Assembly: GCA_038824665.1 (NCBI GenBank)
Contig: JAWBBK010000006.1
Coordinates: 1 to 64,000 of the forward strand
Source of the DNA: Acidilobaceae archaeon
GTDB lineage: Archaea > Thermoproteota > Thermoprotei_A > Sulfolobales > Acidilobaceae
Direction: 5' to 3'
Length of the DNA: 64,000 bases
Shown piece after piece: positions 1 through 64,000 of the stretch (the stretch's first letter is position 1; every line of letters begins with the position of its first letter). The notes beneath the pieces are model-generated. The model was not told the DNA's origin. It ran no database searches and saw only the letters and a list, made by a program, of their open reading frames with translations. The translations under genes were made by a program, and so were the position numbers.

Positions 1-152
1 ATATCGATCCCTCCTTTAACTCCGTACTTATCTAAGGCTTCTCTAAGAGCTGATACTAAAAGTCTTTCCATAAACCTTCTAGCTGAGGGACCTTTGATAC
101 CGATCTCTCCGTATCTCACAATTACCAGATTGTTCGTGTATTCTCTGAACAC
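1..152 (-). CDS. thiI: tRNA sulfurtransferase ThiI/THUMP protein, 5' part (runs off window)
   Basis: Manual translation from GTG at 152: MFREYTNNLVIVRYGEIGIKGPSARRFMERLL; the VRYGEI.IKG motif is typical of the ThiI N-terminus. Confidence 0.75.
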   Translation of the reverse strand, partial: MFREYTNNLVIVRYGEIGIKGPSARRFMERLLVSALREALDKYGVKGGID

Positions 153-246
153 AAAGTCTCTACCGCACTTTAATAGAACTAGCGAGCTTTTGAGTCAAAA
201 AGTTACAACGGGGTCTATTTGATAAAACCGCCAAGTAGAAATCCAT

Positions 247-732
247 TCACTTTTCTTCTGAAGCTTTAATTAGATCTAGGGGTATTGTGACAACCAAGCG
301 AAAACTGGTCTCAAGAAGCGCTACTTCGGCTTCGTTTCTAGTCTTGTAGACCTCCATTATACGACCCTTCATTCCCTTCCATGGACCTCCCGTTATCTCT
401 ACGATCTGTCCTTTCTCGAACTCAGCAACTTTGATCTTAGGTAAGAGAAATCTTATTGCCTCTTCCGGCTTCAAAACTATAGGCTTTCGAGCCTTGACGT
501 ATCTGGCTCCTTTGAGTAGAGCCTGAAGAACACCAGGGTCTCCTACTTCTATTATTACATATCCCTTTAAATCTGTAGGAACGCTAATGCTTTTGACATC
601 AAGACCCATAGCCTTAACTCTTTCAGCTAAGATAAGAGCAACTCGTTCTTCCATACCCCCTAAGACTTGGATCGAGTAGAAGAACAACCTTTGCTGAGAG
701 GCGCCTGTAGACTGTCCTGCCATGTATATCAC
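247..732 (-). CDS. spt5: Transcription elongation factor Spt5 (NusG family)
   Basis: NGN domain (GGMEERVA, LKGYVIIE) plus KOW motif VEITGGPWKGMKGRI; downstream of secE; likely true start is ATG 723. Confidence 0.92.
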   Translation of the reverse strand: MIYMAGQSTGASQQRLFFYSIQVLGGMEERVALILAERVKAMGLDVKSISVPTDLKGYVIIEVGDPGVLQALLKGARYVKARKPIVLKPEEAIRFLLPKIKVAEFEKGQIVEITGGPWKGMKGRIMEVYKTRNEAEVALLETSFRLVVTIPLDLIKASEEK

Positions 733-935
733 CTTAACAACACGATCGCAAAGATCATATGAATTATCATGCCCACAGAGCCTATGAGAGCTAAAGCTAA
801 CAAAGTTAGACGTAGAAGAAGTAAGTACTCTTCATCATCTGGTCTTACAGCTAAAGCGAGTATTCTAGGCCACGTCTTGACCATCTTTATTATCTTTGAC
901 ATCACCCACACGCTCTGTACCTCTTTCCTCTTCAT
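729..935 (-). CDS. secE: Protein translocase SecE/Sec61-gamma
   Basis: RIL.LA.RPD.EEY followed by one TM helix; conserved secE-spt5 adjacency. Confidence 0.8.
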   Translation of the reverse strand: MKRKEVQSVWVMSKIIKMVKTWPRILALAVRPDDEEYLLLLRLTLLALALIGSVGMIIHMIFAIVLLR

Positions 936-1455
936 TTAAACCAATTCTTAAAGTTTTGTGGAAGCTTTTGGTCATTATCTTAACCTCTTCTATCATGTTT
1001 TTTATGTTCTTCCAATGACTGCCTTCCCAATAAACTCTGCCGCATCTAACGCATACATAGAACTCGTTGTAGACCTCGAGAACCCTTGGAGGTACCTTGC
1101 TCCTAACCTCTCCCTTGTCCTTCCTCTCTAACACTCCATTACATTCAGGACATCTGCTCTTCGAGGGACTGACCTCTAAGTTTAGCTTAATTTTTGAAGC
1201 CAGCTCCGCTAGTTTCTCTACTGTAAGAGTAGATTCGATTATAACTCCACGAATTCCTAATTTTTTTGCTTTAGCGTAAAGTCTCTTATCTTTAGTTATA
1301 AGGATCCTGTCTCCAAGAAGCGCTAGCTCAAGAAGTTGTCTATCGGTATAGCTCTTAGAGTAGACAGTATCGTATCCGAGTATTCTTAGCCATCTAGCTA
1401 AGTCGCCGTGCATAGTGTCGACTATGAACCTTGATTTAGGGTTCTTAGCGCTCAA
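865..1455 (-). CDS. Mut7-C (PIN-like) RNase domain protein
   Basis: FIVD.MHG.LARWLRILGYDT, LITKD, SRCPECNG and C..CGRVYWEGSH motifs. Confidence 0.88.
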   Translation of the reverse strand: MSAKNPKSRFIVDTMHGDLARWLRILGYDTVYSKSYTDRQLLELALLGDRILITKDKRLYAKAKKLGIRGVIIESTLTVEKLAELASKIKLNLEVSPSKSRCPECNGVLERKDKGEVRSKVPPRVLEVYNEFYVCVRCGRVYWEGSHWKNIKNMIEEVKIMTKSFHKTLRIGLNEEERGTERVGDVKDNKDGQDVA

Positions 1456-1519
1456 ACCTAAAGCCCTCTACATAAGATCTTAAAGATCTTCTGAGATTAA
1501 AAGCTGGGGAGAGTGAACA

Positions 1520-2482
1520 ATGTTAGTATCTATAAACGACGAAAATATAAATGAGGTCGTTGATTCTTTGAGCAAATTAGTAAAGTCTATAGAGCCTGAT
1601 AGGTTCTTAGACCCTGAACTATACCCGCCAACTTCTGCCAGCAGGAGAACGGTTTTTCAATATTTTTTAGTCATGGTGGCTATGGACCATAGATTAAGCA
1701 GACCGGGGAGACCTTATGAAGGCTATGTAGAAGGGAAGCTGTACCATGGAGCAGACCTTCTCTACAGACTAGGAGCTAAGAAGCTTAAAGAAGACCTAGA
1801 TTTTTTTGAACCGAGAAGACTTGCGACTATATCGATAAAAGATGTAAAGGAGTGGCTGACTCTACATAATGATAAAGCATCGCCTCCGGACCCTGATATA
1901 AGAGCTGAGTTGCTAAAAGATCTCGGCGTTAAGCTGTTGAAGCTTTACGATGGAGACCCTATTCTCTTGCTCACAGAGTCCAGAGGTTTTCTTAAGAACC
2001 GCGGATCCGGACTTATCGAGATCTTAAAGGTATTCAAAGCATACAATGACCCCGTAGAGAAGAAAGCATATCTCTTAGCCAAGTTTATTGAGAGAAGGGA
2101 GGTAATGTCATTTCTAGACCCACAAAACAAAGAAGTTCCTGTAGACAACCACCTGGTGAGAATAGCCTTAAGATTAGGACTAGTAGATGTAGACTCTACT
2201 TTTTTAGAAAAGATAGCCTATGGGATAGAGGTCTCCGAAGATGAAGACGTCTTACTTCGGTTTGCTACACGCACAGCATATAAGAAACTCATATCTAAAG
2301 TGGGAGTTGATCCCTTCGTTTTAGATGACTTCCTTTGGAACTTTGGAAGAAAGGTATGTAGACGTGAAAGTCCGGTTTGTAAGAGTGGAGAAGGGTGTCC
2401 ACTAGCTCCCACATGTAGAGCTAACTCTAACCCTCTATACATGGTTCCTGAACACAAATATCTGGAAACGTGGTGGTACTAG
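1520..2482 (+). CDS. HhH-GPD-like glycosylase-fold protein with C-terminal Cys cluster
   Basis: VPVDNHLVRIALRLG (catalytic Asp region), LDDFLWNFGRKVC and C..PVC.....CPLAPTC putative Fe-S loop. Confidence 0.6.
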   Translation: MLVSINDENINEVVDSLSKLVKSIEPDRFLDPELYPPTSASRRTVFQYFLVMVAMDHRLSRPGRPYEGYVEGKLYHGADLLYRLGAKKLKEDLDFFEPRRLATISIKDVKEWLTLHNDKASPPDPDIRAELLKDLGVKLLKLYDGDPILLLTESRGFLKNRGSGLIEILKVFKAYNDPVEKKAYLLAKFIERREVMSFLDPQNKEVPVDNHLVRIALRLGLVDVDSTFLEKIAYGIEVSEDEDVLLRFATRTAYKKLISKVGVDPFVLDDFLWNFGRKVCRRESPVCKSGEGCPLAPTCRANSNPLYMVPEHKYLETWWY

Positions 2483-2511
2483 ACCTAACGAAATAAAACA
2501 ACAAGATCAAG

Positions 2512-2599
2512 TGGTGCGGGGGGTGGGATTTGAACCCACGCAGGCCTGCGCCATCGGGTCCTCAGCCCGACCCCTTTGACCAGGCTCGGGCACCCCCGC
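2512..2599 (-). tRNA. tRNA-Leu(GAG), intronless, CCA encoded
   Basis: GCGGGGG acceptor stem, anticodon loop CT-GAG-GA, long variable arm, GTTCAAATC T-loop, ends in ACCA. Confidence 0.97.
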
Positions 2600-2658
2600 A
2601 CCTAAGGTCTATGCTGAATCGGTAGGCTAAATAAGGTTTCACATCCAAAAGAAAGTAG

Positions 2659-3039
2659 GTGTTTTTATTGGAAGCTTCGGAACTTAAAGCAATAGCGGTT
2701 AGGGTATCGAGTTTAAGTGACTTAGTTAGATTCGCCTCCTCTACGGTTCCCGCCATGGTTGTGATGCCAATATATAGGTTTAAAGAGAACAAAAAGGTGT
2801 ACTACTTTCTTCAAACAGTTTACAAAGACTTCTTTAAGTACTACGGAATCCCCATAATTTATTACTACTCAACAACAGATGATGGACTAGATTCTGATAA
2901 GGCTAAGTTCATCTTGTTCAAAGCAGATGAAGAAGGAGAAAAAATAGAGATATCTAACAAAACCAAAGCGGGTTGTATATCCATACCTCTCGTGAATTTA
3001 GACAAAAGGCCCCCCTTCCTTCCTGAAGACCTTGACTGA
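2659..3039 (+). CDS. Conserved crenarchaeal hypothetical protein
   Basis: 126-aa ORF; AGGTG SD precedes TTG at 2668; motifs V.SLSDLVRFA and YYG.PIIYY. Confidence 0.6.
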   Translation: MFLLEASELKAIAVRVSSLSDLVRFASSTVPAMVVMPIYRFKENKKVYYFLQTVYKDFFKYYGIPIIYYYSTTDDGLDSDKAKFILFKADEEGEKIEISNKTKAGCISIPLVNLDKRPPFLPEDLD

Positions 3040-3237
3040 GAGTCCGAATGGTTTGGCGGCTCAAATCCCGGATTCCTCTTCATTTGTTCAGCAAGTCGAG
3101 TTCTATCATCGCCTTTCGTGGTCTTGGTGTTCTTCCTTAATTCTGTTTGTAGCCAGAAGCTAAAGATTGCTTTGTGTTAAGATAATATAATAAATATTAA
3201 GATCGTAGCTCTGAAAGTACGTAAGCGGAGATTCGAT

Positions 3238-3903
3238 ATGTTGTCTGAAAGCTTTTGGAAAGAGCTTCTAGTCACTTTAATTTTTGCCGTATATGTTCTT
3301 TTTGTGATAGTTATTACGAAGCCTCTTTACCATTACTTAACGACAAGAGGACTGAGCCCTATTAGGGCTAAGTACTTCAACAGGAAGGTGATTCACATAT
3401 TTGCCGGAGGCGTTGTAGCCCTATTTGTGCCGTTCGTTTACTCTACTCCTCTCTTACCGTTTTTAGCTTCTGTTGCTATAACGGTCTTACTCATAGTCGC
3501 TAGACGACTAAGACCTCTAGAGTGGTTTCAAGTTCCAGAGAACCACTATGAAGTCAATTTCGCGATCATGTGGGGTTTGAGTATTCTAGTTATTTGGATC
3601 GCTGTGGGAGATCCGTTTCTAGCTGTTCTTCCAGCAATATTTATGTCCTTTGGTGATGGAACAACGGGAATAGTTAGAAACCTAGTCGTTAAAACCAGGT
3701 CTAAGCATTGGTCAGGAAGCGTCGCTATGGCTTTTGTCAGCGTAACTCTAGGCTTTATCTACGGAGGTCTGGTCGGCGTGGTTTCTGCTATAGTGGCTGG
3801 CTTAGCCGAAAGGTTTGAGTTCAATCCTATCGACGACAATGTGCTCGTGTCTCTATCCTCAACGTTTGTAGTCTTAGCTCTCGCTTTTTTCTATGCTGCA
3901 TGA
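3238..3903 (+). CDS. Dolichol kinase / cytidylyltransferase-family membrane protein
   Basis: RKVIHIFAG, MSFGDG.TGIV, K.W.GS and IDDN motifs; multiple TM helices. Confidence 0.78.
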   Translation: MLSESFWKELLVTLIFAVYVLFVIVITKPLYHYLTTRGLSPIRAKYFNRKVIHIFAGGVVALFVPFVYSTPLLPFLASVAITVLLIVARRLRPLEWFQVPENHYEVNFAIMWGLSILVIWIAVGDPFLAVLPAIFMSFGDGTTGIVRNLVVKTRSKHWSGSVAMAFVSVTLGFIYGGLVGVVSAIVAGLAERFEFNPIDDNVLVSLSSTFVVLALAFFYAA

Positions 3904-5069
3904 ATTTCTAAAACATCTCCGTCTTCTAAGACGTGATGAGGACCAACTTTCTGGCCAGGATACTTAACGCTGGGTCCCCAAATCCTTGCATACTTGAAGT
4001 TCTTAGCTAATCTTTCGTGTATCATTTCAGCGACTTCGATCACCGTAGTGCCTCTTCTTACTACAAGCGGTTGAGAAGACGGCTTGCCACCTGGTGACTT
4101 GGTCCAGACCTTTATTAAGTTTAGCCTCTCGAAGAGCTTCTTGCCTATGATATCCAGGTTCAACCTAGAGACTACTGATATAGGGATCACATCTATGTCT
4201 TTAGGGACTACTTCTCGAACTTTATCTAAAAATTCCTGATTATCAGCTATATCTGATTTATTGACAAGAACTATAGCGGGCTTGTAGACTCTTGAGGTTA
4301 AGATTGAAGATTCCACGTCATCTAACGTTACTTCTCCGTACAACTCCACAATGGCGTTGTATATCCTGTATTCGGCTAAAAGCTTCCTCAAGTCCTCTTC
4401 TGTAGCTCCAACTATTTTTCCGCTACCCACGATCTTCACTCCGCTAGAGTCTCTAGTTTTAACCACGTTAACCACTCCCTTCTGTCTACTAATCACTATC
4501 CCTCGATCTTCTAGGAGCTTCAAGATGTCTGCTATGGTTTTTGGAAGCTTTGGATCATCAAAACTCACTACTATAATTATAGCGTCACCGTTTCTGGCTA
4601 GACCCAATACTCTGTTATTTACTTGACTTTCTGAATCGTCAAGTATTAGGGGAGGTGTGTCTACAAGCTGGATTTGAGCACCCTCATAGACGAGCATACC
4701 CGCCTGAGGCAGTTTCGTAGTAAAAGGGTATGGAGCTATCTCAGGCTTGGCGTCCGTGAGCGCAGCAAGCACGCTACTCTTTCCTGAGTTGGGAGGTCCT
4801 ATTATAACGACTTGAGCTGCTCCGCTCTTCTCGACAAAGAACTGCGGTCCGCCTCCTCTACTACTAGCTTTTTTCTTTTTATTTAGTTCTAGTTCTTCTT
4901 TTAGATCAGCTAACCGACGCCTAGCCCATTCTAAGAGGTTCTCTGTTCCTTTGTGTTTTGGAACTGCACTTATGAACTCTTCGAGAGCCTTAATCTTTTC
5001 CTCTAAGCTCTTCGCCTCAGTGTACTTAGCTAGCTTTGCTCTAGCCTCTGGAGGCAGGTTGGCGGGCAC
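3891..5069 (-). CDS. DRG-family GTPase with TGS domain
   Basis: PKHKGTE, GPPNSGKS, YPFTT, DTP, NKSD; C-terminal TGS (HVLEDGDVLEIH). Confidence 0.92.
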   Translation of the reverse strand: MPANLPPEARAKLAKYTEAKSLEEKIKALEEFISAVPKHKGTENLLEWARRRLADLKEELELNKKKKASSRGGGPQFFVEKSGAAQVVIIGPPNSGKSSVLAALTDAKPEIAPYPFTTKLPQAGMLVYEGAQIQLVDTPPLILDDSESQVNNRVLGLARNGDAIIIVVSFDDPKLPKTIADILKLLEDRGIVISRQKGVVNVVKTRDSSGVKIVGSGKIVGATEEDLRKLLAEYRIYNAIVELYGEVTLDDVESSILTSRVYKPAIVLVNKSDIADNQEFLDKVREVVPKDIDVIPISVVSRLNLDIIGKKLFERLNLIKVWTKSPGGKPSSQPLVVRRGTTVIEVAEMIHERLAKNFKYARIWGPSVKYPGQKVGPHHVLEDGDVLEIHAA

Positions 5070-5166
5070 AGGCTTGCTCCCAAAGAAGTCTACTTGATGA
5101 GAGTTTTATTAGCCTTGTTTATATTCTATGAGGTCCCATTTCGAGAAATTTTTTTAGACTGAATTT

Positions 5167-6237
5167 TTGCTATCTTTTAGGGGGCGAAGCTTTTTGGAAA
5201 GAAACGCAGATAAGCGAAAGAGAAGAACAAGCAAAGAATCTTCACGTCGCGTCCAAAGACTAGGAAGCACGAGCCTGGTCGTCACGCTACCAAAACTTTG
5301 GACTCTCAGATTTAATGTGAAGCCAGGAGATAAGTTGCTTATAATCGATGAAGGCTATCAGTTGAGAATTCTCCCACCTAAGGAGCCTGACAAAAAGCTT
5401 CTTCACGCAAAGATAAGACTTCGTCAAAATATAGAACCAAGACTTTTCAGTGCCGTTCTTCACTGTCTCTACATGAAAGGATTTGACGATGTGATTTTAA
5501 CCACTCAAAGAGATAACGAAGATAGCATAGAAGATAGCATAATTTCTTTAAGTACTCACCATGAGAAGAAGCAAATAGAAACAGTCCAACAAGATGTAAG
5601 CCTCTTTATAGAGAAAGTTGTGAGAGACGGAGATGGGTATAAGCTTAAGTTTAGACAAGAAGATGAAGACGAAGATGTGTTAAGTCTGGCTAAAAAGTAC
5701 ATGTCTGATCTCTACCTGATTTTCGAAAAAATAGGAACAATGGGTAAACGTCCAAACGACAAATTACTTCGTGAAATTATTCAAGGACTTGAGTTACTTC
5801 GTCTCAAAGCCCTCAAACTAAGTAGAGTAAGGCTCTATAGCGCGAGCTCTAGTGGACTCTGCGAGCACTTCCCATTTATCTTGGGTCAGCTTAGCTTATC
5901 GACAAAAAGGATCGTTATGGAAGCTTCTCAAGACGAAAAGTCCTGGAAAGTGTTGTCGTCTAATGCTGGCAAGCTTAAGTCCATAGTTGTAGAGACGCTG
6001 AGCGGACTCCTATACCCAAGCTGGAAGAGACTAGACATAGGGCTTAAGCTAATTCAAGAAATCAAAAAGGATTTGAGATATACGAACTTCTCGTCGCATA
6101 GCGAAGAGCGAATAGCTGGAAAGGTAGAGTTTCTACTCGATCTACTAGAAACTTTAGTAGAAGTATGTGCTTGTAGTGTTGTAGTCTCAGATTTGATTAA
6201 AGAACAGGTTAAAGAGCGCCATATTGCTTCATATTAA
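5167..6237 (+). CDS. AbrB-domain, divergent PhoU-type regulator
   Basis: RRVQRLGSTSLVVTLPKLW...VKPGD AbrB N-terminus and LYMKGFD.V motif; helical C-terminus is poorly conserved. Confidence 0.6.
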   Translation: MLSFRGRSFLERNADKRKRRTSKESSRRVQRLGSTSLVVTLPKLWTLRFNVKPGDKLLIIDEGYQLRILPPKEPDKKLLHAKIRLRQNIEPRLFSAVLHCLYMKGFDDVILTTQRDNEDSIEDSIISLSTHHEKKQIETVQQDVSLFIEKVVRDGDGYKLKFRQEDEDEDVLSLAKKYMSDLYLIFEKIGTMGKRPNDKLLREIIQGLELLRLKALKLSRVRLYSASSSGLCEHFPFILGQLSLSTKRIVMEASQDEKSWKVLSSNAGKLKSIVVETLSGLLYPSWKRLDIGLKLIQEIKKDLRYTNFSSHSEERIAGKVEFLLDLLETLVEVCACSVVVSDLIKEQVKERHIASY

Positions 6238-6321
6238 CGAACGAAGCTATCGAAGCGTTTTTTATATTCTCAATAGATCTTTTTATTTTTAGCTCTCCGT
6301 TACATATGAGTCCTTCTATAG

Positions 6322-6398
<77 letters not shown>

Positions 6399-6456
6399 AT
6401 ATCGGTCTATTGATTACTCCGTTGCGAAGCTAACAAGAGACTCTTGTTATCTCAGT

Positions 6457-6726
6457 CTATGGCCACTCCTTTCTTTCTATAAAGCTCTTCGCATAAGGAG
6501 CTGTACCAGATAAAGGAGTATAAGCTCCGCCAGCCCATTTACTATTGCACTTTCTGCACTCCCAAAGACCTACAGCTATCCTGGTAACTGAACCCTGTTT
6601 TCCGCAGAAGGGGCAGATATGAGGAGACCTCAATTTAATTAATATGTCTCTGACCCTTCTTCTAACGCTTAATCCATATCGAGCCCCATAGCTTCCTGTA
6701 GGACCTACAACTTTCGTTCGGCCCAA
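6457..6726 (-). CDS. rpl37ae: 50S ribosomal protein L37Ae (eL43)
   Basis: GARYG, CPFC...CRKC Zn ribbon, AGGAY. Confidence 0.95.
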   Translation of the reverse strand: MGRTKVVGPTGSYGARYGLSVRRRVRDILIKLRSPHICPFCGKQGSVTRIAVGLWECRKCNSKWAGGAYTPLSGTAPYAKSFIERKEWP

Positions 6727-6727
6727 G

Positions 6728-7579
6728 TTAGGCTCCCTCCTTCAAAACCTTCTCTAGAACCTTAAAGTACTCTTCTGAAGCCCTTCTAGCCAGCTTGATC
6801 GCGTTTTTGAACTCTTCAATTGTGAATCCGCCGCTTCCAGTCTTCTGAAGACCTACTATGTTGAAGTCTCTGTCTAAAGAGATTATAAGTCTATAGTCAG
6901 ATATCACTTCTTCTTCAAAGTTAGGATCGACAATGAGGTAGTCACCTACTTTAGCTATAGTGACAGATACGACCAATTTGTTTATGTTTATCTTTTCTCC
7001 TCGTCTCGTTCTATCGACTATTATGTCACCGGTCTCGCTTTCTTCAATAAGGGGAAGCTTGGTAGTAACTAGAGCTGCTACCGATGCTAACGTACACGCA
7101 TCGAACAGATTACCATCATGATTGAGAACATAAATATCAATCCAAAGGACCCATGCTTTTTCGCCTGCTCTAATAGAAAGAGACTTCAAGTCAACGACTC
7201 TAGGCTCTCTTAAGCTTCTATCGACTACTCTGGCTACCTCTATCGCATTTTCGTCTGGAGGTCCTGGTTCGCTAACTGGTGAAGCCAGAGGAACAGTCTC
7301 TACGTTAACGACTATAGCTCCTTCGTCTGGCGTGTCTCTAAAGGGGCTTCCTACTTCAGCTTTAATGCCTGCTAAGACCTCAGTGTTGCCGAGCTTAACT
7401 AAAGCCGAGCCCTCGGCTTTATCTATAACTCCTGTCTGGATTTCTACGGGTCTAGGAGAAACAAGGCTTCTTCCGTCGGGTCTGAGCCCTTTTTCGTAGA
7501 AGCTCAGATAAGACTTTATCTTCAAACTCGGAACAATAGGTACTCTAAAAGGAGTTACGCTCATAGAATCACACCTCAA
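6728..7579 (-). CDS. rrp42: Exosome subunit Rrp42
   Basis: [35 protein letters not shown]; operon context; likely start is ATG 7564. Confidence 0.95.
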
Positions 7580-8294
7580 CTATAGCTTCGTATTTTCTTC
7601 TAAGAGCTTCCTTTTCCATATCGACGAGAGTTCTGATAGCTTTAAGAGCCATTGAGAGTCCTGTGTCGAGCTCCTCTTCACTGAGCACTCCATTAAGCTG
7701 TAACAACGTTATGAGACCTATGTCTGGAGCTGCCGCTACAGGGAGGTCTGCTTCTCCTTCTGAGTCCTCTACTTCGTCTATGTCCAAGACTAAAACTCCT
7801 CCAACCTTACCTACTGCGACCCCAGCTACGAGAGCTCTCATAGGAATACCTGCGTCAGCTAGTGCTAGAGAAGCGCTCGTTACGCCAGCTGTTCTGGTCC
7901 CTCCGTCTGCCTGAAGCACTTCTATGAAGACATCTATTGTGGTTCTAGGATATTCGCTCAATAAGACTACGGGCTCTAGTGCTTCTCTTATCACTTTCGA
8001 GAGTTCTACCTCTCTTCTAGTGAGAGCGGGATTCTTCCTTTCAGCTGTCGAGAAGGGAGCCATGTGATATCTGACTCTCAGTATAGCCCTATCGGGAAGG
8101 ACCATAAAACGCTGTATAGGCTCTCTAGGTCCGTAGACTGCCGCTATGACTTTAGTCTTACCGTACTCTACTATTGCTGATCCGTTGGCGTTAGGTAGCA
8201 CTCCAACCCTCATCTTCACAGGACGCATCTCATCGGGTCTCCTTCCGTCGTGTCTCAAGCCCTTCTCATCAATTAATTTGGTCTTTGCCTTCAT
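7569..8294 (-). CDS. rrp41: Exosome catalytic subunit Rrp41
   Basis: [34 protein letters not shown]. Confidence 0.96.
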
Positions 8295-8986
8295 ATTCCT
8301 CGAGCCCTCTTCTCCTCCTCTATAAGTCTAGATACTCTTTCGGTAAGACCTGAGGTGTGAGCCTCTTTTTCGATAAACTTAATTGCGGTTATAGCTACAA
8401 TCTCGTGAGCTGAGCTGGGACATTCAATATGTATTCTACCGTTAACAGCTGGGTATATCTTGCATTCTGTCTTCTCTTCAAGAAGCGTTAACATGCTCCT
8501 CTTCTTACCGATCACTCTAGGAATTTTGTTATGTTGAATCTCTATGACAGTACCACTTGTGATCTTCCCTAGGTCTTCTCCCTGAACAGTCAGAAGAGGT
8601 TGTCGTGTCTTATCGAAGAGTGAAACTTTAGCTTTTATGTAATCTCCTGGTCTAAGCAGTTTACTCAAGTCATCAGATGCCGGATTGGGACTTCTGCCTA
8701 ACAGGTCTTGAGCTAAGAGTATTGCAGTATAAGGAGAGCTTATGTCTACCTGCCAATAAGTTAATCCAAACGACTCAACGAGACCAATAACGATGTCTCC
8801 AGGCTCTGGCACATATACGGAACTCAAAACGACAAAGCCTATCTCTCCCCCTTCTCGCTCTACAATCATACCCAAAACCGTCGCTACTTTGGTTTTATCC
8901 ACTTGAATCACGTAAGGCTGTTTAGCTTGAGCTCGCGCATCTACCTCTTCTCCCGGAAAAACCATTTTCCCGTAGAGCTTGCTCAA
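8291..8986 (-). CDS. rrp4: Exosome RNA-binding subunit Rrp4
   Basis: S1 domain ([11 protein letters not shown]) plus KH domain (IPRVIGK, NGRI), EAHTSGLT. Confidence 0.95.
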
Positions 8987-8988
8987 GA

Positions 8989-9699
8989 TTAAACGACCTC
9001 CTTTACGTTAACTGAAGCTCTTCCTTTGGCTACGCTCTGGATCTTGTTTATCACCTCAAGTTGTAGTCCTGCAGGGATCTCTAGCTCTACCTTAACACTA
9101 CCGTCATTAAGCCACTCTAGCTTCTTGACCTGACCTAGTCTCTTGACTTCACTGACAGCTCTGTTGGCCACATCTGGAGGGATCTCTACTTCAAGCAAAG
9201 CTCTAGCTATCTTTATAGGTATAGCTCTAGAGAGTTTAGACACTATTTCTAGAGCTTGGCTCTCGACATCTCTGTAGAGGTCGACACCTATTCCGAGCTC
9301 CTCCATAAGAGCTTCTATCCTGCTCTCGGGTATGGGAAGCTTAGTCTTCGGGTCTATGGCGTTTCTGGCTATGAATGCCACTATCTTCTTCTTCTTCGCC
9401 TCTAAGATCTTTCGCCTCTCTTCTTCAGTAAGCTGTATCTCTCCCTCTTTCAGTATCTTTTCAGCTATGACTTTGGGGTCTTCAGTTCCGAAAGCTTTTC
9501 GTAGAGCTTCAGGACTGGCCTTCAAGCCTTTTCTGCTGTCTTTAAATATTATGTCCGTCCAGAGGACCTCATTCAGGCTTATCTTTTCTCCTTCTCTGAG
9601 TCTGAAGGCCAAGTCTGGTTTAACAAGTATCTCGAACCTCTCTCCTTTGATCTCTATCCATGCCGTTACATAGCTCTGCTTTTTAGACATCGATAACAC
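8989..9699 (-). CDS. Ribosome maturation factor SBDS/Sdo1
   Basis: GERFEILV, IFKD..KG, GEIQLT.EER, DPKT..P motifs. Confidence 0.95.
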   Translation of the reverse strand: MLSMSKKQSYVTAWIEIKGERFEILVKPDLAFRLREGEKISLNEVLWTDIIFKDSRKGLKASPEALRKAFGTEDPKVIAEKILKEGEIQLTEEERRKILEAKKKKIVAFIARNAIDPKTKLPIPESRIEALMEELGIGVDLYRDVESQALEIVSKLSRAIPIKIARALLEVEIPPDVANRAVSEVKRLGQVKKLEWLNDGSVKVELEIPAGLQLEVINKIQSVAKGRASVNVKEVV

Positions 9700-9713
9700 C
9701 GATAGCTTGAAGC

Positions 9714-10493
9714 TTATTTGTGTTCTAGCAACTGGCTTTTCAACTTGTTCGTGATATCTTTAACCTCCTCTATCGAGAGCTTCCTAAACTTTCTGCTCTT
9801 TGAGTCGACATACCCTATTTCTACTAGCTGATAGAACTCTTCGATAAGAGTCTCTTTACGCTCCTCTCCTGTAGCGACTCTGCTCTTGAAGAGAGCTTCT
9901 ATAACTATTTTCACCATCTCTTCAATTGTCAAGTCTTCTCTATACGTCTTTTCAAAGAAGCTGTTTACATAAGCGTCTCCAGAGCCTATGGCGATCGCAT
10001 TATAGCTGAAGTACTGACCTCCAGGGTCTGTTCTAAAAAGTCTTACAGAGCCATCAGGATTAACACCACCGAAAAGCAAAGCTACCCCAAAAGGTCTTAC
10101 TCCTCCATGTTGTGTATACGCTTGTTTGATATCAGCCACGTATTTAGCTAGCAAATCTACTGTAGCCTCCTCACCGTATATGAGTCTATGTCTTAAAGCT
10201 AGCTGACGAGCTACGTCTATGAGGATCCTACCGTCGCTACCCATTCCTGCAAAGGCTACCGCTACATGGTCGTCAACCTTATATATTTTCTCGATGTTGG
10301 CTATGTCGAGCAATGGTGATATCTTTCTCTTCTCGGCTCCGAGAACAACGCCATGAATGCTCCTAATGCCTACGCTGGTCCAGCCCTTCTTTACCGCTTC
10401 GAACGCATATCTTACCTGATATAGGTCTCCTTCTGGTGAAAAGATGGTAGTAGCTCTATCGTACGCCATAGCTTGAGGTGTCGGAAACACCAT
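9714..10493 (-). CDS. psmA: Proteasome alpha subunit
   Basis: YDRATTIFSPEG.LYQV.YA, YTQHGGVRPFGV. Confidence 0.96.
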   Translation of the reverse strand: MVFPTPQAMAYDRATTIFSPEGDLYQVRYAFEAVKKGWTSVGIRSIHGVVLGAEKRKISPLLDIANIEKIYKVDDHVAVAFAGMGSDGRILIDVARQLALRHRLIYGEEATVDLLAKYVADIKQAYTQHGGVRPFGVALLFGGVNPDGSVRLFRTDPGGQYFSYNAIAIGSGDAYVNSFFEKTYREDLTIEEMVKIVIEALFKSRVATGEERKETLIEEFYQLVEIGYVDSKSRKFRKLSIEEVKDITNKLKSQLLEHK

Positions 10494-10636
10494 CTCCTTC
10501 CACCTGGCTGACTCTCAATCCAGACACTAAGAGGATTCTTCTCAGCGTTATAATTCCTTTTGTTTAAGCCTGAAAGATGAAACGCTAGGTTAGCGATATA
10601 TTAGCGATACCGTTCTCTCTTATAGGAGAGCAGGAT

Positions 10637-11095
10637 TTGACTGAACTAATTGAGTACGTTATCGTAGTTCTTCTATCTATCATAGGAGGAACTCTAGGAG
10701 GAGCACTCACTACAACCGTTTTAAAAGATAAAACCTTATCTCTTCGAGCTATTTTCTTCAAGAAACCGTCTAGCGAAAAGAAGAGGTACATAGTTTTTGA
10801 AATAGCTACTACTGAATCCATCGAAGCTAACGAAGTAGCGAAAGCGATGGAAAGCGCTGCCAAAAAGCTACTAGGTGACCTAGGAGTTACTAAAGCCAGA
10901 TTTAAGCTTATTGAATATGACCCAAGTCTGAGAAGAGGAGTTCTGCGAGTTCGAAAAGAGTACAAATGGCACGCTCTAGCCGTGCTATCTCTAATCAGGG
11001 CTATAGGAGGGAAAAAAGTGTTCGTGATGCCTCTCGCCACCTCAGGCTCTCTTTGGAAAGCTAGAAAAAGAGCTGGACTAGTCAAAAAAATCTAG
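10637..11095 (+). CDS. rnp2: RNase P subunit Pop5/Rpp14 with hydrophobic N-terminal extension
   Basis: KKRYIVFEI, LLGDLG, GVLRV, TSGSL.KAR motifs. Confidence 0.85.
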   Translation: MTELIEYVIVVLLSIIGGTLGGALTTTVLKDKTLSLRAIFFKKPSSEKKRYIVFEIATTESIEANEVAKAMESAAKKLLGDLGVTKARFKLIEYDPSLRRGVLRVRKEYKWHALAVLSLIRAIGGKKVFVMPLATSGSLWKARKRAGLVKKI

Positions 11096-11263
11096 ACTTC
11101 GTTCTCGCTCTAGAATAAGAGCTTAGACCTAAACTCTAGCCTTAATGAGTCGTAGATTAGATACACGATCAATAGAAACGTACTTTCTGAGTTGAAAGAG
11201 ATAATTGAAGCTATGCCTGATATATAACGCATCGCTTGAGATGATAACGAGTTCTTTAAACCC

Positions 11264-12523
11264 TTAGGTCTTCTTAGCTCTAGTCGCTACTATCTTGATC
11301 ACATCTCCATCTTTAAGCTTGTAGTTCTCTCCAACTCTCTGCTTTGTCTTAGCGTTCACAGCGTAAAGGAAAGATTCTCCTAGGTCTGTGTGGATCTTAT
11401 AGGCTAGTTCTCTAGCTGTTGTTCCATCGGGCACTAGAAGCACGTCTGGTAATACTCTTCCTGATCTATCCGTTAGCTTGAGAGGATCCTCTACAGGATA
11501 GACCGTTATCATTTTCAGCTGTCCGAAAACCAAAACATTTATAGCCTCCTGAACTCCTGTAGACCCCCACTTCTTTAAAACGCTTTCTCGAATGGTTTCA
11601 AGCACTCTGAGACTCTTAGCGTCAACTGGTCCCATTACTTCGAAGTCTGGTTCTCCAGGTACGTATTTCACTACCCCTTTGGCTACAGCCTTTCTAAGAA
11701 TGAGCTCTGCTATAGCGCTAGTGGGGATTACAGGAACTTCTTTAAACGTCTCCTTTAACCTCTTTAGGTTCTCCTCGGCTTCTGGGATGTCTGCTTTGTT
11801 AGCTACGATAACTAAAGGCTTCGAGAGCTTCCTCAGCTCTACTACGAATCGTTTCAGGTCTTCAGAACTCCAGCTTGACAACTTCTTGTTCGCTAGTCCC
11901 GAAGCTTCAAGAGCTTCAGCAACATGTCTCTTAGTTACGCTCAGCCCAGAAAGCCTTTGAGCTAAAGAGCCAGCTACATCTATTGCACCAGCAACATCGA
12001 TATGTCTAGCCAGTCTTTCCCAGTCTTTCGATATTATGCCGTAGATCCATTCATCGATCTCTCTGATCATAGCTGAAACCTCCTCAACAGGATCGTAGCG
12101 TCCTGGACCAACAAACCTTCCTTCCTCGTCTGTAGAACCGCTGGCGTCAACCACTAGAAGAAGACCGTCAGCTCTTCTGAGATGGTCTAAAAACATGTTA
12201 CCTAAACCTCTGCCTTTGTGAGCTCCTGGAACCAAGCCGGCTACGTCTACAACTTTAACAGGGATCATTCTCCATCCGTTTAAACAAACGCTGTTCAAAG
12301 CGTTACAAAAGGGGAGACCGAGCTCGATATGAGCACATCTCTTTTTAGCGTAAGCTACTCCAACGTTAGGATCTATAGTTACGAAAGGTCTGTTCTCTAT
12401 AGGTACCTCTATGAGTGTCGCCGCTGAGAAAAACGTGGACTTGCCTACATTAGTTTTACCCACTATCCCTAAGAGCGCACTAGTAGCCTCCAAGAGGTTC
12501 CCCTTCAGCTCTGTTCGCTCCAA
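11264..12523 (-). CDS. ychF: YchF/Ola1-like GTPase/ATPase with TGS domain
   Basis: GKTNVGKSTFF, PFVTIDPN, DVAGLV.GAH.GRGLGN.FL, IHTDLG. Confidence 0.9.
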   Translation of the reverse strand: MERTELKGNLLEATSALLGIVGKTNVGKSTFFSAATLIEVPIENRPFVTIDPNVGVAYAKKRCAHIELGLPFCNALNSVCLNGWRMIPVKVVDVAGLVPGAHKGRGLGNMFLDHLRRADGLLLVVDASGSTDEEGRFVGPGRYDPVEEVSAMIREIDEWIYGIISKDWERLARHIDVAGAIDVAGSLAQRLSGLSVTKRHVAEALEASGLANKKLSSWSSEDLKRFVVELRKLSKPLVIVANKADIPEAEENLKRLKETFKEVPVIPTSAIAELILRKAVAKGVVKYVPGEPDFEVMGPVDAKSLRVLETIRESVLKKWGSTGVQEAINVLVFGQLKMITVYPVEDPLKLTDRSGRVLPDVLLVPDGTTARELAYKIHTDLGESFLYAVNAKTKQRVGENYKLKDGDVIKIVATRAKKT

Positions 12524-12584
12524 TGACTTCTCTTTTCATGGAGTATTTATGTGTTGATATATCGATCTGAGATATCAGCTTGTT

Positions 12585-13259
12585 TTAAAATTTATAGAAG
12601 CGAGAAACATTGATAAAAGCTCTCTCAACTACTCTAGCTCCTGCTGAAGAAATCCAAGTTCTGGCTATAGCCTCAGGAACCCCTAAAGCAACTAACAACC
12701 CTACTATGTGATATGGGCTCCACATCTCCCACACATCTCTGCTATCGCTCGAAACGATCACCTCTAATCCAGATCTGAGAGCTCTCGTTATAGCTACATA
12801 AAGATAATCAAGCTTGTTTTCAACTAATACAGGTCTAAGTACGAGCTCTACAGCTCCCCAGCCTCGTTGAGCAAAAAGACGAACTTGAGATCTGTCTATA
12901 AACCTCTCAGCTCCTGGCTCTACTCTCGTCAGAACAACCTCCTTACATGTGGCTGAGTATCTTAAGGCATCGAGATCTTTCGCGCTCACAGCTAAAAGGA
13001 AGAAGTCTTTTTTCAAAGACTTCTTCACCTGGTCTATCTTGACTCTTACCTCTTTTCTAGTTCTTCCCTCTACTGTGACTCTTAAACAGAGTCTCAACCC
13101 AAGGTCTTCGCTCAGCTTGGACACTATTCCGTAGTCTATGGAGTCACTTGCCTCTAAACAGACAAGCTTATAGCCTAAAGATCTAGCTAGTCTAAGCATC
13201 TCAACAGCTGTCTCGGTATCTTTAGGTTTTAAACTGAGGTCTGCGAAGCTTTTTATCGT
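12585..13259 (-). CDS. rnp3: RNase P subunit Rpp30 (start extended to ACG 13259 or ATA 13256)
   Basis: ARSLGY, VIVSSD motifs; the in-frame upstream segment IKSFADLSLKP matches the Rpp30 N-terminal F.DL motif; superoperon context. Confidence 0.75.
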   Translation of the reverse strand, partial: TIKSFADLSLKPKDTETAVEMLRLARSLGYKLVCLEASDSIDYGIVSKLSEDLGLRLCLRVTVEGRTRKEVRVKIDQVKKSLKKDFFLLAVSAKDLDALRYSATCKEVVLTRVEPGAERFIDRSQVRLFAQRGWGAVELVLRPVLVENKLDYLYVAITRALRSGLEVIVSSDSRDVWEMWSPYHIVGLLVALGVPEAIARTWISSAGARVVERAFINVSRFYKF

Positions 13260-13687
13260 GAGAGCACCTCTTCGAGGAACTTAACTATCTCTCTCCTCTT
13301 ACCTGCTATATGAAAAGAGACCTTGATCACATCATCGCCTTCGCTTAGCTCAAGTGAGCCTTTATAAGAACTTTGCTTGTCGATCCTGATGAAAAACGAA
13401 CCGTTTTCATCTACGCGCTCGTCTAAGGTGGCTAAAAGTAGCCGTCTATCATGCTCTTTAAGTGAAGTTAGTATGTAAAGAAGAACTTCTGTAGAGAGCT
13501 GAGGATCTCTTATCTCTATCGAAAGAACTTCTATTCTGTTTCCATAATGTCCTTCGTAAACTTCGCTTTTGACCTCTGTTGAGTTCCGAAGAGATGGAGG
13601 TAGAACGTTTTTGAGAGCTTCTAGTACTTTTTCTCTGTCCTCGGTAGCGTGAACATGAGTTCTGAGCACGACTGAGGTGATAAACAT
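13253..13687 (-). CDS. DUF54 / exosome-superoperon RNA-binding protein
   Basis: HATED.EKV, EGHYGN.I, FIRIDKQ, DVIKV. Confidence 0.85.
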   Translation of the reverse strand: MFITSVVLRTHVHATEDREKVLEALKNVLPPSLRNSTEVKSEVYEGHYGNRIEVLSIEIRDPQLSTEVLLYILTSLKEHDRRLLLATLDERVDENGSFFIRIDKQSSYKGSLELSEGDDVIKVSFHIAGKRREIVKFLEEVLSR

Positions 13688-13720
13688 AGTCTAAAGCTCC
13701 CTATCTTTGCGGTCTCAACG

Positions 13721-14383
13721 CTACTTTTCGCTTGGCTTTATGAGTCTAGCTCCCCTACTTGCTTCGTGTCTCTTTCTGAGTTCTCTCTCTTTAGCTTTCT
13801 TCTTCCATTTATACTTATGAGTTCCTTTGAGTCCTCTCGACTTTAAAAGTCCTCTCATCTTCCTACCGGCACTAGTCAGACCTCTGAAAGGTCTGCCTTT
13901 ATGTTTGCCTGAACAAACCCAGTTGAGCTCAGGATCGCTTTTAATAGCTGGACAGTGAGGATCTACCAGTATTACCTCATACCACTTGTATCTACCGTCC
14001 TCGCCAACGTAGTAGCTGTTGAGAACCACTAGGTTCCTGTACTTTGCTTGAGCTCTTTCTTCAGCTATTAGTCTTAAGCTTTTAGCTGGAGCAAATCCGT
14101 AGACGCCCAGCCTCTTAGGCCTTCTGCCTTTGTTGGGTCTAGCTTTTCTTCTGCCCCCCTTTCTAACTCGTACTCTGACGACTATCACGCCCTGTTTGTC
14201 TTTGTAGCCTAGCTCTCGAGCTCTACCAAGTCTTGTAGGCTTGTCTACTCTGACTACTACTGGCTCTTTCCTCCACTCTATAAGCCTTAATCTCATTATC
14301 TGTGCGTGCTCTCCCTCATAGGGCTTCTTCCACCACTCCTCCATATATTGGTACGCTGATTTGGCCATATCCTTACACCACAC
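13721..14383 (-). CDS. rpl15e: 50S ribosomal protein L15e
   Basis: [46 protein letters not shown]. Confidence 0.97.
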
Positions 14384-14419
14384 CTTAGAGCAGTCCTACT
14401 CACACTCTAGAATCTGACC

Positions 14420-15955
14420 TTAAATAGCGACTAAAACTCTTTGGGGGTCTCTGCTCATCAAAACGTCTAGGTAACCGTATAGCTCTCTTCGTAAAGCTTC
14501 GGGGTCTGTATAGTTATCTTCAATCAGTTTAGACCACGGAGGCTCTTCTGCGGGGTCCCAGTCTTCTAACGCTCTCGCAGACCGCTCTCTAAGAGATGTC
14601 AAAAGGTTTCTGTAACCGCCGCCTCGCAAAGCAACGTCTAGAAGGACCTCGGATGCAGATACGTCAGCTCTTCCAAGAGCTATTTGAAGTTCTGCATAGT
14701 CTAGAGGATAGACTTCTATTTCGAACCCCTGCTTCCTGAGTGATTTAGCAAGCGTCACAGCTTTCTCAGCTCTTCTCTTTTTGAAGCCAAACCATTGAAG
14801 TGGGGTTGAAGGTTTAGGTATGAAAGGATTCAGAGACACTCTGACCCTAGCGTTTAAAGGTTGGAGGACTTTCCTTATTTCAAGCATCATGTCTAGAGTC
14901 TCTTTTAAGTCTTCGGCGCTCTCTCCAGGAAACCCTGCCATTAGATAAACCTTGACCTGTCTGATACCAGCTGAAGCCAGAATCTCTGAGGCTCTGATAG
15001 CTCCCATCTTTCCTGTAAGCTTCATGATAGCCCGAGCTATAGTAAAGCTCCCCGTCTCTGGAGCTATGGAGACAGTCTTCTGACCCCCTTCAACTAAGAG
15101 TTCTGCTCTCTTTTCTGTCAACGTCTCTGCTCTCAAGCTCGGAAGAGAGACCTCAAGACCTAGAGATACGGCATGTTCTAACAGAGTCTCTCCCCAAGGG
15201 CTATCGAAGAAAGACAAACTATACATAGAGACCTTGTTGACTTTATTATAAGAAGTTCCTAGCTCTAGGAGTTCTTTAAGCTTTTGGAGACTTCTGTCTC
15301 TTCTAGGCTTAAAAATACAACCCTCCATACAGAACCGACATCTTCTAAGACAACCTCTGCTAACCTCTAGAATGAAAGCTCTGCCCCATATAGGTTCAAC
15401 GTCTTCTGAGACCTCCTGAACTATGGGGTACCATGACTTATCGAGGTCTTTTACGTAAACTCTCTTGACTTTATGCGAAGTGTAATCTGGAACGAGTACT
15501 CCTTCTATCTCAGATAGAGTTCTAAGACGAGAGTGTCGAGAAGGCTTAGATAAAGCGTTGACCAAATCTTCAGCTATCTCTTCAAACTCTCCTATTACAA
15601 TTGCATCGGCTATCTCCCATATGGGAAGAGGGTTGCCTATAACAGCTGGACCTCCTACTATCACTATCGGGTCTTCCTCAGACCTCACTCTTCTAGCAAC
15701 AGGGACCCTCATTTCATGAAGCATTTTGACTAAGTCTAGATACAGAAGTTCAAAGGGAAGGCTGGCTAATAAGGCTGTGTTTGATTTGGGACTCTCTCTA
15801 TATCTAACTTTTTGTTTTACCTCACCACTCTCGAAAAAATACCTGCGTACCCCCACCTTGAGGTCTTCAAGAAGTCCTCCAATTAAGTGATATGCAAGAC
15901 TTGATAGCGCTACTCGCTCTTCGCTTGGATAAACGAGGCCTATCGTGACCAGCAG
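14420..15955 (-). CDS. Radical SAM protein with B12-binding-like N-domain (start extended to CTG 15955)
   Basis: EVSRGCLRRCRFC (CxxxCxxC), SLPSLR, IAPETGS, NPFIPKP.TP; upstream in-frame IGLVYPS...ALSSLAY N-terminal motif. Confidence 0.8.
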   Translation of the reverse strand: MLVTIGLVYPSEERVALSSLAYHLIGGLLEDLKVGVRRYFFESGEVKQKVRYRESPKSNTALLASLPFELLYLDLVKMLHEMRVPVARRVRSEEDPIVIVGGPAVIGNPLPIWEIADAIVIGEFEEIAEDLVNALSKPSRHSRLRTLSEIEGVLVPDYTSHKVKRVYVKDLDKSWYPIVQEVSEDVEPIWGRAFILEVSRGCLRRCRFCMEGCIFKPRRDRSLQKLKELLELGTSYNKVNKVSMYSLSFFDSPWGETLLEHAVSLGLEVSLPSLRAETLTEKRAELLVEGGQKTVSIAPETGSFTIARAIMKLTGKMGAIRASEILASAGIRQVKVYLMAGFPGESAEDLKETLDMMLEIRKVLQPLNARVRVSLNPFIPKPSTPLQWFGFKKRRAEKAVTLAKSLRKQGFEIEVYPLDYAELQIALGRADVSASEVLLDVALRGGGYRNLLTSLRERSARALEDWDPAEEPPWSKLIEDNYTDPEALRRELYGYLDVLMSRDPQRVLVAI

Positions 15956-17178
15956 TTGAACACCTCGCCGCTATCCACATCTCTAAAGACGACACAGCCT
16001 GGATATACGACTGCATATGACCCTATCTTGACTCCTGGCATTATAGAGACGTTTATCCCTATTTTAGCGTAGCCTCCAATCACTGAACCAAGCTTCTTGA
16101 GTCCCGTTTTTACTCTTACTCCCTTAACGGTCATCTCTACCGTCTGTTCGTTGAATCTCAAGTTGGCTATCTTAGACCCAGCTCCTAAGTTTACGTGCTC
16201 TCCGATTACGCTGTCGCCAACGTAATTCATGTGAGGTAATCTAGCTCTTTCGAGCAATACTGAAGACTTGACCTGAGAGAAGGGACCTACAAAGGATTCT
16301 TCACAAACAACTGTATTTCCTCTTACATGGGCTAGAGGACCTATAACTGCTCCTCGGCCTATGTAGGCTGGTCCTTCAACAACAGTATAGGGTTTAATAG
16401 AACTGTTTGACTCTACCACTATAGGTCCTGAGAGTTCAGCTCTTTCGCTTACGTCTCCTTTAATCACCTGTCCCTTTATCTCAGAGAGAGCTATGATATT
16501 GGCCTTGAGAAAGTCCCATGGTCTTCCTATGTCTATCCAAGAACCTTTGGGTATCGGAAACGTCTTGACCTCATACTGTTTAGAAAGGTCATTTAGTGCG
16601 TCCGTAGCCTCAAACTCTCCTCTAGGAGACGGCTTGAGGTTCTTGAAGAAGCTTAGATGCTCATAGCTTATTTTTAGAATTCCTGCGAAAACTAAAGATG
16701 GGCCGGTGATGTTTTGAGGTTTTTCAGTAATGCTTTTAAGAAAACCTTCAGAATCTATCTCAACCACTCCGTAGTTTCCAGCTTCTTCCACTTCAGTTAC
16801 AAAAACGCTTGGTGTAGTCGCTCTGGCTATAAGCTCGTAGACCTCAGACTTAATAAAAACATCACCATATATCACTGTATAGTCGCCTGGACCACCTGTC
16901 TCTATAGCTTTAGCTATGGCATCTCCTGTTCCTAACTCTCCTTTCTGATATACCAGCTCAACATCAACACCACATTTCTCAAGTTCCTTAATTACTAGGT
17001 CTGCTCCATAAGAGATTACGACAGCTATCTTATCATAACTACCTGTGGATGAAGCCTTCTTAATGTGTTTACATAACAACGACTCTCCAGCTACAGGAAG
17101 TACAACTTTAGGTCTGGTATCGGTTAAAGGTTTCAGTCTCTCTCCTTTGCCAGCAGCTAGCAAAACCAAATGCTTCAC
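15940..17178 (-). CDS. glmU: Bifunctional sugar-1-phosphate nucleotidylyltransferase/acetyltransferase (GlmU-like)
   Basis: LAAGKGERLKPLT.TRPK, SPRGEFE.TD, hexapeptide repeats, H.NYVGDS. Confidence 0.88.
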   Translation of the reverse strand: MKHLVLLAAGKGERLKPLTDTRPKVVLPVAGESLLCKHIKKASSTGSYDKIAVVISYGADLVIKELEKCGVDVELVYQKGELGTGDAIAKAIETGGPGDYTVIYGDVFIKSEVYELIARATTPSVFVTEVEEAGNYGVVEIDSEGFLKSITEKPQNITGPSLVFAGILKISYEHLSFFKNLKPSPRGEFEATDALNDLSKQYEVKTFPIPKGSWIDIGRPWDFLKANIIALSEIKGQVIKGDVSERAELSGPIVVESNSSIKPYTVVEGPAYIGRGAVIGPLAHVRGNTVVCEESFVGPFSQVKSSVLLERARLPHMNYVGDSVIGEHVNLGAGSKIANLRFNEQTVEMTVKGVRVKTGLKKLGSVIGGYAKIGINVSIMPGVKIGSYAVVYPGCVVFRDVDSGEVFNCWSR

Positions 17179-17647
17179 TCTTCTTCCCCACTGTTTGACA
17201 TCCGCTCAACCAAGATATAGAGTGTTTAACTTAAGAAGAAAAGAAGCTAAATAGAAAAGGTGTATAAATATAAAGGTCGGCTTCTCAGTAGCCGATAGCT
17301 CACAGATCTTCACGTTTTAGAAGTCTAGCCTCTTAGCCATCTGTTTCTTGGCGATCTTCATGAACTCCTCATTATAGAAGCTTCTGACAACCGCCGGCTA
17401 CTCAGCTTTCTGTGAAGTCTCGGAAAGTCAGAAAACAAATCAGCTATAGGAGGCTCTGAAGGTTAAAGGTCTTGAGCAGAACTTGGTGAGATGTGTCAAG
17501 ATAGAAGAGTGTGAACGACTACAAAACACATAAGCAAACTGAATGTGTATCGAAAAGAGAAAACAGCTTCAAGGTCTAATGTTAGCTACTAATTAAAATG
17601 TGAAGTCCTTGATGTCTAGATCCTCAAAAAAGCCAAAAACTACCTAG

Positions 17648-18301
17648 CTACCTAGCTTCTTTTTTGAGTTGAACAGGAGACACGACAACGGCTCTAATGG
17701 GACCCTCAGGTCCGGGTACCCAGAGCAGTTTAGATTTGATTACCTCTACTTTTCTTAGAGGATATATCTTTCTTGCCTGAGCTTCTATTAGCTGAGCTAG
17801 GCTGTTTTCTTTATCACTGAATATCATCGCATTTATCAGCTCGTCTAACGCGTGCTCTTTGGCATAGCTTTCAACGACTTCTTTCATCCTCTTCCTTATC
17901 TCCCTCTTCTGACTGGTATTGCACCTGTATCGCGTCCACACAACACATGTAAGTCTTAAACCATAGCCATCTTTTGTCCAGACGTCAAATATTCCTACGA
18001 CCTTTGAGGTCTTTCTTTTAGTAAGGCTTCTTACATAATCTCTTAGATGCTCGTGTCCTTTAAATCGGGTGTAAGCAGTGGTGCCGTCTACTTTGACGAT
18101 CTGAAACTTGAGCTTTATGTGAACATAAGTTATGTCGCCTGTGAGATCAAAGAGTGTCACCTCCATAGTCCTACCTATTAGCTTGTCTGGGTCGTCAGCT
18201 GGAGTAGTACCTAAAACAGTCTCTCCGAAGAGAGAAGGAGCTAACACAGTATACCACTTCTTAAGCTTCCACTTATCTCTTACTGAGACCCTTTTAGACA
18301 A
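17648..18301 (-). CDS. rps3ae: 30S ribosomal protein S3Ae (eS1)
   Basis: DKWK.KKWY.VLAP, GRTMEVTL.DLTGD, TKDGY, IYPLR. Confidence 0.96.
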   Translation of the reverse strand: MSKRVSVRDKWKLKKWYTVLAPSLFGETVLGTTPADDPDKLIGRTMEVTLFDLTGDITYVHIKLKFQIVKVDGTTAYTRFKGHEHLRDYVRSLTKRKTSKVVGIFDVWTKDGYGLRLTCVVWTRYRCNTSQKREIRKRMKEVVESYAKEHALDELINAMIFSDKENSLAQLIEAQARKIYPLRKVEVIKSKLLWVPGPEGPIRAVVVSPVQLKKEAR

Positions 18302-18338
18302 CCCTCTACCCCTAAGCCCCCTCGGATTCAGGACTTAA

Positions 18339-18623
18339 TTAAGCTTTATTGCTTGAATCCTCTAAATACTTCAGCGCTTCTGTTGCACTCTTTAAAGACA
18401 TGAGCATATCGTCTAAAGTGTTTCTTAAGCTTAACATCCTCTGGGGCTCACAGTCTTCGATCTCGACACTACAAATAAGCTTAGCCTCTCTGGCTTCACA
18501 CTTAACTTTAAGCCAGGAGGGAGCTGAAACGTTATCAGGTTCAAGAGCTTTCTCAAGAGCTAATGCGTAAGCGCTCTCTACCTCTAGATGTGCTTCACAT
18601 CGAGGGCTCTCTTCTCTATCCAA
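18339..18623 (-). CDS. pcc1: KEOPS subunit Pcc1
   Basis: ALEPDN and SLRNTLDD motifs; canonical position upstream of rps3ae. Confidence 0.8.
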   Translation of the reverse strand: MDREESPRCEAHLEVESAYALALEKALEPDNVSAPSWLKVKCEAREAKLICSVEIEDCEPQRMLSLRNTLDDMLMSLKSATEALKYLEDSSNKA

Positions 18624-19900
18624 ACCTTCTCACCGTCGAATTTAATTAAATTGGCTCTGTTGAGTTCATTCAAAGCCCCATAGCCCAAAGCTTCCTCTAT
18701 CTGGATTGGTGAAGCTAGAAACTCGTCACCTTCTTCGACTACAAGGATCGAATCGCTCTCTATAAAGCCATGGACTTTCAAAGCTCTCCAGAGGAGCGTC
18801 AAGGGTGCTCCAGGTTTAGCGCCTACAGAATAGACCTTGAAGCGTTGGGTGCTTCCGACCTTAGTTATCGAGCCTTCTGCAACTATGTTGGAAAGCACTT
18901 TAGCGCTAGATTCCAGTTGTGACTCAGCTAGAGGGATCTCTATCGAAAAGTCTAGCAGAGTAGCCACGACTCTCGCTAAGCTTCTTTCAGAGTCAGACGC
19001 GTAGATCAGAGCATCACAGGCCTCTCGATAGTCTTGAATAGGAGCCTCTCTGCTCTTAGAGACCAACATGCCCGCTACCATGTCTTTAGCTGATATCTTT
19101 GATCTGAAGTTAAGATGCATAAAATTTATGACTTGTTTCGCCAAGTACTCTATCTCCTTAGCATCTGTAATGCTAGAAAGAGGTTTACCTGCAACGCTTC
19201 TGTATTTTTCGATACCTAGAACCTCTTGACAACGCCAGGGATCACCAGCTAATCCCAGATAAAGAGGATAGGCAGTCGTGGATATGGCTTCACAAAACTC
19301 TAGCACGTGAGGCTTGTATACCTTGATAGTGGTAACTATATCGAGCCCGGGCAGACTAGAGGAGAGCTTCTCGACGAGAACTCTGTCAAGACCTGACAGC
19401 TTGCCTACAGAGTCTACATAATTGCCAGCATGTATGCCTAAGAGAGTCATCGACGCTAAATCGATGCCTATGTTGTTCGTTCCTCCAGTGACTACTAGCG
19501 TCGCTATAGCTACGTTGCTCCCCTGTCCTCCAACGAAAGTAGTTCCGTGAACGGGAATTGACTCTACAGAGCCAGACGCTATAGCGAGCATAGGACTAGT
19601 TACGTTAGATGGATGGTAGTCCACTCTGTTGTACCCCAAAAGGACCGTAGGCTCATCAATTATAGGAGGAGGGTTGAGAGAGACCTTGATAGATACTTCA
19701 GCACCAACTCGAAGAACTCTAGACGCTACTATGACTCCAGCTACGATAGGGTCTAAGTTTGGATACACCCTAATGACTAGTCTATCTCTCGAAGACGAAG
19801 CCTCGAGAATCTGATAAAACGCTCTATACGCTGCCTCAAGAGCTCTCTCAAGATCTCTAGCTGTTGGCAATAAAGCAAGTTTCAGCAAGAGGCGTCCCAA
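18584..19900 (-). CDS. Degenerate RecJ/Cdc45-like protein (DHH motifs lost)
   Basis: Occupies the DHH-gene slot of the conserved rps15-recJ-pcc1-rps3ae operon; YPNLDPIVAG at the motif I position; P.YLGLAGD remnant. Confidence 0.6.
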   Translation of the reverse strand: MGRLLLKLALLPTARDLERALEAAYRAFYQILEASSSRDRLVIRVYPNLDPIVAGVIVASRVLRVGAEVSIKVSLNPPPIIDEPTVLLGYNRVDYHPSNVTSPMLAIASGSVESIPVHGTTFVGGQGSNVAIATLVVTGGTNNIGIDLASMTLLGIHAGNYVDSVGKLSGLDRVLVEKLSSSLPGLDIVTTIKVYKPHVLEFCEAISTTAYPLYLGLAGDPWRCQEVLGIEKYRSVAGKPLSSITDAKEIEYLAKQVINFMHLNFRSKISAKDMVAGMLVSKSREAPIQDYREACDALIYASDSERSLARVVATLLDFSIEIPLAESQLESSAKVLSNIVAEGSITKVGSTQRFKVYSVGAKPGAPLTLLWRALKVHGFIESDSILVVEEGDEFLASPIQIEEALGYGALNELNRANLIKFDGEKVWIEKRALDVKHI

Positions 19901-19978
19901 CTACTCTAGAGATCCAGGAGACTAAAAACGTCCCGACCCTCAAGATAGCGTAGAGGTTTTGAAAAGTAACATTATAGA

Positions 19979-20440
19979 TTAAAGACCTGCGCCAGCGACT
20001 AGGAGTTCTGCTTTCTGTGGGTCATAGCTCCAATCTGCTGGAAGCTTTCCCACTCGCTTGTAATATTTCACCAGCCTGTGTATCTTAGACTCTATATCGA
20101 TGAGCCCTCTCTTGGCGTGAGTGTCCTTAGGATGTTCTTGTAGATGTCTTCTTAAATTAACTGCTTTCTTTATGAGATAAAATAGGTCTTCGGGAACCTT
20201 AGGAGCTAAACCCTTCTCTTCTAAGATTTCAGTTATGGACTTGCCCAGTATGGGCTTTACCAAGGGAACGCCGAACTGATCTCTCAATATCAATCCTATC
20301 ATGCTAGGACCATATCCTTTTTTAGCCAGCTCTTCTATGACCAGCTCTATCTCTTCAGGAGTATAAGTCAGCCACGTCGGCGGCGTAGGTCTTGCTGGTC
20401 TCATAGAGCCAGAGCTTCCCTTCTTCTTTCGTTTATTCAT
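19979..20440 (-). CDS. rps15: 30S ribosomal protein S15 (uS15)
   Basis: [34 protein letters not shown]. Confidence 0.97.
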
Positions 20441-20527
20441 CTTCTGTCTCCCTAGCTTCGCTCTAAGAGTTAGCTTATAAACATTATTTTAGCCTAGCTC
20501 CCTTCAAAAAGCCAAAGGGCTAGAAGC

Positions 20528-21643
20528 TTGGACATAGAGACGAGAATGAAGACGATAGTTAGAAACGCTGTCGAAATAGTCACGCTAGAAGAGCTGAGGT
20601 CTAAGCTAGAAAGCGGAGAGAAGCTCAAAGGATATATAGGCTATGAGCCTAGCGGTCTTGTTCATGTGGGTTGGCTAGTCTGGTTCTTCAAGGTCTGGGA
20701 CTTGGTAGAGGCTGGAGTAGACTTTACAGTGCTAGAAGCCACATGGCATGCCTTCATAAACGACAAGCTCGGAGGAGATATGGACCTGATAAGAAAGGCT
20801 AGCAGACTCACGCGCGAAGTTATGGAAGCTCTTGGGATCCCTGTAGACAAGATCAGGTTCGTAGATGCAGAAGAGCTAACCTCTGACCCGAACTACTGGG
20901 CTTTAGTTCTCGAGGTTATGAAAAACAACAGTCTAGCTAGGATTAAACGAAGCTTAACTATTATGGGTAGAAGAGTTGAAGAGGCTGAACTTGACGCCTC
21001 TAAGCTAGTTTATCCAGCTATGCAAGTCTCCGATATATATTATTTAGACTTAGACATAGCTTTAGGAGGAATGGATCAAAGAAAAGCACATATGCTAGCT
21101 AGAGACACTGCTGAGAAGAAGAGACTTCAAGAGTTCTACGAACGTATTAGAGGCAAGAAGTTGAAGAAGCCTATAGCTATACATACACCTATAATAACGA
21201 GTCTTCAAGGACCTGGTTCAAGAATGGACGTATCTGAAACTGAGATAGACGAGATCTATTCAAGCGTTAAGATGAGTAAGTCGAAGCCCGACTCCGCGAT
21301 CTTCGTTCATGACTCACCGGAAGCCATAGTTGAAAAGCTGAGAAAAGCCTACTGTCCTCCCAGACAGCTAGAATACAACCCAGTGATTGAGATAGCCAGT
21401 CACGTTCTAGGCGCACGAGGTCAACTAACGCTTAGGATAGAAAGACCTTCTAAATATGGAGGACCTTTAGAGATAACTAGCGTAGAGGAGCTGAAAGATG
21501 TCTACTCGAGAGGTGAAATACATCCGCTAGATCTTAAGAACGCTGTATCTGAAGCTCTCATCAAGCTTCTCGAACCAGCTAGAAAGCTCCTAAAAAGCAG
21601 AGAGGACTTAATCAGAGAAGTTGAGAGTCGCGTAACTAGATGA
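20528..21643 (+). CDS. tyrS: Tyrosyl-tRNA synthetase
   Basis: YIGYEPSG.VHVG, YPAMQVSD, GG.DQRKAH, KMSKS. Confidence 0.96.
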   Translation: MDIETRMKTIVRNAVEIVTLEELRSKLESGEKLKGYIGYEPSGLVHVGWLVWFFKVWDLVEAGVDFTVLEATWHAFINDKLGGDMDLIRKASRLTREVMEALGIPVDKIRFVDAEELTSDPNYWALVLEVMKNNSLARIKRSLTIMGRRVEEAELDASKLVYPAMQVSDIYYLDLDIALGGMDQRKAHMLARDTAEKKRLQEFYERIRGKKLKKPIAIHTPIITSLQGPGSRMDVSETEIDEIYSSVKMSKSKPDSAIFVHDSPEAIVEKLRKAYCPPRQLEYNPVIEIASHVLGARGQLTLRIERPSKYGGPLEITSVEELKDVYSRGEIHPLDLKNAVSEALIKLLEPARKLLKSREDLIREVESRVTR

Positions 21644-21689
21644 GTTCTGGAAGCGGTTTCTAAAACATATCCTCCTTAGGTGTAACGTT

Positions 21690-22841
21690 GTGAGATTCTC
21701 TGAGATATATAGAGAGATCTCTCCCATTGCTTTAGTGCTCTTCATAAATGAAGTAGCGACAGCAACTTACTTCTTTAGCTCAAGAGCTTTCATACGAGTT
21801 CTCATGGGTGAAGATGTCTACAGATACGTGATCCTTCTTATAAGCTTTGAGAGCATCGCTAACCTTTTTGCTCTTTTAGGAGGAGTTCTAGGAGATCTTT
21901 ACGGTCGTAGAATCATAGCGTTGCTTTCAGGTCTCAGAGCTCTCACATACTTCTCTATACCTTTAGCTATTACGTATGACCTAAAGCTAACTTTCGCTTT
22001 ATTTTTTGTGAGCAAAGTCTTTGATGGATTGTTCTTCTCAAATGCGTTGGGAACTCTTCTATCCAGGTCTAAAGGTTCAGGAAGACTTTATGCTACGTCT
22101 TCTACAATCTTTCCTATTGCTTGGAGCATCGGGTCTCTGGTTCCAGGACTCTTAGAACCTCGAGGAGGTTATACTCTCATCTTTACTTTCATAGGGGTCG
22201 CTACCTTATTCGCATCGTTGTTTTTAGCTGTAGTAGGTAAAGAGAGCAAGAGAGCCAAACACGAAGACCTTGTTAAAGCCTTCTCTATGTTGCCTAGGAC
22301 TTTCTTAATGGGCGTTATTATAGCAGAAGCTGGATTAGTGCTTTATTGGAACCTCCTCTCAATAAAACTTTACGAAACTACAGGAAGTTTGCTTCTCTTC
22401 GGTCTCATAGGAGGCACATTGACCACTATGGCTTCTGTCTTGGTTTATCCTCTAGCTGGAATCATAGTCGATAAGATCCATCCGTCGAGATTCTTAGGAG
22501 TAGTATACATCGCTTACCTGACCTATGGATTAATGATGTACTTTTTCAGCGGTCTTCTATTCGCGATCTTGTGGGTCCTGCCCCTCTATCCCTTCAAAGT
22601 CGTAGCGTTGACTGTGACTCTTAGCAGAACTCTTCCAAAGACATTTCAGAACACAGCCGCTGGCATCACATCTCTAATCTACGGTCTCTCTGGCCTCATT
22701 TATTCTTTGTTTTATTTTGTTGACCTTGACCTTTTTGAAGTGCTTTCTTTATATGTATTTGCGCTGACTATTGGAGCCTTAGCAATTATAAAGGCTAACT
22801 TTAGAATGTTGTCACCTAAAGCTGAAGAGACTAGCTACTAG
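21690..22841 (+). CDS. MFS transporter
   Basis: About 12 TM segments; G.LGDLYGRR motif A. Confidence 0.85.
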   Translation: MRFSEIYREISPIALVLFINEVATATYFFSSRAFIRVLMGEDVYRYVILLISFESIANLFALLGGVLGDLYGRRIIALLSGLRALTYFSIPLAITYDLKLTFALFFVSKVFDGLFFSNALGTLLSRSKGSGRLYATSSTIFPIAWSIGSLVPGLLEPRGGYTLIFTFIGVATLFASLFLAVVGKESKRAKHEDLVKAFSMLPRTFLMGVIIAEAGLVLYWNLLSIKLYETTGSLLLFGLIGGTLTTMASVLVYPLAGIIVDKIHPSRFLGVVYIAYLTYGLMMYFFSGLLFAILWVLPLYPFKVVALTVTLSRTLPKTFQNTAAGITSLIYGLSGLIYSLFYFVDLDLFEVLSLYVFALTIGALAIIKANFRMLSPKAEETSY

Positions 22842-23949
22842 AAGTTAGTCTTCTATATTTTTCTTCAGCATCACGCACAAGGTCTTCATTAGAAAGTCCA
22901 CCATACCTAGACAGCTCGTAGTCTAATGTCAGGTCTCTAAAAGCCTGAGCTTTCTCTCTTAAGTCTTTCTCTGTGATCAATAAAAACTCTCTATGTGTCA
23001 TGCTGTCTTCCATAATCCTATTTGTCCTCTTTTCTACAAAGTCTACAGCTTTCCAGTAAAGCCCCATCACCCCGCCCTGTTTAGACGCAATCGACTTCCA
23101 AGATCGTTCGATTCTCTGTGTCTCCAACGTTGTCACACCGCTTAACAATACTTTCAAAAGCGGATAGCTGAAGACCAACAGAGCGCTAGCAAAAAGAAGA
23201 GGTGCAATAACGCCAAGAGAGGGAAGTTGAGTCAACATATCGAAACTGATACCGGCTTGAGGTAGTTGTGGACTCGGTAGACCCAACGGTTTTTCTGAAG
23301 TGTCGACTAGACTCCAGTTTTCCGTAGCGGTGAGAGAGTTATACAAGAGTTCTTTCGCCATCTGTACGAGCGTTTTGGCTTGCTCTGACGAGATTTCATT
23401 AAGTAGAGAGCTGTATCCAGCGTTCTCTGCGTATCTTTTAAGAACCTCTAGCACGAGCTGATAGTCAGTGATCTTAAGTTTATCCTCATAAAAGGATTGA
23501 CGAGCTTGTTCTAAAAGGTTCTTTAGCTTTAAGATATCGAGAACACCTTCAAAATTGATCTCTTTTAAGATCTCAGCCCACTCTTTATTCTCTATAGAGT
23601 TTATAAGGTCTTCAATAGAAGCCTCAGATAAATGTGAATAGCTTAGATTGTATTGCGCTAAAAGCTCTTCTAAAGCTATTCTAGCCTTGGGGTCTTCAGC
23701 TAGGCACTCTACGGAGCTACAGTTTTCATGAACAAGCTCTAGGAATCTCTTTAAGTCCTCTTCGCTCCAACCTTTCCCTTGATTTTGTAAAATATCATTA
23801 AGATAATAGAGTAGAGCCTCTAAGTAGTTTATCTTTTGAGGAAAACCGAGAGTGTGTAGCTTCGTAGCTATCAGACCTTCTTCACTAGCCAAGACTACTT
23901 GAGCTAAAAAAGCAATAGTTATGATGATTATAATTATGAGTTTTCTCAT
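22831..23949 (-). CDS. DUF4129-like membrane protein (MoxR cluster)
   Basis: Signal peptide, one TM, C-terminal SMTHREF...LT..YE.SRYG. Confidence 0.7.
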   Translation of the reverse strand: MRKLIIIIIITIAFLAQVVLASEEGLIATKLHTLGFPQKINYLEALLYYLNDILQNQGKGWSEEDLKRFLELVHENCSSVECLAEDPKARIALEELLAQYNLSYSHLSEASIEDLINSIENKEWAEILKEINFEGVLDILKLKNLLEQARQSFYEDKLKITDYQLVLEVLKRYAENAGYSSLLNEISSEQAKTLVQMAKELLYNSLTATENWSLVDTSEKPLGLPSPQLPQAGISFDMLTQLPSLGVIAPLLFASALLVFSYPLLKVLLSGVTTLETQRIERSWKSIASKQGGVMGLYWKAVDFVEKRTNRIMEDSMTHREFLLITEKDLREKAQAFRDLTLDYELSRYGGLSNEDLVRDAEEKYRRLTSSS

Positions 23950-25067
23950 GGAACTGCACCTATTACTTTCAAGATTCCTTCAATTAATCTAAAGAAGAAA
24001 GAATAGTCGTCTATAACTTTTCTCAGAACATCGTTCAGCCTCGATAGCTCCAAAAAACCTGAGCTAGGGTCCCAATATCCTATAAAGTATGCAACTACAT
24101 AAAACGATAGGATCAAAGCGAGTCCCGCTAACACCATAAAGAGAGAAGGCTCTTCGTTCCAGCTCATTTTTAATATCTGAGAAGTTAAAAGCCAGAACAA
24201 AGAGAAGGTAGCGTATGCAATTACCATCGATACTAAGAACTGAGAGAAAGGACTCAACTCTAAGGTCTGCACTTTTTCAAACAAGAGCTTGTTAAACAGG
24301 AGATAGAATGGAGGAGTCAAAAGTAAAGCCGCCATAGCGCTTCTCAGCGAAGCTAGAGGGGGTCTTAGTTGTACTTCTTCGCCTGACTTTTCCAAGAACA
24401 ACAAGGAGAGCATCCTCGAAGGTTTGATGAAAAGAGCTAAAACCTCTATCACTCTGAACGTTGCAATATATGTAAGGACTAAGAAAACGCTTATAGTGAT
24501 CAACCTGAAAAGAGGATTAATCGATGCAAACTCAATTAGTGGAGTCAGAGACGGCTCAGCTATCGACTCTGTCGCTCTCTCTAGAACGAGAGTCGCTCTC
24601 CATAAAAATGTACCCAGAAGTATCGATAAACATATGAACACTAAAACAAGCATAACAAACGAAACTATGAAAGAAACCTGTTTATGTATTTTTAAAGATT
24701 TGTAAAAACCAGGTCTCCAAGAGGTCTCAAGAGAACTAAAGATGCTAATAATCGGTAAAGGAGCTATTGTTATCAAAGACAAATCGAGGTCAGAAGCTAC
24801 AGTGAGAACAACAGAAAAGGCGTGTAGCAGAGGATTTAGAAAAGCCAAAGCCAGAAGTACAAGAGTCAGAGAAACTAATGGGATCGTCTTGATTACAACA
24901 TTAAAAAGTAATCCCACATCGTTATTTAAAACTGCATTGTAGACCTCATTGAAAACAGTAAGAGAAGGAGCTTCGGATACGAGTTTTAGTAAGAAGTCTA
25001 TTGAAATGATTGTTGCAGCTAGTCTGAAGAATATTTTGAGCTTTAAGTCAGCTGCCACTCTAGACAC
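23946..25067 (-). CDS. Multi-pass membrane protein (MoxR cluster)
   Basis: Long hydrophobic ORF translationally coupled to its neighbours. Confidence 0.65.
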   Translation of the reverse strand: MSRVAADLKLKIFFRLAATIISIDFLLKLVSEAPSLTVFNEVYNAVLNNDVGLLFNVVIKTIPLVSLTLVLLALAFLNPLLHAFSVVLTVASDLDLSLITIAPLPIISIFSSLETSWRPGFYKSLKIHKQVSFIVSFVMLVLVFICLSILLGTFLWRATLVLERATESIAEPSLTPLIEFASINPLFRLITISVFLVLTYIATFRVIEVLALFIKPSRMLSLLFLEKSGEEVQLRPPLASLRSAMAALLLTPPFYLLFNKLLFEKVQTLELSPFSQFLVSMVIAYATFSLFWLLTSQILKMSWNEEPSLFMVLAGLALILSFYVVAYFIGYWDPSSGFLELSRLNDVLRKVIDDYSFFFRLIEGILKVIGAVP

Positions 25068-26409
25068 CTCTTTGTGCTTCTAACTTCATTAAGATCTTTG
25101 TGGCCATGTCTCGAGGCGTTACTACGACCGCTCTAAACCCTCTTTTTCTGAGGTCCTTCGTTTTAGAGAACGCTTCCCGTATCTCCTGGTAGGTTCTCAC
25201 TCTATAGACTGCTCTTTCGAACTCCGATAGCTCTTCTACGCCATACAGATGAGGAAGAAATACAAAAAAGTTTAGAGAGACCCCCCGAATGTTAGATAGA
25301 CCTTTGAGAGCTTCTGCTGCTACGTCTGCTATTCTTGCTGTAGTCACTACTATAACGTTAACCTTATCTCTGGGTAGGATTTTCGACAACCTCTTCTCTA
25401 AAGCAAAAAGTCGCGAACGGAGCTGTTCTGAAGATTCTCGAATCTTGAAGTCTTGAAAGTCTATTTCAGAGAGCAACCGCATTAGTTCAACAAAGCCTTT
25501 TCTCCCAGGATAGAAGTTTGAAACCATTTCTCTTTTGGGAGTAGATACGGCTAAGGCAATATTGTCGTTATTGTTAGCCAGATGTCTGACTATAGAGCCC
25601 AACACACGCATCGAGTGTTCGAGAGGGGTATTGAGATATGGGCCGTAGATCATGTCTTCACATGTTATAAGCACGAAGAGAGCATACAGACTTGACTCTC
25701 TTTCATATTCTTTTACTATAAGTTTTCCTTTAGTCAGAGCGTGCCAAAGGATCCTTCTAAGTTCATCTCCTGGAGAATAGTTTCTTACAGAATAAAACTC
25801 AACACCTTCTCCAGGACGTCTAGTTCTGGTCAGACCTGTACTTCTTGAAGTAGAGAGAACGACTTTTGAGATCTTTTGTTCAATGCGAGGAGTTATCTTA
25901 ATGACTATGGGGTCTCCGAGAGTTATTTCAGAACTTCTAAAGAATCCGAACGGATCTCTATAAGTTGCTCTCAAAGGACCTAAGACGTGTGAGCCGGGCC
26001 TGCTCTCGAATTCTGCTTTGTACTCAAAACATCCTCTCGGCGAGATCACGGACAACCCTCCAGGAGCCCCTTTTATAGATAAATGTTCTGGATATGAAAG
26101 CGAGAACTCGACTAAGGCTATAGGTAAGAGTGAACCGTTACACACTAAATAGTTTAATCGTAAAGGTTTTCCTTCTTCGCTTCCCTCGGCTCTAACAGAA
26201 ACTTTACAACTAGCAAGCATTAAAGCAGCGATAAGACTGTAAGCTCTTAGGACTAAAACAAAGACTACTATCGAAAAGCCCACCCACCCTAAAGACGATA
26301 TTTTAAAGACATCAAGCACTATAAAGTATGAGGCTATAATCAAAGGCGCTAACACTCTGTTAGTAGAGAAGACTACAGCCTCGTTACTGCTCGGTAGAGT
26401 TGTGTTCAT
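25060..26409 (-). CDS. DUF58 (vWA-like) protein
   Basis: RDPFGFF, G.EFYSVRNY.PGDELRRI.W, LIVKEYE. Confidence 0.88.
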   Translation of the reverse strand: MNTTLPSSNEAVVFSTNRVLAPLIIASYFIVLDVFKISSLGWVGFSIVVFVLVLRAYSLIAALMLASCKVSVRAEGSEEGKPLRLNYLVCNGSLLPIALVEFSLSYPEHLSIKGAPGGLSVISPRGCFEYKAEFESRPGSHVLGPLRATYRDPFGFFRSSEITLGDPIVIKITPRIEQKISKVVLSTSRSTGLTRTRRPGEGVEFYSVRNYSPGDELRRILWHALTKGKLIVKEYERESSLYALFVLITCEDMIYGPYLNTPLEHSMRVLGSIVRHLANNNDNIALAVSTPKREMVSNFYPGRKGFVELMRLLSEIDFQDFKIRESSEQLRSRLFALEKRLSKILPRDKVNVIVVTTARIADVAAEALKGLSNIRGVSLNFFVFLPHLYGVEELSEFERAVYRVRTYQEIREAFSKTKDLRKRGFRAVVVTPRDMATKILMKLEAQRGV

Positions 26410-27776
26410 AGACGTCTCTCCTCTAAGCCTTCAAGCTTCTTTAACGACGTTCCGAGAACTTTGAGAACTTCTTCACTTTGGGCGAGCGCCTTCTTAACAA
26501 TTCTTCCCCAAAGTACTACGGGTGGCCAAAACCTCCTGCCCCTTGCTCTATCGTAGTATCTATTCATGAACTCCCAATAGCTTTTAGCGTAGTTTCTCTC
26601 TACTCCATGGGATTCGAGAACAGAAATAGCCTCTAGAGATGTCAGAGACGTTCCAGTAACGGATTTTAAAACAGAATCCACTATTGTATAGAGCTGAATA
26701 AAATCCTCTTTGTCCAAGCTTTTCTCTCGTATTGTCTTCCTAAACACTTCATAACCGTACCACTTGACCTCTCTAACGTCTTTAAGTGGCTCGTCTCTGA
26801 CCTTCTCTTCGTAGAGAGCTAAGATTAGCGCAAACCCTAACGACAAGCCTACTAGAAAGAGAGTTCTCATGAAATCCAAGCTGAATAGCGTAACAATAAC
26901 TCTATCTATAAAGTTTAAAAGAGGTGGAAGCCATGTTGATGGATGTAAAACTATCGAGATCAGAGATATCATCAAGTTGAGTGGATCAAACAACTGAATC
27001 ATTTCTAAGAAACTTTCGTCTTCTTGAGCCAAGGCAGACAAAATGCTTAACGGATTTACCTGCTGATATTTTGATGCCTCTAAAAGCACTATGCAATCTC
27101 TTTCACAAAGGCCCTCTACTGTTGCTCTAGCAAAGCCGATATACACATCAGAATGATTAGACCTAAAAACCTGATTAAGGAATATCGAGCCGTCTCCTAT
27201 CACGAAAGCTGAAACCCTTCCTTTATCCTCATATGCATAGAACGTATCATTCTCTATCTTAGAAAATACCTTTGAGGGATTGTCGAGAATTAACGTTCCT
27301 TTCCAGCCCCAAGGAGTCTCGATGTAAACAGGTACGTGATCCTGGATTATGGATCCCTCAATTCTGACCGCTAGTCCGAAAGTCTCAAGTACCGCATTAG
27401 TGTTTCCCGTTTCATCAGCTATGAGAAGAGCCAGTTTTTGACATCTATCGAAAAACTTCCTTACGTGAAACAATTCGCTTTCGCTGTAGCTTAGCTCAGG
27501 AGACACTATTACTATCAGAACTTTATCGCATTTATCCACGATGTCTGCGATCATTTTCCAATCATATACGAGAAAGACTTGACGATCTTCAGACAACAAT
27601 TTATAGAAATCACTAAGACCTAAAGGACCTTCGTTTAGAGGATGAGCACCTGGAGCTAAAGGAAGTATATAGGGTCCTTTCTCAAGTAATGCTATTAGGG
27701 TTATGAGTAGGAGAGCTAAAAGTAGCTTTGTGGAAAGAAGAGAAAAAGTTGGAAGTGCTATTTTATCTTTACTCGT
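26406..27776 (-). CDS. DUF4350-like membrane protein (start extended to ACG 27776)
   Basis: LLIADE.G, IGDGSIFLNQ; in-frame upstream TM helix and HPLNEGPLGLSDF motif. Confidence 0.65.
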   Translation of the reverse strand, partial: TSKDKIALPTFSLLSTKLLLALLLITLIALLEKGPYILPLAPGAHPLNEGPLGLSDFYKLLSEDRQVFLVYDWKMIADIVDKCDKVLIVIVSPELSYSESELFHVRKFFDRCQKLALLIADETGNTNAVLETFGLAVRIEGSIIQDHVPVYIETPWGWKGTLILDNPSKVFSKIENDTFYAYEDKGRVSAFVIGDGSIFLNQVFRSNHSDVYIGFARATVEGLCERDCIVLLEASKYQQVNPLSILSALAQEDESFLEMIQLFDPLNLMISLISIVLHPSTWLPPLLNFIDRVIVTLFSLDFMRTLFLVGLSLGFALILALYEEKVRDEPLKDVREVKWYGYEVFRKTIREKSLDKEDFIQLYTIVDSVLKSVTGTSLTSLEAISVLESHGVERNYAKSYWEFMNRYYDRARGRRFWPPVVLWGRIVKKALAQSEEVLKVLGTSLKKLEGLEERRL

Positions 27777-28059
27777 AGTCCCACCTCAACTCTTGGTCTT
27801 CTTCTTTTCCTCCATCTTCACTCTTCAAAGAAGCTCCATAGATGTATGCTGAAAGCCTCAAGACATAAAGCGCTCCTGAAAACAGAGTGAAACCTGTTAT
27901 TGCAGAAAGTAAAGAAGTCGCTACGTATCCTCGCTCCATGTAGCTCAAAGACCAGAGTAAAAATATAAGTGAGACAACGAGAAGAGCTAGCCCCAAACCC
28001 AGGTATATGGCCCATCTGAGCGATTCTCTCCTGAATTCGCGCACGATCACCGCCCTCAC
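27769..28059 (-). CDS. Small two-TM membrane protein (MoxR cluster)
   Basis: GTGA overlap with the moxR stop; two hydrophobic helices. Confidence 0.65.
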   Translation of the reverse strand: MRAVIVREFRRESLRWAIYLGLGLALLVVSLIFLLWSLSYMERGYVATSLLSAITGFTLFSGALYVLRLSAYIYGASLKSEDGGKEEDQELRWDYE

Positions 28060-29003
28060 GGTCTAGGTAAAGGAACTTTCGCTAAGATGTCCTTGACTAC
28101 AGACTCTGCGCGAATTCCCTCTAGCTCGTACTCTGGTTTAAGCACTATCCTATGCGATAACGTTGAAATCGCTACTGCTTTCACGTCGTCAGGTATGACA
28201 TAAGACCTACCCTCTAGGTAGGCCCAAGCTCTAGCTAGCTTGAGCGTGGCTATACCTGCTCGGGGAGAACCTCCCAACTTTACAGCCGGATGTTTTCTGC
28301 TCTCCTCTACGATTCGTGATATGTACTCTAGTATTGAATCGTCAACTCTGATCGCCGAGACCTCTTTCATTGCTTCAAGTATGAAGTCTCTGCTTATGAT
28401 AGGTCTAATGTTTTTGATACCTTCCTCTATCTCATCTATTCTTTTCATGATCTCTATGAACCCTTTAGTGGATGGATAGTCTATATAGATTCTAGCCATG
28501 AATCTGTCTAACTGAGCTTCGGGAAGTGGGAAAACGCCTTCAAATTCTATCGGGTTCTGTGTAGCTATCACCATGAAAGGTTCAGGAAGGGGGAAACTCA
28601 CACCTTCTATGGTTACCTGTCTTTCTTGCATGGCCTCTAAAAGAGCCGATTGAGTTCTCGGAGACGCTCTATTGATTTCATCCACAAGAACTACGTTAGT
28701 GAATATAGGACCAAGCCTTAGTTTGAACTCTCCGCTCTTCTGGTCATAGATGTAACCTCCAATTATATCATACGGAAGGAGGTCAGGAGTCATTTGAATT
28801 CGTCTAAAGTCTAGGTCTAGAAGTCTCGTTACAACCTTGGCAGTCGCTGTCTTCGCTATTCCTGGAACTCCTTCTAGCAGAACGTGTCCTCTCGCTAGAA
28901 GAGTAGCAACAATGAATTTTATCTCGTTTTCTCTCTCGATGAGAACCTTTGTGGCTTCACGCATAATTGACTCAAGAACTTTCAATAGAGAGTTCCCAAA
29001 CAT
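28056..29003 (-). CDS. moxR: MoxR-family AAA+ ATPase
   Basis: GHVLLEGVPG.AKT, RIQMTPDLLP.D, DEINRA.P.TQSALLEAM, ATQNP.E; start placed at ATG 29003. Confidence 0.93.
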   Translation of the reverse strand: MFGNSLLKVLESIMREATKVLIERENEIKFIVATLLARGHVLLEGVPGIAKTATAKVVTRLLDLDFRRIQMTPDLLPYDIIGGYIYDQKSGEFKLRLGPIFTNVVLVDEINRASPRTQSALLEAMQERQVTIEGVSFPLPEPFMVIATQNPIEFEGVFPLPEAQLDRFMARIYIDYPSTKGFIEIMKRIDEIEEGIKNIRPIISRDFILEAMKEVSAIRVDDSILEYISRIVEESRKHPAVKLGGSPRAGIATLKLARAWAYLEGRSYVIPDDVKAVAISTLSHRIVLKPEYELEGIRAESVVKDILAKVPLPRP

Positions 29004-29161
29004 AGAAGAAAATAGGAGGAGTTTTAAATGTAGTAGCGGAAGGCTCATAAGAGACTTTATACTAGATATTTTATACTCCTTGTAGCTCAATAAACAAAGA
29101 GCGAAGGTCTCTTCAAACCCTAATGGTCTAATATAAGAGCAATGAAACAAAAAGTAATGAA

Positions 29162-29647
29162 TTACTTCCTCTCTGCAAGCATTCTATCGAGCATCAGAAG
29201 TCCCGCTATATTGTTTCCAATCATTTCAGCCTTAGCTAACAACTCCATAGCTTGCTTCTCTTCCTCTACCTGCTCGTTGATGAACCACTGTAAAAAAGTC
29301 TCTGTAGCTTTGTCACCTACGCTTCTTGCTAAGTCAACTAGCCTCCATATTCTTTGAGTGTTGCTGACCTCAGCCTCATAAAAATCTTTGATAGCCTCTA
29401 AAACGCTGTTCCAGTTTTTCTTCTCCAGAATAACGTCGTATAGTTCGACCTTTTGGCCTCTATCTATAACGTGTTCATATATTTTGAGAGCGTGCTCTAG
29501 CTCTTCTTTAGCCTGCATTTTAAAATAATGAGCAAAGCCGCTGAGCGAAATGCTATCAAAGTATGCTGCCATCGATAAGTATAGATACGCATTACGTAGC
29601 TCTTGATTTAGCTGTTTATTGAGAGCACTTAGAAGCTCAACGTTCAA
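29162..29647 (-). CDS. ftn: Ferritin
   Basis: Ferroxidase-centre motifs E...Y.Y, EELEH, FLQWFINEQVEEE. Confidence 0.93.
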   Translation of the reverse strand: MNVELLSALNKQLNQELRNAYLYLSMAAYFDSISLSGFAHYFKMQAKEELEHALKIYEHVIDRGQKVELYDVILEKKNWNSVLEAIKDFYEAEVSNTQRIWRLVDLARSVGDKATETFLQWFINEQVEEEKQAMELLAKAEMIGNNIAGLLMLDRMLAERK

Positions 29648-29759
29648 AGTCTACACCATACTCTACGTTAAACTTCTCCAGAGAATATATAGGAAAGGAA
29701 TTTTTCTAAAGAAGTGAATAAAACGCATTAGAAAAGACAGTCTTTGTTCTAGTTCAGGT

Positions 29760-31004
29760 TCAGGAAAGTCTGAAGAGCTGCACATTAAGACCTGCAAGTT
29801 CTCCAGCCAGCGAGACTTCATCAACCACGTTTGAAAATACAACTACGTAGTGACCTTCAATAGGATCTTCTCTAATCTCTTTAATCGCTTGAGGAGACAC
29901 ATGAAATCTAACTTGAGTTCTACACTTCTTACCGCTAAACGATCTTCTTGAAACCCGAGCCTCTATGACTCTCCAAAGAGAACGCAAGGGGTCGTAAGAA
30001 ACTATGGTCGCTGGTAGACCCTCTTCTACAACACCTTCTATGGAAGTCGCTTTTCCTGACTCAAAATGTGTTGTCAGTCTGTACGATTTCACAACGCTTC
30101 TAGATACTACGCAGTGAGAAAGTTCAACCTCATCTTCCTGTAGTCCCGAAACGTTCCCAATCCACGGATCTAAGCCTGAGATCTCTTTTAACAACTTCAT
30201 AACTATAGATGATGAGACGTCTGCTTCACAACTGGCAATCACGCCCTCTCTTATCAGCTCTGCAACTGCTATACAACCTGTGTTGTTTAAGTCTTTAAGT
30301 AAATCGAAACATCCAATGGCTACTACTTTAGCGCTCTTCGTCTCGACCACACGCCTGATTGCCAAGTATATAGAAACTGATGTTAACAAATCATGATAGC
30401 TTATCTCAGAACTCTCAGCTCCCGCTAATAGCTCAGTAGCTTTAACCTCGCTCTCGCGAGGATCAGCGTTCGGAAGCTCTTTATAAACCGAGTCAAGCCC
30501 TAAGACCTCTAGCTCTATCCCGAAGTGTGACCTGATAGCGTTGACTAGACCCTTTTTGATCAGACGAAGTGGGAGAGACCCCACCACTAAAATCTTTGAG
30601 CCGTAGACTTTGTTTAGCCCAGAGATTGATCTTCTAAGCGTAGAAGCAACTTTCTCGAACTCCCCCAGACTGTAAAGCTTTACGAACTTGTTCTCAGATT
30701 TCAACATCGAGGCAAGATTTAGGGCTGAAGCCAAAGAATTGTGTTCTTCATGATATATCAAGTAAACTCTTTCGCTTTCAGAAAAGAGGTCAAAACCTAG
30801 ACTTGAGGTGCCTCCAGTTGCAATAAACACCATCGCGTTTTTAACTCTCAAAGGTTCTTTTCGAGTAGACAAAGACCCTATGTAGTAATCCTCTAGACCT
30901 GCCTCTTTTATAATATGTTCAAACTTTTCTATGTAACTCTTAACGCTCTTGTACTCATGAAGCCCACTGTATAAACTCGCTAGCTTAATTAGAGAGTAAC
31001 TCAT
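29760..31004 (-). CDS. L-fucose/L-arabinose isomerase-like protein
   Basis: ATGGT, NSLASA, CEAD, L.HC, THFESG, CRTQ, GHY motifs; start placed at ATG 31004. Confidence 0.7.
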   Translation of the reverse strand: MSYSLIKLASLYSGLHEYKSVKSYIEKFEHIIKEAGLEDYYIGSLSTRKEPLRVKNAMVFIATGGTSSLGFDLFSESERVYLIYHEEHNSLASALNLASMLKSENKFVKLYSLGEFEKVASTLRRSISGLNKVYGSKILVVGSLPLRLIKKGLVNAIRSHFGIELEVLGLDSVYKELPNADPRESEVKATELLAGAESSEISYHDLLTSVSIYLAIRRVVETKSAKVVAIGCFDLLKDLNNTGCIAVAELIREGVIASCEADVSSSIVMKLLKEISGLDPWIGNVSGLQEDEVELSHCVVSRSVVKSYRLTTHFESGKATSIEGVVEEGLPATIVSYDPLRSLWRVIEARVSRRSFSGKKCRTQVRFHVSPQAIKEIREDPIEGHYVVVFSNVVDEVSLAGELAGLNVQLFRLS

Positions 31005-31032
31005 AAAGTCTTGCCCCACTGATTTTCCTAAG

Positions 31033-31094
31033 TCTCTTGCTAAAGGTAATATAGAAGAGTTCATCTCTTGCTAAAGGTAATATAGAAGAGTTCA
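31033..31094. repeat. Perfect 31-bp tandem duplication
   Basis: TCTCTTGCTAAAGGTAATATAGAAGAGTTCA at 31033-31063 and 31064-31094. Confidence 0.95.
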
Positions 31095-31101
31095 AAGATT
31101 G

Positions 31102-31179
31102 TGGGGCCCGGGCCGGGATTTGAACCCGGGACCTCCGGGTCCACAGCCCGGCGCTCTATCCAGCTGAGCTACCCGGGCC
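31102..31179 (-). tRNA. tRNA-His(GTG), encoded G-1 and CCA
   Basis: G-GCCCGGG...anticodon loop CT-GTG-GA...GTTCAAATC...CCCGGGC-C-CCA. Confidence 0.97.
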
Positions 31180-31295
31180 ACCATCCTCTAAACTAAACGT
31201 TTCCCCGAGTCTTATTTATTTAGTTACTGATGTCACCATATTAACGAAAAGTCATCACTTATGCTTTATTTAAAGTTTAAGTCTAGCATTTTATA

Positions 31296-32273
31296 GTGGT
31301 GACATCTATGAATAGCAGTAGAAAAACCTTCACGTTAATCGTAGCCTTAGCGATATTGGTTCTGCTCTTATCGTTCTTGTTTATAGCTACTACGACTTTG
31401 CTTTTAGGGAGTCTAGTAGAACACAAAAGGGATTATGTAGCTTTAATAAAGCTTATGGGATCCATAGACTACAGCTCTGGAGGACTGTTCCATCAGTCCG
31501 GTATAACTCCGGACCACGTTAAGAGCTATGTAGAGCAAGTCCTCTCCGACCCTTACGCTAAGGCTGTAGTCATAGAGGTCAACAGTCCTGGAGGAACTAC
31601 TGCTGCTTTTGAAGTTTATGAGTTGATAGCCAAGCTAAGTGAAGAGAGAGTGGTAGTTGTATACATAACAGGTTACGGAACTTCAGGAGGCTATTTAATA
31701 TCTCTTCCAGCTCATGCCATAGTAGCACATCCAACGGCTCTTGTAGGGTCAGTTGGAGCAATATCCGTTCTAATAAGCTTCTCAGGGCTCATGAACAATC
31801 TGGGAATAAATGTAGAGATAATAGCCAGCGGCGACTTAAAAGATGTGGCGTCTCCTTTCAGAAATATAACGAGTAAAGACATAGAATTCCTGTCCCGTAT
31901 CGTAAATGATGTAGCCTTGTATTTCTCCTCTCTGGTTAAAGAGAGGAGAGGAGACAAAATAATCTATTGGAACGAAGTTCTAAGAGGTGGAGCCTACTTA
32001 GCTACTGAAGCCAAGAGGTTAGGCCTTGTAGATTACGTGGGTACTCTAGATGACGCCATAGAGATTGCGAAGGAGTTAGCTGGATTGCCCAAAGATGCTC
32101 CAGTAAGAGAGTTCAGGAAACCCCTTTCGCTTTTAGAGCTGTTCTTAGGGTCTTCGCATTCTAATTTCATGAGTTCTAAAAACAATATTAAGAGTTTTGA
32201 AGTTTTGGTAATGTGGCCTCTTTCGATAGAGATACCTGAGGCAGTTATTATAACACAGTTCCCACAAACCTAA
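31296..32273 (+). CDS. sppA: Signal peptide peptidase SppA (S49)
   Basis: N-terminal TM; NSPGG, SGGY, VGSVG, SG.LKD, LGLVD. Confidence 0.92.
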   Translation: MVTSMNSSRKTFTLIVALAILVLLLSFLFIATTTLLLGSLVEHKRDYVALIKLMGSIDYSSGGLFHQSGITPDHVKSYVEQVLSDPYAKAVVIEVNSPGGTTAAFEVYELIAKLSEERVVVVYITGYGTSGGYLISLPAHAIVAHPTALVGSVGAISVLISFSGLMNNLGINVEIIASGDLKDVASPFRNITSKDIEFLSRIVNDVALYFSSLVKERRGDKIIYWNEVLRGGAYLATEAKRLGLVDYVGTLDDAIEIAKELAGLPKDAPVREFRKPLSLLELFLGSSHSNFMSSKNNIKSFEVLVMWPLSIEIPEAVIITQFPQT

Positions 32274-33463
32274 TGCAACAAATCTAAGATGATAACGTGA
32301 GCTATGAAGAAGCCTTCTGACTCAGAGATATGCGGATAGAGTCTGCATACGTCTGGTCTTGAAGAGTAATAGCCTGGCTTACAGAGTGGTGAGCGAGGAG
32401 GTTTGAACTCAACTCTGTAGACTCCCGCTATGCTCTTCATATGAGCTTCTCCTTCATCGGGCATTATCGAGCAGACGGCGTAGATAAACTCTTTAGTTTG
32501 TCCTAGAATATTCAATAAAATCTCGCGTTGTATCTTAGCATAATACTCTACTTTTCCGCGCGTGAGCGTCAGTCTAAGGCCTGGGTCTTTAGATAAAGCT
32601 CCAGAGTTGGAACAAGGAGCATCGATCAAAGACTTAGTAGCGCTTTCCACTTTGATTTTTCTCGCGTCTGCATGTTTTATCTCTATAGAGTTCTCAGGAA
32701 CCTTGAGCTTTCTCATGAGACTACGCATGATCTGAAGCCTTCTATAGCTTATGTCTACAGCTATGACTTTAGCCTTCCCTTCTGTCAACATAGAAATGAG
32801 AGAGGACTTGATCCCAGGAGCTGCACAAGCGTCTAAGATAACGTCTCCAGGCTGGGGTTCAAGTTCTTCAACGACCACAGCAGAAGCTATATCGTGTGGA
32901 ATAGCTTTAAACTCTCTCACAGGCTTAAGCGACCTCACTGGTTTAGGAGTCTTCAAGATCTTTATCATATAAGGATAGTGTTTATTGACCTCGAGTTCTA
33001 CTCCTTCACGCTCTAAACTTGAGACCACATTCTCCAAGCTTGCTTTAAAGAGGTTCACTCTTAGCCACCACACACGTTTATCCATAGCTTGAAAGAGTCT
33101 GATCGCCTCATCAGTCCCAATAATCGAGGAAATGCTCTCGAAGAACCACTTCCTAACCGAAGCCTTGCAATGAGGTTCTCTTAGGTACTCTTTGTCAATA
33201 AGACCTCCTTTTGAAAGCCATAGCTCAGCGAGTTCACGAGGCTTGCTTTTTGAGTTAGAAGTACATAAGAGCGAGTTGTAGTCCCTTACGAACCTCCAAG
33301 CTAGCTCGTACAAGACCTCTCTTTCGTCGGAACTCTTCGCACAAACCCCTTTACAAACTCTTTTGAACGCTACATCAATAGAAACTCTGTGTCTCAATAT
33401 TTCATGGACTACTGCCGCTAAGAGCTTAGCTCTTAAGTCTTCGCTATCTACTCTCTTGAACAA
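32270..33463 (-). CDS. RsmB/NOP2-family RNA m5C methyltransferase
   Basis: LRVN, LDACAAPG.K, DAPCS (motif IV), YAVCS (motif VI), EGFFIA. Confidence 0.9.
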   Translation of the reverse strand: MFKRVDSEDLRAKLLAAVVHEILRHRVSIDVAFKRVCKGVCAKSSDEREVLYELAWRFVRDYNSLLCTSNSKSKPRELAELWLSKGGLIDKEYLREPHCKASVRKWFFESISSIIGTDEAIRLFQAMDKRVWWLRVNLFKASLENVVSSLEREGVELEVNKHYPYMIKILKTPKPVRSLKPVREFKAIPHDIASAVVVEELEPQPGDVILDACAAPGIKSSLISMLTEGKAKVIAVDISYRRLQIMRSLMRKLKVPENSIEIKHADARKIKVESATKSLIDAPCSNSGALSKDPGLRLTLTRGKVEYYAKIQREILLNILGQTKEFIYAVCSIMPDEGEAHMKSIAGVYRVEFKPPRSPLCKPGYYSSRPDVCRLYPHISESEGFFIAHVIILDLLH

Positions 33464-33540
33464 CTAAACGCCCGCTAACACAAACTTAGAGAGTAAGCCT
33501 ATAATCCAACTATTAAAACCTCTTCATCCTCTATTTACTT

Positions 33541-33602
33541 GGGATGAAGACCGATGGGCAGTCAGAGCCGGTAGCGATGAAGAGCTACTGCAAATCCGAC
33601 CC
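33541..33602 (+). ncRNA. Candidate C/D-box sRNA
   Basis: GGG-ATGAAGA(C)-12 nt-CAGA(D')-...-ATGAAGA(C')-12 nt-CCGA(D)-CCC. Confidence 0.6.
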
Positions 33603-34094
33603 TGTAGCTATATTGGCTATCTTGTTCAGAGCTTTGTTAAAGCTAGCGGTGATAGATAGTATCACTGCATATCCTATCACTTTTGGATCAGCATTGCTGA
33701 AGCCCTCGTTCCATCCAAGCATGTCAGCAAAAAGCGCTACATCCTCTATAGACAGCTCGTCGAGTCCCTTAACAGCGGCAAGAGACTTTCTGAACAATCT
33801 GGCCAAGTTCTGCCACCCTAAAGCTTCTATTACCTCAAATATGTCCATTAAAGGATAGTTTATCAGTTTTATAGCCTCACTGTAGAGAGGTCCTCCAACT
33901 AGTTCTAGGATAGAGTCTAGATTTCTAGCCGCCACATCCATATATTTTAGTTGTTCTTCTAGTGAGGAGGTCTTAGACGCCATGTATAAGCTAAAAGCAA
34001 ACATCTCAGCCTCTTCCCATTCAACAAGATGTTGGCTAGATCTGAAGCCTGTCTCTTCGAAGGAAAGAGAATCGATACTCATGAAATGCACCAA
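33585..34094 (-). CDS. Hypothetical helical protein
   Basis: 169-aa ORF filling the gap; no motif recognised. Confidence 0.5.
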   Translation of the reverse strand: MVHFMSIDSLSFEETGFRSSQHLVEWEEAEMFAFSLYMASKTSSLEEQLKYMDVAARNLDSILELVGGPLYSEAIKLINYPLMDIFEVIEALGWQNLARLFRKSLAAVKGLDELSIEDVALFADMLGWNEGFSNADPKVIGYAVILSITASFNKALNKIANIATGSDLQ

Positions 34095-34111
34095 TTAAAA
34101 GATGTTGGAGC

Positions 34112-34154
34112 TAGGGGGTAAGCTGCTCTCCCCGTGAGACGGGTTCTCCCCCTA
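34112..34154. other. GC-rich intergenic stem-loop
   Basis: TAGGGGG/CCCCCTA outer stem enclosing a CCCGT/ACGGG inner stem. Confidence 0.5.
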
Positions 34155-34230
34155 TTAAGCTCTTCAGCTCTTCTTGTCAACTTGTTTAAGTTTTAAGCTA
34201 CAGAGCAGAACAGCTGAGAGGGTGTAGCGC

Positions 34231-34611
34231 TTGAAAAAAGTGATAGAGGTCGATCTAGGTAAGTACAAGAGTGTTGAGTTAACGGTTGAAGAAGCCGAAA
34301 AGCTTCTAAAAGAGATCGTATCAACGCTAGGAGGAGAGTCTCAAGACCTAGAAGAGACGTATAGAGTCCTCAGAAACTACGATATGTTCTACGAGTTGGC
34401 TAAGAAAAAGTACAAAGACTATATAGTTCCCTCCAAAAGCCTTAACGATATGATAAAGGGCACAGTTGTGATAGATAGGATCAAGCTGATCAAAGAGGGA
34501 GAGACGAAGAAGGTCGTGTTAACCTTCGATAGGCGGGTCAAAGAGGAAGCAATAGTGGCTACCCTTCAGAAGTTAGGCTATTTGGTTGAAGTTGTTAGAA
34601 TAAACAAATAG
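34231..34611 (+). CDS. Conserved hypothetical protein
   Basis: 126-aa ORF; GGGTG SD before TTG. Confidence 0.65.
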   Translation: MKKVIEVDLGKYKSVELTVEEAEKLLKEIVSTLGGESQDLEETYRVLRNYDMFYELAKKKYKDYIVPSKSLNDMIKGTVVIDRIKLIKEGETKKVVLTFDRRVKEEAIVATLQKLGYLVEVVRINK

Positions 34612-34637
34612 GTTCTAAGGGCTGGAAGTCTTAAGAG

Positions 34638-35054
34638 ATGGGGACGGCTTTGAGTGAGCCGAGAGGAGAGCTGGAAGAGGTAGCAGGAGTTAAGGAAGAG
34701 GAAAAAGAAACTCTGCCTACAGCAGACGAAGAAAGCGCGTTGACGGTTGAGACAGAAGCAATAATGTCTTCAGCTGAAGAAACACCTATATATGATGTAA
34801 GCAAGCCAGAACTTCTTGAAGTAATGGTAACTGCCTCGGAAATATTAGAGAAAGCGGCTTCAGGAATGATCACAATCGAAGATGCTAAAAAACTTTATGT
34901 AAAAGCCGTGTTGGAACAAATGAAGAAGTTCGTAGGAGAAGGTGTGATAGTTAAGATCAAAAAGAGAAAGAAGAAAGCCAAGGAAAGAACGAAGAAGAGA
35001 GAAAAGAAAACTAAGAAACAAGGAAAGAAGACTAAAAAAGAAAAGGCTGGTTGA
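34638..35054 (+). CDS. rpo13: RNA polymerase subunit Rpo13-like protein
   Basis: Acidic N-terminus, helical core ELL...EI....G.I.IEDAKKL, Lys/Arg-rich tail; same architecture as Sulfolobus Rpo13. Confidence 0.6.
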   Translation: MGTALSEPRGELEEVAGVKEEEKETLPTADEESALTVETEAIMSSAEETPIYDVSKPELLEVMVTASEILEKAASGMITIEDAKKLYVKAVLEQMKKFVGEGVIVKIKKRKKKAKERTKKREKKTKKQGKKTKKEKAG

Positions 35055-35079
35055 AAAGAAGAGGGCAAGGATAGCTGTC

Positions 35080-36531
35080 ATGATAATAGAGAAGCTGTGG
35101 GAGTTCGGTCCGAGCTTTGCGCCTGAATGGGGTTCTGGCGGAATTTTTGGGTTAAAGTATCACAAAGGCGTTCTTTACTTCACCCTAGCCTTCGATGGAA
35201 AGTCTTTCTTCATATCTGATAGCAGAGAGTTCATATACAATTTTGAACAACTAGGTGCAGGTCCTAGCTCAGGAGGCGATACTTACAACGCTGTTGACGT
35301 AAGAGATCACGAGATATTTTTCGGAGGCTGGGTTCATAAGCCGGTTAGATGGATAGAGAAAAGCAGAAGGAGAGTTATAGACTTCTCAAAAAAGTTCAGT
35401 CACATCCATGTATTCAACATAAGAGAATGGAGCGTTCAACTTCTTTGGAACGAGAGCCTAAACGATCCTGAAAAGTGGTGTGGAGAAGTCACAGATATAA
35501 TATACAATCCTGTAAGGGACTCTCTTCTAATAGCTAGAGGTGACGGTTTTGAAAGACTAGGAGTGTATGAGCTAGACCTTTCGTCTAAGAAGATGTTAGC
35601 GCTGTCCAATAAGACAGCAGTAAAAGGAGCTACGGTAGGAGATACGGTTTGTTTCGACGTGAGTGGAGGCTTAGATGAAGGGGTTCTGGGTATTCAGTGT
35701 TTTGATGTGAACAACCTGAAGAAAACCTTCGAGATCGAACTAGATGATTTCAGCAAAATATCTGTCGATGGAGGTAATGTGAGGAGGAGGGGCTCAGGTT
35801 ACGCTGTATCAGCGTATTCACATTATCTACACTTCGTCAGAGGAGGTCTGCTTATAGCTAATCCTGAATGTGAAGAAATTCACTTCGTTCGTCTGCTAGA
35901 CTTTGGGAACGCTAGATATTCTCAACCTACTCCTCAGAGATCTAGTGCTGTGATCGTAGGAGGAGGGGTTCTAGCTCCCTTTAGCTCCTACTCACATTCC
36001 GATATAGCTAACCCTCTTCCATCTCTTGCCCCTTCTTTGCTCCTTTACTTAGCTCCCCCCTTAGTCAAAATCTCTGGAATTCTAGGAGCGAGAATAACAT
36101 CAGGTACGAAGTTCGGAGAAAGAATCCTTCTAGGCTACTCTACTCATCCAAACACTGTAGGTCCTCAAGCCACTTTGTTGGAATCTGGCAGACGAGGTAT
36201 TCTAGCTTTACATGAAGAAAGTCTAGTCTTAGGAGGCTCTCCCCCTACGGTATTGAGATTTCGTGGTGTCGATATAGAAAAAGAGCATTTTGGAGGAGTG
36301 CCTCTCATAGGATTTAAGAAAAGACTTCTCAAGATCTCAGCAAAGAAGTTAAACAAGCTAACCATATACGAATATGATGTTGGAGTCCCCCCTCAGCTGA
36401 TTTCTATTGAATCTTATTCAATAAAGAATGATGGAAAAGAAGAAATAGACTTGAGCGGATTCGGTCCTGTAGTATCCTTCAAGCTAGAAGCTGAAGACCA
36501 GAGGCTCTCTATTCACCTGATTCTTGAGTGA
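35080..36531 (+). CDS. DUF2139-like crenarchaeal protein
   Basis: PEWGSGGIFGLKYH.GVLYFTLAF, SGGDTYNAV, FGGWVH, GARITS. Confidence 0.7.
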   Translation: MIIEKLWEFGPSFAPEWGSGGIFGLKYHKGVLYFTLAFDGKSFFISDSREFIYNFEQLGAGPSSGGDTYNAVDVRDHEIFFGGWVHKPVRWIEKSRRRVIDFSKKFSHIHVFNIREWSVQLLWNESLNDPEKWCGEVTDIIYNPVRDSLLIARGDGFERLGVYELDLSSKKMLALSNKTAVKGATVGDTVCFDVSGGLDEGVLGIQCFDVNNLKKTFEIELDDFSKISVDGGNVRRRGSGYAVSAYSHYLHFVRGGLLIANPECEEIHFVRLLDFGNARYSQPTPQRSSAVIVGGGVLAPFSSYSHSDIANPLPSLAPSLLLYLAPPLVKISGILGARITSGTKFGERILLGYSTHPNTVGPQATLLESGRRGILALHEESLVLGGSPPTVLRFRGVDIEKEHFGGVPLIGFKKRLLKISAKKLNKLTIYEYDVGVPPQLISIESYSIKNDGKEEIDLSGFGPVVSFKLEAEDQRLSIHLILE

Positions 36532-36587
36532 CCTTAGCACAATAGGTCTTTAACCTCCAACTCATTTCGTAAAATGGGGGTTAACAA

Positions 36588-37208
36588 ATGGTCGAATTAG
36601 AAGAGTTCTTCAAAGCCACAGCATTAGGATTAAGGGTTAAAGGCGGTGTCGTTTTAGCCACAGATAAAAGACTCACCCTAGGAGACTTTGTCGTAAGCCG
36701 CAACGCTACTAAGGTCTTCGCTATCAGAGACAACATAGCCGTAGCTTTCGCTGGGCTCTACGGAGACATAGCGGGGTTAGTTAGGATACTAGAGAACGAC
36801 ATCAAAGCTTACGAGGTTATAGCGGGCTCTTCTCTTTCTATAAAAGCTGTAGCTAAAAGACTCTCGACCTTACTCTATTCTTATAAAATGCTTCCCTTCA
36901 TAATAGAAGCGCTTGTAGGAGGCTTAGAGAAAACAGGAGAGCCCAGGCTCTTCTCGCTGGACTCCTTGGGATCTCTCCTTGAAGAAGATTATGTGGCAAT
37001 AGGCTCTGGAGCAGCGACTGCTCTCGGCCTACTTGAAAGAGAATACAGAAATGATCTAACTTTAGAAGAAGCAGAGAAGCTAGCTATAGCTGCCGTTAGA
37101 ACTGCCATAAGTAGAGACGCCGGTAGCGGAGATGGCATTGATGTAGTCACCATAACCCCTCAAGGAGTTAAGAGGAGGAGTCTGACCTTGAGGCTCGTCG
37201 AGTCTTGA
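36588..37208 (+). CDS. psmB: Proteasome beta subunit (Thr1 apparently absent)
   Basis: GVVLATDKR, AIGSG, RDAGSGDGID; KATALG in place of GTTTVG. Confidence 0.92.
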   Translation: MVELEEFFKATALGLRVKGGVVLATDKRLTLGDFVVSRNATKVFAIRDNIAVAFAGLYGDIAGLVRILENDIKAYEVIAGSSLSIKAVAKRLSTLLYSYKMLPFIIEALVGGLEKTGEPRLFSLDSLGSLLEEDYVAIGSGAATALGLLEREYRNDLTLEEAEKLAIAAVRTAISRDAGSGDGIDVVTITPQGVKRRSLTLRLVES

Positions 37209-37930
37209 TAGCATGCGAGCATATAGTCTCTCGGTTTAGACGCGATATAGCTATAAAAGCTCAAACTCTATTGGCTTCAAGAGTTGTTCTTGAAGACCAT
37301 ATAGGCGATATAAGAGAAGTTGCAGGACTAGACGTCGCTTATGTGAAGCTAGAAAACGTAGAACTTGGAATAGGAGTAGCATCTCTTATAGACTGGGTTA
37401 GCTTAGAACATAAAGCCAGTTTTTACGTTATAAAGCCTATTTGCGTTCCCTACATCCCTGGTCTTCTAGCTTTTAGAGAAATGGAGGTGCTAACTCCTCT
37501 ATTGCTTGAAATCGAGAATAGAGCTGACCTATTCGTAGTCGATGGTCATGGAATTGCGCACCCAAGATTTTTTGGAATAGCTTCTCACTTAGGATTGGTG
37601 TTTGATAAACCGAGTATAGGTGTAGCTAAGCACAAGCTTGTGGGGTTAGTTAAAGAACAGGGAGATAAGAAGGTTCTCATTTATGAAGGTAAAATCGTTG
37701 CTGAGATCTTGGACAAAGATGGAATTACTCTTTTCGTGAGTCCTGGTCATAAAGTCTCTCTAGAAACGGCTACAAAGCTGATCAAGAGGATGAATCTTAG
37801 CCCTGGTGAATTACCGGAGCCCACGCGTTTAGCTGACGCACTTTCTAAACAGATTAAGGCGAGAATTCAGAGAAACAAAGCACTTGACCAATTGACCCTA
37901 AACAAAATCATTAAGATCAAGACTCTTTAA
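37205..37930 (+). CDS. nfi: Endonuclease V
   Basis: AGLDVAY, PYIPGLLAFRE, VDGHGIAHPR, IGVAK, LPEPTRLAD. Confidence 0.95.
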   Translation: MIACEHIVSRFRRDIAIKAQTLLASRVVLEDHIGDIREVAGLDVAYVKLENVELGIGVASLIDWVSLEHKASFYVIKPICVPYIPGLLAFREMEVLTPLLLEIENRADLFVVDGHGIAHPRFFGIASHLGLVFDKPSIGVAKHKLVGLVKEQGDKKVLIYEGKIVAEILDKDGITLFVSPGHKVSLETATKLIKRMNLSPGELPEPTRLADALSKQIKARIQRNKALDQLTLNKIIKIKTL

Positions 37931-38030
37931 TAAACCAGTATCGAACTATATATTTTAAATAAAGTGTATAGAGATTTCTTAACATGTCTTTTCTTCAAAT
38001 ATGTGAAAATATAATAGGAAACGTGGTCTC

Positions 38031-39212
38031 ATGGGAAGCGGTGCCAGGACAGTGAATAAAAAACTGATACTAGCCTCTATACTGACCTTTATAGTTATAA
38101 TAGGAGCTATTGTCAGTATATTCAAATGGAGTGGAGATCAAGAATCGATACAGGAACCAACAGACGAACAGAAGAATCAAACAGAACAACAGGAAGTGAT
38201 AGCTGGCGGAAGAAGCGTAAGTCTTATCGGAGCAGGAGCTAGTTTTCTTCATCCTCAGATAGACTACTGGGCCAAGAAGTTCTCCGAGAAACACAAAAAC
38301 GTGAAGATCGATTACTCCCCAGTAGGTAGCGGAGCCGGACAACGCCAATTTTTAGACAAACTAGTTGACTACGCTGGAAGCGATCCTCCACTGACTGGCG
38401 AAGCTTTGAGACGTGCTCGCGAAGACTCTAGAGGACTCATCCAGATGCCCATAGTCGCTGGAGCGGTGGTTGTAGTCTATAACATACCGGGTTTAGAGGG
38501 CAGACTTAGGCTAACGGGCGAAGTTATAGCCTTGATATACTTGGGAGAAATAGAGCGTTGGGACGATCCTCGAATTAGAGAATTAAACCCTGATCTCAGA
38601 TTGCCTGCTCAGCCAATAGTAGCTGTCTACAGATCTGACGCCAGCGGAACCACCAACATATTTACCCAATTCTTATTAAAATCGTCGAACAACCTTTGGC
38701 CTAAAGAGCTAGTGGGGCTCAGTGTAGATTGGCCTGTTGCCAAAAAAGGACGAGCTCTAGGAGGTAAAGGCAATGCTGGAGTAGCCGAAATCATAGCTAA
38801 AACTCCGTACTCTATAGGCTATGTTGAATACTCTCACGCAGTCATAGCTGGACTGCCCTGGGCTCTTATAAAGAACAGAGACGGAGTTTTCGTAGACGCC
38901 ACTCCTGAAACGATCTCTGCTGCCATTGCGGTCGCCTCTCCACAGTTCCCAACCTCTCCTGATGAAGATTTCTCAGAAGCGTGGAAAGCTGTGATCTACG
39001 CTCCCGGTAAAAACTCGTATCCTATAGCTTCCTTCTCTTTCCTCATCCTATACAAAGTCTACCCGGACCCCGATAAGGCAGAGGCCATTAAGGCCTTCGT
39101 GAAATGGATATTAACCGAAGGTCATAAACACATGGTCCAAGGTTATGTAGCATTACCTCAAGAGGTCAGAGAGTACAACTTAAGAGCCTTAGACTCAATT
39201 AGGACGAACTAG
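38031..39212 (+). CDS. pstS: Phosphate ABC transporter substrate-binding protein
   Basis: GAGAS, GSGAG, AGSD, RSDASGTT, GKGN, YPI. Confidence 0.95.
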   Translation: MGSGARTVNKKLILASILTFIVIIGAIVSIFKWSGDQESIQEPTDEQKNQTEQQEVIAGGRSVSLIGAGASFLHPQIDYWAKKFSEKHKNVKIDYSPVGSGAGQRQFLDKLVDYAGSDPPLTGEALRRAREDSRGLIQMPIVAGAVVVVYNIPGLEGRLRLTGEVIALIYLGEIERWDDPRIRELNPDLRLPAQPIVAVYRSDASGTTNIFTQFLLKSSNNLWPKELVGLSVDWPVAKKGRALGGKGNAGVAEIIAKTPYSIGYVEYSHAVIAGLPWALIKNRDGVFVDATPETISAAIAVASPQFPTSPDEDFSEAWKAVIYAPGKNSYPIASFSFLILYKVYPDPDKAEAIKAFVKWILTEGHKHMVQGYVALPQEVREYNLRALDSIRTN

Positions 39213-39222
39213 GTTATGTTCT

Positions 39223-40206
39223 GTGAGCAAAGGGGAAAACAAACAGCCTCTTCACGATAAGATTTTATTCCTCTCCTTAGCTGTACCTACCTTGTTGATT
39301 TCTAGTGTGTTAGTTCTTTTGTTTCTCGCTATGCTCTTTGAAAGCATGCCTATACTTCGTTTACAAGGTCTATCAACTTTTACATCGATAGGTTGGAAGC
39401 CTTCTGAAGAAGAGGCGCCTCCTTCAGTTGGGCTCTTTAGAATCCTCTTTGAGCCTCCTGTAGAGGCCAAATCTTGGTATGGGTTACTCCCACCGCTCGT
39501 CGGTACCGTTTTGACTTCTCTAACAGCTGTTTTTGTGGCTCTACCCCTTTCGCTTTCATTGGTTATCTTCATAGAGGAGGTCTTGCCTAAGAGGTTCAGA
39601 GATCTCATATCAATACCTATTGACATCATGGCAGGGATGCCCACGATACTTTTCGGCATTTGGGGACTGAGCTTTTTAGGACCCTTCCTCCATAAGCATG
39701 TAGCTCCGTTACTTCATAACTATCTGGGCTTCTTGCCCTTCTTTTCATGTGCTCCGCTTTCTGGATATAACGCTTTAACGGCTGGAGTGCTCCTCGGGAT
39801 AATGATAGTTCCATTCATGACAGCAATAATTCAAGAATCCTACGAGTCCATACCTTATACCTATAGAGAGGCCGCTTGGAGTATCGGCCTCTCTCACTTC
39901 GAATACGTTCGTCTGAACCTCTCAATGATATCTCCCGCTGTGCTCTCAGCTATACTTTTAGGTCTCGGTAGAGCAATGAGTGAAACAGCTGCAGTCGCTC
40001 TCGTCGTAGGTAATGTCTACACTTTCTCCGTTTGCCTCTTAAGTCCTTTCTTCACTATAACTTCTTTAATAGCTAACAAGTTTGCTGAAGCCGCTATATA
40101 TCCTTATCTCTCTAACGCTCTTTTCGCTGGCGGGCTTCTGTTGTTAATCATAGGTCTGTTCATTAACACCCTAGGTCTTTTGTATATGAGAAGGGTCAGA
40201 TTCTGA
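39223..40206 (+). CDS. pstC: Phosphate ABC transporter permease
   Basis: AGMPTILFG.WG, P..YREAA..G, GRAMSET. Confidence 0.92.
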   Translation: MSKGENKQPLHDKILFLSLAVPTLLISSVLVLLFLAMLFESMPILRLQGLSTFTSIGWKPSEEEAPPSVGLFRILFEPPVEAKSWYGLLPPLVGTVLTSLTAVFVALPLSLSLVIFIEEVLPKRFRDLISIPIDIMAGMPTILFGIWGLSFLGPFLHKHVAPLLHNYLGFLPFFSCAPLSGYNALTAGVLLGIMIVPFMTAIIQESYESIPYTYREAAWSIGLSHFEYVRLNLSMISPAVLSAILLGLGRAMSETAAVALVVGNVYTFSVCLLSPFFTITSLIANKFAEAAIYPYLSNALFAGGLLLLIIGLFINTLGLLYMRRVRF

Positions 40207-40219
40207 GGTTGAAGGTTTT

Positions 40220-41062
40220 ATGAACTTTAGAAAGCTTGTTGACAAAATATTTGCGATCGTTGTCACCTTATTGGCTTTGTTAGCTCTGATTCCCGTGGTC
40301 CATATAACTTTCTACATAGTTTACAAAGGTCTCCCCACAGTCCTTGAAGAAGGATGGAAGTTCTTTGTATCGGTGCCCGCTCCTGCTACATCGCCTGAAC
40401 CCGGCGGAATAGGTCCTGCGCTAGCCGGAACCATAACTATGGCTACCTTAGCCACATTGATTGCCGTACCGATATCTATAGCCGCAGCAATATTCGCTAC
40501 TGAGCTACCTTCTAGCTTTTTGGCTAGAGCCGTAAGGGCTACAGCTAGATCGCTCATAGAGATTCCTACGATACTCATAGGCATGTTAGTCTTCGTTCTT
40601 CTAGTCGTTCCGCTAGGACACTATATAGGACTAGCTGGAGCTATAGCTTTAGCTATAGTGATGGTTCCATACGTTTACACTTATACAGAACAGGCTCTTC
40701 AACAAGTCCCAAAGACATATATAGAAGCCGGCTATAGCATAGGACTTAAAAGGCTCGAAGTTATATGGCTGATCACGTTGAGAATGTCGTCTAGAGGTAT
40801 AGCGAGAGGCATTACAATAGGGGTTTCCAAAGCTATAGGTGAGACAGCTCCTTTGATCTTCACTGTTCTAGGAGTTAGAAGCGCTATCAACTTCAATCCG
40901 TTAGAGCCTATGGATGCCACACCTCTTATGATCTTCCACTTCATACAAACACCGTTTCCTAGCTGGCAAAAGCTAGCATGGGGAGGAGCCTTTGTACTGT
41001 TGGTGCTTTATCTCTCTGTGTTCATCCTATCTAGGATGGTAGTTAAAGAAGTCAGACGCTGA
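40220..41062 (+). CDS. pstA: Phosphate ABC transporter permease
   Basis: GGIGPA..GT, IPTI..G, AIGETAPL, AWG.A. Confidence 0.92.
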   Translation: MNFRKLVDKIFAIVVTLLALLALIPVVHITFYIVYKGLPTVLEEGWKFFVSVPAPATSPEPGGIGPALAGTITMATLATLIAVPISIAAAIFATELPSSFLARAVRATARSLIEIPTILIGMLVFVLLVVPLGHYIGLAGAIALAIVMVPYVYTYTEQALQQVPKTYIEAGYSIGLKRLEVIWLITLRMSSRGIARGITIGVSKAIGETAPLIFTVLGVRSAINFNPLEPMDATPLMIFHFIQTPFPSWQKLAWGGAFVLLVLYLSVFILSRMVVKEVRR

Positions 41063-41100
41063 GAATCTCTTTTTTATAAAAAACTCAATTTTAGCTAGCC

Positions 41101-41817
41101 TCAAGAGCTTTCTGTTAACTTAGCTAGAGTTTTACACGCCTCACGTAGTATATCTGAGCTACTTCTAAGTCCTTCTGAAAAGCTCTCTTTAGCTGGATAT
41201 CTTATGATTAGAGGACTATAACCCAACCTCTCTTCAGCTTTCTTAGATAGCTCTAGCTCATTAAACAGTTGGTCGGGACCTAAGAGAATTACATGAGGTT
41301 TTATCATCTCTACAGGTTTCATCATATCGTGTTCGTCGCCTAGGATTGCTTCGTAAACGTATTTGATAGAGGAAACAAGTCTCAGTCTAGAACCCTCATC
41401 GAGTACAGGTCTTCTGCCTTTAAGTCTCACAACTGTAGCGTCGCGAGCCACCACAACATAAACTTTGCCAAGCGTGGAAGCGTATCGTAAGAGTTCTATG
41501 TGACCTGGGTGTAATATATCGAAAGTGCCACCAACCATAACTTTTTTCTCTTCTATAAGAGAAGAAGGCCATTTTAATTCGAGAACGCCAAGATATCTTA
41601 ATGCGTCGAGAAGACCTTCAGCATACGATATTGCAACCAGCGCTGTCTCCTCGTCTCCTATTTTTAAATAGTATTGAGCATCATGAGTATACCTTTTAGC
41701 CGAGTCAAAGAGTCTCTCTAAATCCTCTTTCTTTAAGGTTCTTGTCATAACCGAATCCAATTTAATCGATTCCAAAACCCTCAATACGTTGTAAATGTAT
41801 TTTTCGGCTCTCCTCAA
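41101..41817 (-). CDS. ribL: DUF357-FAD synthetase (RibL-like) fusion
   Basis: N-terminal Y..DA.YY...GD..TAL.AISYAEGLLDAL (DUF357-like); C-terminal GGTFDILHPGH, LLGPDQ. Confidence 0.8.
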   Translation of the reverse strand: MRRAEKYIYNVLRVLESIKLDSVMTRTLKKEDLERLFDSAKRYTHDAQYYLKIGDEETALVAISYAEGLLDALRYLGVLELKWPSSLIEEKKVMVGGTFDILHPGHIELLRYASTLGKVYVVVARDATVVRLKGRRPVLDEGSRLRLVSSIKYVYEAILGDEHDMMKPVEMIKPHVILLGPDQLFNELELSKKAEERLGYSPLIIRYPAKESFSEGLRSSSDILREACKTLAKLTESS

Positions 41818-41889
41818 ACTCTCTCCCTATCGTTTTAGGTAAAGATTAAACTCTTTACTGAAAACATTCTAACGGCAGGTTTGAGAACC

Positions 41890-43734
41890 TTGTGTGGAAT
41901 CATCGGAGTAGCGTTGACTAACAACAAAGCAGGAACGTATATAGCGAAAGGGCTAAAGAGATTAGAATATAGAGGATACGATAGTGTTGGATCAGTCATA
42001 ATCACGTCAGACGGAAGAGTCTTAATCAAAAAGCAAAAAGGAGATGTAGACGCGTTTTTATCAAGATTTAAAATAGAAGATATCGATGGAAGCGTTGGGA
42101 TCGGGCATACTAGATGGGCTACACATGGAGAGCCTTCAGACATCAACGCCCATCCTCATACCGATTGTAAAAAAACCATCTTCATAGTTCACAACGGAGT
42201 TGTCAGAAACTATTCCAGTTTACGTGAAGAGCTTATGAACAAAAAGCATGAGTTGATAAGCGTTACTGATACAGAGCTGATAGCCCATGTGATAGAAGAA
42301 GAGCTAGAAAGATCGAAGACCTTCTTAGAGGCTTTAGCTAAGGCCGTAAAGAGAGTCTCTGGAGCGTACGCACTAGCGATTATATACTCTAAAGAGCCCG
42401 ATAGAGTCTATTTCGTCAAAAAAGGAAACCCTTTGGTTATAGGAATTTCAAATATAGGAATGTTCATAGCTAGCGATATTCCAGCTCTTCTCGAGTTCGC
42501 ACGAAATGTTGTAGTGATAGAAGACAATGAAATTGGCTGGATCACCAACAACGACTACAAAGTATTCAGATTGGAAGAAGGTTTTGAAGAGATCGTTTTA
42601 ATCCCTGTCTCAAAGACCCCTATAGTCGTGGAATGGACTCTCGAAGAAGCCGAGAAGGGAGGACATCCTCACTTTATGATCAAGGAGATCGAAGAACAAC
42701 CTCACGTGCTAGCGTCAACATACAACGGGCTGGTAGAAGACCCAAAGACTCTAATTGTCTCAGAGATGATCGCATCAGCAGAGAAGGTCCTGATCGTTGG
42801 AGCTGGGAGTAGTTTTAACGCTGGACTTGTGATAGCTTATTACTTAACTGAGCTGGCTAAAGTGCTACCTCACTTAGCGGTTTCCTCAGAGTTCAAAGTC
42901 TATAAAAACGTAGTAGATAAGAACACTTTGGTAATCGCTATTAGTCAAAGCGGAGAGACTTATGACACTCTTGTCGCTATCCGGGAGTTCAAAAAACTAG
43001 GAGCGCGAATAATAGGGATCAGTAACGTAATCGGTTCGGCTCTCTATAGAGACTCAGATATTTGTGTTTTAATGAGAGCTGGACCAGAGATCGGAGTTGC
43101 AGCTACGAAGACCTATCTTTCACAAGTGCTTGTAGGAGAGATCATAGCTATCAAAGCTGCTCGAGCAGCTGGACGGCTTGGGATCTCAGAAGAAAAAGAA
43201 CAACTAAATAGCCTGAGCCTAGCGCCTTCAATAACTAAACGGTCTATAGAGATATCGCATAAGAGCGCAGACCCTTCTTTGTTGTCTTCTGAGCACAAGA
43301 GTTCATATATATTAGGCAAAGGACTTGGTGGTCTCTTAGCTAGAGAAGCAGCCCTCAAGATTAAGGAGATATCTTACATACATGCCGAAGCTTATCCAGC
43401 AGGAGAAAGCAAACATGGACCTATAGCCTTAGTGGAGCGAAGCTTTCCGGTATTCTTCATAGCTACTAGCGATGCTGAAGAAATCGGAGGCAATATAGCG
43501 GAGATGGCTGCTCGAAAAGCCAAGACAGTTGTAGTAAAGCCTAAGAACTTAAATTTGCAACTATCGAGAGACCTCAGCGAGTTGGTGATTGAAATGCCCG
43601 CCGCACTTAACATCTTGCTAGAGCCTTACTCTCTAATTCCCTTCTTCCAAATACTAGCTTACAGAACGGCTGTAGTTAGAGGCTACAACCCAGACAAGCC
43701 CAGAAACTTAGCCAAAACAGTAACGGTAGAGTAG
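41890..43734 (+). CDS. glmS: Glutamine-fructose-6-phosphate transaminase
   Basis: TTG then CGIIG (Cys1), LEYRGYDS, GHTRWATHG, HNG, SQSGET, ESKHGP, PRNLAKTVTVE. Confidence 0.96.
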   Translation: MCGIIGVALTNNKAGTYIAKGLKRLEYRGYDSVGSVIITSDGRVLIKKQKGDVDAFLSRFKIEDIDGSVGIGHTRWATHGEPSDINAHPHTDCKKTIFIVHNGVVRNYSSLREELMNKKHELISVTDTELIAHVIEEELERSKTFLEALAKAVKRVSGAYALAIIYSKEPDRVYFVKKGNPLVIGISNIGMFIASDIPALLEFARNVVVIEDNEIGWITNNDYKVFRLEEGFEEIVLIPVSKTPIVVEWTLEEAEKGGHPHFMIKEIEEQPHVLASTYNGLVEDPKTLIVSEMIASAEKVLIVGAGSSFNAGLVIAYYLTELAKVLPHLAVSSEFKVYKNVVDKNTLVIAISQSGETYDTLVAIREFKKLGARIIGISNVIGSALYRDSDICVLMRAGPEIGVAATKTYLSQVLVGEIIAIKAARAAGRLGISEEKEQLNSLSLAPSITKRSIEISHKSADPSLLSSEHKSSYILGKGLGGLLAREAALKIKEISYIHAEAYPAGESKHGPIALVERSFPVFFIATSDAEEIGGNIAEMAARKAKTVVVKPKNLNLQLSRDLSELVIEMPAALNILLEPYSLIPFFQILAYRTAVVRGYNPDKPRNLAKTVTVE

Positions 43735-43745
43735 GTAAAAATGCG

Positions 43746-43814
43746 ACCTCAGAGCTTTGGCCCCACATCACCTCTCAGACAGCCCTCTTGGAAGAGGGCC
43801 TTCTCTTCACTGGT
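43746..43814 (-). ncRNA. C/D-box sRNA, predicted guide for Um34 of tRNA-Gln(UUG)
   Basis: ACC-A-GTGAAGA(C)...CTGA(D')-GAG-GTGATGT(C')-GGGGCCAAAGCT-CTGA(D)-GGT. Confidence 0.75.
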
Positions 43815-43832
43815 TGGAAGCTAAAGGTTTCC

Positions 43833-44084
43833 TCAACCTCTTTTTGAAGTCTTCAGCTTAATAATTCTTTCATCTTTTGTGCTAAGTTGAACTACGATAT
43901 AGTTTTCCTTTTCTAATATCATGAGCGATCTAGTTAGGTCTGTTGGAGAGATCTCAATTTTCTCTTTTTCAAAAAGATAAGACTTAAGAGTTGACTCAAG
44001 TACTACCCCGTCGTCTCCGGCAAGCTTCTTAATGGTCTCTAGTATTATATGAGTTAGAGGCAATCGAGTCCAAGTAGTTGACAA
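43833..44084 (-). CDS. Small winged-helix-like protein downstream of cdc48
   Basis: 83 aa; L.RSLM.LE...YI.V wHTH-like pattern; GAGG SD. Confidence 0.6.
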   Translation of the reverse strand: MSTTWTRLPLTHIILETIKKLAGDDGVVLESTLKSYLFEKEKIEISPTDLTRSLMILEKENYIVVQLSTKDERIIKLKTSKRG

Positions 44085-44098
44085 AGAGATCGCCTCTA

Positions 44099-46333
<2,235 letters not shown>

Positions 46334-46461
46334 AGTTGCTCCTTAATAGATTGTGACCTACTTGAGAGTTATAAGTCTGTCCTCTTAGATTAAATGTCAC
46401 CACCTAATTACCGAAGCTTTAAGTATATATGAGAGTGTTTATAGACCACTCTACTACTTAA

Positions 46462-46779
46462 TTAAGAGTTTTGTATTGACTTCTTACATCGCTCGCTTCT
46501 TTTCTTCACATAGCTCTCCACTATCTTTCTTAAAACCGAAATTGGATCTTCGATTACTGCCAAGAGTTCATTCTCTGTTTTGATTATTCTGATGAAGCCC
46601 AGTTTGGAGAGTCTCTTGAGAGAGTTCTTAGAGGCTTTTCTGCTCATACATAGTTCTTTCTCAAGAACTGCTAGAACCAAACCTATATTAACTTTGTTTC
46701 CTAAGCCAAAGCTGTCTACAAGTTTTAAAGCACACGCTATTTCTCTTTTGCTTAGCCTCACTCTACTGCTCCCCCACAA
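46462..46779 (-). CDS. Hypothetical wHTH-like protein
   Basis: About 100 aa; L.RL.KLGFI pattern; coupled to the upstream ORF. Confidence 0.5.
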   Translation of the reverse strand: MWGSSRVRLSKREIACALKLVDSFGLGNKVNIGLVLAVLEKELCMSRKASKNSLKRLSKLGFIRIIKTENELLAVIEDPISVLRKIVESYVKKRSERCKKSIQNS

Positions 46780-47333
46780 GCTGAAGCCAGGCTTGCCATC
46801 AAGAAAACTCTAACGTATGCAGACCCCTTCAGTAACGTGATTTCGTAACCTCTTTCGTTCTTAATTACTACTGGCGTGCTGTTTATTACTGCCACTACAC
46901 CCGGCTTTTCCTTAGAAACTTCAGCTAAAACATACAACCCTCGTAGACCGTTGATTGAAAGAGCTACAGGATCCCTTATGTCGACAGCCTTAGCGACCCC
47001 CTCTATCTCAACCGTATTAGGACTCTCTATCACCGTAACCCTCGGTACTCCAGAAACTACGCATCCTTCAACCCAACTTGGAGAAGCTATCTGAAATGTT
47101 ATTGACCTAGAGAAAGGAGGTTCTCCTCTAAAAATAATGCTTCCAACACCTAAAACCAGACTAATAGACTCATCGGTTTTTGTCTTAACGGTAACGATTG
47201 AAGGATAAGTTATTAGTAATGCCCTCTCTTTAATAGCCCATTCTATGAAATCTTTAGCGTTTAACTCTCTCAATATTTTTTCTAGGTTCGGTAACAAATC
47301 CAGAACGTAGAGTCCTACATCTACTCGAGGCAA
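46758..47333 (-). CDS. Hypothetical beta-rich protein
   Basis: 191-aa ORF; GGAG before TTG. Confidence 0.55.
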   Translation of the reverse strand: MPRVDVGLYVLDLLPNLEKILRELNAKDFIEWAIKERALLITYPSIVTVKTKTDESISLVLGVGSIIFRGEPPFSRSITFQIASPSWVEGCVVSGVPRVTVIESPNTVEIEGVAKAVDIRDPVALSINGLRGLYVLAEVSKEKPGVVAVINSTPVVIKNERGYEITLLKGSAYVRVFLMASLASACGGAVE

Positions 47334-47414
47334 CTTTGATCTCCGATACTGTCGTCAAAGCCGAATTCATAACGTTTATTAGGAGTAAGTGTAGGAGAAG
47401 CTCGGGTGTAGATA

Positions 47415-47624
47415 ATGAGTAAAGTTGAAAGTAAAGACATCCCAATACATGATACTGTGAATCCCCCTCTCTGCAATAGCTGTGGTAAGCCCATAAGCGT
47501 CGAGAATCCCGGTCTTTACTTTGCATGTCCTAACTGTGGTCTTGTTATAATATGGAGATGTAATAAATGTCGTGTTCAGGGAAACCTCTATAAATGTCCT
47601 CATTGTGGATTTGAAGGTCCTTGA
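47415..47624 (+). CDS. Zn-ribbon protein (DUF1610/HVO_2753 family)
   Basis: C..C, F.CPNCG, I.RC..CR, YKCP.CGFEGP; conserved adjacency to ef1b. Confidence 0.9.
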   Translation: MSKVESKDIPIHDTVNPPLCNSCGKPISVENPGLYFACPNCGLVIIWRCNKCRVQGNLYKCPHCGFEGP

Positions 47625-47635
47625 GGTGACTTAAA

Positions 47636-47911
47636 GTGGCAAAGATCGCAGTAGGCGTTAGGGTGTTCCCTTCCGATATAAACCTAAGTCTTGAAGAGCT
47701 ACTCAAGCGTATAGAAAAGTCGCTTCCTCCTGAGTACAGCGTAGCTACCTACATGGAGATACCGATAGCCTTTGGATATAAAGTCTTAAGAGTGATAGTA
47801 TTGATGCCAGAAAACGTTGAAGGCGGCACTGATCAGCTTGAGACGTTGCTCTCTAGCGTAGAGGGAGTAGATCAAATAGAAGTAGAATTCGTACATAGAG
47901 TGTCAGAATAA
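47636..47911 (+). CDS. ef1b: Translation elongation factor 1-beta
   Basis: PIAFG.K.L, EGGTD.LE, VEGV. Confidence 0.93.
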   Translation: MAKIAVGVRVFPSDINLSLEELLKRIEKSLPPEYSVATYMEIPIAFGYKVLRVIVLMPENVEGGTDQLETLLSSVEGVDQIEVEFVHRVSE

Positions 47912-47981
47912 CTAGGTCCATACCAAACCCTAGATTCTCGCTTTTCTCCTCTAGCACTTCACTTATCTAAGGGAGCAAAAC

Positions 47982-48983
47982 GTGTCTCTCAGAATACCTC
48001 TATCGAGAGAAAGAGAAAGAGTAAAAACGGAAGAGATAGAGCGTTTTGACGTAGCGATAGTAGGGGGTGGTCCTGCTGGAGTTGCTGCCGCAATCTATGC
48101 ATCAAGACTGCTTTTGAAGCCGATAGTTCTCACGAAATTCTTTGGGGGGTTACTTAACGAGACTGAATGGGTCGATGATTATCCTGGACTGTTGAAGATC
48201 AAGTCTTCAGAACTCATAGAGCTCTTCAGAAGACATTTGGAACTTTTCAATATCGATGTTAAGACAGGGTTTGAGGTCGAAAGGATAGAGAGACATGGAG
48301 AAATCTTTAGGCTAGTGGGAACGGGGGGGAGAGAAGTAGAAGCTAAAGCTGTGATCATCTGTATAGGTCTGAAAAGAAGAAGGCTCAACGTACCTGGCGA
48401 GACTGAGTTTATCGGACGAGGGGTTAGTTACTGCGCTGTTTGTGATGCACCTCTGTTCAAGGGGAAGAAGAGCGTAGCTGTTGTAGGAGGAGGCGATGCT
48501 GCTGTAGAAGGGGCTATGATTTTGAGTGGCTATGTCAACAAGGTTTACTTAATCCACAGAAGAAGAGAATTTAGAGCAAAACCAGCTCTTGTAAAAGAAG
48601 CTCTAACCAGAGAAAACTTAGAGTTCGTCTTAGAGTCCACAGTAACCGAGATCTTAGGAGACAACGCTGTAAGAGCAGTGAAAGTTAAGAACCTAGCTAC
48701 AGGCGAAGAGAGAATAATCGAAGTTGATGGAGTGTTTATCGAGATAGGTTTCGAGCCTCCAATAGACTTTCTGAAGAGACTTGGATTAGATTTAGATGCT
48801 GAGGGCTACGTTAAAGTCGATGAGTGGATGAGAACAAACATCCCAGGGGTTTTTGCTGCTGGAGACGTTATATCTTTGTGGAAGGGGTTCAAACAAATAA
48901 TCAACGCTGCCGCTACAGGAGCTGTAGCTGCATATAGCGCCTACCAGTACCTGATAGAGAGGGGGATGTTAGAAAGATTATGA
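47982..48983 (+). CDS. trxB: Thioredoxin reductase
   Basis: GGGPAG, GVSYCAVCD, GGGD.A, HRR, GVFAAGD. Confidence 0.94.
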   Translation: MSLRIPLSRERERVKTEEIERFDVAIVGGGPAGVAAAIYASRLLLKPIVLTKFFGGLLNETEWVDDYPGLLKIKSSELIELFRRHLELFNIDVKTGFEVERIERHGEIFRLVGTGGREVEAKAVIICIGLKRRRLNVPGETEFIGRGVSYCAVCDAPLFKGKKSVAVVGGGDAAVEGAMILSGYVNKVYLIHRRREFRAKPALVKEALTRENLEFVLESTVTEILGDNAVRAVKVKNLATGEERIIEVDGVFIEIGFEPPIDFLKRLGLDLDAEGYVKVDEWMRTNIPGVFAAGDVISLWKGFKQIINAAATGAVAAYSAYQYLIERGMLERL

Positions 48984-50053
48984 AAGTCAAGAGAGGCTTA
49001 GGTCTAATACCGAAAGGGCTACCAGATAAGTGGACGCCTCTGGTAGAGAGGTTAGTAAAGCAAGGCTACCACTTCGCTGGTCGTCACTCTTTAGTTAAGA
49101 AGTGCTATTGGACTCATACAGCTATAGTCGAGAGGAGGTTTTGTTATAAGTGTAAGTTCTATGGGATAGCCAGCCACAGAGACATCCAAATGACTCCCTC
49201 AGCTTTCTGGTGCTGGAATGCATGTATCCACTGTTGGAGGATTCGACCTTCAGACTTAGGGATCGAAATGGATGAGACTAGAATCCCCTCAGAGCTTCTA
49301 GACGACCCGAAAGCTGTCTTAGACTCAGCTATTCGAGAACAGAAAAGAATAATAAGTGGATATAAAGGACACCCCAGAGCCGATCCAAAGCTAGTAGAAG
49401 AAGCTATGAATCCTGTACACGTCACTCTAAGCTTGACGGGAGAGCCTACCCTTTATCCCATGTTAGACGAACTCCTCAGAGAGATCCATAAAAGAGGAAT
49501 GACTAGCTTTCTCGTCACTCGAGGAGTAAGGCCTGACGTCTTAAGCGAACTTCAAGAAGAACCCAGTCAGCTCTACATAAGCATTGAGGCATGGGATAAA
49601 CAAAGTTATGAGAGATTAAGCAATCCGCTAGTGCCGCGCGCTTGGGAGCTGACGCTTGAGACGTTATCTATCTTGCCTAGCTTCAGCTCTCCTACTGTTT
49701 TAAGAATAACGTTGATAAAAGGACTTAACGACACCGAAGAGGCTTTGCGCGGGTTCTCTAAGCTTATAGAGTTAGCTCAACCCACTTATGTCGAAATCAA
49801 GGCATACATGTGGCTAGGAGCAAGCAAAAACAGATTACACAACACTGCAATGCCAGAACACGAAGATGTAAAGAAGGTAGCGGAAAAGCTCGCTTTAGCT
49901 ACTGGCTACTCCCTACTAGGAGAGAGCAAAGCTAGCAGAGTTGTGCTTTTGAGCAAACTGAGCAAACCAATAAGAATTGGAGAAGGATGTCCCGAAGGTC
50001 TGGCTACTAACGAGTCCGAAAAAGGTGAATATGACGATATAGAAGATTATTAG
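48980..50053 (+). CDS. taw1: 4-demethylwyosine synthase Tyw1/Taw1 (radical SAM)
   Basis: HS.VK.C.W, CYK.KFYGI.SHR, CWNACIHCWR, SLTGEP, EIKAYM. Confidence 0.93.
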   Translation: MKVKRGLGLIPKGLPDKWTPLVERLVKQGYHFAGRHSLVKKCYWTHTAIVERRFCYKCKFYGIASHRDIQMTPSAFWCWNACIHCWRIRPSDLGIEMDETRIPSELLDDPKAVLDSAIREQKRIISGYKGHPRADPKLVEEAMNPVHVTLSLTGEPTLYPMLDELLREIHKRGMTSFLVTRGVRPDVLSELQEEPSQLYISIEAWDKQSYERLSNPLVPRAWELTLETLSILPSFSSPTVLRITLIKGLNDTEEALRGFSKLIELAQPTYVEIKAYMWLGASKNRLHNTAMPEHEDVKKVAEKLALATGYSLLGESKASRVVLLSKLSKPIRIGEGCPEGLATNESEKGEYDDIEDY

Positions 50054-50097
50054 AAGAGCGTTAAGTTAAATTAAAGAGAGTTCTGTCGAGATGTTCT

Positions 50098-50547
50098 TCA
50101 TTTTTTAAGCGTTTTGCGAATTTTCTTTAATATGAGTTCTAGAACTGGATCGCCATCTTTCAGCTCTTCATAACTGCGAGGGGGTAGCCATCCAGGAATA
50201 ATTCTTCTTAGCTCTTCAAGGCTTACTTTGACGTAGTACTCTGTTGGTCTTTTCACCCAAATGGCTGCAACCCTCCAAGGTCCCTTTACGTACTTCCAGA
50301 CGTCTGGCTTCACTCCTGTATGCGGTCCAGCAACGAGAGCCCAGATCTTTTCAGGAGTTCCAACGTCAACCCTTTCAACTTCGAACTCGCCCACTATCTT
50401 CTGAACGTCTCCGCTTGCATACATAACCATAATTGCTCCTGAAGGAGGAGGCTTTTGCCCTCTCAATCTCCTTAGTTCAACTTTTTTCTCGCCTGTAAGG
50501 ATCGCTTTAGCGTACTTAGGTTTTATGCTTAGGATATACATAGTCAT
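50098..50547 (-). CDS. ASCH/PUA-like domain protein
   Basis: LSIKPKYA.AILTGEK.VELRR, YAS....IVGEF, PP.SY. Confidence 0.82.
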   Translation of the reverse strand: MTMYILSIKPKYAKAILTGEKKVELRRLRGQKPPPSGAIMVMYASGDVQKIVGEFEVERVDVGTPEKIWALVAGPHTGVKPDVWKYVKGPWRVAAIWVKRPTEYYVKVSLEELRRIIPGWLPPRSYEELKDGDPVLELILKKIRKTLKK

Positions 50548-50571
50548 CTCTGCTTCGTCTCGATAGTTAAT

Positions 50572-51624
50572 CTAGACCTCAACACTTAGTCTAGACATAA
50601 AGTCTGCAGGTTTTACGTCATATGTTTTAGATGATAAGATAAGAAGCACGTCTTCTACTTCGAGTCTGAGTAAAACCAAAGGAGCTATAATGAAAGCTGG
50701 TCTGTAGGGATCTCCTATCATTATCTTGTTGGCTATCTTTCGTAGAACTCTGCCTCCTCCTATTAAAGCCCCGCTCAACACTTCATCTAAGGACTCTCCT
50801 ACAACTTTAATATCGAGTGTCTTCCCGAGGTCTTCAGCGAGGTCCTTGAAATGTATAGCTCTACTGTAGACCTCAAGTAGAAATGGAATGTCAAAACCGC
50901 ATATGCTGATCGGTCTGAGGATCGTATCCAAAACTTCCAGAGGGACTCCATAAACTTTGCTATGAACCAAACCGGCAAAGAGAAGAGGCTTGAGCCTTGG
51001 ACATAGAAGCACCTCGAGATCCTTCAAATCTATAGGACTAAGAGGCTCTAATGTCTCACTATAAATCCTTACTGTATAAGGAGCCGAAAAGACGTAAAGA
51101 GGAACCTCTAATCTATGCTCCTCTACGAGAGATAGCGCTTCAGAGAGATACGCATGGACCCAAGTGTCCTTAAGCGCTGTCATCATAGACTCTAGGGAAA
51201 GCAACTTTTCCGGTTCTCTTATTAAGGAATAGACTAGGGTGTCGTAATGCATAGAAGGAAGCCTTTCGTGTAGTGGAGCTTTCAGTTTAACCTTCTGAGC
51301 TATTATCATTAAATCTTTGAGTTCCTCTTCTCTAGCGAATAGCAAAACCACGTCTTTCAGATATGAAGGGCAAACCTCAGCTAGCTTAAAGACGCTTCTA
51401 AAATATCCGCGCCATACTGCTGTTTCTGCTTGAAATAAGTTCTTAGCTTCCCTGACTTCGGGATAAAGCGATTCGCCGAGAACAGACACAGCTTTCTCGA
51501 AGTCTTTAGCTAGAGATATTTCTTTGATCACTTCCGGTCTCAGAAGGCGAGTCTTCAGAACTCTCGCTATGACTATAGGCTTAGCATAGTCCAGCGGGGC
51601 TATCCAAGGTAGCTGGATTCTCAA
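50572..51624 (-). CDS. atpC: A/V-type ATP synthase subunit C-like
   Basis: 350 aa; Y....AR.....LL, L.ES.Y, L..LEVED..LI patterns. Confidence 0.65.
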   Translation of the reverse strand: MRIQLPWIAPLDYAKPIVIARVLKTRLLRPEVIKEISLAKDFEKAVSVLGESLYPEVREAKNLFQAETAVWRGYFRSVFKLAEVCPSYLKDVVLLFAREEELKDLMIIAQKVKLKAPLHERLPSMHYDTLVYSLIREPEKLLSLESMMTALKDTWVHAYLSEALSLVEEHRLEVPLYVFSAPYTVRIYSETLEPLSPIDLKDLEVLLCPRLKPLLFAGLVHSKVYGVPLEVLDTILRPISICGFDIPFLLEVYSRAIHFKDLAEDLGKTLDIKVVGESLDEVLSGALIGGGRVLRKIANKIMIGDPYRPAFIIAPLVLLRLEVEDVLLILSSKTYDVKPADFMSRLSVEV

Positions 51625-51630
51625 TAGAAG

Positions 51631-51972
51631 CTACACCTCTCTTAAAAGTCTCTTAACTTCTTCAAAAGCTACCTCTACGGCTTTATTGAAGTTTTTATTA
51701 AATAGCTCCTCTAACTCTTTGATTTTTCTTTCTGAAGAAACTTCGTGTTCTTCTACGAGCCTCTCAGAGGCTCTTTCAGCCTCTTTGCGGAGCTCTTCTA
51801 CTACTTCTTTTAAAACTAGCTCGAGATCTCTCCTCAGGTCTCTTATGTTCTCTTCTGTATATCTCATAATGTCGTTCGCTCTCGTAAGGCTATGCTCGTG
51901 AAGAGCCTTAAGTTGCTCCTCAAACCATATTACAGCCTCAGCTAGCTTTGAAACGCTCACTCTTATCACCAA
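51631..51972 (-). CDS. A-type ATPase peripheral-stalk subunit H/G-like coiled coil
   Basis: Glu-rich coiled coil ending NF.KAVE; directly upstream of the atpC-like gene. Confidence 0.55.
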   Translation of the reverse strand: MVIRVSVSKLAEAVIWFEEQLKALHEHSLTRANDIMRYTEENIRDLRRDLELVLKEVVEELRKEAERASERLVEEHEVSSERKIKELEELFNKNFNKAVEVAFEEVKRLLREV

Positions 51973-52018
51973 ACTCCAGAGAGTTTGAAAAGCATAAAGC
52001 CTATTAAGCTAAAAAGTT

Positions 52019-53114
52019 CTAGGACGTCTCTGGCTCTTCAGTTGAACTCTTAGCTGACCGACTTCTTTTCCACATCCTGGGATAAATGCCAGGCTCTAAT
52101 ACCACTCTCTCAGGCTCTACCGCTATTCCACGCTCTAGTGATAACATAGCTTCGGCGCTCATAACGGCTCTTCCTAAAGCCACAAGCTCTCCTTTGAGAG
52201 TCAAGAGAGCTACGATATCTCCTCTTCTCACCCTATCGCTAACCATCGCTATTCCGGGCACAGCGAGCCTCGCTCCGTTAACTATGCTCTCTACAGCAGA
52301 ATCTCTCAACACGACCTTAGGGAGCGAACACACTAAGTACTCTGCTGGATAAACAACTTTTCTAATAGCGTCTTCCCTATTTTCGGTCTTCCAGAGGTAA
52401 ACGGCTTCAGAGAGGTCTTGAAGCTTTACGAGACCTAAGTCCTCTTTAATGGGTCCTGTTCTAGTTCTCCTGAGTTCTCTCATATGTGCGCCTACGCCTA
52501 ACACTAAGCCTATGTCCCAACAGAGCTTCCTTATGTACGTTCCGGGGTCCGAAGTTACTCTGAAGACTACATACTTGCCTCTCTTCTCTAAGACCTCTAG
52601 CTCGTAGATCGTCTTAACTCTTATAGCTCTCTTAACGCTACTTCTTAAAGGCGGTCTCTGATATATCCTGCCTCGAAACTCGTTAAAGGCCTTTTTCAGC
52701 TCGTCTTCGCTAACGTCTTCATGAAGTTGCATAACGCAAACGTACTCCTTTGATGAGTGCATGAGAAGTCCTATTATCTTCGTGGCTCTCTCTAGAGCTA
52801 TTGGTAATACTCCAGTGACCTTGGGGTGTCCCCGCTCCTTCCAGGAGCTCTAGGGTCCCCCCATGACCTGCCTTCTTCACGCCTAGCAATCTCTTAATCC
52901 AAGCCACGACCTCATGACTAGTTGGACCCGGAGGTTTGTCTAGAGGTATCATTCCATACTCTATGTACTTGTTTATAGGTCTTTGTGTTGGAAGCCATCC
53001 AAATCTTTCATCAGTCTGCTCTTCTATCTTGACTTCTAACTTCTCTTCAAAACCGCAAGTCTTCGAAAGACTCTTTATGAACTCTAGGCCCGCCTTCGTT
53101 AGATCCATATCCAC
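52019..53114 (-). CDS. cbf5: H/ACA pseudouridine synthase Cbf5, intron-split (join 53114-52850, 52827-52019)
   Basis: Exon 1 [13 protein letters not shown]...AGHGGTL; removing 22 nt restores [12 protein letters not shown] in frame with GTYIR, LRRTR and the PUA domain. Confidence 0.95.
52828..52849 (-). other. 22-nt archaeal pre-mRNA intron with BHB-like motif
   Basis: CCCT-AG^A-GCTCC-TGGAA-GGAGC-GGGG-AC^A-CCCC; interrupts the catalytic Asp codon. Confidence 0.92.
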
Positions 53115-53177
53115 CCCTCTAAATCGCTATCTGTAGCAACAATTAGGGTTCAAAACCGTAAAGATCGAGATGAAGGT

Positions 53178-53477
53178 CTACCTTATCTTCATTAAAGGCT
53201 TTAGTCTTTCTTTCATGAACTCGAGAAGGCCTGCTGCTTTAAGAGCTCTCTCTACCTCTTCATCGCTAGCTCCTTTCGATATGTCTATCTTTTTATCTAA
53301 AGGTTCTATGTGACTTATGTTACATCTTTTCCTCTTAACGCCTGAGACGCTCTTAGGGCCCGTAACTAAAACGAAGTTGTTGTCTATTATATCGATTATA
53401 ACGCACTTTCTCCCTGCCTCTCTACCTCTAGTTTTTACACAGATTCGACCGACCTCTATTAGAGGCACTCTATTCAC
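53178..53477 (-). CDS. rpl14e: 50S ribosomal protein L14e
   Basis: [26 protein letters not shown]; likely start is GTG 53468. Confidence 0.95.
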
Positions 53478-53488
53478 CTCTGTAGCTT

Positions 53489-54121
53489 CTAGCTCTGAGC
53501 ACCACTCTTATAAGAGTTGTTCTCGTTCTTTAGTTTTGTTTGCTTATTGAGCTTTGCGCTAACCAACCAACGTATTATATGATATGCCTCATCTATAGTG
53601 AGTTCAGATGTATCGAGCACTATATCGAAGTGCGACATATCGATTATGTCGACCCCATAGTACTTTAGAAACCGTCTCCAATGACTTTCCTCTCTAGATA
53701 TTATCTCCTCTAGCGCTTCTTCCAGCTTTTTGTTATCTCTAGAAGCTACTCTTCTAGCTCTCACTATTGGATCTGCCTTTACGTAAACAACTACGTCAGC
53801 TATGTGCTTGAGAAGCCATGCTGCCAGATGACTGTCTATCACCACACCTCCTTTACATGCTTCTCGTAGAGTTCTTCTCTCGATCTCGTAATCTATTCTG
53901 GGCTCTCTTTCAGCTAGTTTGTTGAACTCAACTAAGCTCAAGCCTAGTTCCGACGCTAAAGTTCTAAAGACCTCGCCCGTAGTAAAGTGTCTTAGACCAA
54001 GGTCGTTAGCGAGCCTTTCAGCGTAAGTTGATTTGCCTGAACCTGGAGGACCTGTGATAACTATGACTGGACCTGTTTTATTACACTCGCCGCTATCAGC
54101 TCCGCTAGACATGTCGAGCAC
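53489..54121 (-). CDS. cmk: Cytidylate kinase (archaeal)
   Basis: [19 protein letters not shown]; operon context. Confidence 0.9.
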
Positions 54122-54339
54122 AAGACACCACCGTATGGTCTATTTGGTCTCTTTTTGCTCTTGCTAAGCCCTTTCAGTTCTGATGGTCTGAGTCTAGGTA
54201 CCCCGCCTAACGGTTTTTTGCACCTGCTACACACTGCATATCCAGGCTTTCTTTTCTCATAATGAGTTGTCGTCGAGCCTCCAGGCGTTCTCCTCATGAC
54301 TCTTCTGAAGCTTCTAGACCTGAGCTTAGGTCTGACCAT
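54061..54339 (-). CDS. rpl34e: 50S ribosomal protein L34e
   Basis: [22 protein letters not shown]. Confidence 0.95.
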
Positions 54340-54431
54340 TACTGAAGCCCTCTCGTTGCAAAGATATCTACGGCTTAAAAAGATAAAGATGAGTAGAGGT
54401 TTAGAGAACGAGGTCGGAGAATTCTGAGTCG

Positions 54432-54866
54432 CTAGCTGTAAGAGGTCTCGCTGAAGACTAGTATTGCCAACATGAATACGAAGAAGTGGATTAACACAAC
54501 GCTTATTTGAGGACCTTTTTCTGTGTTTACGGTCAAAAAAGGTATATCAAAGGGAGCTGGTACCAGGGGTTCTAAGAATAGGGTATAGGCGAAAAGAAGA
54601 CTAGTATAAACGATAGTCACTATAAGAAGTTTAGCTAAAAGAGCTTTGCGTAATAGAGAGACAGCGCTAGAGTATTCTAAAGACCTATTCTTTATGCGTC
54701 TTAGAGACCTCTTGTCTCTAGGAGCTTCTTCTGTTCCCTTGTAACTAGCTACGATCAGACGGGCTTGAGCTACTTTATGTGGTGGAAACAGCTTAGAGTA
54801 GATAACTAGAGAGATCAAGATAGTGAAAGAAGAACAAACAGTCACAATAAGTGCTGAAAGTCCCAC
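54432..54866 (-). CDS. DUF106/EMC3-like membrane protein
   Basis: Three TM segments with a basic linker; canonical slot between adk and rpl34e. Confidence 0.55.
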
Positions 54867-54868
54867 TC

Positions 54869-55498
54869 TTAGATACCCTTAAGTATTTGAAGAACGCTCT
54901 TTGCGGCTTCTTCTGGCAGACCTTCTTTATTGTAGACAATAGCTACTGTAGAAGCTAAAAGAGTCGCGCTGGAAAAAGCTGAAACTCTAGCGTATTCCAT
55001 TAGTCTCTTTATGTCCTCTACCCCACCTATGTCCGATCTGTGTCTACTCTTATCTCTTATTTGACGAGCTAAGACCTCTTCTGGATCTGCTTCGATAAGC
55101 ACTATTGCATCAGGCTTCAATATGTTGATAACATGATAAGGTAGGCCAGGCAAAAATCCTTGTGGAGTCTTTATCAGAGCGTGAGTGTCGACTAGAAGCA
55201 CTGAGTCTTGTCCTAGATCTTTCTCGGCGTCATTAATTATCTCTTGAGCGGCTATCGCTTGAAGCTCTAATTGTTTTCTGAGAGGTAGCTTTCTTAGCTC
55301 ATCTCTGTTGTTGACGATCTTCTTCTCAATAGCTCTCGAGACCATATAGTCTCCGAAGTTGACTATCTTCAGTCTAACTCCAGAACTCTCGGCAAGCTTA
55401 GAGAGATGTGCTAAGACTGTTGACTTCCCTACACCAGGAACTCCAACAACAACAACTACCTTGAATTTGTTTCTGCTAGGACCGGAACCTCCCATCAC
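54869..55498 (-). CDS. adkA: Adenylate kinase (archaeal type)
   Basis: GVPGVGKST, NFGD, RDELRKL, DTH, GFLPGLP. Confidence 0.94.
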   Translation of the reverse strand: MMGGSGPSRNKFKVVVVVGVPGVGKSTVLAHLSKLAESSGVRLKIVNFGDYMVSRAIEKKIVNNRDELRKLPLRKQLELQAIAAQEIINDAEKDLGQDSVLLVDTHALIKTPQGFLPGLPYHVINILKPDAIVLIEADPEEVLARQIRDKSRHRSDIGGVEDIKRLMEYARVSAFSSATLLASTVAIVYNKEGLPEEAAKSVLQILKGI

Positions 55499-56868
55499 TC
55501 CTCACCCAAAAGCTTTCTGAGAGCTGGATACATTTCTAGAGTTCTATCTCGCACGATTATTGCATAGTATTGCTGAACTATACCGACGGAAAGAAGTAGG
55601 CCTGTTGCAGAACCGTAACAACCTAACGTGTCGCCTATGATGACTATTGAAACCACTATGAGGCTAGAGAGCAACGTTAATGGATATATGTATTCAGCTA
55701 GGAGGTCTTCTAAGATCTTCACGTTCCTCCTCATTCCAGGTATCTCTAGGCCACTTTTTATTATGTTTTCAGCCTGTCCTCTCGGATTGAGATCTGAAAC
55801 CGTTATCCACATAAAACCGAGAATTACTGCCATGATCGTCCAACTTACTGCAAAGGTGATAACCCTAATTGGGTCTGCTACAGCGGAAACGATTCCATGA
55901 GGTGGGCTCATATAGTATACCAAAGTCCTGAGAGCCTCAGAGACTGCGCTCTCAGGCCTGAAACTACTCACTATGCTTTCTATGAGTTGAAGGTCTGCAA
56001 CTATTATACCTACTAAAAGAATGGGTATATTAGTCACGTAAATCAGTTGTAAAGGAACTCTGCTCTTAAGACCAGCGAACCTACCGATAGCTACAGGGAT
56101 CTCTATCTTAGACCCCTGGAGGTATATTAATGTTACAATCAAAAACATTGTAGTAAAGAATCCTGTGACATCGGGATATCCTTCTGGTCTCGCGAGTATA
56201 ATTGCATCCCTTTCAGCTATCAAAGCTGGAATCAGACCATAGTATATTGTGCCCCTATCTGTCGTTATGAAGCCAAAGATCTGCCACAACAGAGTGTGTG
56301 CAACTCCAGCTAATATGAACAGACTTATGGCACTGCCAACCCCCCACCCTTTTTGAAGAGTTTCGTCGAAAAGTATCACAAGAAAAGCCCCAAGAACCAG
56401 CTGAACCACAACCAAAGCCATTTGTGGATAGCTTGGAACGATGCCTGTATTCGCCCAATAGTATTTGCTCGCCACAATGCCTATAGCTTGAACTATTGCT
56501 ATGAATAAGGCGAGAGTCTTCATAGCTCCCGTGAACTTCTTTCTATCCTCAGGTTTCGTCATATCCAGATTAAGTAGTTTTGCGCCGACGAGGATCTGGA
56601 GTATGAGACCTGCTGTAACGATAGGACCGATGCCTAACTCCATAAGAGTTCCTTGCGAGCTGGCGAAAATGATCCTTAAGAGGTGGATCTGTTGTACCGC
56701 TTCCTCTTCTCTCGGTATTCCATAAAGAGGTATATTGGCCAGAATAAAGTATATGACCAATATGATGCCTGTCATAGCCAGTCTCTTATCTAGAGTGGGT
56801 CTTTGTTTTGGTTTTTCTACAGACGGTAGGAGTTCGCTCAACTTGGTTATTACATCGAATATGCCCAA
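55495..56868 (-). CDS. secY: Protein translocase SecY/Sec61-alpha
   Basis: GTLMELGIGPIVTAG.I.Q, KGWG.GS, Y.TNIP, IPGMR, TG.LL. Confidence 0.97.
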   Translation of the reverse strand: MGIFDVITKLSELLPSVEKPKQRPTLDKRLAMTGIILVIYFILANIPLYGIPREEEAVQQIHLLRIIFASSQGTLMELGIGPIVTAGLILQILVGAKLLNLDMTKPEDRKKFTGAMKTLALFIAIVQAIGIVASKYYWANTGIVPSYPQMALVVVQLVLGAFLVILFDETLQKGWGVGSAISLFILAGVAHTLLWQIFGFITTDRGTIYYGLIPALIAERDAIILARPEGYPDVTGFFTTMFLIVTLIYLQGSKIEIPVAIGRFAGLKSRVPLQLIYVTNIPILLVGIIVADLQLIESIVSSFRPESAVSEALRTLVYYMSPPHGIVSAVADPIRVITFAVSWTIMAVILGFMWITVSDLNPRGQAENIIKSGLEIPGMRRNVKILEDLLAEYIYPLTLLSSLIVVSIVIIGDTLGCYGSATGLLLSVGIVQQYYAIIVRDRTLEMYPALRKLLGEE

Positions 56869-56955
56869 ACTCCTCCACCAAGCCCGATAAGTTGAAGCTT
56901 TAGGTCTAGAATCTAAAAGCCTTATTTAGCCCGACAACTCTCCTTGAACTAAGGT

Positions 56956-57043
56956 GCGGGGGTGCCCGAGCCTGGTCAAAGGGGTCGGGCTTAGGACCCG
57001 ATGGCGTAGGCCTGCGTGGGTTCAAATCCCACCCCCCGCACCA
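56956..57043 (+). tRNA. tRNA-Leu(TAG), intronless, CCA encoded
   Basis: Anticodon loop CT-TAG-GA; 86 of 88 positions identical to tRNA-Leu(GAG). Confidence 0.97.
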
Positions 57044-57050
57044 TGTGTAT

Positions 57051-58193
57051 TTACAGGCTTTCTACAGGCTCTCTGAACATAACTCTGAAGATCCTTGGAG
57101 AGGCTAGCGTAAGCACGAGTATTGCAAGAAGAGGAACAACCCCATATTTTGTCATTATGTATGGAGTTATTACGGTAAAAACCATGGATATTAAGGAAGC
57201 GATAGAAAGACTTCTTAAAGCCTCCCGCGGCTTTCTGTTCAAGACGAAGTCTATCATGGATAGCTGAGCTAGCATCATGCTGGTTCCCCCGAGGGCCAGC
57301 TGAGCCAGTAGGTAAAGCTGGGATTGATGCTCCAGATACCTGAGCAAAAGCGCTGTCGAAACTAAGAGGTTCGCCAAAACGAAACCGGCTTTAATTAAAG
57401 ACAGAATTGCTCCTGCTAAAGACCCTATAGAGAAGAAGGCAAGCACAAGACTTCTATCATCTGCTGAGAAGCTCGATAGCAATGTAATTCTCAAAGAAGC
57501 CGCTATAGCTATAACTATCGAAAATCTAAGCATCTCTAAACAGAACAGCCTATTGTTCAGGATTTCAGTCTCACCACTGAAGAGCGCTTCTTCTAGCCTT
57601 TCTACTAAGATCGACACCGATTTGATGTTGCTAAAAGGTATTGGTGGAGAAAAAATCAACCTTAGCGACGTAAGGAGCAATAGCGAACAAAAAAGTGAAA
57701 ACATCATAACAGAGACCGGTAACGATAAAGGAGCTGAGATCAGAACTAATATCACAACTCCTATCTGAGTTGAGGCATAGAACGTAGCGATAGCCTTGAC
57801 CCATTCGTCAAAGTCCACGCTTTCTAGCACTGAAACTATTAAAGCGGGTATGATTAAAGCCTGCGCTATCGATGAAATAGCGTAAAGAAAGAAGATGGTG
57901 GTTTCATCTATAGACTTTTTCGTAATCACTAGCCATAATGAGAATAAAGCTAGAAGAAGCAGAAAAGTAGATGTAGCCGCTACCGCTCTAGTCCTGCTTC
58001 CTCTCGACAAGAAGTAACGAAGAACGATAAACTTAGCTAAACCCAGCCCGACCAAGCTAAGCGCAGAAAGCGCGCTAAAGCCTGCGCTCCAACCTATTAA
58101 CCGACTAGAATGAAAATACAATACTTCGAATTCTAAGTACATCCAAAGACTCGTCGCTAAAGATGAAGCGATAACGAGTCTTAACCACCACAT
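57051..58193 (-). CDS. Divergent MFS-like membrane protein
   Basis: About 12 hydrophobic segments with a central hydrophilic loop. Confidence 0.6.
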   Translation of the reverse strand: MWWLRLVIASSLATSLWMYLEFEVLYFHSSRLIGWSAGFSALSALSLVGLGLAKFIVLRYFLSRGSRTRAVAATSTFLLLLALFSLWLVITKKSIDETTIFFLYAISSIAQALIIPALIVSVLESVDFDEWVKAIATFYASTQIGVVILVLISAPLSLPVSVMMFSLFCSLLLLTSLRLIFSPPIPFSNIKSVSILVERLEEALFSGETEILNNRLFCLEMLRFSIVIAIAASLRITLLSSFSADDRSLVLAFFSIGSLAGAILSLIKAGFVLANLLVSTALLLRYLEHQSQLYLLAQLALGGTSMMLAQLSMIDFVLNRKPREALRSLSIASLISMVFTVITPYIMTKYGVVPLLAILVLTLASPRIFRVMFREPVESL

Positions 58194-58381
58194 GCTTATC
58201 CCCTTTTTAAGCTTTGTACACGCTAAAACAGCCCTATCATCTATAGCATCTTCAAGAATCAGAGGAATGTGACGCCTATAAGAATGCTACAGATAGTTTG
58301 TTTTTGTAAAAGAGAAGAAGTAAAAGCCTTCATAAACCAGATAAGCCTCCACAGAACATAATCAAATCAAAATGGTGCTAC

Positions 58382-58561
58382 TTGTTGAGTTTAGATAAAT
58401 CGATCTACGAGAGAGTTCTGTCCTCTTTCAAAAAGAAGGCTGAGGAAAGCCTTAATATAAGACGAGCTAAGGTCAGAGAGAGGTATAAGCAGTACGTTCA
58501 AGAACTCGAAGAGAAATTTAACAACATAGCGGAGACTTTTTCTTCAATGTTGAGAGAATAA
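58382..58561 (+). CDS. 59-aa helical protein, possible A-ATPase small (epsilon-like) subunit; below the ORF-track cutoff
   Basis: TGGTG SD then TTG; MLSLDKSIYERVLSSFKKKAEESLNIRRAKVRERYKQYVQELEEKFNNIAETFSSMLRE. Confidence 0.55.
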   Translation: MLSLDKSIYERVLSSFKKKAEESLNIRRAKVRERYKQYVQELEEKFNNIAETFSSMLRE

Positions 58562-58605
58562 ATTCTAAGCGTTCTTAAAGAGGCTTTCATCTCTTAAGAC
58601 ATATC

Positions 58606-58845
58606 TCAGCTTTTAGTTAACAGATAGTATATGACCATTAAAACGAGAGCTAAGGCTATAAGCACTACAGCTATAGCGGGCGACGTAGCCACCACTATAG
58701 GAATGGGGCCTATCATAATTACTCCTCCGCCTTCAAGCTTTTCTGAATAGCCCTTACCCAATACCGACATAAAGATCCCGATGAACACCAAAGCCATTCC
58801 TAAAAATATTAAGATCACGCCTAAGATCGCTAGCTTCTCCCACAT
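58606..58845 (-). CDS. DUF131 small membrane protein
   Basis: GGGVIMIGPIPIV motif; true start is ATG 58845 with GAGGT SD (the longer ORF reads through the SRP RNA). Confidence 0.85.
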   Translation of the reverse strand: MWEKLAILGVILIFLGMALVFIGIFMSVLGKGYSEKLEGGGVIMIGPIPIVVATSPAIAVVLIALALVLMVIYYLLTKS

Positions 58846-58915
58846 TCCGACCTCTGCCCCTATCCTATATCGTTTAGAGTCTTTTGGTTTAAATACCGCA
58901 GGCCTAAAGAGCTGA

Positions 58916-59238
58916 GGCGCACGGACTCCGACCGCCTTACAAGAGTTCCCGGGGTCCTCCAAGGTGACCGTCAGCCCGCTGACCCCGTGAACGTCTGCGT
59001 CTGGGGATAGGTTGCTCCCTTCCGGGCCTGGCCAGGTTTCCCCAGCTAAGGCTGTAGTCGCGGCTCTCCAGCCGCGACCCAGCCTCCACAGACCCCACGG
59101 GACGGGCTTCATTCAGCTCCCCCCTAGAGGTTCCTCGGGAACTCCTGTAAGGCGGTCGGATTACTGGCCCCTGCCTTACGCCTTCAGGCGGCCTTTAAAG
59201 CCGGGGGATCGGCGAACCCCCAGCCCTTCCCGTGCGCC
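58916..59238 (-). ncRNA. ffs: SRP (7S) RNA
   Basis: GC-rich 323 nt; paired ends GGCGCACGG/CCGTGCGCC; helix 8 CCAGGCCCGGAAGGGAGCA; long helix 5 pairing. Confidence 0.95.
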
Positions 59239-59354
59239 ACTATATCACGTCTTCATAGGGAGTTAAGTGTTTTTACTACACATCCTCTCGAGCATTCTTT
59301 ATCAAATTTTTATTTTTAGTCTTCTTATTAAGAACACTTAGTTTGGAGAAAAAG

Positions 59355-61151
59355 ATGAGTGGTATTTTCGGACTTCTCTGTAAAGAGCCGATAAAAGGTG
59401 AGCTAGTTTACGAATGTCTCAGGAGATTGTTTTACAGAGGAGTTGACGGTTGCGGCGTAGCTTTTGAAGATGACTCTTCTTCTATCGTAATTCGGAAAAA
59501 AGCTCTGAGCATAGATAAGGCTAGAGACTTTTTCAGACTAGATAATGTCTGGACCAAAAGAGCTATAGGCCATGTGCTACACGTTATAAGAGGGATGCCT
59601 GTAGACGTCAACACTCAGCCTCATCAAGACTGTAGCTTGAACCTCTCAGTAGTCTCTGATGGATTGATAAAGAACTATGAAGAGTTGAAGCTCCTGCTCC
59701 AAGAGAAAAACCACGTGTTTAAAACAACTACTGATGTTGAGGTGCTACCGCATATGCTAGAAGAAGAACTAGAAGCTGGAACAGATTTCTTAGAAGCGTT
59801 ACGAAGGATAGCGCTTAAGGCTTATGGAATGTATTCTGCAATATTCATGATAAAAGGAGAGTCTTCGCTGGGGTTTATAGCCAGAGGTCTACCTATAGTC
59901 ATGGGAATTAGTAGCAAGTGTTTCTTCCTTTCTAGCGATGTACCGAGCCTCTATGGGGTAGCTGAGGAGGCTATAATCATAGAGGAAGATGTTGTAGGAG
60001 CAGTTACCCAAGAAGGATTTAGCGTTTTCAGCTTAGATGCATGGAAAGAGCTGAAATCTTTCGTACGCAAAACGCTGAAAAGGACATACGAATATCCAGA
60101 AAAAGGCGGATATCCCCACTTTATGATTAAGGAGATCCGTGAGACTCCAGAAGCATTAAGAAGAACTACATTATCGCTTATGGAGAAATATCTGAGATTG
60201 GCCTCTATGATAATAGTCAACTCAAGAGGGGTCGTGATCACGGGTAGCGGTTCGAGCTATCACGCTGGTCTCTTAGGACAGCACTATTTATCTGAACTAG
60301 CCCAAGTGAGCGCTTCCGTCGTTAACGCTTCTGAGTTCCCTTACTATGCTGTAGGTGGGATATCAACAGGCACTGTAGTCATAGCGATCAGTCAGAGCGG
60401 TGAAACATCAGATGTAATAAAAAGCATTAGATTAGCTAAGCTAAGAGGCGCTGTAATCATAGGTATAACCAACACATTAGGTTCTAGACTTGTTCTTCAC
60501 TCCAATGTCTACCTTCCTATAGGAGCTGGACCGGAGTTTGTGATACCTGCGACTAAAACGTTCTCGTCAACTGTGGCTTCTCTCCTGATCCTCTCTGCCC
60601 ATGTGGGAGCCTACAAAGGTCTTCTTTCCGAAACCGACGTAAAGAGAGTCTATAACGAGATCGAAGTCTTATCCCACGATATAGAGAAAAGTTTAGATGA
60701 GATCGAGGTAACAGCCGAAAGAATAGCGAAAGAGGTTAAAGACTCTCCTCTAATCTATGTGGTGGGAAGCGGAGCTCTCTATCCTATAGCTCTTGAAGGC
60801 GTTCTAAAGCTCAAAGAAGCCTCTCTCACACACGCTGTAGGATTACAACTCGGAGAGCTGAGACACGGTCATATAGCTGTCTTAAAAGAGAGTGTTCCAG
60901 TGATTCTGCTTGAACCTCTAGAGAGAGAGGTCAGAGAACTCTATGAGAACATCCTCGAGGTCTTGAGGATTCGTGGAACTAAAGTAATCGAAGTTGGAAA
61001 AAGTGGAGATCTCTTAGTTCCTTCTTCAGGAAAGCTGACTGCACCTATTGCTTATGCTGTAGCGCTTCAAATGTTTGCCTATAAGCTAGGAGTCATTAAA
61101 GGTGTTTCCATAGACTCGCCTCCAGGACTCGCTAAAGCCGTCACTACTTAA
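59355..61151 (+). CDS. GlmS paralog with degenerate glutaminase domain
   Basis: MSGIFG (Cys1 to Ser), GHVLHVIRG, SDG; SIS motifs SQSGET, LKLKE, ELRHG, LAKAVT retained. Confidence 0.85.
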   Translation: MSGIFGLLCKEPIKGELVYECLRRLFYRGVDGCGVAFEDDSSSIVIRKKALSIDKARDFFRLDNVWTKRAIGHVLHVIRGMPVDVNTQPHQDCSLNLSVVSDGLIKNYEELKLLLQEKNHVFKTTTDVEVLPHMLEEELEAGTDFLEALRRIALKAYGMYSAIFMIKGESSLGFIARGLPIVMGISSKCFFLSSDVPSLYGVAEEAIIIEEDVVGAVTQEGFSVFSLDAWKELKSFVRKTLKRTYEYPEKGGYPHFMIKEIRETPEALRRTTLSLMEKYLRLASMIIVNSRGVVITGSGSSYHAGLLGQHYLSELAQVSASVVNASEFPYYAVGGISTGTVVIAISQSGETSDVIKSIRLAKLRGAVIIGITNTLGSRLVLHSNVYLPIGAGPEFVIPATKTFSSTVASLLILSAHVGAYKGLLSETDVKRVYNEIEVLSHDIEKSLDEIEVTAERIAKEVKDSPLIYVVGSGALYPIALEGVLKLKEASLTHAVGLQLGELRHGHIAVLKESVPVILLEPLEREVRELYENILEVLRIRGTKVIEVGKSGDLLVPSSGKLTAPIAYAVALQMFAYKLGVIKGVSIDSPPGLAKAVTT

Positions 61152-61163
61152 GTAGGCGAGTCT

Positions 61164-61853
61164 ATGATGAAGATCTTGGCCGTCAGCGATATACATAGCC
61201 CTCTTTACTTAGCCCTCTTTAGACAGGCTCTCGATCGAGTGAAGAACGAAGACCTCTGTGCTTTCGTGCTAGCCGGAGATATAATTGATAGAGGCAAGGT
61301 AGACATGGCGATCCCGGTAGTGAAAGAAATTCGACGGATCTGGAGAGAAGCTCCAATAATTGCTGTTTTCGGTAATGAAGAATATATAGATTCAAGACAC
61401 CTCTTGATAAAAAACCTTAATGATGTGATCTGGCTTGACGACAGCTACGTTACATTGAAATGTTATGAGAAAAAGATAGGTGTGGTGGGAACTCAAGGAG
61501 CTTTAGATAGACTGACAAAGTGGCAAACCAAAAACTTCCCTCAGCTTTCTGAGATCTATATGAAGAGGTCTAGCTTTATTGAAAATACGGTCAGAACTCT
61601 CAGATCGATTGTTGATAGAGTTATTGTTGTTTCACACTACGCTCTAGCCAAAGACAATCTTATAGGCGAAAACCCAGCCTTCTGGTCAGAGATGTACTCT
61701 AGTAAAATGGAAGAAGCTATTAGGAGAAGCAGACCAGACGTGGCTATCCACGGACACGCTCACAGAGGAACTAGGTTCACATCGCTAGAAGGCGTTCCTG
61801 TCTTCAACGTGTCTCTGCCTCTGATAAAGAGAATAGAAGTCATAAGCTTGTAG
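61164..61853 (+). CDS. Calcineurin-like metallophosphoesterase
   Basis: SDIH, AGD, GNEE, SHY, HGHAH. Confidence 0.9.
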   Translation: MMKILAVSDIHSPLYLALFRQALDRVKNEDLCAFVLAGDIIDRGKVDMAIPVVKEIRRIWREAPIIAVFGNEEYIDSRHLLIKNLNDVIWLDDSYVTLKCYEKKIGVVGTQGALDRLTKWQTKNFPQLSEIYMKRSSFIENTVRTLRSIVDRVIVVSHYALAKDNLIGENPAFWSEMYSSKMEEAIRRSRPDVAIHGHAHRGTRFTSLEGVPVFNVSLPLIKRIEVISL

Positions 61854-62064
61854 CCTGAAGTGTGCTCCCACTGTTTAGGAAACAGAATATATTCACAACT
61901 GCTTAAAAAGACCTCTATCCATTATGAAGTAGAAGCGTGGTGATTGGAAATAAAAACAACCAGCTCGAACTCAAGTAACGATATTGTGAACTCTTGCGTT
62001 GGGTCTGAGCAAAGAGCGTTAGAGAAGCTGAAGCTGTCGCGTTAATCTAAGAGGTGTTGTTTTT

Positions 62065-63342
62065 ATGATTGAGTTGGTTGAAAGATATAGAACTCTCTAT
62101 CTTTTCGTTGTCTCCTTTGCAATTATCGGCGGTCTTTCTAGCTCTATTCTGGCTCCTTACGTGCGAAACGCTGGTTTCGATGCCGCCCACTACGGACTTT
62201 TTGCTGCGAGTATAGCCATGGGGTCTCTAATAGGAGGCTTTTTAGGAGGCTTTCTCAGCGACTTTATAAATCCTACTAAGCTCGTAGTGCTTTCCGCTCT
62301 CTTCTCTGCTTCGGGATACGTTACGATCTCTATCAACGGCTCAGAGAGTCTAGTAACGGCTGCGCTACTTTTGGGTCTTGCTGGAGGAGTAAGGGGTATC
62401 GCCTTCTTTATGTTAGTATTGACGTTGCAGAGCGAAAAAGAGGGAGGCCTCGAAAAGCCTATAGTAGCTTTTCAGGCTATATCGCTAATCGCTACGAGTG
62501 TCGGCATGTTCTTAGGATGGGTGCCTGTGATAATATCCTCGCTTACGGAAGCCAACATAGTTTCAGTATATAGAGACGCTTTAGTGTTGTGTGGAGTCGC
62601 AGACATAGTTTCGGCAACTGCTTTGATGTTCAAATTATCGGGTTCCACGACTCGAGCTACACGTAGAGCAGAAGCTTATGTAGGAGATTTAGACAAGGTC
62701 GAGTGGAACTCCATAGCTAAGCTGGTCGTAGTCGGAGCAGTCATAAGCTTTGGAGCAGGGTTGTCGGTTCATATAATTGACTTTTATTTCACGAAGAAGT
62801 TTGGTTTTGACAGCGGTAGACTAGGAACAGTGATGAGCGTACAGAACTTGCTTATGGGGTTAGGGATGTTAGCTGCTCAGAGCATCTCAAGAGAGTTAGG
62901 AAATCCCCTCAAAACTTACATAGTGATATCTTCTATGAGCGTACCTCTCTTAGTATCTATGACTTTCATAAACTCAGCTCTTCTCTCTTCAATCATATAC
63001 ACTACCAGAACGTTATTCGTGAATATAGCAAATCCCCTATATCAGGCTTTCGAGTTGTCGCTAGTCCCAGAGAGATATCGTGGTAGATTTCTAGCCCTCA
63101 TGAACGTAGTTAATGTAGTTCCAGCTGCAGTGGGAAGAGCTGTAGGAGGATGGTTGATGACCTATGATCTAGAGCTACCGCTTAGACTCACTGCCCTTAT
63201 TTACACTATAGCCTTTCTCCTTCTAGCTATATGGTTCCAGAAATCAGCTCCTAGATCGGCAGATCTTCGTAAAATAGGCTCTATTGTAGCTAGAACGCTG
63301 ATACCATTTGTTAGACTTTACTCTAAAACTTTAGGTCTTTAA
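62065..63342 (+). CDS. MFS transporter
   Basis: About 12 TM; GFLSD, VPERYRGR motifs. Confidence 0.87.
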   Translation: MIELVERYRTLYLFVVSFAIIGGLSSSILAPYVRNAGFDAAHYGLFAASIAMGSLIGGFLGGFLSDFINPTKLVVLSALFSASGYVTISINGSESLVTAALLLGLAGGVRGIAFFMLVLTLQSEKEGGLEKPIVAFQAISLIATSVGMFLGWVPVIISSLTEANIVSVYRDALVLCGVADIVSATALMFKLSGSTTRATRRAEAYVGDLDKVEWNSIAKLVVVGAVISFGAGLSVHIIDFYFTKKFGFDSGRLGTVMSVQNLLMGLGMLAAQSISRELGNPLKTYIVISSMSVPLLVSMTFINSALLSSIIYTTRTLFVNIANPLYQAFELSLVPERYRGRFLALMNVVNVVPAAVGRAVGGWLMTYDLELPLRLTALIYTIAFLLLAIWFQKSAPRSADLRKIGSIVARTLIPFVRLYSKTLGL

Positions 63343-63393
63343 CTTCCAGTATTAATAAGGTCTAGAACTTCAATTGAAAAAGGGGATTGAAGT

Positions 63394-63711
63394 ATGAGTG
63401 TAACATCTTCTAAGCACGGAGTTTACATCAAGATCTCTGAAATCTCTAAAGACGAAGAGTCAGGGCTCTATACAGCTATCCTTAAGCTTTCCTACGAGGA
63501 TAAAAGCTATGACATCAAGATCTTGAACCTTATAAGAGCACCTCATAGAGTTCGAGCCAGATTAGAAGAAGAGTATCTTATAGTCTCTCTAGACGATAAC
63601 GAAGGAAAGCCTCTATCTACTTGTTGTATCAACATGAAACATATAGAGTGTGGCTGTATGGACTGTAAGAGCTTACTGACACCTCCATGTCCTCGTGAAA
63701 GAGAGAAATAA
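63394..63711 (+). CDS. Hypothetical protein with Cys-rich C-terminus
   Basis: 105 aa; CC...H.ECGC.DC.SL possible metal site. Confidence 0.6.
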   Translation: MSVTSSKHGVYIKISEISKDEESGLYTAILKLSYEDKSYDIKILNLIRAPHRVRARLEEEYLIVSLDDNEGKPLSTCCINMKHIECGCMDCKSLLTPPCPREREK

Positions 63712-63841
63712 GACCATAAGTAGAGTTTTACTCTGAAATCGGAAGAGAGATTTGTTGTTCAGAAAGATTTAAACATATAAAATGTTTAAAGTCTTCGTTG
63801 CTTATATGATGAAAACCTGATCCACAAGAGGCGAGACCAGC

Positions 63842-64000
63842 ATGGACAAAAAGTTCATCGGGTTGATCTTGATCATTGTGCTAGCTATTGCCTTGATAGC
63901 CGGAGCGGCTTATTATTATCTGAGCAGAGCACCGAAAACAGAGCCCACAACGCCTGAAGCAGAGTTCATCACATTGAGGGTAGGGGTTCTGCCTGTCATA
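63842..64000 (+). CDS. ABC transporter substrate-binding protein (SsuA/NMT1-like), 5' part
   Basis: MDKKFIGLILIIVLAIALIAGAAYYYL TM anchor, PT-rich linker, TLRVGVLP. Confidence 0.55.
   Translation, partial: MDKKFIGLILIIVLAIALIAGAAYYYLSRAPKTEPTTPEAEFITLRVGVLPVI

Follow-up and report, generated by a model that had tools for sequence, protein, structure and literature searches.

Three genes without a standard start codon

The window, a 64,000-nt stretch of DNA from a hot-spring Acidilobaceae archaeon (GCA_038824665.1, contig JAWBBK010000006.1, positions 1 to 64,000), carries three minus-strand genes whose N-terminal coding sequence extends upstream of the first canonical start codon (Table 1). 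Each lies behind a GAGGTG Shine–Dalgarno (SD) motif. We compared the window's genome (G000, 83% complete) with those of a congener (G001, 89% complete) and an outgroup (G024, covered for 1.2/1.6 Mb).

Table 1. Coordinates of the three genes, their SD motifs, putative start codons and upstream neighbours in the window
Feature	Position	Strand	Remarks
rpp30, p30 subunit of RNase P, 223 aa from ATA	12585..13256	-	Pfam PF01876; model compared with 6k0b_C
ATA, most likely rpp30 start, 8 nt past SD	13254..13256	-	kept in G001 as ATA(G)
ACG, rpp30 start of the initial annotation, 5 nt past SD; possible, less likely	13257..13259	-	not conserved in G001
GAGGTG SD, Glu-Val codons of upstream gene	13265..13270	-	identical in G001; complementary to 16S 3' end of G001 and G024
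Gene upstream of rpp30, RNA-binding protein	13253..13687	-	PF01877
Radical SAM gene of the B12-binding type, 511 aa from CTG	14420..15955	-	Pfam PF19864 and PF04055
CTG CTG, candidate radical SAM starts 5 and 8 nt past SD	15950..15955	-	both kept in G001
GAGGTG SD in 3' end of glmU-like gene	15961..15966	-
Upstream gene, archaeal GlmU-type nucleotidylyltransferase/acetyltransferase	15940..17178	-	TIGR03992 above cut-off
Membrane protein, DUF4350-like, 456 aa from ACG	26406..27776	-	weak Pfam PF14258
ACG, likely start of DUF4350-like gene	27774..27776	-
GAGGTG SD, overlapping in-frame TGA 27786-27788	27782..27787	-
Upstream small membrane protein	27769..28059	-	last codons vary with 1-nt length polymorphism at 27799

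The contexts described in an initial annotation were all present: GAGGTG-ctctc-ACG at 13259 (with ATA at 13256), GAGGTG-ttcaa-CTG at 15955 and GAGGTG-ggact-ACG at 27776. It had also claimed that no canonical start lies upstream, and indeed, in each of the three genes, no ATG, GTG or TTG separates the in-frame stop upstream from the first canonical codon. That stop sits 7, 5 and 3 codons ahead of the near-cognate codon in rpp30, the radical SAM gene and the DUF4350-like gene, respectively, and the first canonical codon lies 20 (13199), 33 (15856) and 59 (27599) codons downstream. The N-terminus ahead of it, which had been called family-typical, is conserved and under purifying selection in all three genes; it is predicted to form the first strand and helix of Rpp30 and the radical SAM protein and the membrane anchor of the DUF4350-like protein.

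Public contigs showed no other letter at 13259 (X1, X3 and X4), 15955 (X1) or 27776 (X1, X3 and X4). The contigs, which are not raw reads, come from three studies, one possibly the window's source; X5–X7 span the stretch in patches only. The agreement among the three studies, together with the presence of ATA and CTG in the congener, rules out sequencing error. A metatranscriptome (X9) gave 0 reads on the stretch from the approximately 3/100 of the run sampled.

For rpp30, ATA at 13256 is more likely to be the start than ACG at 13259, which the initial annotation had favoured, because the congener reads GAG at the ACG position yet keeps ATA(G). The ATA overlaps the upstream stop codon by 4 nt (ATAA), the geometry of ATGA. 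A structural model of Rpp30 matches archaeal Rpp30 (6k0b_C; TM 0.74, 219 columns). A PDB search with the single Rpp30 sequence returned no match; one with a profile did. The first ATG falls within helix 14–27 of the model, and both the invariant D6 and the near-invariant P11 precede it. Compared with the congener, the extension shows a third-position excess only, plus the invariant D6.

The radical SAM protein is TIGR03960-like, with a score below the cut-off. Its first CTG is the positional homologue of the GTG of relatives (GAGGTG-tataa-GTG in G010) and stands in its place; a canonical start lies within -5 to +3 codons in 16/16 other evaluable family genomes. A second CTG at 15952 has 8-nt spacing, and the exact start codon is ambiguous in two of the three genes (CTG/CTG here, ACG/ATA in rpp30). 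The gene overlaps its upstream neighbour by 16 nt, and outside this overlap the extension has 13 synonymous and 4 non-synonymous changes relative to the congener. In the model (pLDDT 93), a strand (4–9) and helices (13–31) are predicted inside the extension. Public gene calls begin the protein at the downstream GTG, giving 478 aa, 33 residues short; that GTG is missing from the congener, where the first canonical codon is codon 45, and is replaced by an Ala codon in P0004 of the same cluster.

The DUF4350-like protein has a hydrophobic anchor at approximately residues 6–38 (hydropathy peak 2.54), and codons 13–59 differ from those of the congener by 23 synonymous and 12 non-synonymous changes. 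The congener carries an ATG near the position of the ACG, with a 2-codon indel; the ACG itself, at the uncommon spacing of 5 nt, is confined to this species. Contigs X1, X2 and X4 have one base fewer at 27799, so that the upstream gene stops 9 nt before the ACG, at TGA 27786-27788; this commoner, shorter allele ends in ...KS*, as in the congener. The distance between the two genes is therefore -8 or +9 nt by allele, and the overlap is a property of one allele only. Placement of the SD within the 3' end of the upstream gene, as initially described, holds for rpp30 and the radical SAM gene.

We consider it very unlikely that the three genes begin at their downstream canonical codons, or that gene decay or assembly errors produced the pattern. 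The public radical SAM call fits a downstream start, and the species-specific ACG could be a recent loss. However, the bases agree across studies and, for ATA and CTG, in the congener; shortening would cost both folds their predicted first strand and the DUF4350-like protein its membrane anchor; and essential genes are affected.

Putative near-cognate starts and SD spacing across the genome

A genome-wide scan, which the initial annotation had proposed, yielded a list of 24 near-cognate genes, curated by eye, and the evidence favours genuine near-cognate starts in the window over three separate errors. Such starts were seen in about 2% of genes, and the true share is perhaps 6%. The affected genes include those for LeuRS, HisG, thymidylate kinase, ThiE and Pth2. 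Their codons comprise 12 CTG, 4 ACG and 1 TCG, the other 7 being among ATA, ATT, ATC, TTA and GTA. The cimA-like and transketolase genes had no convincing start of any kind. Separately, the primase gene priL is a conserved +1 frameshift candidate, its putative site being TAC CCC TTT C, where the product would read RYPF-LSD.

The three distances of exactly 5 nt emphasized initially are as written, but 5 nt is not preferred. Counted over this genome, canonical starts that follow GAGGTG lie at 5 nt in 3 cases, at 6 nt in 19, at 7 nt in 30 and at 8 nt in 13, and 14/24 near-cognate genes also have 7 nt, which rules out a 5-nt rule. The threefold coincidence also counts for less than it seems to, because the SD of rpp30 and of the radical SAM gene is a Glu-Val codon pair, whose frame permits only 5, 8 or 11 nt. 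The spacings in the window, 8 nt (ATA), 5 or 8 nt (CTG) and 5 nt (ACG), all fall in the range of canonical starts.

In 47 of 986 ortholog pairs, the window's genome lacked a canonical start; these raw hits contain an intron, frameshifts and shadow frames. Among them, CTG, ATH or ACG occupied 11/25 SD positions (6–8 nt) versus 3/81 elsewhere (p=3.8e-6), SD positions in the spacing tests being mutually non-independent. The same test in the congener gave 8/28 versus 8/92 (p=0.012), and a frame-matched test found near-cognate codons at 9/13 positions at 7 nt versus 2/54 (p=8e-7). The radical SAM gene sat on a stretch boundary in the two-genome ortholog test. The signal was confined to genes without a canonical start, and counting all 561 GAGGTG sites regardless of genes revealed no near-cognate peak. 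From the congener's side, 9 of 452 confident starts had no canonical partner in the window's genome, which in 5 of these 9 cases has CTG, ACG or ATA in the corresponding place.

Weak starts have been reported to accompany stronger SDs (PMC5622118). Here, SD compensation for the mismatched codon is weak at best because near-cognate genes have a median SD score of 14, hardly more than the 13 of canonical genes; the score was 10 or lower in 6/24 near-cognate genes. Strong-SD starts in this genome (n=248) were divided among ATG (97), GTG (79) and TTG (72).

Gene overlap, lineage and the initiation machinery

The initial annotation had ascribed the three cases to relaxed start selection during coupled reinitiation. 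Loose selection in this organism is borne out by some two dozen genes; coupling is not. A lineage-specific loss of start-codon fidelity in termination–reinitiation at overlaps, with weak starts tuning stoichiometry, is unlikely in our view. The rpp30 ATA lies in a 4-nt overlap and the SD of rpp30 and of the radical SAM gene lies inside the upstream open reading frame, like the coupled pairs in one report, which also gives one Sulfolobus gene pair as uncoupled (PMC6728339). Near-cognate starts here were not enriched at overlaps: an overlapping or nearly touching upstream gene preceded 6/24 near-cognate versus 163/424 canonical SD-led genes (p=0.20). The DUF4350 overlap is missing in X1, X2, X4 and the congener. 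A tally of 4-nt overlaps was uninformative: in each genome, ATA accounted for only 2 of the cases lacking a canonical start, and GTA, TTA or CTG were about as frequent.

The habit is not special to this lineage either. The rpp30 gene has no canonical start in 4 genomes belonging to three other genera, uS9 likewise in G007, and cases occur in other families. A similar test picked out 7/306 flanking genes in 38 other genomes. Raw counts in this genus exceeded those in the outgroup (12 versus 5 and 11 versus 2 of 455; p=0.14 and 0.02, respectively), and a modest excess in the genus is possible; the three-way ortholog test covered 553/558 trios, missed rpp30 and the radical SAM gene, and included rRNA shadow frames. 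An aIF1 Thr-to-Val change (LAVGG), which might favour the lineage-specific model, is common to the two species of the genus and G007 and missing from the other 27 usable relatives.

Inspection of aIF1 and aIF1A for fidelity changes, also proposed initially, turned up an ordinary loop 1 in aIF1. It is KRRFGK, and the residues matching P. abyssi R31/Y32/K34 (PMC6237735) read R-F-G-K, as in most relatives. The aIF1A gene of the window's genome is cut by a contig end, to which its apparent absence is due, and that of the congener looks ordinary. The initiator tRNA is standard, beginning with A and carrying GGG/CCC in the anticodon stem, and the uS9 tail is standard, with a C-terminal Arg. No alteration of the machinery was found in these components. 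The 16S 3' end, unassembled in the window's genome, was taken from the congener and the outgroup, where it reads GATCACCTCC, complementary to GAGGTG; the congener's anti-SD is standard.

Weak starts might instead be kept for gene-specific regulation of the infC type, above all in rpp30, so that output tracks initiation-factor activity or stays low; we regard this as distinctly improbable. It would fit the absence of a canonical rpp30 start in 6/29 genomes from four genera, with differing codons (ATA, ATT and ACG), the use of TTG or GTG in most of the 20 genomes with a canonical rpp30 start, and the approximately nine genes that are non-canonical in both species of the genus, at ~70% protein identity. 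Against it, the affected genes are functionally mixed, many of their codons interchange with TTG or GTG in the congener, the aIF1 gene itself begins with ATG, and the radical SAM CTG is fixed by the Cys-Trp codons of the overlapping gene.

C-to-U editing of start codons occurs in plant organelles. Editing of mRNA here (ACG to AUG, CUG to UUG and UCG to UUG) is extremely unlikely, even though a single C-to-U change would make 17/24 codons canonical: ATA, ATT, ATC, TTA and GTA (7/24) are beyond such repair, and mutation is in any case expected to proceed by T-to-C transitions. A search for one deaminase family, PF00383, found none in the window's genome or the congener, at the completeness given above.

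Probable SD-positioned initiation and its precedents

Taking these results together, we think it probable that initiation is positioned by the SD and tolerates mismatched codons, as a genome-wide and group-wide habit rather than an operon-specific coupling device. The three genes would be translated from ATA, CTG and ACG for want of a standard start codon. Pairing of the SD with the 16S rRNA end would set the P site 5–8 (mostly 7) bases downstream, where an ordinary initiator tRNA would accept the mismatched codon. Initiation would use Met, with output presumably below that from ATG. The codons, which show one-base exchanges with TTG, GTG or ATG in relatives, may for the most part go back to single transitions (TTG to CTG, ATG to ACG or ATA, and ATGA to ATAA), tolerated, we infer, because the SD compensates.

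A stronger version, that even two-mismatch codons are used in this archaeal group and the start is set mainly by SD distance, strikes us as plausible but somewhat doubtful. Its candidates, all at 7 nt, are TTA (uS9 of G007 and one gene in both species of the genus), GTA/TTA (Pth2) and TCG (thymidylate kinase, and PriL of the congener); Pth2 has a canonical start in 20/20 other family genomes. Under this version, at least 5% of proteins would be mis-annotated, and aIF1 would proofread the P site far less strictly than happens in eukaryotes.

Isolated near-cognate starts are already known, and no dedicated mechanism emerged here. The proposed ATC start of Staphylothermus marinus L12ae (Smar_1096) likewise concerns an essential crenarchaeal gene lacking any valid start and was assigned from homologues; it was reported as a single case, whereas here about two dozen genes and at least six codons are involved, with a statistical link to SD spacing (PMC2678158). 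Bacterial examples (infC ATT/ATA, pcnB ATT, Deinococcus dnaA ATC and rpsL CTG) are alike in being near-cognate starts of conserved genes kept across related species. They differ in that the Deinococcus starts are backed by peptides and infC and pcnB by known regulation, and in that ACG and possibly two-mismatch codons occur here and codons swap between species (PMC2830850). Aeropyrum pernix, a crenarchaeon that also has SD-led genes and a weak ATG preference, uses TTG to start 52% of its proteins; that report is confined to ATG, GTG and TTG, and the cases here go one base further (PMC5911459).

Our literature search, which covered material outside subscription papers and supplements and whose scope may affect novelty, found no study that surveys archaeal genomes for near-cognate starts. 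Annotation-based studies list CUG or AUU switches in only a handful of ~69,000 starts (PMC5622118), and near-cognate starts may therefore be much undercounted in archaea. Gene finders limited to ATG, GTG and TTG shorten the proteins described here. Because nature has exchanged single bases in these codons while the distance to the SD stayed fixed, the set offers a ready test of archaeal aIF1/aIF2 start-codon strictness, and it bears on why some crenarchaea favour weak starts (PMC5911459).

Start sites and N-terminal regions of three genes

We compared the window's genome (G000; 1.10 Mb, 83% complete, 44.6% GC; the window is its contig C6) with one congener (G001; median protein identity 70%) and 39 other relatives. 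Gene content, including a cbf5-like gene broken where an archaeal intron is expected, suggests a crenarchaeon. The initial annotation had placed near-cognate starts behind GAGGTG in the genes for Rpp30, a B12-binding-type radical SAM protein and a DUF4350-like membrane protein, and the three contexts were exactly as described (see table). No canonical codon (ATG, GTG or TTG) lay between the upstream stop and the first downstream canonical codon in any of the three. The stretch is present in hot-spring metagenomes. One run, X2, has a contig spanning all three sites; base identity was assessed in contigs from X1, X3 and X4 (three studies, one possibly the window's source), which showed no difference at 13259 (rpp30) or 27776 (DUF4350) and ordinary strain differences nearby, and the X1 contig showed none at the radical SAM site.

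Coordinates of the genes, open frames and polymorphic sites, with distances from the proposed start codon (ACG for rpp30)
Feature	Location	Strand	Proposed codon	First downstream ATG/GTG/TTG (codons)	In-frame upstream stop (codons)
rpp30	window 13259 or 13256	−	ACG or ATA	20	7
Radical SAM	window 15955	−	CTG	33	5
DUF4350-like	window 27776	−	ACG	59	3
cbf5-like	window 52022-52849	−			
Open frame	window 34951-36528	+			
Open frame	window 10589-11092	+			
Length polymorphisms among runs	window 14375, 14443, 17225, 27799				
PriL	G000 C1 ~355,950				
Pth2	G000 C1 234,064	+			
HMGL-like (cimA/leuA-type)	G000 C5	−			
Transketolase N-terminal subunit	G000 C1	−			

The N-termini upstream of the first canonical codon are real in all three genes. 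Across 27 Rpp30 sequences D6 was invariant and P11 nearly so; the structural model (pLDDT 93) matched archaeal Rpp30 across 219 columns and placed a strand (4-9) and a helix (14-27) in the extension, with the first ATG in mid-helix. In comparison with G001 the selection signal of this extension is modest: 4 changes are synonymous and 8 non-synonymous, and third positions account for 10 of 19 substitutions. The radical SAM extension, modelled as a strand (4-9) and helices (13-31), had 13 synonymous and 4 non-synonymous changes outside the overlap. The downstream GTG of this gene is lacking in G001 and in the public protein P0004. DUF4350 codons 13-59, which contain a hydrophobic stretch, had 23 synonymous and 12 non-synonymous changes.

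The relatives also indicated which codon is concerned in each gene. For rpp30, G001 has GAGGTG-ctctc-GAG-ATA; therefore ATA is common to both species and the proposed ACG is not. With the upstream stop this ATA forms an overlapping ATAA, which differs from ATGA by a single base. Among 29 evaluable rpp30 loci, 20 had a canonical start within 3 codons, three had one 7-9 codons upstream and six had none (G000, G001 and G006; G007, which has ATT 8 nt after the SD; and G013 and G023, which have ACG). The radical SAM CTG at 15955 was supported by GAGGTG-tataa-GTG in G010; G001 keeps CTG CTG and has no canonical start. All 16 other evaluable family genomes had a canonical start within −5 to +3 codons, in several a GTG made by the upstream gene's Lys-Cys codons, and a canonical start was likewise missing from G038, which belongs to another family. 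The DUF4350-like gene has ATG in G001 and the remaining close orthologues and ACG in the window's species, and its overlap with the upstream gene is confined to the window's allele.

Near-cognate codons across the genome

Genes with no canonical codon ahead of at least ten conserved codons numbered 47 of 986 in G000 and 41 in G001, 18 of them in both, in a raw set that includes an intron, frameshifts and shadow frames. In this set, CTG, ATT, ATA, ATC or ACG occupied 11/25 Shine-Dalgarno (SD) positions at 6-8 nt in G000, compared with 3/81 at spacings of 2-4 or 10-16 nt (p=3.8e-6), and 8/28 vs 8/92 in G001 (p=0.012); the p-values are only indicative because the positions are not independent. 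A frame-matched test gave 9/13 at 7 nt vs 2/54.

Curation by eye left 24 G000 genes (12 CTG, 4 ACG, 2 ATT, 2 ATA, and one each of ATC, TTA, TCG and GTA), including those for LeuRS, HisG, ThiE, thymidylate kinase and Pth2. Spacing was 7 nt in 14 of the 24, the SD was weak in six, and about nine also lacked a canonical codon at the corresponding position of G001. After deletion of the known start from ordinary genes the test fired in 91/281; therefore, the approximately 2% of genes seen may mean a true share of about 6%. In the reverse test, 9/452 confident starts in G001 and 5/428 in G000 had no canonical partner in the other genome. The pattern is a real feature here, with initiation at these codons likely.

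The initial annotation had tied the starts of the three genes to a 5-nt spacing and to coupled reinitiation at overlaps. In the 986 pairs of orthologs that show a coding signature, the 5-nt spacing is in use and uncommon (3, 19, 30 and 13 canonical starts at 5, 6, 7 and 8 nt after GAGGTG); the upstream reading frame permits only 5, 8 or 11 nt in two of the three genes. The tie to overlaps was not supported: counting only upstream genes having orthologues, 6/24 near-cognate vs 163/424 canonical genes overlapped or nearly touched the upstream gene (p=0.20).

Other genes with unusual starts or frames

The primase large subunit, PriL, seems to need a +1 frameshift, making it a candidate from sequence. 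In G000, G001 and G020, a conserved K/R-Y-P-F is read from the −1 frame across a 10-mer, TACCCCTTTC, that is identical in the three genomes. Frame 0 carries the long ORF onward, and its first canonical codon lies 57, 26 and 105 codons in, respectively. The short frame starts with ATG in G020 and has only ATC (G000) or TCG (G001), 7 nt after GGAGGTG. The shifted motif was not found in the remaining 27 of 30 loci (one interrupted by a contig end) or in four further genomes, and G007 has an in-frame MSLRKYPFL. A literature search found no report of this frameshift; the review PMC8211752 does not mention primase. In G006, rpp30 reads GTG AGC GGC TTT C TAC ATA GAC, its GTG one base out of frame and its TTT-C run like that of PriL; this single genome may contain an error.

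Pth2 has GTA (G000) or TTA (G001) 7 nt after GGGTG, overlapped in both by a five-codon GTG mini-ORF; relatives have ATG, GTG or TTG, and in each of the 20 other family genomes examined a canonical start lies no more than 10 codons ahead of the conserved core. The HMGL-like gene has GTG GTG GTN TAG AAA TCC right before the conserved DTTLRDG in both species. Canonical starts are lacking for 52 and 42 codons, G001 offers no one-mismatch codon either, and translation would have to read through TAG or begin at AAA. Neither G000 nor G001 has a canonical start in the transketolase gene. These two genomes and the outgroup, G024, all conserve an out-of-frame ATG (MEFRQY; MERQY in G024) together with an in-frame ATA.

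In both species the cbf5-like frame is closed just ahead of a conserved 11-residue segment, a pattern that the crenarchaeal cbf5 intron would produce. Two plus-strand frames (34951-36528 and 10589-11092) remain open ahead of their first canonical codon, over 35 and 13 codons respectively that are conserved in G001; they could reflect additional near-cognate starts or the effect of overlaps. At 14375, 5 nt are absent in X1, X2 and X4, which favours the ATG of MAKSAY over the listed GTG as the start of rpl15e. At 14443, 1 nt is absent in X2, giving a shorter radical SAM C-terminus, as in public proteins P0004-P0006.

Initiation and distribution among relatives

Scanning in archaea covers only short distances, and the SD brings the complex close to the start beforehand (PMC6237735; PMC7531240). 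The SD duplex would fix the P site 5-8 nt downstream, where Met-tRNAi may accommodate a mismatched codon at a reduced rate. A single transition separates most near-cognate starts from the start used in the relative, a pattern that fits drift tolerated under an SD (compare PMC5622118). SD scores gave little sign of compensation (14 in near-cognate vs 13 in canonical genes). G000 and G001 share an identical initiator tRNA of the standard type. In aIF1, loop 1 and the GDHR/GDQR region are as in relatives; a Thr-to-Val change is common to G000, G001 and G007, and a helix Lys-to-Glu/Asp change occurs in several genera. Both aIF2-beta and the tail of uS9 are ordinary, G000 aIF1A is interrupted by a contig end, and neither G000 nor G001 yielded a PF00383 deaminase.

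The starts predicted here would work like those of bacterial infC, dnaA and rpsL (PMC2830850) and of S. marinus L12ae (PMC2678158). In M. mazei Ribo-seq, CTG is reported as the start of 5% of new small ORFs (PMC11456600). No paper on a genome-wide archaeal near-cognate habit including ACG was found in the open-access literature. The bolder reading, in which position dictates starts even at TTA, GTA or TCG, receives slightly less than even credence from us.

Relaxed start selection had been ascribed to this lineage; that it is exclusive to the lineage was not supported. Among 306 flanking genes of 38 other genomes, seven passed a similar test, including the PriL frameshift (one) and genes picked because of this window (three). 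In G007, uS9 has TTA 7 nt after the SD, exactly at the position of GTG in G000 and G014 and TTG in G017, with the first canonical codon 77 codons into the aligned part; this is one genome, with error possible. Raw counts for this genus vs G024 were 12 vs 5 and 11 vs 2 of 455, with 75% of G024 covered and sensitivities of 0.23-0.30. The cases in other genomes, together with G007 uS9, therefore make near-cognate starts a habit common to this archaeal group, with an excess in this genus possible.
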